Shown here: positions 1 to 32,722 of the stretch, one piece after another
Position numbering within the stretch: the first letter of the stretch is position 1
Layout of the letters: every line of letters starts with the position of its first letter
NCBI GenBank assembly: GCA_964588675.1
Contig: CAZPRG010000003.1
Location: 1-32,722 of the forward strand
Source of the DNA: an uncultured Ignavibacteria bacterium
GTDB lineage: Bacteria; Zixibacteria; MSB-5A5; SM1-73
DNA: 32,722 nucleotides
Direction: 5' to 3'
The notes under the pieces: model-generated
The model's input: only the letters and a program-made list of their open reading frames with translations
What the model was told of the DNA's origin: nothing
Database searches by the model: none
Translations under genes and position numbers: made by a program

Positions 1-800
1 ATCTTCCTTCCAGGAAGGCCATAGAGGAGAAAATCACCCCGAGAACGCGCGCCATGCTCATCTGCTCGCCCAACAATCCCACTGGAACGGTGTACACCCG
101 CGACGAACTGCAGATGATTGCGGAAATCGCCAGTAAGCACGATCTGTTTGTCCTCTCGGATGAGGTCTACCGGGAGTTCATCTACGAAGGGAAGCACACC
201 AGCATCATGCACATCGACGGCATAGCGGAGCGGGCCGTGCTCATGGATTCCGTCTCCAAGAGATTCAGCGCCTGCGGGGCAAGGATCGGATGCCTGGTAT
301 CGAAAAACCAGGCCATCACCGACGCGGCATTGAGGATGGGCCAGGCTCGCCTGTGCTCGCCTTCGATCGAGCAGCACGGGGCCACTGCTGCGCTGGCCAT
401 TCCCGATGAATACTTCGAAAAGATGGCCGCGGAGTACAAGAAAAGACGGGACACGGTCTACGACGAATTGATGAAGATACCAGGAGTCGTCTGTCTGAAG
501 CCCGGCGGCGCATTCTATATCATGGCCAAGCTGCCGGTTGCAGACATCGAGGATTTCTCCCGCTGGATGCTTACCGATTTCAATCTGGACGGAGAGACCA
601 CCATGATTGCACCCGGACCAGGATTCTATGCCACGCCGGGAAAGGGTCAGGACGAGGCCAGGATCGCTTATGTGCTAAACGTGAGAGATCTGAAAAAGGC
701 CATGAAATGTCTGGCGCACGGGATTGAGAAGTACAATGTCCGTCCGCCATCCGCCGCCCGCCGTCCGTCGACTGAAAGCAATCCGACAGGGGGCAGATGA
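1..800 (+). CDS. PLP-dependent class I/II aminotransferase (aspartate/aromatic type), 5' end cut by the window edge
   Basis: The frame is open from nt 3 (LPSRKAIEEKITPRTRA precedes the first ATG at 54), so the N-terminus lies outside the window. Family motifs are CSPNNPTG and the PLP-lysine box SVSKRFSACGARIG. The stop at 798-800 overlaps the next start (ATGA). Confidence 0.88.
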   Translation, partial: LPSRKAIEEKITPRTRAMLICSPNNPTGTVYTRDELQMIAEIASKHDLFVLSDEVYREFIYEGKHTSIMHIDGIAERAVLMDSVSKRFSACGARIGCLVSKNQAITDAALRMGQARLCSPSIEQHGATAALAIPDEYFEKMAAEYKKRRDTVYDELMKIPGVVCLKPGGAFYIMAKLPVADIEDFSRWMLTDFNLDGETTMIAPGPGFYATPGKGQDEARIAYVLNVRDLKKAMKCLAHGIEKYNVRPPSAARRPSTESNPTGGR

Positions 801-1768
801 GCATAAGGCACTATATTGGGGTCGACCTGGGGGGGACCAACATCAAGTTTGGCATAGTCTCCGATAAGGGGGAAGTCTCTTACAAGGGCATGCTCCCCGC
901 ACAAGCTCAACTGGGAAGAGAGGCCGTGCGCGGCAACATGCTGCGGGCCGTGCGGCAGGCGCTATCCGTGGCCCAGGCGAATAAAACCAAAATAGCAAGC
1001 ATCGGTGCAGGCTCACCTGGCACGGTTAACCAGATCACCGGCAAAATCGAGGGCTCCTCGCCGAATATCCCTCAGATGGTGAACGCCAACCTCAGGCAAT
1101 GGCTGGCCAAGCCTTTTGGACTTCCCGTCTGCGTGGACAACGATGCCAACGTCATGGCGCTGGCCGAATCGAGACTCGGGGCGGCCAAGGGGTTCTCCAA
1201 CGCATTGTGCATAACCGTGGGAACCGGAATCGGCGGCGGGATAATCCTTGGCGGTAAGCTGTTTCACGGCTCGAACTTCGCCGCCGCCGAGTTCGGTCAC
1301 ATGACCATCTGCCACAACGGACGCAAGTGCAACTGCGGGGGCATCGGCTGTTTGGAGATGTATGCCTCCGCGCCCGCCATGGTCAAAGATGCCAAAAGGC
1401 TCCTTAAAACGGACAAGAGATCGGTTATCCGCAGCTTGGTGGAAGGGGATTTGAGCCGGTTGACCACTAAGGTCCTTTTTCAAGCCGAAAGGAAAGGGGA
1501 TGCGCTGGCGGCAGATGTCATCAACCAAGCTTGCGCCTATCTGGGTGCCGGGATAGCCAGTGCAGTGAATCTCCTGAACCCTCAAGTGGTGGTAGTTGGC
1601 GGCGGTGTGTCAGACGGCGGGGCGAGTTTCATCCGCAGGATCGAGAAGGAAGTGAAAAGGCGGGCATTTCCTTCCGCCACCAAGCATCTCAAGGTTGTCA
1701 GAGCCAAGCTCGGCAACGACGCTGGTTTCATAGGGGCGGCCATTCTCTGTGCACAGACGAATCCGTGA
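797..1768 (+). CDS. ROK-family sugar kinase (glucokinase-like)
   Basis: It has the N-terminal ATP-binding motif GVDLGGTNIKFG and the ROK zinc motif GHMTICHNGRKCNCGGIGCLEMYAS. A 4-nt ATGA overlap with the upstream gene suggests translational coupling. Confidence 0.9.
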   Translation: MSIRHYIGVDLGGTNIKFGIVSDKGEVSYKGMLPAQAQLGREAVRGNMLRAVRQALSVAQANKTKIASIGAGSPGTVNQITGKIEGSSPNIPQMVNANLRQWLAKPFGLPVCVDNDANVMALAESRLGAAKGFSNALCITVGTGIGGGIILGGKLFHGSNFAAAEFGHMTICHNGRKCNCGGIGCLEMYASAPAMVKDAKRLLKTDKRSVIRSLVEGDLSRLTTKVLFQAERKGDALAADVINQACAYLGAGIASAVNLLNPQVVVVGGGVSDGGASFIRRIEKEVKRRAFPSATKHLKVVRAKLGNDAGFIGAAILCAQTNP

Positions 1769-1809
1769 CGGATCTTTCGCCTTCCCATCAAGGAAGGGGA
1801 AATACAGTC

Positions 1810-1832
1810 CTCTCTCCCCAACGGGGAGAGAG
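1810..1832 (+). terminator. GC-rich hairpin downstream of the ROK kinase gene (possible terminator, no U-tract)
   Basis: A perfect 10-bp stem, ctctctcccc (1810-1819) with ggggagagag (1823-1832), closes a 3-nt loop. It lies 42 nt after the stop codon. No T-run follows, so intrinsic-terminator function is uncertain. Confidence 0.3.
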
Positions 1833-1860
1833 TCAGAGTGAGGGGGAAGACAGGAAGAAA

Positions 1861-1937
1861 CTGTCAACGGATTAAACAGATTGAACGGATCAAAAACGGA
1901 GCTCTTTGTCCTTTTCATCCGCTGAATCCGTTGACAG
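1861..1937. repeat. 77-nt imperfect palindromic element between convergent genes
   Basis: A perfect 13-bp inverted repeat, ctgtcaacggatt (1861-1873) and aatccgttgacag (1925-1937), flanks 51 nt. The interior can pair further (aacggatcaaaa with ttttcatccgct, 10 of 12 positions). The heptamer AACGGAT occurs at 1866-1872, 1884-1890 and inverted at 1926-1932. Confidence 0.6.
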
Positions 1938-2014
1938 GCCACTTCTGACCTGCGCTGGGCCGGAAGTGACCTGGCCTACTATGCCACAGCAGACTGCGGA
2001 TTACTGGTCTAATT

Positions 2015-3517
2015 TCACTTGGGAGGATTGCTATCAGGGTTACGAGTGAATTTCTGATACCAACCCATGAAGCGATCTAACGCAGCCAATACCAGCAACA
2101 GGTCTTCAACTGTAAACGGCGGCGGATTGTAATCAATGGTCTTGGATTGGTCGTGCGAACCGTGAGACGCGAACTTGTGCAGAAATGTCTGGACTATCTC
2201 TTCGCCAGTCTTCGTTTTCTTCTTTAGTTCATTCATCAAACCGCGACGCCACTCTTTTTCAAGATTCGATTGTCCGATCTTGTTGAACAGCTTGCGGTAG
2301 ACGTCCTCCTGATAGCGCTCAAATATCTTTCTCACGCGGTTGCACGCCCCCCCGAAGTCCTCCTCAATCTCCCCTTTTTTTCCGCGACGCTTTTTTCCTG
2401 CGAGATAGAGGTTTTCGAGGTCATTGTAATCGGGACGAGGTAGAATCCCGCGAAGCCTAGCAAGGTATGCATGTACTAGATCATAACTGGTCTGCTCACT
2501 TATGGTCTTTGTGCTTCTTAGTCCTTGCTGCTCAAAAAGGTGATGAACCAGCTCAAGGTATTCTTTACCTAAAGCGAGCGGATGGCTTGGAATGTGGTCT
2601 TGGAGGCGAGACCGAGTCCCGGACACCGCCTCGCTTATGCACTTGCCGACCTGCGGGATTTCTCCGCCGACCTTTTCAGCCGAGCGTGCGTGGGCAAACG
2701 CAGTTTCCTTGTCTCCAAGCAATTCATACACTTCGCTCATTCTGTGGTGGTTAAAGTAGATGTGAAAACCGTCCATGAAGCGGTCATTGTATGGTTTTTG
2801 CAGAGCACAATTGAGTGAGACCTCGAAATGCTTGATTGCTTGTTCCAGAACGGTTTTTGCCCGCGGATCACTACCGAGTTCCTTGCCGTAATCCAAAGCG
2901 ATAAGTCCCATAGCGTGAGCACGAGACAACCTATCCAATTCTTCAAGAGGGTATGAGACTGTCTTGATCAGGATATATGCTCTCTCCAGAAGATCGAGTT
3001 TAGCTTCCCACCAATCGAGTTTCGATTTTCCGTGCAGGAAGCTCGCCAGTTCAAAACTGACTCTCTCGTCCGTGTCGACCCATTCGTCATCCTCATCGAC
3101 TACCGGGTGCCCGATCGACCATTTGAAGTATTGCAGAGTATCGTCGAGGTTATCTGCGTACCAACCTAGTTGCTCGTAAACCATTGAGAGTGTCCAATGA
3201 ATCTGAGTTCGAGTCTCGTTGTCATCCGGGTCACATATTTCTATCGCCTTCTCGAGTCCCCTTACATATTTTGGGTAGTCCGTCAATGTTGCTTCCTGCA
3301 GCGATTTGTCATGGCGTTCTCTGGGGCTATCCGCCACCCTGATGTAGAGGTCTTGCAGCCCTTGCCGCACTCGGTGCAGTATAAACTGAGCGTCGACTGT
3401 GAAACCGCACGATATGCATCGTCCTTCAACCATTAAAGACACGGTTGCATTTCGCACGTATTTTGGCTCGGTCAAAGTTGTGGCTCCGCACTCGGGGCAT
3501 ATTTCTCTTTCAGCCAT
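2015..3517 (-). CDS. Hypothetical protein: N-terminal CxxC...CxxC zinc ribbon, TPR-like helical repeats, basic C-terminal helical region
   Basis: A 500-aa ORF has an SD-like GAGGTGA 3-4 nt before the ATG (minus-strand reading gaggtgaaagATG). The N-terminus reads CPECG-x22-CISCG. TPR-like segments include MSEVYELLGDKETAFAHARSAEKVG. I recognise no family. GC is clearly lower than in the flanking genes. Confidence 0.7.
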   Translation of the reverse strand: MAEREICPECGATTLTEPKYVRNATVSLMVEGRCISCGFTVDAQFILHRVRQGLQDLYIRVADSPRERHDKSLQEATLTDYPKYVRGLEKAIEICDPDDNETRTQIHWTLSMVYEQLGWYADNLDDTLQYFKWSIGHPVVDEDDEWVDTDERVSFELASFLHGKSKLDWWEAKLDLLERAYILIKTVSYPLEELDRLSRAHAMGLIALDYGKELGSDPRAKTVLEQAIKHFEVSLNCALQKPYNDRFMDGFHIYFNHHRMSEVYELLGDKETAFAHARSAEKVGGEIPQVGKCISEAVSGTRSRLQDHIPSHPLALGKEYLELVHHLFEQQGLRSTKTISEQTSYDLVHAYLARLRGILPRPDYNDLENLYLAGKKRRGKKGEIEEDFGGACNRVRKIFERYQEDVYRKLFNKIGQSNLEKEWRRGLMNELKKKTKTGEEIVQTFLHKFASHGSHDQSKTIDYNPPPFTVEDLLLVLAALDRFMGWYQKFTRNPDSNPPK

Positions 3518-3677
3518 CTTTCACCTCGTCGTTGTGTCAAATGCTGCCAGCTTTCGCCTGCCTCTTGTTGATTCGTACGGAGGGCCCTCGTGGCTGTCCG
3601 CACCTTGGTTCGGACAGGGTCCCCGCCACGGCGGGATTTCGCAAGCTCAACAAGCCCTGTCCCTGCGGGAGTTTTCC

Positions 3678-4646
3678 CTATCGGTTAAATCTACGAGTAG
3701 CCTCCACCATGTTCTTGAGCTTCTTCTGCGCTTCGGCGTGAGGCAAGAACTCCAGGCCACACGATGGGTTTACCCAAATCCTGTCAGGAGGGATTTTCTT
3801 GGCGGCCTTCTCGAAAAGAGCCAGCAGATCGGATTGCTTCTCCATCATGGTATTTCGCGCATCCACGCACCCGAGACCGATTTCGTTTTGGTCGTTTGAT
3901 TCGAGAAGCAGATCGAGGTTTTCTCCCTTGCTCACCACATCGACACCGATTATGTCGACCGGAAGGTCGAAGAGACCGGGCACCAGCTTCTTAATTGAGC
4001 CGAAATAAAGATACAAAGCGAATTTGGCATCAATCCCCTCCGTGATCACCTTCAGGGACTCGCGTACCAGCTTCAATTTGTCGGGATGGGAACATAGAGA
4101 GGGCTCGTCGATCTGTATGATCTTCGCTCCTTCTTCGCTCAAACTCTCGGCTTCCTCGTGCAGAATCTCAGCCATGTCAAAGACCAGTTTCTCCTCGTGG
4201 TGATAAAACTCATCCAGAGATAGCTTGGCAAAAGTCAAGGCGCCGGGTATAACCGCCTTCACCTCGCTACTGGAATTCGACTTAGCGAACTTAAACTGCT
4301 CCACGACCGAATGGTCGCCGAAGGAGACTCTGGACTTGACGACGGGACGGCGGTAATAGACGTTATTGTCGAAAAACCTCAAGAGCCCGCCGATCTCCAT
4401 TCCCCGAATGTTCTTGGCAAAAGGGGTCACCAGATCGTCCCAGCGAATCTGTCCATCAGTGATCAGATCAACGCCCGCCTGCTCCTGTTCTCCGATCACC
4501 CGTTTGATGGTGTCCAGATAAGCCCGCTCCAACTCTTCGGCGGTTATTTTCTTTTGGTCGAACCTGTTTCGCGCCCGCCGGAGGTTCGGCTGCGTTTTGT
4601 CCTCGGTTATCTTGGGATAGTTTCCCACCACCGTGGTTTTGAGCAT
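3678..4646 (-). CDS. MetE C-terminal-domain (cobalamin-independent methionine synthase fold) homologue with non-canonical zinc-site residues
   Basis: By eye it aligns well to the E. coli MetE C-terminal domain (IQIDEPSL, NEIGLGCVD, RIWVNPSCGLEFL versus VQIDEPAL, NEIGPGVYD, RLWVNPDCGLKTR). I prefer the ATG at 4646 because AAGGAG lies 6 nt upstream. The ORF-track start at 4661 is the alternative. Confidence 0.8.
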   Translation of the reverse strand: MLKTTVVGNYPKITEDKTQPNLRRARNRFDQKKITAEELERAYLDTIKRVIGEQEQAGVDLITDGQIRWDDLVTPFAKNIRGMEIGGLLRFFDNNVYYRRPVVKSRVSFGDHSVVEQFKFAKSNSSSEVKAVIPGALTFAKLSLDEFYHHEEKLVFDMAEILHEEAESLSEEGAKIIQIDEPSLCSHPDKLKLVRESLKVITEGIDAKFALYLYFGSIKKLVPGLFDLPVDIIGVDVVSKGENLDLLLESNDQNEIGLGCVDARNTMMEKQSDLLALFEKAAKKIPPDRIWVNPSCGLEFLPHAEAQKKLKNMVEATRRFNR

Positions 4647-4731
4647 GACCCTCTCCTTCATGCGTTTCTTCTTGGTCTCGAACTTGCGCGTCGGTTCAAA
4701 GTCCGAACGCCGGGAAAAGCGGGGACTAAAG

Positions 4732-5808
4732 CTACTTCTTCAGAAGATCTCGGATAATCTTCTCCAGTTCGTCGATCTGGAAAGGCTTGTAGATGATGAG
4801 ATCGGCCCCGGACTCTTTCATCTTGTTGGGATCGGGATCCACTCCCCAGCCGGTGATGACCACCACCGGCACGTGGGGCTTTTTTGTCTTCACCATCTTG
4901 GAGACCTGCCAACCCGAAACGTCCGGCATCCCCAAATCGGTGATGACCAGGTCGAATCCGTTCTGGTTGAATATCTCCAATCCGACGGTTCCGGACGAAG
5001 CCACCTGAGACCGGTAACCCATCCTCTCCAGCACGCTGACCAACAGATCGGTGACTATGGGTTGGTCGTCGATGACCAGCACCTTCTTGGTCCCGGGATT
5101 TGAGTTCTTCTCCCCCTTGATGGTGATGACCTCCTCCACGTTCAACTGGTCTCCGGAAGGAAGAACCATCTCCTCTTCTCTGTTCTCCTCCCGACTGGAT
5201 ACCTCTGCAGCCGGGGCCTGCTCCGAGTCGGTGAGCAAATTCAGGATGCGGCTTCTCATCCGCTTCTGCTCGGTTAGAATCTCCGAGACCGGAATCATGG
5301 CTCTGTTCCGGAACTTGAAATTCATCAGCTCGATGCTTCCCAAAAGCCGGACCAAAAGCTCGTCCGTATCGGAGCTTAGACGCCTTGCGAAAATATCGGA
5401 AAGCTCGGCCAGTTGACCGGCAAACAGGTTGATAGCCCGGGCGTCCTCCGGCTGGAACTTGAAAGCCTCGCGGCTGAATGCCGTCAGGATACCCCAAAAT
5501 CTCTCTCCCGAGAACAGCGGCACGGCCATCATGGAGGTCAATCCGTCATACCTGGTCAAAAAGGACAACTGCTCTTCGGTATGTGGAATGTTGTTCACCA
5601 CCTGCGGAATCCGATCACGAATCAACCTTCCCAGAATGCCCCGATCGGTCGGAAGTCCGACCAGCCTATCCGCCGCTTCCTCGGAGAAGCCGAAACTTGT
5701 GTCCAACACCAATTCGGCCCTGGAGGGGTCGAATCTGAAAACAGCCGCGTGGTCGATTTCCAAGAATTCAGTCAGCTGCTTGGCAACGGTTCGAAGTATC
5801 TGTTTCAT
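4732..5808 (-). CDS. GAF domain plus C-terminal response-regulator receiver (REC) domain protein
   Basis: The N-terminal ~150 aa are GAF-like (LEIDHAAVFRFD...MAVPLFSGERFWGILTAF). The C-terminal REC domain has VLVIDDQ, the phospho-acceptor context DLVITDLGMPDVSG, VVVITGWG and YKPF. Its start overlaps the miaB stop by 4 nt. Confidence 0.85.
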   Translation of the reverse strand: MKQILRTVAKQLTEFLEIDHAAVFRFDPSRAELVLDTSFGFSEEAADRLVGLPTDRGILGRLIRDRIPQVVNNIPHTEEQLSFLTRYDGLTSMMAVPLFSGERFWGILTAFSREAFKFQPEDARAINLFAGQLAELSDIFARRLSSDTDELLVRLLGSIELMNFKFRNRAMIPVSEILTEQKRMRSRILNLLTDSEQAPAAEVSSREENREEEMVLPSGDQLNVEEVITIKGEKNSNPGTKKVLVIDDQPIVTDLLVSVLERMGYRSQVASSGTVGLEIFNQNGFDLVITDLGMPDVSGWQVSKMVKTKKPHVPVVVITGWGVDPDPNKMKESGADLIIYKPFQIDELEKIIRDLLKK

Positions 5809-7232
5809 ATGACCTTCTTCTTTTTATGATTGCCGCTCCCCGACGGATTCGGTTGGTGACTTGCCTCCGCCAAACGTCCAAACAGGGTAAAGCTGTCAGC
5901 TTGGTCCACCATAACTGGGACGATCCGTCCCAAAAGGTTGTCGCTGCCTTCCACAATCACCGTCTGGTTGGCCCTGGTTTTTCCCTTCCATTTACTCTGG
6001 TCCCTTCTGCTTTTTCCATCTATCAAAACTTGCAGGACTCTGCCCAGCAGTCCTTGATTCCTCTTTTTGGAGATTTTCTTTTGGAGCTTAATTAACGCAT
6101 GTAGTCTGTCGAGCTTGTCCTCCTCCGGCACATCATCAGGCCAGGTGGCCGCTTTGGTGCCGTCCCGCACGGAATAGCGAAACATGAAGGCCGAGTCAAA
6201 CTCGATTTCCTGCACTATGTCCAGAGTTCGCTGGAAGTCATCCCCGGTTTCCGAAGGAAAGCCCACGATCAAATCCGTGGTGAGGCTCACGTCCGGAATG
6301 CTCTCTTTGATCTTCCTGGCCAACTTAAGATAGTCCACCGAAGTGTACCCGCGGTTCATCATCCTCAATATCCGGTCCGAACCCGATTGCAGGGGAAGAT
6401 GGATGTGCTCGCAGACCTTGGGAAGTCGGGCGATCTTGTCGATCAACTTGTCGCTTAAGTCCTTGGGATGAGAGGTCATGAAGTGAATCCACTCGATCTG
6501 GGTCTGGTCGTTTACCATTTGCAGAAGATCGGCGAAATCCCGGCCCCGGTACCGGTAGGAATTCACGTTCTGCCCGATTAAAGTCGTCTCTTTGCGGCTG
6601 GACTCTGCCGTCTTCTGAACCTCTCGGATTATCTGCTCCGGAGGCCGGTTTCTCTCCGGGCCTCTCACAAAGGGAACCACGCAATAGGAGCAGAAGTTGT
6701 CGCAGCCGCGGGAGACGGCCACGAAGCTGGTGTAGGGGGTTTTTCTTTTGGGAAGAATCTCCGCTTCCCAGATTCGCTCCGAATCGAAGTTGTCGCGGGA
6801 AGCGGACACGTCGATCCGAGAGTGCTGTTGGTGATCTCGCAGATAGTCGGCCAGAGACAGGATTTGATCCGGACCTAAAATCAAGTCCACCAACGGCGCT
6901 CGACTTAGAATATCGGCGCCCATTCTCTGGGCCATGCAGCCAGCCACCACCAGCTTGACCTCCGGGTTCTGCCGTTTGTATTTCTGAAATTCGGTCAGCC
7001 TTCCCAAAGCCCGGCTTTCCGACGTGTCTCTGACCGAACAGGTGTTCAACACGATAACGTCGGCCTCCTTGGGATCTCTCGTCAGGGTGTGACCTTCGGA
7101 GGCCAAAAGGCCCATCAGCCGTTCGGAATCATAGACGTTCATCTGGCAGCCGAACGTCTGTAGATATATCTTGTGAGGCATAAGGAATCTCTGGATTGGT
7201 TTGGATGACCGGCCGAAAACCTTCGCCAGCAT
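5805..7232 (-). CDS. miaB: tRNA-i6A37 methylthiotransferase MiaB (radical SAM)
   Basis: It has the MTTase N-terminal motif IYLQTFGCQMNVYDSE, the radical-SAM cluster motif CDNFCSYCVVPFVRG and a C-terminal TRAM-like segment. I chose the ATG at 7232 because AGGTGG lies 6 nt upstream. Alternatives are 7181 (MPHKIYLQTFGC) and the longest ORF start at 7313. Confidence 0.85.
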   Translation of the reverse strand: MLAKVFGRSSKPIQRFLMPHKIYLQTFGCQMNVYDSERLMGLLASEGHTLTRDPKEADVIVLNTCSVRDTSESRALGRLTEFQKYKRQNPEVKLVVAGCMAQRMGADILSRAPLVDLILGPDQILSLADYLRDHQQHSRIDVSASRDNFDSERIWEAEILPKRKTPYTSFVAVSRGCDNFCSYCVVPFVRGPERNRPPEQIIREVQKTAESSRKETTLIGQNVNSYRYRGRDFADLLQMVNDQTQIEWIHFMTSHPKDLSDKLIDKIARLPKVCEHIHLPLQSGSDRILRMMNRGYTSVDYLKLARKIKESIPDVSLTTDLIVGFPSETGDDFQRTLDIVQEIEFDSAFMFRYSVRDGTKAATWPDDVPEEDKLDRLHALIKLQKKISKKRNQGLLGRVLQVLIDGKSRRDQSKWKGKTRANQTVIVEGSDNLLGRIVPVMVDQADSFTLFGRLAEASHQPNPSGSGNHKKKKVI

Positions 7233-7388
7233 TATAACCCACCTGGGGGATTTGTCAAGGCACAAAAGAGAAGCGCCGCAAGAGTGCTTGCGACGCCTCC
7301 GTGGTTGCCCCAAATACTTCCCGATACAGAGATCGATGTATGCAACCCTCTTTATTTCAACTTTGCGTAGTGAGGATCAGGGTTTCTC

Positions 7389-9827
7389 CTATATGCTCCA
7401 CCAATAGTTGATCTTCATCAAAAACGTGCTGTTGGGATAGGCGTCGAACATGTCGTTGAAGTCGCGCCTGAATCTGAAGTCGCCCAGTCCCTGATTCCAG
7501 GTATCACGGTTCTGAGTCCATACCAGAAAAAGCGTGCTGCCCGGCCGGTATTCCCAGCGCAGAACCAGGTTGGAGTTGAAGGACTTCCATTTGAAATCCG
7601 GCTGCTGGTCCGCTTCGTCGTATACCGTCTCATCCACGTACTCGAAACCATCGGGTGGCACCAGCTTCTTGAAATTCTTATAGTCCACCGCGGCGATAAA
7701 AGGCTGGGCATAGACCTGCAAGGTCAAGTTCCGGGTAAAGGTGTAGGTGGCCCGGAAAGTCATGTTGAATTGCTCCATATCCTGCTCGCCGAAGATGTCG
7801 TCCGTTCGGTTTCCGTTTTCATCCTCCAGATAGGTCAGCCAACGCGAAACCCCCCAGCTTTTCTGATAGCCCGGACCTGCGCTGAATTCGATATTCGATC
7901 TGGGATGCAGCTCTAACGAGAGGCTGTACGCCCGATAACGTCCATCCCGGGTGTTTCCCATTTCGAAATAGGGATTGATTTGATACCACCTCCGGGCGTC
8001 GGTCTGCAGCCAAATCCACCAGTTCTGCCCTTTGGGTATGGGCGCCGGCGGCCCGCCCCTGGTCTCGCGGTCGGAGTACTGGTTGTCGTAATCGTGCCAG
8101 ATTCCTCCCCCCACGGTCCAGAAGTTCACCAGCTCGATGCTGTTGTTGAAATTCCCTCCCCGGGTCAGCTTCACCCCGGAGAGGTTGTCGGCCCAACCGA
8201 TATTGAGGTTATTCCAGGTTTTTCTGATAATCCACCAGGGTTTGGTGGTGCGGTACTGCACCCAAGCCCAGGTTTCCTTGTAATCGTTGCGCGATAGAAA
8301 GCCCATACGATTTAGGTCCAGACCTCTGTCGAAGTACTCCGCGCTGATCGATCCAAGGATGCGCTCGCCGCCCTCCTTCTGAAACTCGAAGTATCCGCCC
8401 CAGCCGTTCTCCTGTGGACCCGTTTGAGAACCCACCACCTGTCCTCTGGCACGGTAATCGCCGTTATGGAAGCGCAGGGTCCAATCCAAACCTCCGGTGT
8501 AAGCCGGTTGGAAGCTCTGCTGGTTCACAGCAGTTGCCATCACTCCCACAGTCGAGTTCTTCAGAAAGTCTTGCATCACCCGGGCTGCGACATAGTTGGC
8601 CTCCGGCTCGATGACTCCTTTTCTGCGGAAGCCGGCCAGGTCCATGAACTCCGCTTTCTCCTTTTGGGTCACCGCTTCCAACAGGCCGATGGAGGTGCCG
8701 CCCTTGGTCTTTCCGCTGGCCTTTCCGGCAAAAAGTATGGTGCTGGCGGCGGGCCGGTCGATGTAGTAATCCACATTATCCGGCCACCCGGAAGGCGGCT
8801 TCCCGATCCGGCGGGAGTAGAACAGATCCAAAGGGGTCTCGAAGATCTTGAATCCCTCCAGGAAAAAGGGACGCTTCTCCGGATACCAGGTCTCGAAGGT
8901 GGAGAGATTCAGGACCGTCTCATCCTGCTCCACCTGGCCGAAATCGGGATTGACGGTGGCATCCAGAGTGATGTTGGAAGTGATGCCGTATTTGAGATCG
9001 AATCCGGAGTTGCCGAAGAAATCCCGGCCATCGGGATTGCCCAGGCTCTTGGGTTCGGCTTGCTCATAGGACACGGCGTATGGCAGAAGCTCCAGGTTCT
9101 TGGGAGGAGCCAGATTCTTCAGGCCCTTCAGGTGGCCGAATTGAGAAACAAAGCCGCTGACGCTCTCCGGGATGTAGATCCACCGGTCCAGTTCGTTCTT
9201 GCGGGCGATGCGGCGGCTGCAATAGAATCCCCAGACCGGGTTCTCCTCGCAGGCGAAGCGCAGGCAGTGAAAGGGGATTTTGATCTCCGCCACCCAGCCC
9301 CAAGGGGTTATCCTGGTGGCCGATTCCCAGACCGCATCCCAACTGTCATCGCTCCAGTTGTCATTATAGTAATAGCTGTCCTTTTGAGTTCCGGAGGCAT
9401 ACAGCGTGAAGGCGTAGGCGGTTTGGTGGTCGTGGTGGCTGTCTATGATCACATTGACCAGATCGCATTCCACGTACCGATCCCTTCTGGTCAGCCGGCT
9501 GATGATCTTCTCCGGCTGGGAATCGTACATCTCCATGGCCACGTATAGGGCTTCGTCGTCATAGGCCACCCGGACCAAGGTGGATTCAGACTCGGGCTGG
9601 CCTTCGTCCGGCTGATACTGGACGAAGTCTCCCGACGGAGGAGCCTTGTTCCAGAATCCCTCATCCAGTATTCCGTCTATTTGGACGTGGGGGTTGGCTC
9701 TGACCGCGAAGACGCTTTTCACCGTATCTTCATCGGTCTCCTGGGGCCAAGCCAAGATGTGATCCAGAAAGAAGAAGAAAACCAGAAGAAGGACGAGTAT
9801 TACTATCCATTTCCAACTCGGCATCAT
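7389..9827 (-). CDS. DUF5916 / CBM9-like (DOMON-like) domain envelope protein
   Basis: An N-terminal hydrophobic anchor or signal (WKWIVILVLLLVFFFFL) is followed by a CBM9-like segment (VQIDGILDEGFWNKAPPSGDFVQYQPDEG...VRVAYDDEALYVAMEMYD). The remaining ~600 aa are aromatic-rich, beta-type sequence ending in INYWWSI. Confidence 0.65.
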   Translation of the reverse strand: MMPSWKWIVILVLLLVFFFFLDHILAWPQETDEDTVKSVFAVRANPHVQIDGILDEGFWNKAPPSGDFVQYQPDEGQPESESTLVRVAYDDEALYVAMEMYDSQPEKIISRLTRRDRYVECDLVNVIIDSHHDHQTAYAFTLYASGTQKDSYYYNDNWSDDSWDAVWESATRITPWGWVAEIKIPFHCLRFACEENPVWGFYCSRRIARKNELDRWIYIPESVSGFVSQFGHLKGLKNLAPPKNLELLPYAVSYEQAEPKSLGNPDGRDFFGNSGFDLKYGITSNITLDATVNPDFGQVEQDETVLNLSTFETWYPEKRPFFLEGFKIFETPLDLFYSRRIGKPPSGWPDNVDYYIDRPAASTILFAGKASGKTKGGTSIGLLEAVTQKEKAEFMDLAGFRRKGVIEPEANYVAARVMQDFLKNSTVGVMATAVNQQSFQPAYTGGLDWTLRFHNGDYRARGQVVGSQTGPQENGWGGYFEFQKEGGERILGSISAEYFDRGLDLNRMGFLSRNDYKETWAWVQYRTTKPWWIIRKTWNNLNIGWADNLSGVKLTRGGNFNNSIELVNFWTVGGGIWHDYDNQYSDRETRGGPPAPIPKGQNWWIWLQTDARRWYQINPYFEMGNTRDGRYRAYSLSLELHPRSNIEFSAGPGYQKSWGVSRWLTYLEDENGNRTDDIFGEQDMEQFNMTFRATYTFTRNLTLQVYAQPFIAAVDYKNFKKLVPPDGFEYVDETVYDEADQQPDFKWKSFNSNLVLRWEYRPGSTLFLVWTQNRDTWNQGLGDFRFRRDFNDMFDAYPNSTFLMKINYWWSI

Positions 9828-10128
9828 CGGCAGCCTTCGACTTAAAAACGTGCTGTTCGCTGGATTCCCTCTACGATGCGACCCTCAGCCTGCTCTTTCC
9901 CCTCTAACTCACCTTTGTTATACCCGCCTGAGGCGAAGCGGGTTTCATCTTTTCTGTAAGGTCTTACATGTTTTTCTGGAGAGCAGTCTTTTGAGGTGGA
10001 CGGCAGGTCAGGTGCATCCGGCCGGAGCTTGAAAGGACCTCAGTCCCATGGCCGGGTAAACCAGAAGGCCAAATGGCCAGACGCGCGGAGGTGGCTGCCT
10101 GCCGTCCCGTGGGCGAACGGCGCGGCTA

Positions 10129-10157
10129 AGAAAAAGGCCCCGCCAGAAGGCGGGGCC
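10129..10157 (-). terminator. Rho-independent terminator after the C25 peptidase gene
   Basis: The minus strand reads ggccccgcc-ttct-ggcggggcc followed by TTTTT. This is a 9-bp GC stem (10136-10144 with 10149-10157) and it starts 26 nt past the stop codon. Confidence 0.8.
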
Positions 10158-10182
10158 TGTCGGAAGTTGTCTGTCGGCTAGG

Positions 10183-12423
10183 TCAGGGTGAGCAGGGTGC
10201 GGGACCTTCTCTGTACAGATAGTTGAGCAGGTAGATGGCGTCGCCCATTTCAACATCGCCGTCGCAGTTTACGTCTCCCAGGCTGAGAGGATCGGGACTG
10301 GGGCCGGACTTGTACAGATAGTTGAGCAGGAATATGGCGTCGCCCAAGTCGACCTGGCCATCGCCGGTCATGTCCCCGGCCTTGGCCCCCACCTCCAAGC
10401 CGCCCTGAAAAGGCAGGAAATTGTGAGCGGTCACGGTTACCTCCACCTGTCCGGAAGTCAGTGGATCCGGATACAAAGTCACCTGTCCGGCGGCGTCGGT
10501 GTAACCGGTTTCGAACACCTCGGCTCCCTTGTACAGGCATACCAGGGCTCCCGAAACCGGCTGGCTCTGGTCGTCCTCTACCGTGATCTCCACGGTATTG
10601 GGACCGGGGTTCACGGACGACGGCATGTCCAACGATAGCGGCTCCGCCGGAAAGGTCCACACGTCCAGCGAAGGATCTCCCAGAATATTATACACGTCCA
10701 GATAATAGCGGCTCATTCCCCCTCCGCTATAGAATTGGTAAAGCTCGTACAAGGCCCGGTCGGTCATGTTGCCTATGGAGTAGCAGGTTTCCACAAAGGC
10801 GGCCTGGAACATGGCTTTCTCCAGAATGTCGTCCTCGTCCCAGTAGGTGAGGTTGGAAGCGCCCCAGAAGGCTATCCCCCCTTTGTTTGCCACCTTGGCC
10901 CAGGTCTCGCCGAAGCATTCGGAAATGCTGTACTTTCCCGTGAGGCAGGCATGAGACAGGACCAAGGGATACTTCTCGGCGTTGCTCAGATTCCTGACGT
11001 TGGTCTGGTTGTAGGGAACACTGGCCCAGCTCAACTCGCTTCCGTGACCGGAATAGCAGACTATGCTTCTCCCTTCATTTACGGCTGTGGTGATCATGGC
11101 TCCCGATCCGCCCAGGCTTTCCCAGATGGTGTCGCAGATCATTCCGTTGGGAAGCACGTAATTTTCCATCACATAGTCATGCGTATCCTCCGCAAAGCCG
11201 CTCAGATCTTCGGCGGCGATGAAACAGGCTTTCTGCATCCAGGACAAATCGGAGGAGGTGGGGTTCTCATAGTACATGATCTTGGCAATCATGTCGGTCG
11301 CCTCGGCAAGCGATCTGGCCGGCAGACGGCCGCGAAAGATGTCGCCTAAGTAGTTGGGATCCATCTTGACATAATACAAATCCGTGGGAGCCCCCGAGCT
11401 GTAGCTGCCGCTCCAGGCAGGAATGTAATCGGTGTCGCCCACGAACAGAACGTAGGTAGGGGGAACCTCCCAGTTATCGTAGGCTTCCTGTATGTATGCT
11501 TTGATCTCCGCAGTTGTCGATCCGATTTGCGGAACCTGGGCCACGGTCACCTGAAACCCTTTGCGTGTTTTCCATTCGACCAGAGGCGCCAGGCTGGCAT
11601 AGAAGTTCTGGTGGGTTATGATCAGGTATCCCAGGGGCACCGGCGGAGCGCTCTTGACAAGCGGCGCATAGGTGGCGTAGTTGACGAACGATTCCCGGCA
11701 GAGCTTTTCAAAAGGCGTGGAGGCATATCGATAAAGCTGTTGTTCGGTTTTGGCCAGGTCCGCGCCGGAGAGCGCAACCCTGATCTGCATCCGGGAATAA
11801 ATCCGGATGAGCCCCTTCTGCGGGTTGTAGCTGACCGGATACAGAAGAACGGTGGCAAAGCGGTGGCCGCGGATGACGCCCACCTCACCCAGCTTGACCC
11901 GCTCCTCCGGAAGAAAGGCATCCTTTTGGTAGGCGGCTTCCTGGATTACGAACTGCGCCTGCTGCCCGGCGCCCGCGATCTTGGGCCGGGGAGGCTGCAC
12001 CGGTGCTATCCTTTGGGCCAGGCCCAGTTCCGTCAGGTTTTTCTCCACCACCTGGTAGCTTTCCAGACTGACGCTGACCTCCGCTCCAAAGGGAATCTGT
12101 ACGGTTTTGCTTATCACCGGCAGGTTCGGCTCACCCACGGCCGTGCCGGCTCCCGCATCGGTGATGGACAGCAGGGAAAAATCGCCGGCCGAGGTCGTCA
12201 GAGTCTGCGACCACATTCCCGGAATCTCCAAATCAAAGCTGATTCGGCTGAAATCCGATTCCAGCAGGCTGGCTCGCGGTAGCCGGTCCGCTGCCGGAGA
12301 CAATGGGATCCAGGAAGCCTGAGCCTCGGCCCAGGCAGGGCCGGAGAAACCGAAAAACAAGCACATCGCCAGCGAAGAGAACGCCAGGATGCGGATTATG
12401 GCTGAACTTCTGGCCACGGTCAC
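10183..12423 (-). CDS. Secreted peptidase C25 (gingipain-like cysteine peptidase) with Ig-like domain and C-terminal dockerin-type module
   Basis: The GTG start is preceded by AAGGAGG at 6 nt, and there is a signal peptide (...GFSGPAWA/EA). The C25 core includes YLIITHQNFYASLAPLVEWKTRKGFQV and YVLFVGDTDYIPAW. The catalytic contexts are YSGHGSE (His) and LVLSHACLTGKY (Cys). The dockerin tail is listed separately. Confidence 0.85.
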   Translation of the reverse strand: MTVARSSAIIRILAFSSLAMCLFFGFSGPAWAEAQASWIPLSPAADRLPRASLLESDFSRISFDLEIPGMWSQTLTTSAGDFSLLSITDAGAGTAVGEPNLPVISKTVQIPFGAEVSVSLESYQVVEKNLTELGLAQRIAPVQPPRPKIAGAGQQAQFVIQEAAYQKDAFLPEERVKLGEVGVIRGHRFATVLLYPVSYNPQKGLIRIYSRMQIRVALSGADLAKTEQQLYRYASTPFEKLCRESFVNYATYAPLVKSAPPVPLGYLIITHQNFYASLAPLVEWKTRKGFQVTVAQVPQIGSTTAEIKAYIQEAYDNWEVPPTYVLFVGDTDYIPAWSGSYSSGAPTDLYYVKMDPNYLGDIFRGRLPARSLAEATDMIAKIMYYENPTSSDLSWMQKACFIAAEDLSGFAEDTHDYVMENYVLPNGMICDTIWESLGGSGAMITTAVNEGRSIVCYSGHGSELSWASVPYNQTNVRNLSNAEKYPLVLSHACLTGKYSISECFGETWAKVANKGGIAFWGASNLTYWDEDDILEKAMFQAAFVETCYSIGNMTDRALYELYQFYSGGGMSRYYLDVYNILGDPSLDVWTFPAEPLSLDMPSSVNPGPNTVEITVEDDQSQPVSGALVCLYKGAEVFETGYTDAAGQVTLYPDPLTSGQVEVTVTAHNFLPFQGGLEVGAKAGDMTGDGQVDLGDAIFLLNYLYKSGPSPDPLSLGDVNCDGDVEMGDAIYLLNYLYREGPAPCSP
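10186..10377 (-). other. Dockerin type-I-like double EF-hand module (domain within the C25 CDS)
   Basis: There are two 22-residue repeats with the Ca-loop pattern DxxxDGxxxxxD: DMTGDGQVDLGDAIFLLNYLYK and DVNCDGDVEMGDAIYLLNYLYR. The DNA segment gtacagatagttgagcagg occurs twice (10211-10229 and 10312-10330). Confidence 0.75.
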
Positions 12424-12603
12424 GGTGAACCTCCTTCAGGGTTAATCGGTCGAAAAACGGTTTTCTTTGATTTGCATAATCAAGACGGAATCCATCTTTT
12501 TTATACGTTAAAATCCGGTCCGATGCAAGTCCGGTAATACTAACCCCGAATACCACAGCCGGGTCGGTCTGACGGAAGGGCGCTGGGAGCTGCCGCCCCA
12601 GCC

Positions 12604-12637
12604 AAAAAGGCCAGGGAAATAAATCCCTGGCCTTTTG
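12604..12637 (-). terminator. Rho-independent terminator after the esterase-like gene (hairpin flanked by A and T runs)
   Basis: The stem ggccaggga (12609-12617) pairs with tccctggcc (12624-12632) around a 6-nt loop. On the minus strand a TTTTT run follows. It separates the FadL/esterase operon from the C25 gene. Confidence 0.75.
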
Positions 12638-12676
12638 TATGTTCGGTGCGGCCGGTTGTGGCCTGAAGTCACCAGA

Positions 12677-13909
12677 TCACTGCATTCGATAGGCGGGCGG
12701 GGGGAAATGTTCGGAATGAAATTTCAGAACATCCACCAGCCGGTCGTGTATGAAACTATCGTGCCGCGCCGGATAACCCGGATACCCGCTGTACTCCACG
12801 TAGGTGTTTTCCTTTCCGAAAAGGGAAAGCAATTGGCTGAAAGCTCGGGCGCCCTGGTACAGTTTGAAATCATCCCGATCCCCGCATTCCAAGTACATGC
12901 CCAGCTCTCCAAACGCCGAGGGATGGTTGGCCAGCCTGGTCTTCATATCGTGCAGCAGCCATTGGTTCCAAACCGGGGAACCGGGGGGAATGGCGTGGGT
13001 CGAGTCGAAGGGCAGATCCACGCCCCGCGGCTCGCCGTCTATGGTGCCCAGGTAAATGAAATTGGTGGTGTCCGGATTGCTCGGCAGGTGAGGCGAGAAG
13101 GCCGCCGCCATGGCAAAGACCAACTGGCTGTATGTTTTATCGGGATGAAGATCGTCGGTCCAGGGATTCAGCGATTTGTAGCTGGCGTAGGAGAGATCAC
13201 CCGAGCCAAAGCCGTTCTCCTCATAAACCTTATCGATGACCTCCCGTGTGAGGAAGGACTCCAGGGAGGCGTAAGGGCTCATGGCGCTTACGGCCGTGAA
13301 CTTGTCGGAATAATCCATGGCGATCTTCAAGGCGCCATATCCCCCCATGCCCAACCCGCTGATAGCCCGGTATCGGGGATCGGGAATCCAGGTGTCCTGG
13401 GGCTTGGTACCGTAAGTGTGAAAGCTGTTATCGACGACGGTCATAACCTCATCCACGATGTAATCCTCATAATCGCCCAGCAGGTAGGAATCGGTGTAGA
13501 AGCTGCCTCCGGCAAAAAGGGATGAGGCATCCGGAAACACGATGATCATCGGCTGTATTTGGCCCTCGTCGATGAGCTGATCGGCCACCTGCACGATCTT
13601 ATACACGTCGACGAAGCTGGTGTTGTCCGTGCCGAAGTCGTGAAGCATATAAAGGACCGAGAACCCTTGGTTGATCAGACCGGGCTGATGTATCTGGATG
13701 TTGTACACCGGCGGCAGGTAGACGATGATGCTGCGTATGAAGGGATCGCCCACCAGGTTCCCCTTGAGGGACTCAAACTCCACGTTGGCCACGGTCCAGG
13801 GATCGTGGTAAGGGTAGCTGGCCCTGACGGGATTCTCCCGCCTGCTGCAGCCAGCCAGAAGTGCCGGGACCACAAGAGCCAGAGAGAATCCGATCAGTAT
13901 CTTTTTCAT
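12677..13909 (-). CDS. Esterase-D / 'putative esterase' fold lipoprotein lacking the serine nucleophile
   Basis: A lipobox-like signal (LLAGC) is present. The family layout includes IIVYLPP...SVLYMLHDFG...MIIVFPD...RAISGLGMGGYGALKIAMDYSDKFTAVSAMSP. The canonical G-x-S-M-G-G box reads G-L-G-M-G-G here, with Gly187 encoded by ggc at 13349-13351. Confidence 0.8.
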   Translation of the reverse strand: MKKILIGFSLALVVPALLAGCSRRENPVRASYPYHDPWTVANVEFESLKGNLVGDPFIRSIIVYLPPVYNIQIHQPGLINQGFSVLYMLHDFGTDNTSFVDVYKIVQVADQLIDEGQIQPMIIVFPDASSLFAGGSFYTDSYLLGDYEDYIVDEVMTVVDNSFHTYGTKPQDTWIPDPRYRAISGLGMGGYGALKIAMDYSDKFTAVSAMSPYASLESFLTREVIDKVYEENGFGSGDLSYASYKSLNPWTDDLHPDKTYSQLVFAMAAAFSPHLPSNPDTTNFIYLGTIDGEPRGVDLPFDSTHAIPPGSPVWNQWLLHDMKTRLANHPSAFGELGMYLECGDRDDFKLYQGARAFSQLLSLFGKENTYVEYSGYPGYPARHDSFIHDRLVDVLKFHSEHFPPPAYRMQ

Positions 13910-13945
13910 CTTTGCTCCTTTTCTTCGATTCGAAGTTATCCCGAT

Positions 13946-15346
13946 TTAGAACCGATAGGTGAACGACAGCCCGGAGCAGAAAAAGAGCATCTTGTACTGG
14001 CCGGGCATGTTGTCGAAGCGGTCGTCGTTATTTACATCCTCAAGATTTTCTATGTCTCTTGTCTGGTACGTGGCCATCTGGAGGTCATATCCCAACTCGA
14101 ACGAGTCGACCTGATAGGACAAACCCAGATTGATGCTGTTCTTGTTTCCGACGTCCGGTATGAGCACGGTGAAGGTGTTGTCGGGAATGGGGGACCCCTC
14201 GAAGAAATATCCCCCGCGAAGGAACAGGTCTTCCTTCAGGGCGTATTCGGCCCCCAGGCTGAACCTGGTTATGTTTTTCCAGTTGAAGGGCAGCGTGGTA
14301 TTCAGAAGGGCAACATAAATAGTGTCATGCTGGCTGGGAACCAGCGTCTGGTCGGTGATGTCCAAGGACTCCAGACGGGACCAATTGGTGGAGCTGACGT
14401 CGGAAGTGAGAGTGAGCCGCTCCAGAGGCTTGTACATTATCCCGAAGCCGATCTCACCGGGGAGATTCAGGGTGGTTTCGTAATTCCCATCGCGGTAATA
14501 GGTGGTGCCGCCCAAGATCTGCGAATTGGGGATCACCGGCCAGTAGAGCTCCAACTCCACGTCTCCCGAAAGGCTGATGTCCACCGGACTTTGATAGGAA
14601 AGCCCGAACTGCAGCTTGGGGCTGGCTTTGTACAGCACCCCGGCATTGAATCCCAGTCCCCAACCATCCGTCTTCAGGCGTGAATCCTCGGGCCAGTAGT
14701 CGTATGGCCGGGGCAGGGTGGAGACGGGAATCAGCACGGTCCTTTGCAATTCGAAGTCGGCCCTCTGGATGCTTATGCCCAAACCCAAAGAGAGCCTGTC
14801 TTCCATGAAAGATTTGGCCACGGTGGGATGCAGGTCCCAGACCAGGATGTCCGTTCGATGATCGAACTTGGGATAAGGCACGTCGTTGTCGAAGCCGGAA
14901 GGCGGTTTATAGAGATTCCACTGGGCCTCCAGCTTGTATGGCACGAAGAAAGCCACCCCGGCCGTAAATTCCTCTATCTGGGGAAACTTGTGGAACCCGG
15001 AAAAGCTGGGAAGAAAAAAGGCGCGATCGTCCGGATAGTATTTTTCCGCGGGATAGCCGAAGGAATAGCTATAGCCGGCTTCACCCTCGCTTACCCGGGG
15101 AGTGTACTGCGGTCGGAAGTTCAGGGTGTAGAGGTTCATGCTGAACTCGGAATTGGGAAGATAAGCCAAGCCTGCCGGATTCCAGAAGGCGGCGCTCCAA
15201 TCGTCGGCCAGCGCTCTGAAGGCTCCTCCCAGGTTGAGGGCCTTGGAACCCACTCCGGGCAAGGCGAAACCACCCCCGGCCAGGGAGGAAGCGGTGCAGG
15301 CAAGCAGGAAAAAGACCAACCATAGAAAGACACGCCGACTCTTCAT
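13946..15346 (-). CDS. FadL/TodX/OMPP1-family outer-membrane transporter for hydrophobic compounds
   Basis: A signal peptide is followed by the family N-terminal motif GVGSKALNLGGAFRALADDWSAAFWNPAGLAY. The rest shows beta-barrel alternation and the C-terminus is FTYRF. The gene lies 36 nt upstream of the esterase-like gene on the same strand. Confidence 0.8.
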   Translation of the reverse strand: MKSRRVFLWLVFFLLACTASSLAGGGFALPGVGSKALNLGGAFRALADDWSAAFWNPAGLAYLPNSEFSMNLYTLNFRPQYTPRVSEGEAGYSYSFGYPAEKYYPDDRAFFLPSFSGFHKFPQIEEFTAGVAFFVPYKLEAQWNLYKPPSGFDNDVPYPKFDHRTDILVWDLHPTVAKSFMEDRLSLGLGISIQRADFELQRTVLIPVSTLPRPYDYWPEDSRLKTDGWGLGFNAGVLYKASPKLQFGLSYQSPVDISLSGDVELELYWPVIPNSQILGGTTYYRDGNYETTLNLPGEIGFGIMYKPLERLTLTSDVSSTNWSRLESLDITDQTLVPSQHDTIYVALLNTTLPFNWKNITRFSLGAEYALKEDLFLRGGYFFEGSPIPDNTFTVLIPDVGNKNSINLGLSYQVDSFELGYDLQMATYQTRDIENLEDVNNDDRFDNMPGQYKMLFFCSGLSFTYRF

Positions 15347-15441
15347 CTCTCACCTCATCCTTTTTTGATGTTACCAGCCGCGTTCGATTGCTCCTTCGCG
15401 CCCGGCGAGAAGAACGCACACCGCCCCGCCGAGATTTTCCA

Positions 15442-15470
15442 AAATTAAGACACGTCCCCACCTTTGTCAA
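15442..15470 (-). promoter_or_regulatory. Sigma70-like promoter candidate for the FadL/esterase operon
   Basis: The minus strand reads TTGACA (15470-15465), a 17-nt spacer, then TAATTT (15447-15442). The -10 box lies about 95 nt upstream of the start codon at 15346. Confidence 0.45.
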
Positions 15471-15762
15471 CCGTTTTTTTGTAAAATCGAAGCTGCTGCC
15501 GGCGGCGGAGAGTCCGACCCCCCGACTTGACCTAAAAACAGAGGAACCATCCGTCACCCCCCGCCCGAAAGCCAGCCCCTCTCCCGGAGGGTAACAAAGA
15601 GACTCGACAGCCCTTCTTACCTGAACAAGCGGATGGGGTAGTTTCCGGGAAGGAATGACATTCCGGCCCGGTTCCTGCCGATGAAAAGGACTTGGTTCTG
15701 CGCAAGGTCGCGCTTATATTGACGGGCTGAGTCGACCCTCTTGATAGGTAGGTGGCCCGGAC

Positions 15763-16554
15763 ATGAGAAGGAAGAAGCAGGATTTCGAGGATCTGGTCGG
15801 ATTGATGGCCCGGCTCAGGTCCAAAGACGGATGCCCCTGGGACCGGGAGCAAACCCACCAGTCGCTTCGACCCTATTTGATCGAAGAATCCTACGAGGTT
15901 TTAGATACCATCGAAGCCCGGGACCATCAAAGGTTGAAGGAGGAATTGGGGGATCTGCTTTTGCAGATCGTTTTTCACGCCCAGATAGCCCGGGAGAGCC
16001 GGGAATTCGACATATACCAGGTGATAGGATTTCTGGTGGGGAAACTGAAGGCCCGACATCCCCACGTTTTCGGAAAGAAGAAACGCGCCTCCAAAGAGGA
16101 GGTTCTGAGAAACTGGGAGCACATAAAGCTCACCACCGGCAGGGCTGGGGATAAAACGGTTCTCTCCGGCATACCCCGGCACCTGCCCGCCCTGCTGAAA
16201 GCTCATCGGGTTCAGGAGAAGGTGGCCCGCTTCGACTTCGATTGGGAGAGTGCCTCGGAGGTTTTCTCTAAAATCGAAGAGGAGATCGAGGAGTTGAAAA
16301 AGGCTCTAAGCCGGCGCAAGGCAAAACCCGACGAAATCGAAGAAGAGCTGGGCGATGTCCTTTTTTCCTGGGTGAATCTTTCCCGGCACCTCAAGGTCAA
16401 TCCCGAATTCGCCCTGCGAAGGACCATCGACAAGTTCGTCAGAAGGTTCAACTACTTGGAGAAAGAGCTCAGGCGAAGAAAGATCCCGCTGAAGGACGCC
16501 GGGCTGGCTCTGATGGACTCCCTGTGGGATGAGGCCAAAGAATCGGGCATCTGA
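15763..16554 (+). CDS. mazG: Nucleoside triphosphate pyrophosphohydrolase MazG (two MazG domains)
   Basis: Motifs are LRSKDGCPWDREQTHQSLRPYLIEESYEVLDTIE and EELGDLLLQIVFHAQIA in domain 1, and EELGDVLFSWVNLSRHL in domain 2. Confidence 0.92.
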   Translation: MRRKKQDFEDLVGLMARLRSKDGCPWDREQTHQSLRPYLIEESYEVLDTIEARDHQRLKEELGDLLLQIVFHAQIARESREFDIYQVIGFLVGKLKARHPHVFGKKKRASKEEVLRNWEHIKLTTGRAGDKTVLSGIPRHLPALLKAHRVQEKVARFDFDWESASEVFSKIEEEIEELKKALSRRKAKPDEIEEELGDVLFSWVNLSRHLKVNPEFALRRTIDKFVRRFNYLEKELRRRKIPLKDAGLALMDSLWDEAKESGI

Positions 16555-16784
16555 GGTATCCGCAGCCGAAGGGGAAAAAGACCGGCCGGTTCCCGCGTCA
16601 AAGCATGTCCTTTGGATCACAGGGGAGCCCCTTGGGCCGGTTAAAGGTCTGGTGAACAAAGCCGACAAGAATAGGGGTGGGTGTAGGGTACAGAAGGGGA
16701 TGGCCTGGTGCGGGGAGGGAGGATAATATCCATCCCAAGCCCGGACCGGAATAGGCCGGCAGCAGTTCCGGAGAGCATTATCCA

Positions 16785-16848
16785 GATTGGGGACGGTAGG
16801 CTCTGCCGAGGATCGGCGGGGTATACTCCTGAGCCCCAATCTTTTTTT
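16785..16848 (+). terminator. Terminator-like element (8-bp stem enclosing a 41-nt loop, then T7) in the leader of the fibre-like operon
   Basis: gattgggg (16785-16792) pairs with ccccaatc (16834-16841), and ttttttt (16842-16848) follows directly. It sits 230 nt after the mazG stop and 78 nt before the next start codon. Confidence 0.35.
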
Positions 16849-16926
16849 GTATCACTCCGGCAGCATGAGGCGCTCAACGGACGATTCATCGACCATTCGA
16901 AACCACTAACAAAAAGGGGGAGGAAA

Positions 16927-17415
16927 ATGAGGAAACTGACGACCGGCGTGGCTCTGGTGTGGCTGGCCTTCGGACTGGTGGGCCTGGCCCTGGCGGCCAA
17001 CACCGCCCAGCAGACGGTCACCTTTCAGGTCGACGCCATCAACGAGATCTCGGTGAGCGGAAACCCGGGAAACCTGGCGGTGAACACCGCCACCGCCGGC
17101 TCGCAGCCGGACCAGGACACGGACAACTCCACCAGCTGGGCCGTGACCACCAACGGAAGCAACAAGAAAATGACCGGGGACATCGACTCCAACATGCCTT
17201 CGGACGTCACCCTGGAGATAAGCCTGACGGCTCCCACGGGAGGCTCAGGCAGCGGCGACGTGTCTTTGTCCACCACAGCCGGGGACCTGGTCACTTCCAT
17301 TACCCAGGTGGCGGAAAGCGGTCTGGCCATAACCTACACTCTGTCCGCCACAGTCTCGGCCGGCACCGTGGCCCAGGATACCAGAACCGTGACCCTCACC
17401 CTGACGGACGGTTAG
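16927..17415 (+). CDS. Small secreted beta-rich protein, putative fibre/pilin-like subunit A
   Basis: The ATG is preceded by a strong SD (aaaaagggggaggaaaATG). The signal peptide is MRKLTTGVALVWLAFGLVGLALA/AN. The mature 139 aa are Thr/Ser/Gly/Asn-rich with no Cys. The N-terminal strand TVTFQVDAINEISV has alternating hydrophobic residues. The C-terminus is AGTVAQDTRTVTLTLTDG. Confidence 0.7.
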   Translation: MRKLTTGVALVWLAFGLVGLALAANTAQQTVTFQVDAINEISVSGNPGNLAVNTATAGSQPDQDTDNSTSWAVTTNGSNKKMTGDIDSNMPSDVTLEISLTAPTGGSGSGDVSLSTTAGDLVTSITQVAESGLAITYTLSATVSAGTVAQDTRTVTLTLTDG

Positions 17416-17442
17416 TACCGGAGAGACAAGGGCCAACCAACC

Positions 17443-17964
17443 ATGGGGCGGTCCGGCCTTGGGATCGCCCCGGATCTTACTCTAATGGGAAGAGCATTCG
17501 TTCTTATCGTTCCCTTCTTATTGTTGGGAATCAAAGCGCAAGCCATTGACCTATCCGCAGCCGGTGGTTGGAACCAGTCGGTGGACCAGTCGGACTTGGT
17601 TTCCGGCCCAGGCAGCGAACTGATCGAAGTCTACGAAAGCACCACCGGCGGCACGGTCGTAGACGTCTCCGGTTGCACCGGCGACTCCGACAACTGGCGC
17701 ATCGACGTGCGCCGGATCGACGACGGCGGCTGGCACGGGGATTTCGTCCTCTATCTGAAAAGAACTTCCGACGGCGACGGCAACGGTGTGGTTTGGGGAG
17801 GCTTAGCCTACGTGGAAGTCACCGAAACGGATACCGAGTTGTTCTCCGGGGCCGGAAACCGCAGCGGAATCGACCTGCAATACAAATTGACCGGAATGTC
17901 GACGGGCGTTTCGCCGGACGATTACAGCCAAACCATCATCTTCACCGTGGTGGATATTCCTTAG
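17443..17964 (+). CDS. Small secreted protein, putative fibre subunit B (SCPU/Csu-like sequence pattern)
   Basis: The signal peptide MGRAFVLIVPFLLLGIKAQA/ID suggests the true start may be the ATG at 17485. The pattern FVLYLKRTSDGDGNGVVWGG ... LQYKLTGMSTGVSPDDYSQTIIFTVVD recalls the spore-coat-protein-U type pilin signature. That signature is roughly Y-x-L-Y...WG...G-x-Y-S-D-T-V-T-V-T-V. Confidence 0.65.
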   Translation: MGRSGLGIAPDLTLMGRAFVLIVPFLLLGIKAQAIDLSAAGGWNQSVDQSDLVSGPGSELIEVYESTTGGTVVDVSGCTGDSDNWRIDVRRIDDGGWHGDFVLYLKRTSDGDGNGVVWGGLAYVEVTETDTELFSGAGNRSGIDLQYKLTGMSTGVSPDDYSQTIIFTVVDIP

Positions 17965-17973
17965 GGAGAGGCG

Positions 17974-18822
17974 ATGAGGAAGATTCTCTTTTTCTGTTTC
18001 CTTTTGGTCCTGTCTGCGGAGCTCTCCCGGGCCGGCGTGGTAGTGGTGGGAGGGCTGACCCAGGAGAAGAATCTCCTGTTGGGGGAGAAGATAGAGGGAA
18101 GCATCCAGTTGGAGAACAACGGAGCCACGCCTTGCCAAGTGCGCGTGTATCAGACCGACTACTCGTTTCGCGCCGACGGAAGCAATCTTTACGGCCAGCC
18201 GGGAACCGCAGCCCGCTCCAACGCCGGATGGTTCTCCGTCAGCCCCAACCGCCTGACCATCCCTCCTCACGAAAAAGCCTGGGTGTACTATTCCGGCCGG
18301 GTCCCGCCGGGCACGGAGTGGGCCTCGATTCAAAACGACCTCCAGGGGACGGAAGGCTCCTTTTTGTCAGGCAGCTACTGGAGCATGGTGATGATCGAGC
18401 CGCTGTCGGAGGCGGAGATGCAGACGGCAGAGGATCAGACGGGAAAGTTGAAAATGGGCATAGAAACCAAGGTTCGGTACGGCATACAGATCGTCACCAA
18501 CGTCGGTGATTCCGGAACACCCCGGATCAGGTTCCTGGACAAAAAACTGTTCACCCGAGAGGGCCGAACCACTCTGCAGATGGACATCGAGAATATCGGC
18601 CAGAGATGGTTTTCTCCCATTGTGTGGGTGGAGCTTTACGACGATCGGGGAACCCTGGCCGGCCGTTTCCAGGGCGATAAAAAGCGCATCTATCCCGGTT
18701 GCTCTGTGAGACATAAGGTGGATCTGACCGGCGTGGCTCCGGGGAAATACAAGGCTCTGGTGGTGGTGGACAACGGAGACCAATACGTCTTCGGCGCCAG
18801 GTACGATCTCGGAATCGAATGA
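17974..18822 (+). CDS. Secreted two-Ig-like-domain protein, putative periplasmic chaperone-like component
   Basis: The SD gggagagg lies 5 nt upstream, and the signal peptide is MRKILFFCFLLVLSAELSRA/GV. Two beta-sandwich-like halves are visible. The first is GSIQLENNGATPCQVRVYQTDY...WFSVSPNRLTIPPHEKAWVYYSGRVP. The second is LQMDIENIGQRWFSPIVWVELYD...APGKYKALVVVDNG. The stop overlaps the next start (ATGA at 18819-18822). Confidence 0.7.
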   Translation: MRKILFFCFLLVLSAELSRAGVVVVGGLTQEKNLLLGEKIEGSIQLENNGATPCQVRVYQTDYSFRADGSNLYGQPGTAARSNAGWFSVSPNRLTIPPHEKAWVYYSGRVPPGTEWASIQNDLQGTEGSFLSGSYWSMVMIEPLSEAEMQTAEDQTGKLKMGIETKVRYGIQIVTNVGDSGTPRIRFLDKKLFTREGRTTLQMDIENIGQRWFSPIVWVELYDDRGTLAGRFQGDKKRIYPGCSVRHKVDLTGVAPGKYKALVVVDNGDQYVFGARYDLGIE

Positions 18823-21635
18823 TGAAACCAACCTTTGTTCTCCTGGTTCTGCTCCCCGCTTTTTTCTCCCCGGCCGTTGCGCAAGATTCAACCGGTGTGG
18901 TGGACGTGAGGTCCAGCTCTCCCGAACTTCTCCAGGCCGATCCGGGAAGCATCGTCACCGCCAGTTTTCTGATCTGGGACCGATCAGGGAAGGAGGGGGA
19001 ATTTCGTGAGGAGCTGACGCTTCCGTCCGGCTGGCAAAAGGCGGTGGCCGACGAGCCGGTCTTGGCGCTGAAACCCGGCGAGTCTCAGGTTCGGGTGTTC
19101 GCATTCCTGGTTCCTCTCTGGGCCCAGGCGGGAACCTACCGGATTTATTATCACCTGCGCAGTCAAGAGGACCCAGGGACAACGACTGTCGACAGCGTGA
19201 TGGTGGAGGTTCTGCCGGTCACGGAGTTGAAGCTCTCGGTCCTCGACAAGCCTCCCCCGGCGATAGCGGGGGAGACCTACCAGATGAATCTGCTGGTGAC
19301 TAACCAGGGAAACTCCGAAGTCGAAGTCCGGCTGGGCGCGAAATCCAGCCCGGATTGGGCTCTTCGAATTGATCCGGACAGCATGAGGCTGGAAGCGGGC
19401 GAGTCGCGTCCGGCAACCGCCGAGGTTCGAACCGACCCCAGGCTGGGCAGAAAAACCACCCAGATCGTGCACCTGACGGCGCAAGGGAAAACCCCCACCG
19501 GCGGCATCGTCCGCAGCAAACAAGTAATCTCGGTGGAAGTCCTCCCGCAAGTCACGGCAGCGCCCGATCCTTATCTCAGATTGCCCGGCAAAGCCTGCCT
19601 GATTGCCGCCGGCCAGGACGGAAAAGCCGGCCTCCAGTTGGATGTCTCAGGATGGGGCGATTTGGACGAGGGTGGAAAACGCAAGGTGGATTTTCAGTTT
19701 CGCGGGCCGGACATTCAAGGGAAAAGCATGTGGGGGAAAAAAGACGAGCTTCGCTTGAGCTATCGGCAGGAACATCTCGAGCTGCACCTGGGCGATCGGG
19801 GATTCTCGCTTTCCCCTTTGACCCAGAGGTTCACTTACGGCAGAGGCGTGGAGGTCGACTTCCGCCAGGGACGGCTCCGAGGTGGGGCTTTGTACGTGAG
19901 GGACAGATGGGGTGAGCCCAGACCGGAATTGGCCGGAGGATATCTGGCTTATCGGGCGGGCGAGAAGATCGACCTCAAGGGGAACCTGCTCAGTAAAAGC
20001 CGGGATTCCACCCTTTCGGTGGAAGGATACGATCTGAGAATTTACAGCCTTGAAACCGAGCTAGATCTGGATCCCGGTATGAAACTGGACCTGGAATGCG
20101 GCTTGGGTGAGGGCCGAAGAGACGGCCAATCCAGCGGGCTGGCCGTCCGCCTGAATTTGGCCGGCCGGTTGTGGGACCGCGTCTGCTACTCATTGGAGAA
20201 TACCCACGCCTCACCCCGGTATTACGGATACTACAACGATGCCGATTACAACAGCGGATCGGTCAGCTTTGACGTCTGGCGGCGGCTGCGGGCCAACCTG
20301 TTTTACCGGAGCCACAGGAACAACCTGGACTCGGATTCCACCTTGGGTCCGGCCAACCGCGAGGAGTCGTACCAGGCCGGTTTCCGCTATTCGTTCCGGT
20401 CCGGGCCGGAGGTTTCCGCAGAATACAGAACCTTAGACCGGCGAGACGACGTGCTGCCTCCGGATTATCACTACCGGGAGAAAGCGGTGAGAGTGGGAGT
20501 GACCCAGACCTGGGGCAGGCTGCGGGTTAACGCACAGGTGGAGAGGGGCGAGTTTGAGGACAGGCTAACCTCCGCCAGAAACGACGATCTGGAGAGGTAT
20601 CACTTATATGCCTCCTTTCACCCCTCCTATAAGCAAAGTCTGAGCTTATATGTCAGAGTGGGGCACACCAGTTTCACCGGCACGCCGGAGAGGACCAAGA
20701 GCTTTGGCGCTTCCGGTTCCTGGCTGGTTTCGGGCGACTTGTCGTTGAGTCTGGACGTTCGAAGGGACGACTCCGGCTCCAGCCGGTGCGGCAACCGGCA
20801 GAGCCTCCTCTGCTCGGTGGGCTATACGTTTGCAAACGGACACGGCTTATCTTTGAGAAGCCAGTGGCTTCGGTACGATCAGACAAAGGAGAAGGATCTT
20901 TCGCTGTTGGCCTCCTACACGGTTCCTTTGAGAATCCCGGTAGGCAAAAGAAGGAGCATGGGAGTGTTGAAGGGCCAGGTTCTCGATTGGGAGGACCCCA
21001 AGCGGCCGCCCCTCTCCCGGGTCATCCTGAGTGCCGACGGGTTCACTGCGGTGACCGATGACCAAGGTGAGTTCGTCTTTCCTTCCCTTGCGCCGGGAAC
21101 CCATTATCTGCGCGTGGAGAGCAGCTCCATCGGACTTGATCGGGTCATCACGGCCAAACAGCCGGTGGCGGTGGAGGTGAGAGGGGGAAAAACCGCCGAG
21201 ATCGATATCGGGGTGGTGAGCTCCTGCACCATTTCGGGCAGGGTCCTGATCAGCCGGCCGGACTCCAACCGAAGCTCTGCAACTGTCGATTTCGCCGCCA
21301 AAGACAGTCTGTACATCGTCGGCTCAGGAGCGCCGGAATCCAGGACATCGGACCTGGCAGGTGAGGAAGGCTTGGCCAATGTCCTGGTGGAGATCAGGGA
21401 CCTACAGGAGGTTCTGCGCCAATTGACCGACCCGGAAGGAGGGTTCTCCTTCCAGGGCATCAGGCCGGGCGTGTGGACCCTCCGAGTTTACGATGATGGC
21501 CTTCCGCCCCAACATTATCTGGAACAAAACGAAGCACGGCTTGAGTTGAAACCGGGGGAGAAGTCGGAGACCACCATCAGGGTCCTGCCTCGCCTGCGGC
21601 CCATTCAGATCATTGAAGAAGGGGAATTGGATTAG
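18819..21635 (+). CDS. Large outer-membrane protein: two N-terminal Ig-like (CARDB/NEW3-like) domains, central beta-barrel, two C-terminal carboxypeptidase-regulatory-like Ig domains (usher-like layout)
   Basis: The signal peptide is MMKPTFVLLVLLPAFFSPAVA/QD. The repeated Ig-like modules show ...PGSIVTASFLIWDRSG...LKPGESQVRVFAFLVP...AGTYRIYY and ...AGETYQMNLLVTNQGNSEVEVRL...LEAGESRPATAEVR. About 430 aa of amphipathic, aromatic-rich strands follow (YSLENTHASPRYYGYYNDADYNSGSVSF, LLASYTVPLRI). The C-terminal modules read GQVLD...VTDDQGEFVFPSLAPGTHYL and SGRVL...LTDPEGGFSFQGIRPGVWTL. Confidence 0.75.
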   Translation: MMKPTFVLLVLLPAFFSPAVAQDSTGVVDVRSSSPELLQADPGSIVTASFLIWDRSGKEGEFREELTLPSGWQKAVADEPVLALKPGESQVRVFAFLVPLWAQAGTYRIYYHLRSQEDPGTTTVDSVMVEVLPVTELKLSVLDKPPPAIAGETYQMNLLVTNQGNSEVEVRLGAKSSPDWALRIDPDSMRLEAGESRPATAEVRTDPRLGRKTTQIVHLTAQGKTPTGGIVRSKQVISVEVLPQVTAAPDPYLRLPGKACLIAAGQDGKAGLQLDVSGWGDLDEGGKRKVDFQFRGPDIQGKSMWGKKDELRLSYRQEHLELHLGDRGFSLSPLTQRFTYGRGVEVDFRQGRLRGGALYVRDRWGEPRPELAGGYLAYRAGEKIDLKGNLLSKSRDSTLSVEGYDLRIYSLETELDLDPGMKLDLECGLGEGRRDGQSSGLAVRLNLAGRLWDRVCYSLENTHASPRYYGYYNDADYNSGSVSFDVWRRLRANLFYRSHRNNLDSDSTLGPANREESYQAGFRYSFRSGPEVSAEYRTLDRRDDVLPPDYHYREKAVRVGVTQTWGRLRVNAQVERGEFEDRLTSARNDDLERYHLYASFHPSYKQSLSLYVRVGHTSFTGTPERTKSFGASGSWLVSGDLSLSLDVRRDDSGSSRCGNRQSLLCSVGYTFANGHGLSLRSQWLRYDQTKEKDLSLLASYTVPLRIPVGKRRSMGVLKGQVLDWEDPKRPPLSRVILSADGFTAVTDDQGEFVFPSLAPGTHYLRVESSSIGLDRVITAKQPVAVEVRGGKTAEIDIGVVSSCTISGRVLISRPDSNRSSATVDFAAKDSLYIVGSGAPESRTSDLAGEEGLANVLVEIRDLQEVLRQLTDPEGGFSFQGIRPGVWTLRVYDDGLPPQHYLEQNEARLELKPGEKSETTIRVLPRLRPIQIIEEGELD

Positions 21636-22076
21636 CGCCTGAGGTCACGAAAAGACCGCCCGCCCGCTTTTCACTCCGCTGTTTCTTTGCAGCATCTTCC
21701 CACAAAGCACCACGTCGTGGTCCGACCAGGTCGAGGGTGAGTATCCTGGACAGAGGAAATGGGCGGAAAGCCCATGTCCCCAGAACCGATGTCGTGGTCG
21801 GGGAGGATTGGCCTCCCAACGGTTGGTGATCGGGAAGCGTATGGGAGTAAGGTCGAACGGGTCTGATGAATAATAGCTTGACAAAACCGATAGGTTATAT
21901 TAAGCTAAGAAGTTAGGGCTTGCAAGTGAGTCTCCCGAAGGGGAGTTCGACTGCAAGTCTTTGCACTCTTTGAGGAAACGAAACCGAACCGGGAAGTCGT
22001 GCGGCCGTATGTGGCGGCCCATCGGTGCCCCGCCTTCGCCCGAAACATGCAGGTGGATCACAAGGACAGAGAGGGA

Positions 22077-23327
22077 ATGAGCATCAGCGTTATGGCTGAG
22101 GACATCAAAAGGGTGGCTGCCGACGAGGGATTGACCCCGGAGTTCATCCGAGAGGGCGTAGATCGGGGTACCATCGTCATCCTGAGGAACAAACAGCATG
22201 CCTGGGCCAAGCCGGTAGGGGTGGGCAGAGGTCTGCGGACCAAGATCAACGTGAATCTGGGGAGCTCTCCGGACATGGTCGATTCCGACCTGGAGCTGGC
22301 CAAGGTGCGAATGGCGATGGAGCTGGGGGCCGATACGGTGATGGATTTGTCCACCGGCGGCGACATTCGAAGTCTCAGAATCTCGGTACTCAAGGAATCC
22401 CACATACCGGTGGGAACTGTGCCCATCTACGAGGCGGTCTGCAAGCTGGCCCAGGACGGAAAGTCGCCGGTCGATCTGACCAAAGATTCCCTTTTCTCGG
22501 TGATCCGGGATCATTTCGAATCGGGGGTGGATTTTCTGACCGTTCACTGCGGCCTGACCAGCCGGGCCCTTCCGGTGATCGAGCGAAGAAAGAGAACCAC
22601 CGGCATAGTCAGCCGGGGAGGGTCGTTTCTCCACAAGTGGATGAAGCATAACCGCCGGGAGAATCCCCTCTACGAACACTACGACGAGCTTCTGGACATG
22701 ACCCGGGAGTACCACGCCACTTTGAGTCTGGGCGACGGTCTGAGGCCGGGCAGCATAGCCGATTCCACCGACTCCTCCCAGGTGGAGGAGCTTTTGGTTC
22801 TGGGAGAGCTGGTGGACCGCGCCAGGGACAAAGGCGTGCAGGCCATGGTGGAAGGCCCCGGGCACATTCCCATACACGAGATCCCGGCCAACGTGCTTCT
22901 GGAGAAGAAACTGTGCCACGGCGCGCCTTTCTACGTACTGGGACCTCTGGTTACGGACAGCGCCCCGGCATACGATCACATAGTTTCGGCCATCGGCGGT
23001 GCCGTGGCGGCGTCCGCGGGCGCCGACTTCCTGTGTTACGTGACCCCCTCCGAACACCTGTGTCTCCCGGATATCGAAGACGTCAGACAGGGAATCATCG
23101 CCTCCAGGATCGCCGCCCATGCAGCGGACATCGCCAAGGGGATCGGGGGCGCCGAGAAGCAGGATCTTTTGATCTCGCAGGCCAGAAAGAATTTCGACTG
23201 GGAGAAAGTGATGAGCCTGAGCATGGACCCGGAGAGGGCCAGGAGGAAAAGGGGAAAGGTGGGATCGGATTCCCAGAAGTGCACCATGTGCGGCCAGTTC
23301 TGCGCCATGCGGGAGAATATGATCTGA
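22077..23327 (+). CDS. thiC: Phosphomethylpyrimidine synthase ThiC (short, anaerobe-type form)
   Basis: ThiC signature stretches include NVNLGSSPD, VMDLSTGGDI, VPIYEA, DFLTVHCG, LSLGDGLRPGSIADS, MVEGPGHIP, APFYVLGPLVTD and the C-terminal CTMCGQFCA cluster motif. I chose the ATG at 22077 because gagaggga lies upstream. The ORF-track start at 21999 adds a non-conserved extension. Confidence 0.93.
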   Translation: MSISVMAEDIKRVAADEGLTPEFIREGVDRGTIVILRNKQHAWAKPVGVGRGLRTKINVNLGSSPDMVDSDLELAKVRMAMELGADTVMDLSTGGDIRSLRISVLKESHIPVGTVPIYEAVCKLAQDGKSPVDLTKDSLFSVIRDHFESGVDFLTVHCGLTSRALPVIERRKRTTGIVSRGGSFLHKWMKHNRRENPLYEHYDELLDMTREYHATLSLGDGLRPGSIADSTDSSQVEELLVLGELVDRARDKGVQAMVEGPGHIPIHEIPANVLLEKKLCHGAPFYVLGPLVTDSAPAYDHIVSAIGGAVAASAGADFLCYVTPSEHLCLPDIEDVRQGIIASRIAAHAADIAKGIGGAEKQDLLISQARKNFDWEKVMSLSMDPERARRKRGKVGSDSQKCTMCGQFCAMRENMI

Positions 23328-23447
23328 CCACAGCCATGTCCGTCCCTGCTGCCATGCGGTTTGTTCCCATTCGCAGGCGGCGGACAAGATTGCAGACGTT
23401 TGAGATTCACGAACATTGAACGATTCAACCCCTCAACCAGGGAGGAG

Positions 23448-24083
23448 ATGATGAGAGATCGGCAGCGCTTCATCCGCCCGGCCTCACTGCTGGTGGGCGC
23501 TTTGGCCTGGATGATGATGTTTGCAGCTTTTGCCTCGGCAGAGAATGATCCCTTCGGCAAGCCGGATACCTGTCGGATCCTGGTGGACCAGGACCAGAAG
23601 ACCGGACAGGGGGTAATACACGTGTCGGTTTTCAACGACGAGGACCTGGCCGCCTTAACCCTGCCGTTCTCTTACGGCGACGGGGACAGTCCGGTGCGGT
23701 GCGATTCGGTGAGGTTCCGTAATACCCGAACGGAGTTCTTCGACATGAGGACCGCCAGCATCGACACGGTAGGCCAGACCGTGTTGATCGGACTTATCGC
23801 CGACATGACCGGAAAAAAGCCGCCTATGCCGAAGGGGGACGGAGAAGTAGCCGTCATCTACTTCACTTTTCCGGCCAACCAGCGGTTCCACGACTTCGTG
23901 ATGGATACCACCATGGTCAAGCCCTTCAACCTGCTCAAGTTCGTGACCCCGGACGTCAAGGCGGTGTATCCCGAGTTCGACAACTCTCAGGCTCTGATAA
24001 GGGGCGGAATCCCCATCCGCGCTCCGGAGAAGCCCAAGGAAGGAGAAAACCCGCCGGAAAAGAAGGCAGAGGAGAAAAGGTAA
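23448..24083 (+). CDS. Small secreted protein with cohesin-like beta-sandwich sequence pattern and Lys/Glu/Pro-rich tail
   Basis: The SD gggaggag sits directly before ATGATG at 23448. The signal or anchor is ASLLVGALAWMMMFAAFASA/EN. The pattern GQGVIHVSVFNDEDLAALTLPFSYGDG...TVGQTVLIGLIADMTGKKPPMPKGDGEVAVIYFTFPAN resembles a cohesin domain. The corresponding cohesin positions are G-x-V-x-V-x-V ... F-x-Y-D ... I-x-F-x-F ... DG-x-A-x-I-x-F. The C-terminal tail is RAPEKPKEGENPPEKKAEEKR. Confidence 0.65.
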   Translation: MMRDRQRFIRPASLLVGALAWMMMFAAFASAENDPFGKPDTCRILVDQDQKTGQGVIHVSVFNDEDLAALTLPFSYGDGDSPVRCDSVRFRNTRTEFFDMRTASIDTVGQTVLIGLIADMTGKKPPMPKGDGEVAVIYFTFPANQRFHDFVMDTTMVKPFNLLKFVTPDVKAVYPEFDNSQALIRGGIPIRAPEKPKEGENPPEKKAEEKR

Positions 24084-24102
24084 CGGGAGTGTTGTACAGA
24101 GA

Positions 24103-24130
24103 CCCCGGCTTTGCGGCCGGGGTTTGTTTT
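24103..24130 (+). terminator. Rho-independent terminator after the cohesin-like gene
   Basis: The stem ccccggc (24103-24109) pairs with gccgggg (24116-24122) around a 6-nt loop. tttgtttt (24123-24130) follows, 20 nt past the stop codon. Confidence 0.8.
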
Positions 24131-24384
24131 CCCCGACGCCCACCAGAGGTGAGTTGTGCACGTATTCTGGGATGGGAGAATGTGGGGAAAGTTGGGAAGG
24201 CGCCGATGACAGGGGCTGTTTTGGGTATCTTAATGTGAGCTGAACGAGAGCGTTTGCCGGCAGGGCCCGGCCGCTGCACGGTTGGTCCGACGGACCAAAC
24301 CCAGTCAGAGGGCTGCCGCCGGCCGAGCGTCGACGCTGCGGCGAACCGAATTCAACGGCAGACGGGATGAGATGAAGCTCACCG

Positions 24385-24412
24385 TTGACAAATTCAGGAT
24401 ATGACCTATATT
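24385..24412 (+). promoter_or_regulatory. Near-consensus sigma70-type promoter for the M14 peptidase gene
   Basis: TTGACA (24385-24390), a 16-nt spacer, then TATATT (24407-24412). This implies a leader of roughly 145 nt before the start codon. Confidence 0.55.
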
Positions 24413-24561
24413 GGTTTATAGGATAGGAAAGGTCAAGGGTTCGCCCGATGGGCTGCTTGTCTTGCACCATGATCCGGCCTTCCGACAAAAACTTCACTGG
24501 TCTTCAAAATTTAAGTCATGTGACGATCGAGATCGATCCATAAAAGACACCGGAGGTGAAC

Positions 24562-26730
24562 GTGAAAGTCGCAAGAGTGTTGGTGGCGTGCTTGCTCTTG
24601 GTGGGGGTGTTTTCCATGGCCGCAGCTGCTTCTGACCAGAAGGTGATGCAGGTCAGGATTTATCCGGCAGACAAGTCCCAGGTGGAGGAGATATTGGGCC
24701 TGCGGCTGGACGTGGCCTATGTCAAGGCGGATGAATACATCGATATCATAACCGATCAGGAGGAGTTGGGCCGACTGCTTTCCAAGGGATTTGACGCCAA
24801 TATCGTCCACTCGGATTTGGTGGCCTTTTATCAGAGCAGGCTGGAGAAGGGAAAGGCCATGGGGGGGTACCACACGTACAGCGAGGTCATGGCTGCTCTG
24901 GATTCCATGCATGCGCTTCATCCCTCCATCACCACGGCCAAGATGGACATTGGGCACAGTTATGAGGATAGCGTAATCTGGGCCATCAAGATATCGGATA
25001 ACCCCACGGTGGACGAGGACGAGCCGGAGGTGTTTTTCAACTCCTTGATTCACGCTCGCGAGCCGGCAGGCATGGAAGTTCTGCTGTACTTTATGTGGTA
25101 CCTTCTGGACAACTACGGAACCGATCCGGTAGCCACCCATCTGGTCAACGACCGGGAGCTGTGGTTCGTTCCGGTGGTGAACCCGGAAGGATACTGCTAC
25201 AATGAATACCAACACCCAGGGGGCGGGGGGATGTGGCGGGCGAATCGGCGCGACTGCGGCGCAGACTACGGGGTGGACTTGAACAGGAACTGGAGCTACA
25301 TGTGGGGATACGACGACGAAGGCTCCAGTCCCTACTGCGGCGAGGAGACCTATCGAGGTACCGGCCCCTTCTCCGAGCCCACAACCCAGGCCATGAGAGA
25401 TTTCATCCTCAGCCATCACTTCGTCATGTGCCTGGACAATCACACCTGGGGCATGTGGCTGATCTATCCCTGGTGCTATGATCGTCTCTACACTCCGGAC
25501 CACAATCTTTTCGTGGCCATTACCGATTCCATGGCCGTTTTCAACGGGCACACGCCCGGCACGGCCTGGGAGACGGTCAACTACCCGGTCAACGGTGGAA
25601 GCGTTGATTGGGAATACGGAGAAGCCGGGATCATCGGCATCAGCCCGGAGATCGGCAACGAGAGTGACGGGTTTTGGCCTCCGCCATCCAGGATACTGCC
25701 CTTGTGCCAGCTGGAGCTGCCGGCCAATCTTCTATATGCGGAACTGGCGGACAACCCTCGCCGGATACTCCCGCCCAACGCACCTACACTGGCGGCCATT
25801 GATTCCGTCCCGGCCGACTACACCATCCGCTGGTCGCATCAAGACACTCTGAACCCCGCGGCAGCCTTCGAGCTGGTGGAGATGACGGGCTTTTCCAGAT
25901 CCACCTATGATGTGGAAAGCGGGTATCCGAGTTGGCAGTTGGATGGATTCACGGTCTCCGCCACCAGAAGTCACTCTCCCACCCACAGCTTTTATTCCGG
26001 CAAGGCAAACAATCTGAACAACAAGGTGACCTGCGCGTCCAGCATCAACGTTCAGCCGAACGACAGCCTCAAGATCTGGTGCTGGTACAACATCGAGGAA
26101 AACTGGGACTACGCTTACGTGGAGGTGTCCACCGACGGGGGCGCCAGTTTCTCTCCCATCCCGGGAAACATCACCACCACCTACAACCCCCACGGCTACA
26201 ACCAGGGGAACGGCATCACCGGTTCCTCCGGAGGAGCATGGGTAGAAGGTAAATTCAGCCTCAGCAGTTATATGGGGCAGCAGATTTATCTGCGCTTGCG
26301 TTACGCAACCGATGACTGGACCACCTATGATGGGTTCTATGCCGACGACATCTATCCGTTCGAGAGTTACGAATCCATCGTCTCCCTGTCCGATGCCATC
26401 CCCGACACGTTCTACCAGATCACCGGACAGGAGAACGGAACTTTCAGCTACAAGGTCAGGGCCGAGGACCAGCAGAATCAGTGGGGCGCCTGGAGCAACG
26501 TGGAGACGGCGGTGGTGTTCGAAGAGCAGTTCACCAGGGGAGATGCCAACGGGGACGGGACCATCACCCTAAGCGACGTGGTGTTTCTGATCAACTACCT
26601 GTACAAGAACGGACCGGTTCCCGACCCTCCGGCTGCCGGGGATGCCACCAGCGATGGTCAAACAGATTTGGCGGATGTGGTGTATTTACTTAACTATCTG
26701 TACAAAGGAGGTCCACCTCCCCAGAAATAG
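24562..26730 (+). CDS. Secreted M14 zinc carboxypeptidase with jelly-roll/FN3-like accessory region and C-terminal dockerin-type module
   Basis: I prefer the GTG at 24562 because GGAGG lies 5 nt upstream. The ORF-track start is the GTG at 24556. The signal peptide is KVARVLVACLLLVGVFSMAAAA. M14 motifs are NSLIHAREPAG (HxxE), WRANRR, GVDLNRNW, LDNHTWG, GGSVDWEY and ISPEIG. The dockerin module spans 26539-26727 (DANGDGTITLSDVVFLINYLYK and DATSDGQTDLADVVYLLNYLYK). Confidence 0.9.
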   Translation: MKVARVLVACLLLVGVFSMAAAASDQKVMQVRIYPADKSQVEEILGLRLDVAYVKADEYIDIITDQEELGRLLSKGFDANIVHSDLVAFYQSRLEKGKAMGGYHTYSEVMAALDSMHALHPSITTAKMDIGHSYEDSVIWAIKISDNPTVDEDEPEVFFNSLIHAREPAGMEVLLYFMWYLLDNYGTDPVATHLVNDRELWFVPVVNPEGYCYNEYQHPGGGGMWRANRRDCGADYGVDLNRNWSYMWGYDDEGSSPYCGEETYRGTGPFSEPTTQAMRDFILSHHFVMCLDNHTWGMWLIYPWCYDRLYTPDHNLFVAITDSMAVFNGHTPGTAWETVNYPVNGGSVDWEYGEAGIIGISPEIGNESDGFWPPPSRILPLCQLELPANLLYAELADNPRRILPPNAPTLAAIDSVPADYTIRWSHQDTLNPAAAFELVEMTGFSRSTYDVESGYPSWQLDGFTVSATRSHSPTHSFYSGKANNLNNKVTCASSINVQPNDSLKIWCWYNIEENWDYAYVEVSTDGGASFSPIPGNITTTYNPHGYNQGNGITGSSGGAWVEGKFSLSSYMGQQIYLRLRYATDDWTTYDGFYADDIYPFESYESIVSLSDAIPDTFYQITGQENGTFSYKVRAEDQQNQWGAWSNVETAVVFEEQFTRGDANGDGTITLSDVVFLINYLYKNGPVPDPPAAGDATSDGQTDLADVVYLLNYLYKGGPPPQK
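26539..26727 (+). other. Dockerin type-I-like double EF-hand module (domain within the M14 CDS)
   Basis: Two DxxxDGxxxxxD loops are each followed by the helix V(V/F)(F/Y)L(I/L)NYLYK and a Gly-Pro-rich spacer. This is the same module design as the C25 peptidase tail at 10186-10377. Confidence 0.75.
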
Positions 26731-26772
26731 CGGGGAATTTGCGATATCGACCACGATCATTCTTCAAAGCCC

Positions 26773-26847
26773 GGGAGCGGTTAGTCTGAAGTTTCCCTTA
26801 TTTGCCCCCCTTTTAACCCCCTTTTCAGACATCCGCTCCCTTTTTTT
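26773..26847 (+). terminator. Composite long hairpin plus T7 after the M14 gene (probable terminator)
   Basis: gggagcgg (26773-26780) pairs with ccgctccc (26833-26840). An inner stem, gtctgaa with ttcagac, encloses a C/T-rich 31-nt apical loop. ttttttt (26841-26847) follows. Confidence 0.5.
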
Positions 26848-27093
26848 GTCCGGAGAGAGCCTGTCTAAACGGGATTATCCTTTCTTCCTGGTAAGCTCCG
26901 GTTCAAGCCACACTGCGGTTGGAGCGAGGATCGACGAGACTCCGAGTACAACTCCGATTGCGCAGAATCCGATCAGAGATCCTTTCGCCATCTCAAATAA
27001 ACAGGACAGAAGCCATCGTATTTAGACTAAAGATTCTCCTGAAAGAGAAAACGCGTTTTGATCGGATTGGAAAAAAACCCGGTGCACATTTCA

Positions 27094-27486
27094 TTGACTT
27101 CGACGAAACGGTTCCTGGCAGCGCTGGTCGCGGCATTTTTTCTGCTTCCTTTAGCTTCTGGAAAAACATGCGTCATGCCGCGAGTCTCACGAGAAAGGTG
27201 TTGTTCGAATTGCTGCTGTCGTAACTCAAACACGCCGGTGCAGAATCAGGGGCCGGGAAAGCAGAATTGCCCCTGCCGGGTGGCAGAGAAGCAGCAGGAA
27301 ACGACCTCTCCGGCAACAGCTCCTTCCAACCAGGACCGCCCGCCCGATTTGCAGCCGGCTTTCTTCGGTACCCACCAGGCCGCCCAAGCCTGCCTGTGCC
27401 AAACTGAAGGTCCCACGCCGGAGGCGGTTTTCTTCCCCGGAAGAGGTCAACCCCTTTTCATTCTTCACTCCTCACTTCTAATCTAA
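27094..27486 (+). CDS. Possible small secreted Cys-rich (metallothionein-like) protein upstream of the metal efflux operon; coding status uncertain
   Basis: The ORF is open over 27058-27486. A TTG at 27094 would give a signal-peptide-like N-terminus, MTSTKRFLAALVAAFFLLPLASG. Ten Cys follow, clustered as C, CC-x2-CCC, CPC and CLC. No start candidate (27058, 27094 or 27175) has a convincing SD. Confidence 0.3.
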   Translation: MTSTKRFLAALVAAFFLLPLASGKTCVMPRVSRERCCSNCCCRNSNTPVQNQGPGKQNCPCRVAEKQQETTSPATAPSNQDRPPDLQPAFFGTHQAAQACLCQTEGPTPEAVFFPGRGQPLFILHSSLLI

Positions 27487-27627
27487 TTCCTGAAGTAGAA
27501 CCCAAGGGCCAACTATCTGTTGTGCTCCGCGCGGGGAAGATGTAACTTGACGTGATTGCTGACATCCTCCCCAGAGCAACGGGTTGTCCCTTTCGGGATG
27601 AGTCTATCTTTACTTCAGGAGGTCAAG

Positions 27628-28917
27628 TTGAAAAAAACTCTCTTTGGGTGCGGGCTTCTGATCTGCCTGCTCCTGTTGGGGCCGACGGCCACCAAAGGAC
27701 GGGCGCAAGGGCTGGTCTTGGATTCTCTGATAGCAGAGGCGCTCAGAGCCAACCCGGATTTGGCCGCAGCCCAGCTTCGCTATCAGGCCTTCCAGGCAAG
27801 AGTTCCCCAGGCCGGCTCGCTGCCCGATCCCATGCTGAAGGCCACCGCCTCCAATCTGCCCGTCGATTCCTGGGACCTAAACCGAACACCCATGAGCGGT
27901 ATCGAATTCATGCTCACCCAGACTATTCCCTTTCCCGGGAAGCTGGGGCTGAAGAAAAGCGCGGCCCGAAGCCTGGCCCGGAAGGCGGAATCCGATTATG
28001 AGACTGCTGCGGATTTCGTGGTGGCCCAGCTCAAGGCCGACTATTACCGGCTCTACCTGCTGGATGAGTCCATCGATATCACCCGGGAGAACAAGAGCCT
28101 GCTGCAGGAGTTCGCCCAGGTGGCCTCCACCCGATATTCCGTGGGCAAAGGTCTTCAGCAGGACGTGCTCAAGGCCCAAGTGGAGGTGTCCAAGATGACG
28201 GACCAGCTGGTTTCGCTGGAGGAGGGCAGACGAACTGCCCGGGCCGAGATCAACGTTCTTCTCAACCGCAGTCCCCAGGATTCCCTGGACCGGCCGGAGA
28301 GCCTGCGATTTCGGGAGATGACTTACTCCGAGACCGAGCTCCAGAGCATGGCCGTGGATTCGAACCCCGCTTTGCAGGGGATGGAGTCGACCGTGCGGGC
28401 GGCCGAGTCGTCACACCGGCTGGCACGCCGCGAGTACCTGCCGGATTTGGCTTTTTCGGTCAGTTACCGGGTGCGGGAAGAGGTGCCCGGTGACCCGGTG
28501 CGGGGAGTGGGTTTCTTCTCCGCCTCGGTGGGGGTGAACGTGCCGCTTTACTTCTGGTCGAAGCAGAAGAGAAAGGTGGAGGAGAAGGAATCGGAGCTGA
28601 AATCCGCCCGCTTCAAGTACGAGCAGATGACCAACCAGGTGAAGCTGGCGGTATCCCGACTTTTCTATTCGCTGGCCAGATACAAAGAGCAGGTCCAGCT
28701 TTATGGATCGGCCATCCTGCCCCAGGCCCGGGCTTCGCTGGAATCCGCCCGGTCGGGCTACCAGGTGGACAAGGTGGACTTTCTGACGCTGCTTAACAGC
28801 CAGACGACCCTTTACAACTACCGGATCGCCTATCATCAGGCTCTAAGTTCGTATTTTTCGACCGTGGCCCGGCTGGAGGAGATGGTCGGCAGGTCGCTGC
28901 TCGAGGAAGGAGAATAG
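27628..28917 (+). CDS. cusC: TolC-family outer-membrane efflux protein (CusC/CzcC-like)
   Basis: I chose the TTG start at 27628 because AGGAGG lies 5 nt upstream. This gives the signal peptide MKKTLFGCGLLICLLLLGPTATKGRA. The family N-terminal motif is LVLDSLIAEALRANPDLAAAQ. There are two coiled-coil/barrel repeats (...ATRYSVGKGLQQDVLKAQVE... and ...SARSGYQVDKVDFLTLLNSQTTL...). The ORF-track start at 27556 is the alternative. Confidence 0.85.
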   Translation: MKKTLFGCGLLICLLLLGPTATKGRAQGLVLDSLIAEALRANPDLAAAQLRYQAFQARVPQAGSLPDPMLKATASNLPVDSWDLNRTPMSGIEFMLTQTIPFPGKLGLKKSAARSLARKAESDYETAADFVVAQLKADYYRLYLLDESIDITRENKSLLQEFAQVASTRYSVGKGLQQDVLKAQVEVSKMTDQLVSLEEGRRTARAEINVLLNRSPQDSLDRPESLRFREMTYSETELQSMAVDSNPALQGMESTVRAAESSHRLARREYLPDLAFSVSYRVREEVPGDPVRGVGFFSASVGVNVPLYFWSKQKRKVEEKESELKSARFKYEQMTNQVKLAVSRLFYSLARYKEQVQLYGSAILPQARASLESARSGYQVDKVDFLTLLNSQTTLYNYRIAYHQALSSYFSTVARLEEMVGRSLLEEGE

Positions 28918-28920
28918 ATC

Positions 28921-30672
28921 ATGTCGCAGAATAAATCGAAATGGTGGGCGGTGGTTCTGGTGGTAATAGTGGCTTTGGGTGCGGGAGCCGTGGGAGGGCT
29001 TCTGATCGCAGAAAAATCGTCGGGCCCGACCCAGACGACGGCAACCGAGACGGCCGGCGGCAAGCAGCTTTATTCCTGCGGCATGCATCCCGACATCATC
29101 CGCGACCAACCGGGGAATTGTCCCATTTGCGGAATGAAACTCACGCCGGTCAAGACCGCTTCCGCAGCGGCAGCCGTGCCGCCCGGTGAGCGAAAGATAA
29201 AGTACTGGCGGGCGCCCATGGATCCGACCTACATCTCCGACAAACCGGGAAAGTCGCCCATGGGAATGGATCTGGTGCCGGTGTATGAAGACCAGATCGA
29301 GGAAGGCGCCATCGCCATAGATCCGGTCACTGTTCAGAACATGGGTCTGCGGACCGTGGCGGTCCGAACCGGCAGGCTGACCCGGACCATCCGGACGGTG
29401 GCCAACGTGACCTATGACGAGCGGAAGCTGTACGTGATAAACACCAAGATCGACGGCTGGATAGAGAAGCTGTACGTGAACGAAACCGGGCAGGAGGTCA
29501 AAGAGGACCAGCCGCTTCTGGAGATATATTCGCCCGATTTGGTCAGCACCCAGGAGGAGTACCTCTCCGCGGCTAAGAACTACCAGTCGCTCAAGGACAG
29601 CCCTTACCAGGACGTGCGCCAGGGGGCGCTGGAGCTTCTGAATTCCACCCGCCGGAGACTGGAGTACTGGGGCATCGATGAGGGCCAGATTCGGAATCTG
29701 GAAAGCGGCGCCGGAATGAAGAAAACCTTGACTCTCAACTCGCCGGCCCGGGGAGTGGTGGTTCACAAGGACGCGGTGGAAGGCACCTACGTCAAGGCCG
29801 GGTCGGACCTTTTCAGAATCGCCGATCTTTCCACGGTGTGGGTTCTGGCCTCCGTTTACGAATATCAGCTTCCCTACCTAAAGCTGGGTCAGACGGCCCG
29901 GGTGAGCCTGCCTTATCTCCCCGGGGAGTCGTTCGAGGGGAAGGTGTCCTATGTTTATCCCTATCTGGATGCCAAGGCTCGCGACGTCAAGGTGCGGCTG
30001 GAGTTTTCCAATCCCGATCTCAAGCTTAAGCCGGAGATGTACGCCGATGTGGTGATCGAATCCGATCTGCCGGGGATGAGGGTTTTGGTTCCCGAGGAGG
30101 CCGTGATTCACTCCGGCAAGAGGGAGATAGTATTCGTGGATCTTGGGGAGGGCAAGTTTGCCCCCCGGGAGATCGTCACCGGCGTGAGCGGAGAGGGAAA
30201 TGTGGTGGAGGTAAAAGAGGGGCTTATGCCAGGCGAGACCATCGTGGCTTCAGGTCAGTTCATGCTGGACTCGGAGAGCAAGACCCAGGAGGCCATCCAG
30301 AAAATGATCAGCGCCCAGACCGCCGGCTCGTCCAAGCCGCAGTCCCAAGTTTCGCCCGTTCCGGACAGCTCTGAACGGACCGAAGCTCAGCAAGCCGAAA
30401 CCGGGACCAAGAACCTGAACCTGACCCCGGATAAGAAGGCCGATTTCGCCGACCAGGTCTACACTTGTCCCATGCCCGAACACAGCTATGTCCTTCAGGT
30501 GGGTCCGGGAACCTGTCCGGAATGCGGGATGGATTTGGTCCCCATCACCCAGACCGGCAGGACGGTTTACACCTGCCCCATGCCGGAGCATCATCACATC
30601 CTTTCCGACCAGCCCGGCGAGTGCCCGGAGTGCGGCATGAAGCTGGTGCCGCTTGGAAGCAAGTCGGAATGA
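28921..30672 (+). CDS. cusB: Efflux RND periplasmic adaptor (CusB-like membrane fusion protein) carrying three CxxC-type heavy-metal-binding modules
   Basis: An SD (aggagaa) precedes the start, and there is an N-terminal TM helix. MFP core motifs are [31 protein letters not shown] and [12 protein letters not shown]. Metal-binding modules lie at 29071-29142 ([24 protein letters not shown]) and 30460-30654 (two tandem copies). Confidence 0.9.
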
Positions 30673-30684
30673 GGGGGATATGAC

Positions 30685-32722
30685 ATGTTAGCCAACATAA
30701 TCGACTATTGCATAAAGAACCGGCTGGTGGTCCTGCTGCTGACCGTGGCGGTCATCGTCACGGGCGTTTATTGTCTGCAGAACATCAAGCTGGATGCCAT
30801 CCCGGATTTGTCCGACGTGCAGGTGATAGTGGAGGCCAAGTATCCGGGCCAGGGGCCCAGAGTGGTGGAGGATCAGGTGACCTACCCCCTGACCTCGGCC
30901 ATGCTCTCGGTCCCGTACGCCCGGGCGGTAAGAGGCTATTCGTTTTTCGGATTCTCCTTGGTCTACGTCATCTTCGAGGACGGGACCGATCTCTACTGGG
31001 CTCGCTCCCGGGTGCTGGAGTATCTCAACTCGGCCTCCGGGCGTTTGCCTCAGAAGGTGACCGTCCAATTGGGGCCCGACGCAACCGGAGTGGGCTGGGT
31101 GTATGAGTACGTCCTGCAGGACGAAAGTGGGAAGCTGGATTTGTCCGATTTGAGGAGCATACAGGACTGGTATCTCAAATACGCCCTGACCTCGGTGCCG
31201 GGAGTGGCGGAAGTGGCCTCGGTGGGGGGCTACGTCAAACAATACCAGGTGGAGGTGGACCCGGACAAGCTTCTGGCGTTTAACATTCCCCTTTCTCACG
31301 TGAAGATGGCCATAGAGCGTTCCAACAACGACGTGGGGGGGAGCCTGGTGGAGATGGGCGAAACCGAATTCATGGTCCGGGGTTTGGGTTACATCAAGTC
31401 CATCGAAGACTTGAAGAACATCCCTTTGGGCATGGGAAAAAACGGCGTGCCGGTTCTCGTGAGAAACGTGGCCCGGGTGAACGTCGGTCCCCAGCTCAGG
31501 CGGGGAATCGCGGAGATGGACGGCCAGGGGGAGGTGGTGGGGGGGATAGTGATTATGCGCTCCGGAGAGAATGCCCTGCGCACCATCGAACTGGTCAAGC
31601 AGAAGCTGGAGGAGCTGAAAAGCGGTCTCCCTCCGGGAGTGGTCACCAAACCGGTTTACGATCGGTCCCATTTGATCGAGGGATCCATCCATACCTTAAA
31701 ACACACCCTGCTGGAGGAGATGATCGTGGTGGCCATCGTCATCATGATCTTTCTGCTGCATTTCAGAAGCTCGCTGGTGGCCATCTTCACCCTGCCTACC
31801 GCAGTATTGATCAGCTTCATCATCATGTACTTCCAGGGGATCAACGCCAACATCATGTCGCTGGGGGGCATCGCCATCGCCATTGGGGCCATGGTGGACG
31901 CGGCCATCATCATGGTGGAGAACGCCCACAAGCATCTGGAGAGATACCGGGGCCAAATGGACTACTGGTCCATCATCGCCCGCTCCGCCAAGGAGGTGGG
32001 CCCCACCCTCTTCCACAGTCTTCTGGTCATCACCGTCTCCTTCTTGCCGGTGTTTCTGTTGGAGCAGCAGGAGGGGCGGCTCTTCAAGCCGCTGGCCTTC
32101 ACCAAGAGTTACGCCATGGCCGGGGCCGCGCTTTTGTCCATCACCGTGGTGCCGGTGTTGATGGGTTACTGGATAAGGGGAAGGATCAGAACCGAGGAGC
32201 GCAACCCGCTCAGCCGAATCCTTCACAGACTCTACCATCCGGCCATTACCTGGGTGCTGAAACACCCCTGGCTGGTGATAGCCGTGGCCCTGATGGTGAT
32301 GGCCGCCACGGCCGTCCCCATCCTGAAGATAGGCAGCGAGTTCATGCCGCCGCTGTATGAGGCGGATCTGCTCTACATGCCCACCACCTTTCCGGGAATC
32401 TCCATCACCAAGGCCAAGGAGCTATTGCAGCAGACCGACAAGATCATCGCCTCCTTCCCGGAGGTGGCATCGGTCTTCGGGAAGATCGGCCGGGCGGAGA
32501 CGGCCACCGATCCGGCGCCCCTGACCATGATCGAGACCACCATCCGGCTTAAACCCAAGAAAGACTGGCGGCCGGGGATGACTCCCGACAAACTGGTGGA
32601 GGAGATGGATGGAGCCATCCAGTTCCCCGGTTTGACCAATGCCTGGACCATGCCCATCAAGACCAGAATCGACATGCTGGCCACGGGCATCAAGACCCCG
32701 GTGGGGATCAAGATAATGGGAG
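30685..32722 (+). CDS. cusA: Heavy-metal efflux RND pump, CusA-type (Cu(I)/Ag(I)), 3' end cut by the window edge
   Basis: This gene is not in the ORF track because no stop is reached. The ATG at 30685 has gaggggga 6 nt upstream. The translation [19 protein letters not shown]...[78 protein letters not shown] is near-collinear with E. coli CusA. The CusA methionine-triad contexts [16 protein letters not shown] and [10 protein letters not shown] are present. Confidence 0.93.

What the first reader, a model, noticed from the sequence alone, without database searches (positions are those of the whole stretch)
16927..21635. Four-gene operon of secreted proteins laid out like a non-canonical chaperone-usher / surface-fibre assembly system
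Four consecutive same-strand genes each encode a protein with a clear signal peptide and no motif I can assign to a known family. They are two small Thr/Ser/Gly-rich all-beta proteins (162 and 173 aa), a 282-aa protein with two Ig-like halves, and a 938-aa protein with a central barrel-like region flanked by Ig-like domains. The order subunit, subunit, two-Ig-domain protein, large OM barrel mirrors chaperone-usher pilus loci, including archaic Csu/SCPU-type loci. It also partly mirrors the Gram-positive WxL/DUF916-DUF3324 surface loci. The last two genes overlap by ATGA (18819-18822), and gaps between the other genes are 10-28 nt, which fits one operon with fixed stoichiometry. I saw no canonical PapD or usher signature, so this would be either a very divergent member or an independent solution.
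Basis: partly seen in the sequence, partly recalled or inferred. Interest (0 to 1): 0.82.

Follow-up and report, generated by a model that had tools for sequence, protein, structure and literature searches.

The report
Unrecognised chaperone-usher-like fibre assembly operon
These four genes form a cassette conserved in more than 300 bacterial species from over ten phyla, and it looks like a previously undescribed relative of the chaperone-usher machines that build surface fibres, made from parts no sequence database recognises.

Summary
Four co-directional genes each carry a signal peptide: g1 16927-17415, g2 17443-17964, g3 17974-18822 and g4 18819-21635. g3 and g4 overlap by ATGA. Pfam and NCBIfam assign nothing to g1-g3.

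- **Conservation.** The order g1(x1-7)-g2-g3-g4 recurs in almost every untruncated locus among 80 fetched, out of 323 GTDB species with a g3 relative. The flanking genes differ between loci.
- **g3.** It models confidently (pLDDT 86.6) as two beta-sandwich domains. Its best PDB matches are the Gram-positive WxL-interacting protein WxLIP (E 2e-14), then PapD-type pilus chaperones (E about 1e-9). Sequence homology to either is absent or marginal, and g3 has no membrane anchor.
- **g1 and g2.** They are paralogues. g1 carries a conserved 15-residue N-terminal extension that g2 lacks, as tip subunits do in donor-strand-exchange pili. A moderate g1 model (pLDDT 67.6) weakly matches mostly donor-strand fibre subunits.
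- **g4.** It has two N-terminal Ig-like domains, a central region with about 26-30 amphipathic strands (similar in size to FimD or LptD), and two C-terminal Ig-like domains.

Best reading, with confidence about 0.55: a new chaperone-usher-like fibre assembly system. The barrel size and the strand exchange are inferred, not shown. I found no published description.

The parts
16916..16923 (+). Shine-Dalgarno sequence GGGGGAGG ahead of g1, the likely start of the operon
   Evidence: Read directly from the sequence. No sigma-70-like promoter was found in 16400-22100.
16927..17415 (+). g1: 162-aa secreted Thr/Ser/Gly-rich beta protein, the putative major polymerising subunit
   Evidence: - ORF; no Pfam or NCBIfam family.
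- 449 homologues, all named hypothetical.
- Present in 1-7 copies per locus.
- AF2 model is all-beta, pLDDT 67.6.
- 18 of the top 24 Foldseek hits are donor-strand-complemented fibre subunits, at weak E-values of 2e-3 to 0.1.
16996..17040 (+). g1 N-terminal extension (mature residues 1-15, ANTAQQTVTFQVDAI), the putative donor strand
   Evidence: - Family consensus [AG][ND][TS]xxQTVT[FYI]xVxAI, with alternating hydrophobic residues.
- Residues 1-12 are unplaced in the AF2 monomer (pLDDT <50).
- Present in 98 of 100 non-adjacent subunit genes, and absent from the g2 paralogue.
17443..17964 (+). g2: 173-aa secreted paralogue of g1 (159 aa if it starts at 17485) that lacks the N-terminal extension, the putative tip or first-assembled subunit
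   Evidence: - hhalign of the g1 family against the g2 family gives probability 96.9%, E 1.3e-10. Mature g2 'IDLSAAGG' aligns to g1 'NEISVSG'.
- 6 residues separate the AxA cleavage site from the conserved Gly in g2, against 21 in g1.
- One copy sits immediately upstream of g3 in most loci.
17974..18822 (+). g3: 282-aa soluble periplasmic protein with two beta-sandwich domains, the putative chaperone
   Evidence: - AF2 pLDDT 86.6, pTM 0.78; domains at about aa 21-178 and 183-282.
- Foldseek: WxLIP 9i25_C/9i1y at E 2e-14, then the CU chaperones CfaA, YadV, CsuC, Caf1M and FimC at E 1e-9 to 1e-7.
- None of 85 family members has a C-terminal TM helix.
- 731 cluster representatives at E<=1e-30.
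18819..21635 (+). g4: 938-aa outer-membrane protein, the putative usher-like translocon, translationally coupled to g3
   Evidence: - ATGA overlap with g3, conserved as a 4-nt overlap in 24 of 66 loci.
- 56 homologues, three of them named 'predicted porin' by JGI.
18906..19538 (+). g4 N-terminal pair of Ig-like domains (about aa 30-240)
   Evidence: Pfam NPCBM_assoc at E 8.4e-10 (2 stretches); FixG_C, Cep192_D3 and Ig_VWA7 are weaker.
19581..20936 (+). g4 central amphipathic beta region (aa 255-706), the putative large transmembrane barrel
   Evidence: - Marginal Pfam Porin_4 match (26.7 bits against a 27 cutoff).
- 26-30 amphipathic 9-mers (28-31 on the family alignment).
- The same counter gives 24-30 for FimD barrel plus plug, 24-31 for LptD and 15-19 for OmpF.
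- Not verified by a structure model.
20961..21608 (+). g4 C-terminal pair of transthyretin-like Ig domains (about aa 715-930), probably periplasmic
   Evidence: - Pfam CarboxypepD_reg at E 5e-12 (2 stretches), plus SdrD_B and SpaA.
- Homologues insert peptidoglycan-binding modules in this region: SPOR in P0171, a SpoIID-like piece in P0138 and P0134.

Best explanation
The four genes encode a self-contained machine, energised only by protein folding, that builds a surface fibre. It is functionally analogous to chaperone-usher pili but made of families that sequence databases do not recognise.

Proposed steps:
1. All four proteins are exported by Sec.
2. g3, a soluble periplasmic protein with two Ig-like domains, captures the small subunits g1 and g2. 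It does this by donating a beta-strand that completes their beta-sandwich. WxLIP is predicted to do this for WxL, and PapD-type chaperones do it for pilins.
3. g3-subunit complexes dock on the periplasmic Ig-like domains of g4, an outer-membrane protein with a large central barrel.
4. g2 has the acceptor fold but no N-terminal extension. It enters first and ends up at the distal tip.
5. Each incoming g1 inserts its conserved N-terminal extension (QTVT[F/Y]xVxAI) into the previous subunit and displaces g3. This is donor-strand exchange.
6. The growing polymer is extruded through the g4 barrel.

What is shown:
- gene order and its conservation;
- the g3 fold and its nearest structural neighbours;
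- the paralogy of g1 and g2, and the presence or absence of the extension;
- the domain layout of g4.

What is inferred:
- strand complementation by g3;
- polymerisation of g1;
- the tip role of g2;
- barrel size and translocation through g4.
For: **Conserved cassette.**
- g1(x1-7)-g2-g3-g4 appears in almost all untruncated loci of 80 fetched: 34 are exactly g1-g2-g3-g4 and 11 are g1-g1-g2-g3-g4.
- The flanks are unrelated, and no other gene family is conserved in the neighbourhood.
- The g3-g4 4-nt overlap is conserved in 24 of 66 loci.

**g3.**
- The AF2 model is confident (pLDDT 86.6).
- Its best PDB neighbours are WxLIP (E 1.9e-14, TM 0.51-0.56 across both domains), then CU chaperones of several classes: CfaA, YadV, CsuC, Caf1M, FimC, DraB and CupB2 (E 2e-9 to 1e-7, TMt 0.5-0.6).
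- The WxLIP literature reports that a WxLIP strand is predicted to complete the WxL sandwich (PMC10599100).

**g1 and g2.**
- They are homologous (hhalign 96.9%).
- g1 has a 15-aa conserved amphipathic N-terminal segment. AF2 does not pack it into the monomer, and g2 lacks it (21 against 6 residues before the conserved Gly; n=102 and n=61).
- 98 of 100 subunit genes not adjacent to g3 keep the extension.
- In 9 loci the g3-adjacent gene is g1-like by sequence, yet it still lacks the extension.
- The C-terminal strand TVTxTLTD is the most conserved block of g1, and the protein ends right after it.
- 18 of the top 24 Foldseek hits of the g1 model are donor-strand fibre subunits: CfaB, CanA, FimG/F/A, CsuA/B, AbpA and the CfaE pilin domain.

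**g4.**
- It has a signal peptide, 2 Ig-like domains, a region with about 26-30 amphipathic strands (FimD/LptD-sized on the same counter) and 2 more Ig-like domains. This mirrors the usher layout of NTD, barrel, CTD1 and CTD2.
- SPOR and SpoIID-like inserts in the C-terminal region of some homologues place that end in the periplasm.

**Host.** The window also encodes FadL and TolC-type outer-membrane proteins, so the host is diderm.
Against: - There is no sequence-level homology to any CU component. Pfam PapD_N/C, Usher, PapC_N/C and Fimbrial are all absent. hhalign gives 0.5% against FimC, 0.5% against FimD and 1.6% against FimA.
- The g1 model is only moderate (pLDDT 67.6, and the other four models score 44-55). 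Its Foldseek E-values are weak (none <=1e-3) and TM scores are 0.35-0.49.
- g4 was not modelled. The strand count comes from a crude amphipathicity counter, and no plug domain was identified.
- The 'g2 lacks the extension' statement depends on the hhalign register. Sequence-to-profile hmmalign put 19 of 74 g3-adjacent genes in another register.
- No complex prediction could be run, so strand donation by g3 and strand exchange between g1 copies are untested.
- g3's best match is WxLIP, whose known partners are not reported to polymerise.
- There are no experimental data, and no cultured carrier was identified.
Confidence: 0.55

Rival explanations
1. This is a diderm counterpart of the Gram-positive WxL/WxLIP surface-display complex, and it does not polymerise. 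g3 (WxLIP-like) holds g1 and g2 as stable heterocomplexes. g4 replaces the WxLIP membrane helix as an outer-membrane anchor or exporter. The product is a surface-attached protein complex such as an adhesin or coat, not a fibre.
For: - The top three Foldseek hits of g3 are WxLIP, five orders of magnitude better in E-value than the CU chaperones.
- 3 of 41 g3 relatives weakly touch Pfam WxLIP_PGBD (best E 0.014).
- 1 of 50 g2 relatives touches Pfam WxL at E 0.028.
- Typical WxL loci also hold two WxL proteins plus one WxLIP (PMC10599100).
- g1 and g2 have W/Y-x-[LIV] and C-terminal T-x-T-L-like motifs reminiscent of WxL. This is my own reading of the sequence, not a test.
Against: - No WxL chain appears among the top 50 Foldseek hits of g1, whereas fibre subunits dominate.
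- The Pfam WxL and WxLIP hits are at noise level.
- g3 lacks the transmembrane helix present in virtually all WxLIPs (0 of 85).
- The conserved g1-specific N-terminal extension, the variable g1 copy number (1-7) and a single extension-less paralogue are hard to explain without polymerisation.
Confidence: 0.2
2. g4 is a specialised porin or uptake channel. g1-g3 are periplasmic or surface accessory binding proteins for a substrate, forming a nutrient-acquisition module.
For: - Marginal Porin_4 match, and JGI names three homologues 'predicted porin'.
- CarboxypepD_reg domains are common at the N-termini of SusC-type transporters (general knowledge).
- The window is rich in secreted peptidases.
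Against: - There is no TonB-dependent plug or receptor domain, and no transporter or catabolic genes are conserved next to the cassette.
- The Porin_4 matches fall in different registers in different homologues. In the window protein, residues 479-651 match model positions 144-306. In P0138, residues 591-702 match positions 183-292. That points to generic hairpin similarity.
- The g3 fold is chaperone/WxLIP-like, not a solute-binding fold.
- No ligand-binding family matches g1 or g2.
Confidence: 0.07
3. The cassette is an envelope-structural module that tethers the outer membrane to peptidoglycan, or anchors an S-layer-like coat. g1 and g2 form a two-dimensional coat or periplasmic scaffold rather than a fibre.
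For: - SPOR and SpoIID-like peptidoglycan-binding modules occur in some g4 homologues.
- The cassette is found in phyla with unusual envelopes, such as Planctomycetota, Dictyoglomi, Atribacteria and diderm-type Bacillota.
- The g1 composition, rich in Thr/Ser/Gly, resembles surface-layer proteins (general knowledge).
Against: - Peptidoglycan-binding modules are present only in a minority of homologues, and not in the window protein.
- The chaperone-like g3 and the asymmetry of the extension point to ordered linear assembly.
Confidence: 0.1

Closest known systems
Chaperone-usher pili (classical Fim/Pap, alternate CFA/I, archaic Csu/CupE)
   Same: - Compact operon holding several small secreted subunit paralogues, one periplasmic two-Ig-domain protein and one large outer-membrane barrel protein with flanking beta-sandwich domains.
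- g3 matches CU chaperones at fold level.
- The g1 model weakly matches CfaB, FimG/F/A and CsuA/B.
- One class of subunit has an N-terminal extension, and a single extension-less paralogue exists, as for tip subunits.
   Different: - No detectable sequence homology to PapD, usher or fimbrial families.
- g4's flanking domains are NPCBM_assoc/FixG_C-type and transthyretin-like, not PapC_N or PapC_C.
- No plug domain was identified.
- The extension-less subunit is a single domain with no lectin domain, and it is encoded just before the chaperone.
- The hosts are mostly uncultured non-proteobacterial phyla.
WxL / WxLIP (DUF916-DUF3324) surface loci of Gram-positive bacteria (PMC10599100; PDB 9i1y, 9i25)
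   Same: - g3's best structural match, covering both domains (E 2e-14).
- The locus logic of small secreted beta proteins plus one two-Ig-domain partner.
[quoted passage not shown]
   Different: - g3 has no C-terminal transmembrane helix (0 of 85).
- Pfam WxLIP and WxL matches are at noise level.
- g1 did not match a WxL structure.
- The cassette always includes a large outer-membrane barrel protein and occurs in a diderm context.
Pam pili of Candidate Phyla Radiation bacteria (bioRxiv 10.64898/2026.03.03.709456)
   Same: A recently described chaperone-usher-like donor-strand pilus outside Proteobacteria. It has PapD-like chaperones, several pilin paralogues and a single-domain tip pilin (PamT) that lacks the linker strand. 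That parallels g2.
   Different: - Pam chaperones are membrane-anchored by a C-terminal helix, and there is no outer-membrane component.
- The authors report Pam pilins as exclusive to CPR.
- The pilins have two domains.
Chaperone-free donor-strand fibres (TasA, archaeal bundling pili AbpA, Pyrodictium cannulae CanA, TLP-1)
   Same: The g1 model's weak structural neighbours include CanA, AbpA, Hyper2 and TLP-1b. All of these polymerise by donating an N-terminal strand.
   Different: Those systems have no dedicated two-domain chaperone and no outer-membrane barrel gene. There is no sequence similarity to them.

Membership tests
Chaperone-usher pathway (PapD/PapC superfamilies) | Periplasmic chaperone with the PapD_N/PapD_C sequence signature (PF00345/PF02753) | tested here: not met
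   - No Pfam hit for g3.
- None among 41 relatives at E<=1.
- hhalign of the g3 family against FimC gives probability 0.5%.
- The PDB profile search is empty.
Chaperone-usher pathway (PapD/PapC superfamilies) | Chaperone fold: two Ig-like domains | tested here: met
   The AF2 model has pLDDT 86.6. Foldseek hits CfaA, YadV, CsuC, Caf1M, FimC, DraB and CupB2 at E 2e-9 to 1e-7, probability 1.0, TMt 0.5-0.6. WxLIP scores better.
Chaperone-usher pathway (PapD/PapC superfamilies) | Usher sequence family (PF00577 Usher, PF13954 PapC_N, PF13953 PapC_C) | tested here: not met
   - No such Pfam hits in g4 or in five homologues.
- hhalign of the g4 family against FimD gives probability 0.5%.
- The PDB profile search finds no usher.
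Chaperone-usher pathway (PapD/PapC superfamilies) | 24-stranded outer-membrane barrel with an internal plug, flanked by periplasmic N- and C-terminal domains | tested here: inconclusive
   - The amphipathic-strand counter gives 26-30 segments in aa 255-706. On the same counter FimD barrel plus plug gives 24-30, LptD 24-31 and OmpF 15-19.
- Flanking Ig-like domains are present.
- No structure model of g4 was made and no plug was identified.
Chaperone-usher pathway (PapD/PapC superfamilies) | Subunits with an incomplete Ig fold and an N-terminal donor strand, plus a tip subunit that lacks it | tested here: inconclusive
   - A conserved 15-aa extension in g1 is unplaced by AF2.
- It is absent from the paralogue g2.
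- Fold matches to pilins are weak.
- Groove and strand exchange could not be tested, because no multimer prediction was available.
WxL / WxLIP loci | WxLIP fold (DUF916 plus DUF3324 beta-sandwiches) | tested here: met
   Foldseek top hits are 9i25_C, 9i1y_B and 9i1y_A at E 1.9e-14 to 1.7e-13, with 279-280 aligned columns.
WxL / WxLIP loci | Pfam WxLIP_PGBD (PF06030) / DUF3324 sequence membership | tested here: not met
   - There is no hit for g3.
- Only 3 of 41 relatives touch PF06030, with a best E of 0.014.
- DUF3324 is not among the 25 families listed for the 41 relatives.
WxL / WxLIP loci | C-terminal transmembrane helix on the WxLIP protein | tested here: not met
   None of 85 g3-family ORFs has a hydrophobic C-terminal stretch. 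The proteins end right after the last strand, for example ...YDLGIE.
WxL / WxLIP loci | Partner proteins carrying a WxL domain (PF13731) | tested here: not met
   - No Pfam WxL hit in g1 or g2.
- 0 of 56 g1 relatives and 1 of 50 g2 relatives (E 0.028) hit WxL.
- No WxL chain appears in the top 50 Foldseek hits of g1.
CPR Pam pili | Membrane-anchored PapD-like chaperones, no outer-membrane component, CPR-restricted two-domain pilins | tested here: not met
   g3 is not anchored. A g4 barrel protein is always present. The hosts are not CPR. This comparison uses the paper's description only.

The most novel reading that the evidence does not exclude
The cassette may be a third, ancient and very widespread lineage of chaperone-assisted donor-strand fibre machinery. 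Its chaperone would be the soluble diderm sister of Gram-positive WxLIP. Its 'usher' would be an independently recruited large barrel with Ig-like domains on both sides.

If so, it would link WxL/WxLIP surface complexes, CPR Pam pili and proteobacterial chaperone-usher pili into one evolutionary series. It would also imply that strand-complementing two-Ig-domain chaperones predate the split between single- and double-membrane envelopes. The fibres it makes would be a major uncharacterised class of appendage in environmental bacteria, including Zixibacteria, Planctomycetota, Verrucomicrobiota, Armatimonadota, Desulfobacterota and diderm Bacillota.
Probability: 0.35. Interest if true: 0.9.

Novelty: new variant of a known kind. 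Interest (0 to 1): 0.8.

Why it matters
Chaperone-usher pili are textbook machines known almost only from Proteobacteria and a few other groups. They are recognised through the PapD and usher sequence families.

This cassette has the same logic, but none of its parts is detected by Pfam or NCBIfam as a CU or WxL family. Yet a g3 relative is encoded in 323 GTDB species representatives. The g3 profile finds 731 (E<=1e-30) to 5454 (E<=1e-3) cluster representatives among 1.84 billion.

If it builds fibres, a common class of surface appendage of uncultured sediment, soil and groundwater bacteria has gone unannotated.

The g3-WxLIP fold link also gives a concrete way to ask two open questions:
- how the poorly understood Gram-positive WxL loci work;
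- whether they share ancestry with pilus chaperones.

Practically, the four families deserve profile models so that genome annotation stops calling them 'hypothetical'.

Tried and rejected
**Sequence family searches**
- Pfam and NCBIfam on the four proteins gave nothing for g1-g3.
- Pfam on every member of the g3, g1 and g2 alignments gave only noise-level hits.

**PDB sequence-profile searches**
- The g3, g1 and g2 profiles returned nothing relevant.
- The g4 profile returned only Ig-domain hits such as NOMO2.

**Direct comparison with E. coli Fim proteins**
- hhalign of the g3, g4 and g1 families against FimC, FimD and FimA gave probabilities of 0.5-1.6%.
- Classical CU membership by sequence is therefore rejected.

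**Strand prediction on g4**
- A Chou-Fasman-type predictor was uninformative for a barrel.
- I replaced it with an amphipathic 9-mer counter calibrated on FimD, LptD and OmpF.

**Alignment register of g2**
- hmmalign of g2 sequences to the g1 HMM put 19 of 74 g3-adjacent genes in a different register.
- I therefore relied on the profile-profile register and on family-specific distances.

**Other conserved genes**
- A neighbourhood search found only antisense shadow ORFs and generic response regulators.

**Promoter, terminator and RNA scans**
- The promoter and terminator scan showed nothing above shuffles.
- Rfam found no hits in the window or upstream of thiC.

**Names and literature**
- Cluster look-up of 10 representatives returned only 'hypothetical protein'.
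- Eight literature searches found no description of this cassette.
- The cyanobacterial CT pilus and the TLP-1 fibrils were considered and set aside as different systems.

- Only two structure jobs were allowed. I spent them on g3 and g1, so g4 and g2 were not modelled.

Full report
**1. The observation**

ORF listing shows four consecutive + strand ORFs:
- g1, 16927-17415, 162 aa
- g2, 17443-17964, 173 aa
- g3, 17974-18822, 282 aa
- g4, 18819-21635, 938 aa

Start sites and spacing:
- g1 and g3 have strong Shine-Dalgarno sequences.
- The g3 stop and g4 start overlap as ATGA at 18819-18822.
- The other gaps are 27 and 9 nt.
- The g2 start could instead be the in-frame ATG at 17485.

All four N-termini read as Sec signal peptides with Ala-x-Ala-type sites. 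This is from reading the sequence; no predictor was available.

The flanking genes are unrelated housekeeping genes (MazG upstream, ThiC downstream). The window also encodes FadL-type and TolC-type outer-membrane proteins, so the host has an outer membrane.

Pfam and NCBIfam assign nothing to g1-g3. For g4 they find only Ig-like domains plus a marginal porin match.

**2. It is a conserved cassette, not a chance arrangement**

- g3 has 213 relatives in the 90%-clustered protein collection, essentially all named 'hypothetical'.
- g4 has 56 relatives and g1 has 449.
- A profile scan of one genome per GTDB species found 323 stretches encoding a g3 relative (80 distinct loci kept). The record labels span Zixibacteria, Desulfobacterota/'Deltaproteobacteria', Nitrospirae, Armatimonadota, Planctomycetota, Verrucomicrobiota, Krumholzibacteriota, Riflebacteria, Dictyoglomaceae, Atribacteria, Acetomicrobium, Bacteroidota, Bacillota/Clostridia MAGs, Thiodiazotropha and Bacteriovoracaceae.
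- I called ORFs in the 80 fetched loci and ran iterative HMM searches with the four window proteins. The order g1(x1-7)-g2-g3-g4 holds in almost every locus not cut by a contig end. 34 loci are exactly g1-g2-g3-g4 and 11 are g1-g1-g2-g3-g4. One locus has seven tandem g1 copies.
- Independent gene calls in a complete Zixibacteria genome and in a Firmicutes MAG show the same layout with different flanks.
- All-against-all clustering of neighbourhood ORFs found no fifth conserved family.
- The 4-nt g3/g4 overlap recurs in 24 of 66 loci.
- An exhaustive profile search of 1.84 billion cluster representatives found 731 g3-like proteins at E<=1e-30, 1869 at E<=1e-10 and 5454 at E<=1e-3.

**3. g3 is a chaperone/WxLIP-like two-domain protein**

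With a 41-sequence alignment, AlphaFold2 gives a confident model: pLDDT 86.6, pTM 0.78. It has two all-beta domains at about aa 21-178 and 183-282. A disordered loop lies at 116-128, and a lower-confidence hairpin lies at about 145-165.

Foldseek against the PDB:
- Ranks 1-3 are the WxL-interacting protein of Enterococcus faecium (9i25_C, 9i1y; E 1.9e-14 to 1.7e-13; about 280 aligned columns; TM 0.50-0.56).
- Further down are periplasmic pilus chaperones of several chaperone-usher classes: CfaA, YadV, CsuC, CupB2, FimC, Caf1M and DraB (E 2e-9 to 1e-7; target-normalised TM 0.5-0.6).

At sequence level the link is absent or marginal:
- 3 of 41 relatives touch Pfam WxLIP_PGBD (best E 0.014), and none touches PapD.
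- A PDB profile search is empty.
- hhalign against FimC gives 0.5%.

Unlike WxLIP, none of 85 g3-family proteins has a C-terminal membrane helix.

The WxLIP literature reports that a WxLIP hairpin is predicted to become a strand that fills a gap in the WxL beta-sandwich (PMC10599100). This is the same principle as donor-strand complementation by PapD-type chaperones.

**4. g1 and g2 are paralogous subunits that differ by an N-terminal extension**

- Family alignments compared profile against profile give 96.9% probability and E 1.3e-10. Mature g2 'IDLSAAGG...' aligns to g1 'NEISVSG...', and the AGS motifs coincide.
- In that register g1 has 15 extra residues after its signal-peptidase site. 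The family consensus is [AG][ND][TS]xxQTVT[FYI]xVxAI, with alternating hydrophobic residues.
- 21 residues (10th-90th percentile 21-22, n=102) lie between the cleavage site and the conserved Gly in g1. The figure is 6 (6-7, n=61) in g2.
- 98 of 100 subunit genes not adjacent to g3 keep the extension.
- In nine loci the g3-adjacent gene is g1-like by sequence, yet it still lacks the extension.
- Caveat: sequence-to-profile alignment put 19 of 74 g3-adjacent genes in another register. The statement therefore rests on the profile-profile alignment.
- Because a paralogue with the same fold lacks the segment, it is an appendage rather than a core strand.
- AlphaFold2 of mature g1 gave a moderate model: best pLDDT 67.6, with the other four models at 44-55. 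It was built on a 63-sequence but shallow alignment. Residues 1-12 are unplaced (pLDDT <50).
- The C-terminal strand TVTxTLTD is the most conserved block, and the protein ends right after it.
- Foldseek hits of this model are weak (E 2e-3 to 0.1, TM 0.35-0.49), but 18 of the top 24 are subunits of donor-strand-complemented fibres: CfaB, CanA, FimG/F/A, CsuA/B, AbpA, Hyper2, the CfaE pilin domain and TLP-1b. No WxL chain is in the top 50.
- Sequence searches against Pfam and PDB find nothing, and hhalign against FimA gives 1.6%.

**5. g4 is a large outer-membrane protein with an usher-like layout**

- Pfam finds NPCBM_assoc/FixG_C-type Ig-like domains in about aa 30-240. It finds a marginal Porin_4 match at 479-651 (26.7 bits, cutoff 27). 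It also finds two CarboxypepD_reg (transthyretin-like) domains in about aa 715-930.
- The porin match falls in a different register in a homologue. I therefore read it as generic hairpin similarity.
The true strand numbers are from the literature (my knowledge):

| Region | Count | True strand number |
|---|---|---|
| OmpF | 15-19 | 16 |
| FimD barrel plus plug | 24-30 | 24 plus about 6 |
| LptD barrel | 24-31 | 26 |
| g4 aa 255-706, single sequence | 26-30 | not known |
| g4 aa 255-706, 42-sequence alignment | 28-31 | not known |

- This points to a barrel in the usher/LptD size class rather than a 16-strand porin. It is an estimate, not a structure.
- Some homologues carry peptidoglycan-binding modules (SPOR, a SpoIID-like piece) in the C-terminal region. 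That places this end in the periplasm.
- hhalign against FimD gives 0.5%, and the PDB profile search finds no usher.

**6. Most likely mechanism**

Confidence is about 0.55. The steps are:
1. Sec exports all four proteins.
2. g3 captures g1 and g2 by beta-strand complementation.
3. The complexes dock on the periplasmic Ig-like domains of g4.
4. The extension-less g2 goes first and becomes the tip.
5. g1 subunits polymerise by inserting their N-terminal extension into the preceding subunit and releasing g3.
6. The fibre is extruded through the g4 barrel.

Shown: cassette conservation, the g3 fold, g1/g2 paralogy, the extension asymmetry and the g4 domain layout. Inferred: strand donation, polymerisation, the tip role, barrel size and translocation.

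**7. Comparison with what is known**

- The cassette works like a chaperone-usher pathway. It fails the sequence-membership tests for PapD, usher and fimbrial families, so I do not file it as a member.
- Its chaperone is structurally closest to WxLIP. The locus nevertheless fails WxL membership: no transmembrane helix, no WxL domain, and an outer-membrane barrel is always present.
- A 2026 preprint describes chaperone-usher-like Pam pili in CPR bacteria. These have membrane-anchored PapD-like chaperones and a single-domain tip pilin that lacks the linker strand. The logic is parallel, but there is no outer-membrane component and the authors report it as CPR-restricted.
- Chaperone-free donor-strand fibres (TasA, AbpA, CanA, TLP-1) are weak structural neighbours of g1, but they have no chaperone or barrel genes.
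- Eight literature searches found no description of this cassette. The library lacks most subscription-journal papers, so this is not proof of absence.

**8. Rival explanations**

- A non-polymerising, diderm version of the WxL/WxLIP display complex (0.2). It is favoured by the WxLIP top hits. It is disfavoured by the extension asymmetry, the variable g1 copy number and the pilin-like g1 hits.
- A porin or uptake module (0.07). There is no plug or transporter context, and g3 is not a binding-protein fold.
- An envelope tether or coat (0.1). Peptidoglycan-binding modules occur only in a minority of homologues.

**9. Verdict**

I rate this a new variant of a known kind: a chaperone-usher-type, donor-strand fibre assembly system.

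It is widespread and unannotated, and it has a plausible evolutionary bridge to WxL loci. The main gaps are the lack of a g4 model, the moderate g1 model, the absence of any multimer prediction and the absence of experiments.

Noticed in passing
window 10183-12423 (-) and 24556-26730 (+); also L001 15954-16849: Two secreted peptidases carry C-terminal type I dockerin domains. One is a C25 gingipain-like peptidase with its propeptide. The other is an M14 carboxypeptidase with an InhA-like MAM domain. A dockerin-bearing FG-GAP protein sits near the cassette in the complete Zixibacteria genome. Together they suggest a cohesin-dockerin surface assembly of proteases in this lineage.
   Followed up: no
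window 23361-24083 (+): A 240-aa ORF with a signal-peptide-like N-terminus and no Pfam family. It lies between thiC and the dockerin-bearing M14 peptidase. It could be a cohesin-like partner, but I did not test this.
   Followed up: no
window 21636-21998: The roughly 360-nt region upstream of thiC has no Rfam match, even at E<=1. A TPP riboswitch is commonly found there.
   Followed up: partly
L016 5131-6504, L048 3949-5316, L054 3896-5269, L055 2622-3986, L070 1314-2693, L071 3927-5291: In several Desulfobacterota/Nitrospirae-labelled loci and one Thiodiazotropha-labelled locus, an ORF of about 455 aa lies a few hundred bases upstream of the first g1 gene. By reading the L016 sequence it looks like an NtrC-type response regulator with a sigma-54-interaction domain. 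No domain search was run on it. This hints at lineage-specific sigma-54 control of the cassette.
   Followed up: no
L050 1122-5505: One Armatimonadetes-labelled locus carries seven tandem g1 paralogues before g2-g3. This is the extreme of a copy-number range of 1-7.
   Followed up: no
P0171 aa 974-1045; P0138 and P0134 aa 947-991: Some g4 homologues of about 1080-1100 aa carry peptidoglycan-binding modules in the C-terminal region. These are SPOR, and an N-terminal piece of SpoIID.
   Followed up: partly
L007 10227-11144 (-): A second, divergent g3-like gene (305 aa) lies on the opposite strand about 2.4 kb downstream of the cassette in one Zixibacteria locus.
   Followed up: no
window 7389-9827 (-): An 812-aa protein with CBM9 plus DUF5916 (E 1.4e-90) and a C-terminus ending in aromatic residues (...INYWWSI). 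It is probably another large outer-membrane protein of unknown function.
   Followed up: no

What the first reader, a model, noticed from the sequence alone, without database searches (positions are those of the whole stretch)
23448..24083. Possible cohesin-like partner encoded next to a dockerin-bearing peptidase
This 211-aa secreted protein has no recognisable enzymatic motif. Its strand pattern matches the cohesin beta-sandwich by eye. The segments are GQGVIHVSVFNDEDLAALTLPFSYGDGDSPVRCDSVRF, then TVGQTVLIGLIADMTGKK, then PKGDGEVAVIYFTFPAN. In cohesins the corresponding positions are G-x-V-x-V-x-V...F-x-Y-D, I-x-F-x-F and DG-x-A-x-I-x-F. It ends in a charged Pro/Lys/Glu tail (EKPKEGENPPEKKAEEKR) that could act as a spacer or a cell-surface interaction segment. 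It lies 472 bp upstream of the dockerin-tailed M14 carboxypeptidase, although it has its own terminator. A second dockerin-tailed peptidase lies 11 kb away. If it is a real cohesin, the window encodes a scaffold for displaying proteases rather than glycoside hydrolases.
Basis: inference. Interest (0 to 1): 0.65.

Follow-up and report, generated by a model that had tools for sequence, protein, structure and literature searches.

The report
Divergent stand-alone cohesin in Zixibacteria
This small secreted protein of an uncultured salt-marsh Zixibacterium is a highly diverged cohesin module that standard domain libraries miss; it probably binds the dockerin tags on neighbouring secreted peptidases, but that binding has not been tested.

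Summary
Window 23448-24083 (+) encodes a 211-aa protein with a signal peptide, a ~150-aa beta core and a Lys/Glu/Pro tail. It has its own terminator and lies 472 bp upstream of an M14-MAM-dockerin peptidase. A C25-dockerin peptidase lies 11 kb away.

Pfam, NCBIfam and PDB sequence searches find nothing. The AlphaFold2 model (core pLDDT >90) nevertheless hits only cohesins in its top 50 PDB matches (TM up to 0.78). The family profile retrieves 413 clusters. Of 113 scanned, 29 contain Pfam Cohesin domains, and in all three checked these lie on the same segments. 46 carry T9SS sorting domains and 19 carry dockerins.

The block thiC-X-M14/dockerin recurs across Zixibacteria. I counted 40 dockerin ORFs in 367 kb around X genes. 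Related loci also encode cohesin-like+dockerin fusion paralogs and a dockerin-cohesin-T9SS-CTD protein.

Verdict: X is a real, divergent, single-module cohesin. It is not a multi-enzyme scaffold by itself, and how it is anchored is unknown. A similar peptidase-displaying system was inferred in Cloacimonadota in 2021. I rate this a new variant of a known kind, of moderate interest.

The parts
23448..24083 (+). CDS of protein X (211 aa; the likely true start is the second ATG at 23451)
   Evidence: Translation; 102 homologues; purifying selection; GGAGG at 23441-23445.
23448..23540 (+). Sec signal peptide, residues 1-31, with a predicted SPase I site ASA|EN
   Evidence: Read from the sequence: n-region RDRQR, hydrophobic core, then A-x-A. 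AF2 predicts helix 9-29. The position is conserved in alignment A1 (consensus ..SFA|Q). Cleavage is inferred, not predicted with a dedicated tool.
23556..24011 (+). Cohesin-like nine-strand beta-sandwich core, residues 37-188, including the invariant Cys42/Cys85 pair
   Evidence: AF2 pLDDT 90-97 with nine strands. The top 50 Foldseek PDB hits are all cohesins. hhalign against Pfam-Cohesin segments gives Prob 97%. Invariant columns are listed.
24012..24080 (+). Disordered Pro/Lys/Glu-rich C-terminal tail, residues 189-211
   Evidence: pLDDT <50. Tails of 20-45 aa are present in all full-length homologues but are not alignable. Basic C-terminal ends recur in 20 of 59 stand-alone relatives, none of which has a T9SS CTD.
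24100..24131 (+). Intrinsic terminator of X
   Evidence: Fold at -24.8 kcal/mol, z -3.2, followed by UUUGUUUU. An equivalent hairpin and T-run is present in L005 and other loci.
24385..24412 (+). Conserved sigma-70-type promoter of the M14-dockerin gene (TTGACA-16-TATATT)
   Evidence: 11 of 12 consensus positions. TTGACAAAT and TATATT are invariant in six loci whose spacers otherwise diverge.
24556..26730 (+). Secreted M14 carboxypeptidase + InhA-like MAM domain + C-terminal type I dockerin (module at about 26539-26727)
   Evidence: Pfam: M14 4e-60, MAM 1.5e-31, Dockerin_1 34.7 bits against a gathering score (GA) of 22.9. Two F-hand repeats, DANGDG..D and DATSDG..D.
10183..12423 (-). Secreted C25 (gingipain-like) peptidase with propeptide, CarboxypepD_reg domain and C-terminal type I dockerin (module at about 10186-10377)
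   Evidence: Pfam: Peptidase_C25 4e-72, Propeptide_C25, Dockerin_1 32.8 bits. Signal-peptide-like N-terminus.
21999..23327 (+). thiC, the most constant upstream neighbour of X (context only; no functional link is claimed)
   Evidence: Pfam ThiC_Rad_SAM 5e-183. thiC is upstream of X in every locus that has enough flank.

Best explanation
X is a Sec-exported, single-module, highly diverged cohesin.

Shown: it adopts the nine-stranded cohesin beta-sandwich, it is homologous to Pfam-recognised cohesins through intermediate sequences, and it is conserved across Zixibacteria in neighbourhoods crowded with proteins that end in one uniform type I dockerin.

Inferred: after signal-peptide cleavage the core, probably braced by the invariant Cys42-Cys85 pair, uses its most conserved strands as a flat face that binds the Ca2+-folded dockerin at the C-termini of secreted proteins. 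Those strands are NDE-LAALTLPF, IDT..QTVLIGLIAD and DTT..P.N.LKFVTP, which correspond to strands 3, 5/6 and 8 of classical cohesins. The dockerin consensus is DANGDGxIxxxDVV(F/Y)LINYL(Y/F)(K/R). The candidate partners include the M14 carboxypeptidase next door and the C25 peptidase 11 kb away.

Because X is monovalent, it would tether or cap one dockerin protein at a time rather than scaffold several. The Lys/Glu/Pro tail stands where related proteins carry a T9SS sorting domain. I therefore propose that it acts as a spacer and an electrostatic attachment to the cell envelope.

In related genomes X would work within a wider cohesin-dockerin network that includes cohesin-like+dockerin fusion paralogs and a dockerin-cohesin-T9SS-CTD anchor.
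For: Fold: AF2 mean pLDDT is 81.5, with the core above 90. The Foldseek top 50 in the PDB are all cohesins, types I to III, at E 7e-6 to 3e-4, TM normalised to the target up to 0.78, and rmsd 2.8 A over 145 columns.

Homology: the family profile finds 413 clusters, many with 2-4 tandem copies. Of 113 scanned, 29 hit Pfam Cohesin (best 2e-21), 19 hit Dockerin_1 and 46 hit the T9SS CTD. In all three proteins checked the Cohesin hit overlaps an X-like stretch. hhalign of Pfam-delimited cohesin segments against the signal-peptide-trimmed X family gives Prob 97%, E 1e-10. A 34%-identical orthologue hits Pfam Cohesin at E 1.2e-3.

Context: the thiC-X-M14/dockerin block occurs in about 20 loci. There are 40 dockerin ORFs in 367 kb, 39 of them C-terminal, with N18-Y19-L20 conserved at 86-100% in both repeats. 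The neighbouring paralogs are cohesin fold plus dockerin. A Zixibacterial Dockerin+Cohesin+Por_Secre_tail protein exists, as does an FCB-group X-like+BACON+dockerin protein next to an M1 peptidase-dockerin.

Precedent: a dockerin-peptidase and cohesin-CTD system was inferred in Cloacimonadota (PMC8542988).
Against: - No direct profile match of X or any of 50 family members to Pfam Cohesin, even at E<=10.
- No PDB sequence-profile hit.
- hhalign against a single CipA cohesin is weak (E 0.014, Prob 3%).
- Binding was not modelled or measured.
- The assignment of conserved residues to the binding face rests on strand order, not on coordinates.
- X has no known anchoring module, and in a diderm its final location (periplasm, surface or medium) is unknown.
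- Other, Pfam-detectable cohesins exist in Zixibacteria, so X need not be the partner of these particular dockerins.
- No transcript data were found.
Confidence: 0.6

Rival explanations
1. X has the cohesin fold but no longer binds dockerins. It would be a secreted beta-sandwich with another ligand, such as a polysaccharide, the cell envelope or another surface protein. The dockerins would then be served by the Pfam-type cohesins found elsewhere in Zixibacterial genomes.
For: X is too diverged for any cohesin profile to detect. A canonical Cohesin+CTD protein exists in a Zixibacterial MAG. X is monovalent and lacks an anchor.
Against: The most conserved segments are the strands that form the dockerin face in classical cohesins (inference). 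Relatives of X occur in tandem arrays fused to dockerins and T9SS CTDs, as scaffoldins do. X genes sit among dockerin genes in almost every locus.
Confidence: 0.2
2. X is a dedicated partner of the adjacent M14 carboxypeptidase. It could be an inhibitor, a chaperone or a tethered substrate whose flexible Lys-rich C-terminal tail enters the carboxypeptidase active site, as the tails of known protein inhibitors of M14 enzymes do (from general knowledge of PCI, LCI and TCI).
For: X-M14 adjacency is conserved in about 20 loci. Most tails end in Lys or Arg, or next to one.
Against: Four loci with enough flank lack the M14 gene: L004, L024 and L025 keep thiC-X, and L022 keeps X at the start of its contig. 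X has its own terminator and M14 its own conserved promoter. The tail ends are not uniform (E, D, N or G in several). The conserved part of X is the beta core, not the tail. The wider X-like family is linked to dockerins and CTDs, not to M14.
Confidence: 0.07
3. X is a periplasmic receptor or holdase that recognises the C-terminal dockerin as a sorting tag. It would hand dockerin-tagged cargo to an outer-membrane export route instead of displaying it on the surface.
For: X has only a Sec signal and no outer-membrane targeting module. 39 of 40 dockerins are strictly C-terminal, like secretion tags. The organism encodes outer-membrane proteins (FadL, OEP).
Against: Related X-like modules carry T9SS CTDs, which implies an extracellular location. 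No such role is known for any cohesin. This rival still requires dockerin binding, so it is a variant of the best explanation, not an alternative fold or function.
Confidence: 0.1

Closest known systems
Single-cohesin anchoring proteins of Acetivibrio (Clostridium) thermocellum (OlpA, OlpC, SdbA) and classical type I/II cohesins (Pfam PF00963)
   Same: Nine-strand beta-sandwich. The best structural matches include OlpA 3ul4_A (TM 0.78), OlpC 4dh2_A and SdbA 2bm3. One cohesin per protein. Encoded alongside proteins that carry a type I dockerin with two F-hand repeats.
   Different: Sequence identity is 6-17%, with no profile hit. There is no SLH or other recognised anchoring module, only a charged disordered tail. 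The host is a diderm from the FCB group. The candidate cargo is peptidases and proteins of unknown function, not glycoside hydrolases. An invariant Cys pair is present.
Cellulosome-like system inferred in Cloacimonadota 'Ca. Stygibacter' (Williams et al. 2021, PMC8542988)
   Same: FCB-superphylum MAGs in which S8 and C25 (gingipain-like) peptidases carry C-terminal dockerins, and cohesins are coupled to a T9SS CTD for surface attachment. This is the same idea: cohesin-dockerin display of proteases.
   Different: There the cohesins are detected by InterPro and lie in tandem in one 3,755-aa scaffoldin with CBMs. Here the module is a Pfam-invisible, stand-alone 211-aa protein without a CTD, accompanied in related loci by cohesin-like+dockerin fusion paralogs.
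Non-cellulosomal cohesins (Peer et al. 2009; Archaeoglobus fulgidus cohesin 2xdh)
   Same: Cohesin and dockerin modules outside cellulolytic Firmicutes, often single and attached to non-carbohydrate enzymes. 2xdh is Foldseek hit number 11 (TM 0.69).
   Different: Those modules were found by sequence profiles. The X family was not found that way, and no paper in the searched library mentions cohesin or dockerin together with Zixibacteria.
Adaptor scaffoldins carrying both cohesin and dockerin (for example ScaA of A. cellulolyticus, ScaB/ScaC of R. flavefaciens)
   Same: The paralogs beside thiC-X in related loci combine one or two cohesin-fold modules with a C-terminal dockerin. Their best structural matches are type II cohesins.
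   Different: The paralogs are small (about 290 or 500 aa) and occur in many copies per genome: at least 7 in one 2.56-Mb chromosome. They carry a ~45-aa insertion. They are not present in this window.

Membership tests
Cohesin domain (Pfam PF00963) | Significant match of the protein itself to the family profile | tested here: not met
   No Pfam hit for X at E<=10. None of 50 family members hits Cohesin at E<=10. Family profiles A1 and A3 find no PDB cohesin by sequence. A 34%-identical orthologue reaches 19.4 bits, below the gathering score (GA) of 24.1.
Cohesin domain (Pfam PF00963) | Nine-stranded flattened beta-sandwich superposable on solved cohesins | tested here: met
   AF2 core pLDDT >90 with nine strands. 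All 50 best Foldseek PDB matches are cohesins, with prob 1.00, TM (target) 0.55-0.78 and rmsd 2.8-3.3 A for type I.
Cohesin domain (Pfam PF00963) | Homology traceable through intermediate sequences | tested here: met
   The X profile retrieves proteins of which 29 of 113 pass Pfam Cohesin, on overlapping segments in all three checked. hhalign of Pfam-delimited segments against the trimmed X family gives Prob 97%, E 1e-10. Caveat: the intermediates were first found with the X profile.
Cohesin domain (Pfam PF00963) | Ca2+-dependent, high-affinity binding of a dockerin on the 8-3-6-5 sheet | not testable with these tools
The conserved columns fall on predicted strands 3, 5/6 and 8, which is suggestive only.
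Cohesin domain (Pfam PF00963) | Co-occurrence with dockerin-bearing proteins in the same genome | tested here: met
   Two dockerin proteins lie in the window. There are 40 dockerin ORFs in 367 kb around X genes in Zixibacterial loci.
Scaffoldin (multi-enzyme integrating subunit) | Two or more cohesin modules in one polypeptide | tested here: not met
   X holds one module, and no other ORF in the window matches the X, X-superfamily or paralog profiles.
Scaffoldin (multi-enzyme integrating subunit) | A recognised anchoring or targeting module (SLH, sortase motif, T9SS CTD, CBM) | tested here: not met
   No Pfam or NCBIfam domain in X. The C-terminus is a disordered K/E/P tail. None of the 59 stand-alone relatives has a CTD, against 65 of 89 larger relatives.
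Type I dockerin (Pfam PF00404) on the M14 and C25 peptidases | Profile match above the gathering score, and two 22-residue F-hand repeats with Ca-ligand positions 1, 3, 5, 9 and 12 | tested here: met
   Dockerin_1 scores 34.7 and 32.8 bits against GA 22.9. The repeats are DANGDGTITLSD/DATSDGQTDLAD and DMTGDGQVDLGD/DVNCDGDVEMGD. The consensus over 30 modules is.

The most novel reading that the evidence does not exclude
Zixibacteria and other FCB-group diderms may build a self-assembling, non-cellulosomal cohesin-dockerin network on their surface, dedicated largely to protein degradation. Its cohesins would form a distinct, so far unannotated subfamily of 413 clusters at 50% identity. The parts would be small cohesin+dockerin fusion proteins that chain together, a T9SS-anchored dockerin-cohesin base, and the Lys-tailed stand-alone cohesin X. 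X would act either as a non-covalent envelope anchor or as a chain terminator that sets how peptidases such as M14 and C25 are displayed.
Probability: 0.25. Interest if true: 0.7.

Novelty: new variant of a known kind. Interest (0 to 1): 0.55.

Why it matters
Cohesin-dockerin pairing is the textbook way Gram-positive cellulolytic bacteria assemble enzyme complexes, and it is a workhorse of synthetic biology.

A large cohesin subfamily that current domain libraries miss would mean that surveys of "cellulosomal" modules undercount these systems in sediments. The subfamily is spread through uncultured FCB-group diderms and is tied to peptidases and to type IX secretion.

It would also give a concrete, testable handle on how abundant sediment heterotrophs such as Zixibacteria organise extracellular protein degradation. 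Finally, it could supply new orthogonal cohesin-dockerin pairs for protein engineering.

Tried and rejected
- Direct family assignment failed. Pfam and NCBIfam on X and Pfam on all 50 aligned homologues gave no Cohesin hit.
- Profile searches of PDB sequences with A1 and the broader A3 found nothing. phmmer of the multi-cohesin relative P0123 against the PDB gave only noise.
- hhalign of A3 against a single CipA cohesin, whose sequence was verified against 1aoh, was collinear for strands 5-7 but weak (E 0.014, Prob 3%). Its N-terminal register is shifted by one strand relative to the AF2 strand order.
- A homologue search seeded with CipA cohesin returned only 11 close relatives. The resulting narrow profile did not reach the X superfamily, so no independent broad cohesin profile could be built.
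- No RNA-seq run holds the gene, so transcription and operon structure are inferred from motifs only.
- Rfam found nothing in the window, including no TPP riboswitch before thiC.
- The consensus terminator scan missed the X terminator; folding confirmed it.
- A functional thiC-X link was considered and dropped. The adjacency is constant, but other genes or 1-2 kb gaps intervene in several loci, and nothing else connects them.
- The cluster look-up for taxonomy of remote relatives gave no names.

Full report
**1.
Window 23448-24083 (+) is an ORF of 211 codons plus a stop. GGAGG at 23441-23445 and the family consensus (MR...) suggest the second ATG at 23451 is the real start.

The N-terminus (RDRQR, a hydrophobic stretch, then ASA|EN) reads as a Sec signal peptide, and AF2 models it as a helix. 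The stop is followed by a strong hairpin and a U-run at 24100-24131 (dG -24.8 kcal/mol, z -3.2).

The next gene starts 472 bp downstream at 24556. It encodes Peptidase_M14 + InhA-like MAM + Dockerin_1. A C25 gingipain-like peptidase with a propeptide, a CarboxypepD_reg domain and a C-terminal Dockerin_1 lies at 10183-12423 (-).

The gene is real and under purifying selection. It has 102 homologues of about 210-220 aa. Against the 89%-identical orthologue there are 46 synonymous and 23 non-synonymous codon differences.

**2. Organism and setting.**
The named homologues and 21 of 23 genome loci come from Candidatus Zixibacteria MAGs; some records are labelled "uncultured Ignavibacteria". Near-identical DNA occurs in salt-marsh, marsh and sediment metagenomes. 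No RNA run was found.

The rest of the window encodes ordinary diderm functions: FadL, an OEP/HlyD-HMBD efflux pair, ThiC, MiaB-like, MazG, ROK and others. Rfam finds nothing.

**3. Sequence methods alone do not identify X.**
- Pfam and NCBIfam give no hit for X at E<=10.
- None of 50 aligned family members hits Cohesin.
- Profiles of the family (A1) and of the wider superfamily (A3) find no PDB chain.

**4. The fold is that of a cohesin.**
With the 50-sequence alignment, AF2 gives a mean pLDDT of 81.5, with 90-97 over residues 41-185, and nine beta-strands. Only the signal peptide and the last ~23 residues are poorly defined.

Foldseek against the PDB returns cohesins for all 50 best matches, covering types I, II and III and the non-cellulosomal Archaeoglobus cohesin 2xdh. 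E-values run from 7e-6 to 3e-4 with probability 1.00. TM-scores normalised to the target reach 0.78 (OlpA, 3ul4_A), and rmsd is 2.8 A over about 145 columns, at 6-17% identity.

- GVIHVSVF corresponds to strand 2.
- LAALTLPFSY corresponds to strand 3.
- TVLIGLIAD corresponds to strand 6.
- GEVAVIYFTF corresponds to strand 7.

**5. Homology to annotated cohesins can be traced through intermediates.**
An exhaustive HMMER search with the family profile finds 413 clusters at 50% identity with E<=1e-3, and 156 with E<=1e-10. Many of these are long proteins with two to four X-like stretches.

Of 113 such proteins scanned with Pfam:
- 29 hit Cohesin (best E 2e-21).
- 19 hit Dockerin_1.
- 46 hit the T9SS sorting domain Por_Secre_tail.
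- Others carry BACON, PKD or Big_9 domains.

In all three proteins checked, the Pfam Cohesin stretch overlaps an X-like stretch: P0123 478-594 against 487-619, P0147 276-382 against 289-379, and P0152 189-299 against 192-296.

The Pfam-delimited segments score 42, 27 and 17 bits against the signal-peptide-trimmed strict X profile. hhalign of them against that profile gives Prob 97%, E 1e-10, and 99.3%, E 2e-20 against the superfamily profile. A 34%-identical orthologue (L026) reaches Cohesin at E 1.2e-3, below the gathering score.

One caveat applies. The intermediates were found with the X profile, so this is a chain of homology and not an independent hit.

**6. The genomic context is dominated by dockerins.**
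In 27 related loci the block thiC-X-M14/MAM/dockerin recurs while the outer flanks differ. Four loci with enough flank lack the M14 gene: L004, L024 and L025 keep thiC-X, and L022 keeps X at the start of its contig. X is therefore not tied to that one enzyme.

X and M14 are separate transcription units. X has its terminator. M14 has a TTGACA-16-TATATT promoter at 24385-24412 whose hexamers are invariant in six otherwise diverged spacers.

Across 367 kb of Zixibacterial DNA around X genes there are 40 dockerin ORFs, 39 of them with the dockerin at the extreme C-terminus. Both repeats share one consensus, DANGDGxIxxxDVV(F/Y)LINYL(Y/F)(K/R), with N18-Y19-L20 at 86-100%. The cargo includes M14, C25, NosD/beta-helix-PKD, SBBP beta-propeller and domain-less proteins. 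A single uniform dockerin type on varied cargo is what a shared receptor would predict.

**7. Related loci contain more cohesin-like modules.**
Many Zixibacterial loci carry one to three tandem genes, divergent from thiC, for proteins of about 290 or 500 aa. Pfam sees only their C-terminal dockerin. None of these genes is in this window.

- Their one or two ~200-aa modules align to the X superfamily (hhalign Prob 96.8%, E 2e-10), with a ~45-aa insertion.
- An AF2 model of one (P0268: pLDDT 87, pTM 0.75) matches cohesins in its top 19 PDB hits. Its tail matches solved dockerins at TM about 0.8 and rmsd 1.6-1.8 A.
- The family has 443 members, at least 7 of them in one 2.56-Mb Zixibacterial chromosome.
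- One Zixibacterial MAG also encodes Dockerin_1 + Pfam Cohesin (31 bits, above GA) + Por_Secre_tail (L022).
- An FCB-group MAG encodes a stand-alone X-like protein beside an X-like + 4 BACON + dockerin protein and an M1 peptidase-dockerin (L027).

Within this window X is the only cohesin-like ORF.

**8. Proposed mechanism.**
Shown: X has the cohesin fold, is homologous to cohesins, and co-occurs with one conserved dockerin type.

Inferred:
- X is exported and cleaved at ASA|EN.
- The invariant Cys42/Cys85 pair forms a disulfide.
- The best-conserved strands (NDE-LAALTLPF, IDT..QTVLIGLIAD, DTT..P.N.LKFVTP) form the dockerin-binding sheet.
- X captures Ca2+-folded dockerins of secreted proteins such as M14 and C25.

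X is monovalent, so it tethers or caps a single partner and does not scaffold several.

The tail is disordered and charged. Among 148 superfamily representatives, none of 59 stand-alone proteins has a T9SS CTD, and 20 of them end in a basic stretch. By contrast, 65 of 89 larger proteins end in a CTD. The tail thus stands where relatives carry their surface-attachment module, which suggests a spacer or envelope-binding role. This is speculative.

The cellular location of X in a diderm is unresolved.

**9. Rival explanations.**
- A cohesin fold that has lost dockerin binding (0.2).
- A periplasmic receptor for dockerin-tagged cargo (0.1).
- An M14-specific inhibitor, chaperone or tail substrate (0.07). 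This is weakened by the four loci without M14, the separate transcription units and the non-uniform tail ends.

**10. Comparison with what is known.**
Single-cohesin anchoring proteins (OlpA, OlpC, SdbA) are the nearest structural and architectural analogues. They carry SLH modules and are detectable by sequence.

The nearest conceptual precedent is the Cloacimonadota system of dockerin-tagged S8 and C25 peptidases with a CTD-bearing multi-cohesin scaffoldin (PMC8542988). Non-cellulosomal cohesins have been surveyed (Peer et al. 2009, cited).

No paper in the searched library mentions Zixibacteria together with cohesin or dockerin.

**11. Verdict.**
X is a genuine but highly diverged, stand-alone cohesin, and a new variant of a known kind. 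The fold and the homology are well supported, at about 0.9. The "protease scaffold" reading overstates what one module can do, although the wider network seen in related genomes makes surface display of peptidases plausible.

Noticed in passing
L013 19-1521(-), 1537-3048(-), 3064-3942(-); L025 5538-7031(-), 7047-7925(-); also L007, L010, L011, L016, L002/L015 (not in the window): A multi-copy family (443 proteins; at least 7 in one 2.56-Mb genome) of ~290-aa and ~500-aa secreted proteins, annotated only as 'dockerin type I repeat-containing'. Their one or two N-terminal modules are cohesin-fold relatives of X with a ~45-aa insertion. They are therefore cohesin+dockerin fusions that could chain together.
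   Followed up: yes
L022 6427-7494(-): A Zixibacterial ORF with Dockerin_1 + Pfam Cohesin (31 bits, above GA) + Por_Secre_tail (T9SS CTD), which is a candidate surface-anchored adaptor. The N-terminus looks truncated and begins like the end of an Fn3 domain.
   Followed up: partly
L027 9291-14800 (FCB group MAG): A stand-alone X-like protein (185 aa), then an 810-aa protein with X-like + 4 BACON + dockerin, then an M1 aminopeptidase with He_PIG + dockerin. This repeats the cohesin-like/peptidase-dockerin theme outside Zixibacteria.
   Followed up: partly
window 24084-24555: The 472-bp spacer before the M14 gene holds a near-consensus promoter at 24385-24412, invariant across six loci. This leaves a 5' leader of about 140 nt. 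A spacer of about 350-570 bp is kept in the compared loci, but the leader itself is poorly conserved and has no Rfam match.
   Followed up: partly
window 21636-23447: thiC is the most constant neighbour of X (upstream on the same strand, 120-bp gap here), yet no TPP riboswitch is detected upstream of thiC at Rfam gathering score. No promoter-like site lies between thiC and X, so co-transcription is possible in this genome.
   Followed up: partly
window 23541-23575 (residues 32-43): The motif D-x-F-G-K-P-D-T-C directly after the predicted signal-peptidase site is nearly invariant in the family. It persists as D..G..DT across the whole X-like superfamily, and most relatives have Gln at +1. Its role (start of strand 1, processing or sorting) is unknown.
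   Followed up: no
window 16708-21635: A four-gene cluster: three ORFs without Pfam hits and a 938-aa protein with NPCBM_assoc, FixG_C-like Ig, a Porin_4-like stretch and CarboxypepD_reg repeats. It is syntenic with L002 444-5150, again just upstream of a dockerin gene, thiC and X. It may be an envelope complex.
   Followed up: no
window 7389-9827(-) and 12677-15346(-): The C25-dockerin peptidase is flanked by a DUF5916/CBM9 protein on one side, and by a putative esterase and a FadL-type outer-membrane transporter on the other. This would fit a locus for uptake of degradation products.
   Followed up: no
window 27556-30672: An OEP (TolC-like) gene followed by a HlyD/CusB-type membrane-fusion protein with four heavy-metal-binding (HMBD) repeats. 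This is a likely metal efflux system, unrelated to the finding.
   Followed up: no
L005-L009, L014, L016, L024 record titles: Several MAG records that hold clear orthologues of this Zixibacterial block are titled 'uncultured Ignavibacteria bacterium'. One 34%-identical orthologue sits in a MAG labelled Terriglobales. These are probably labelling or binning issues.
   Followed up: no
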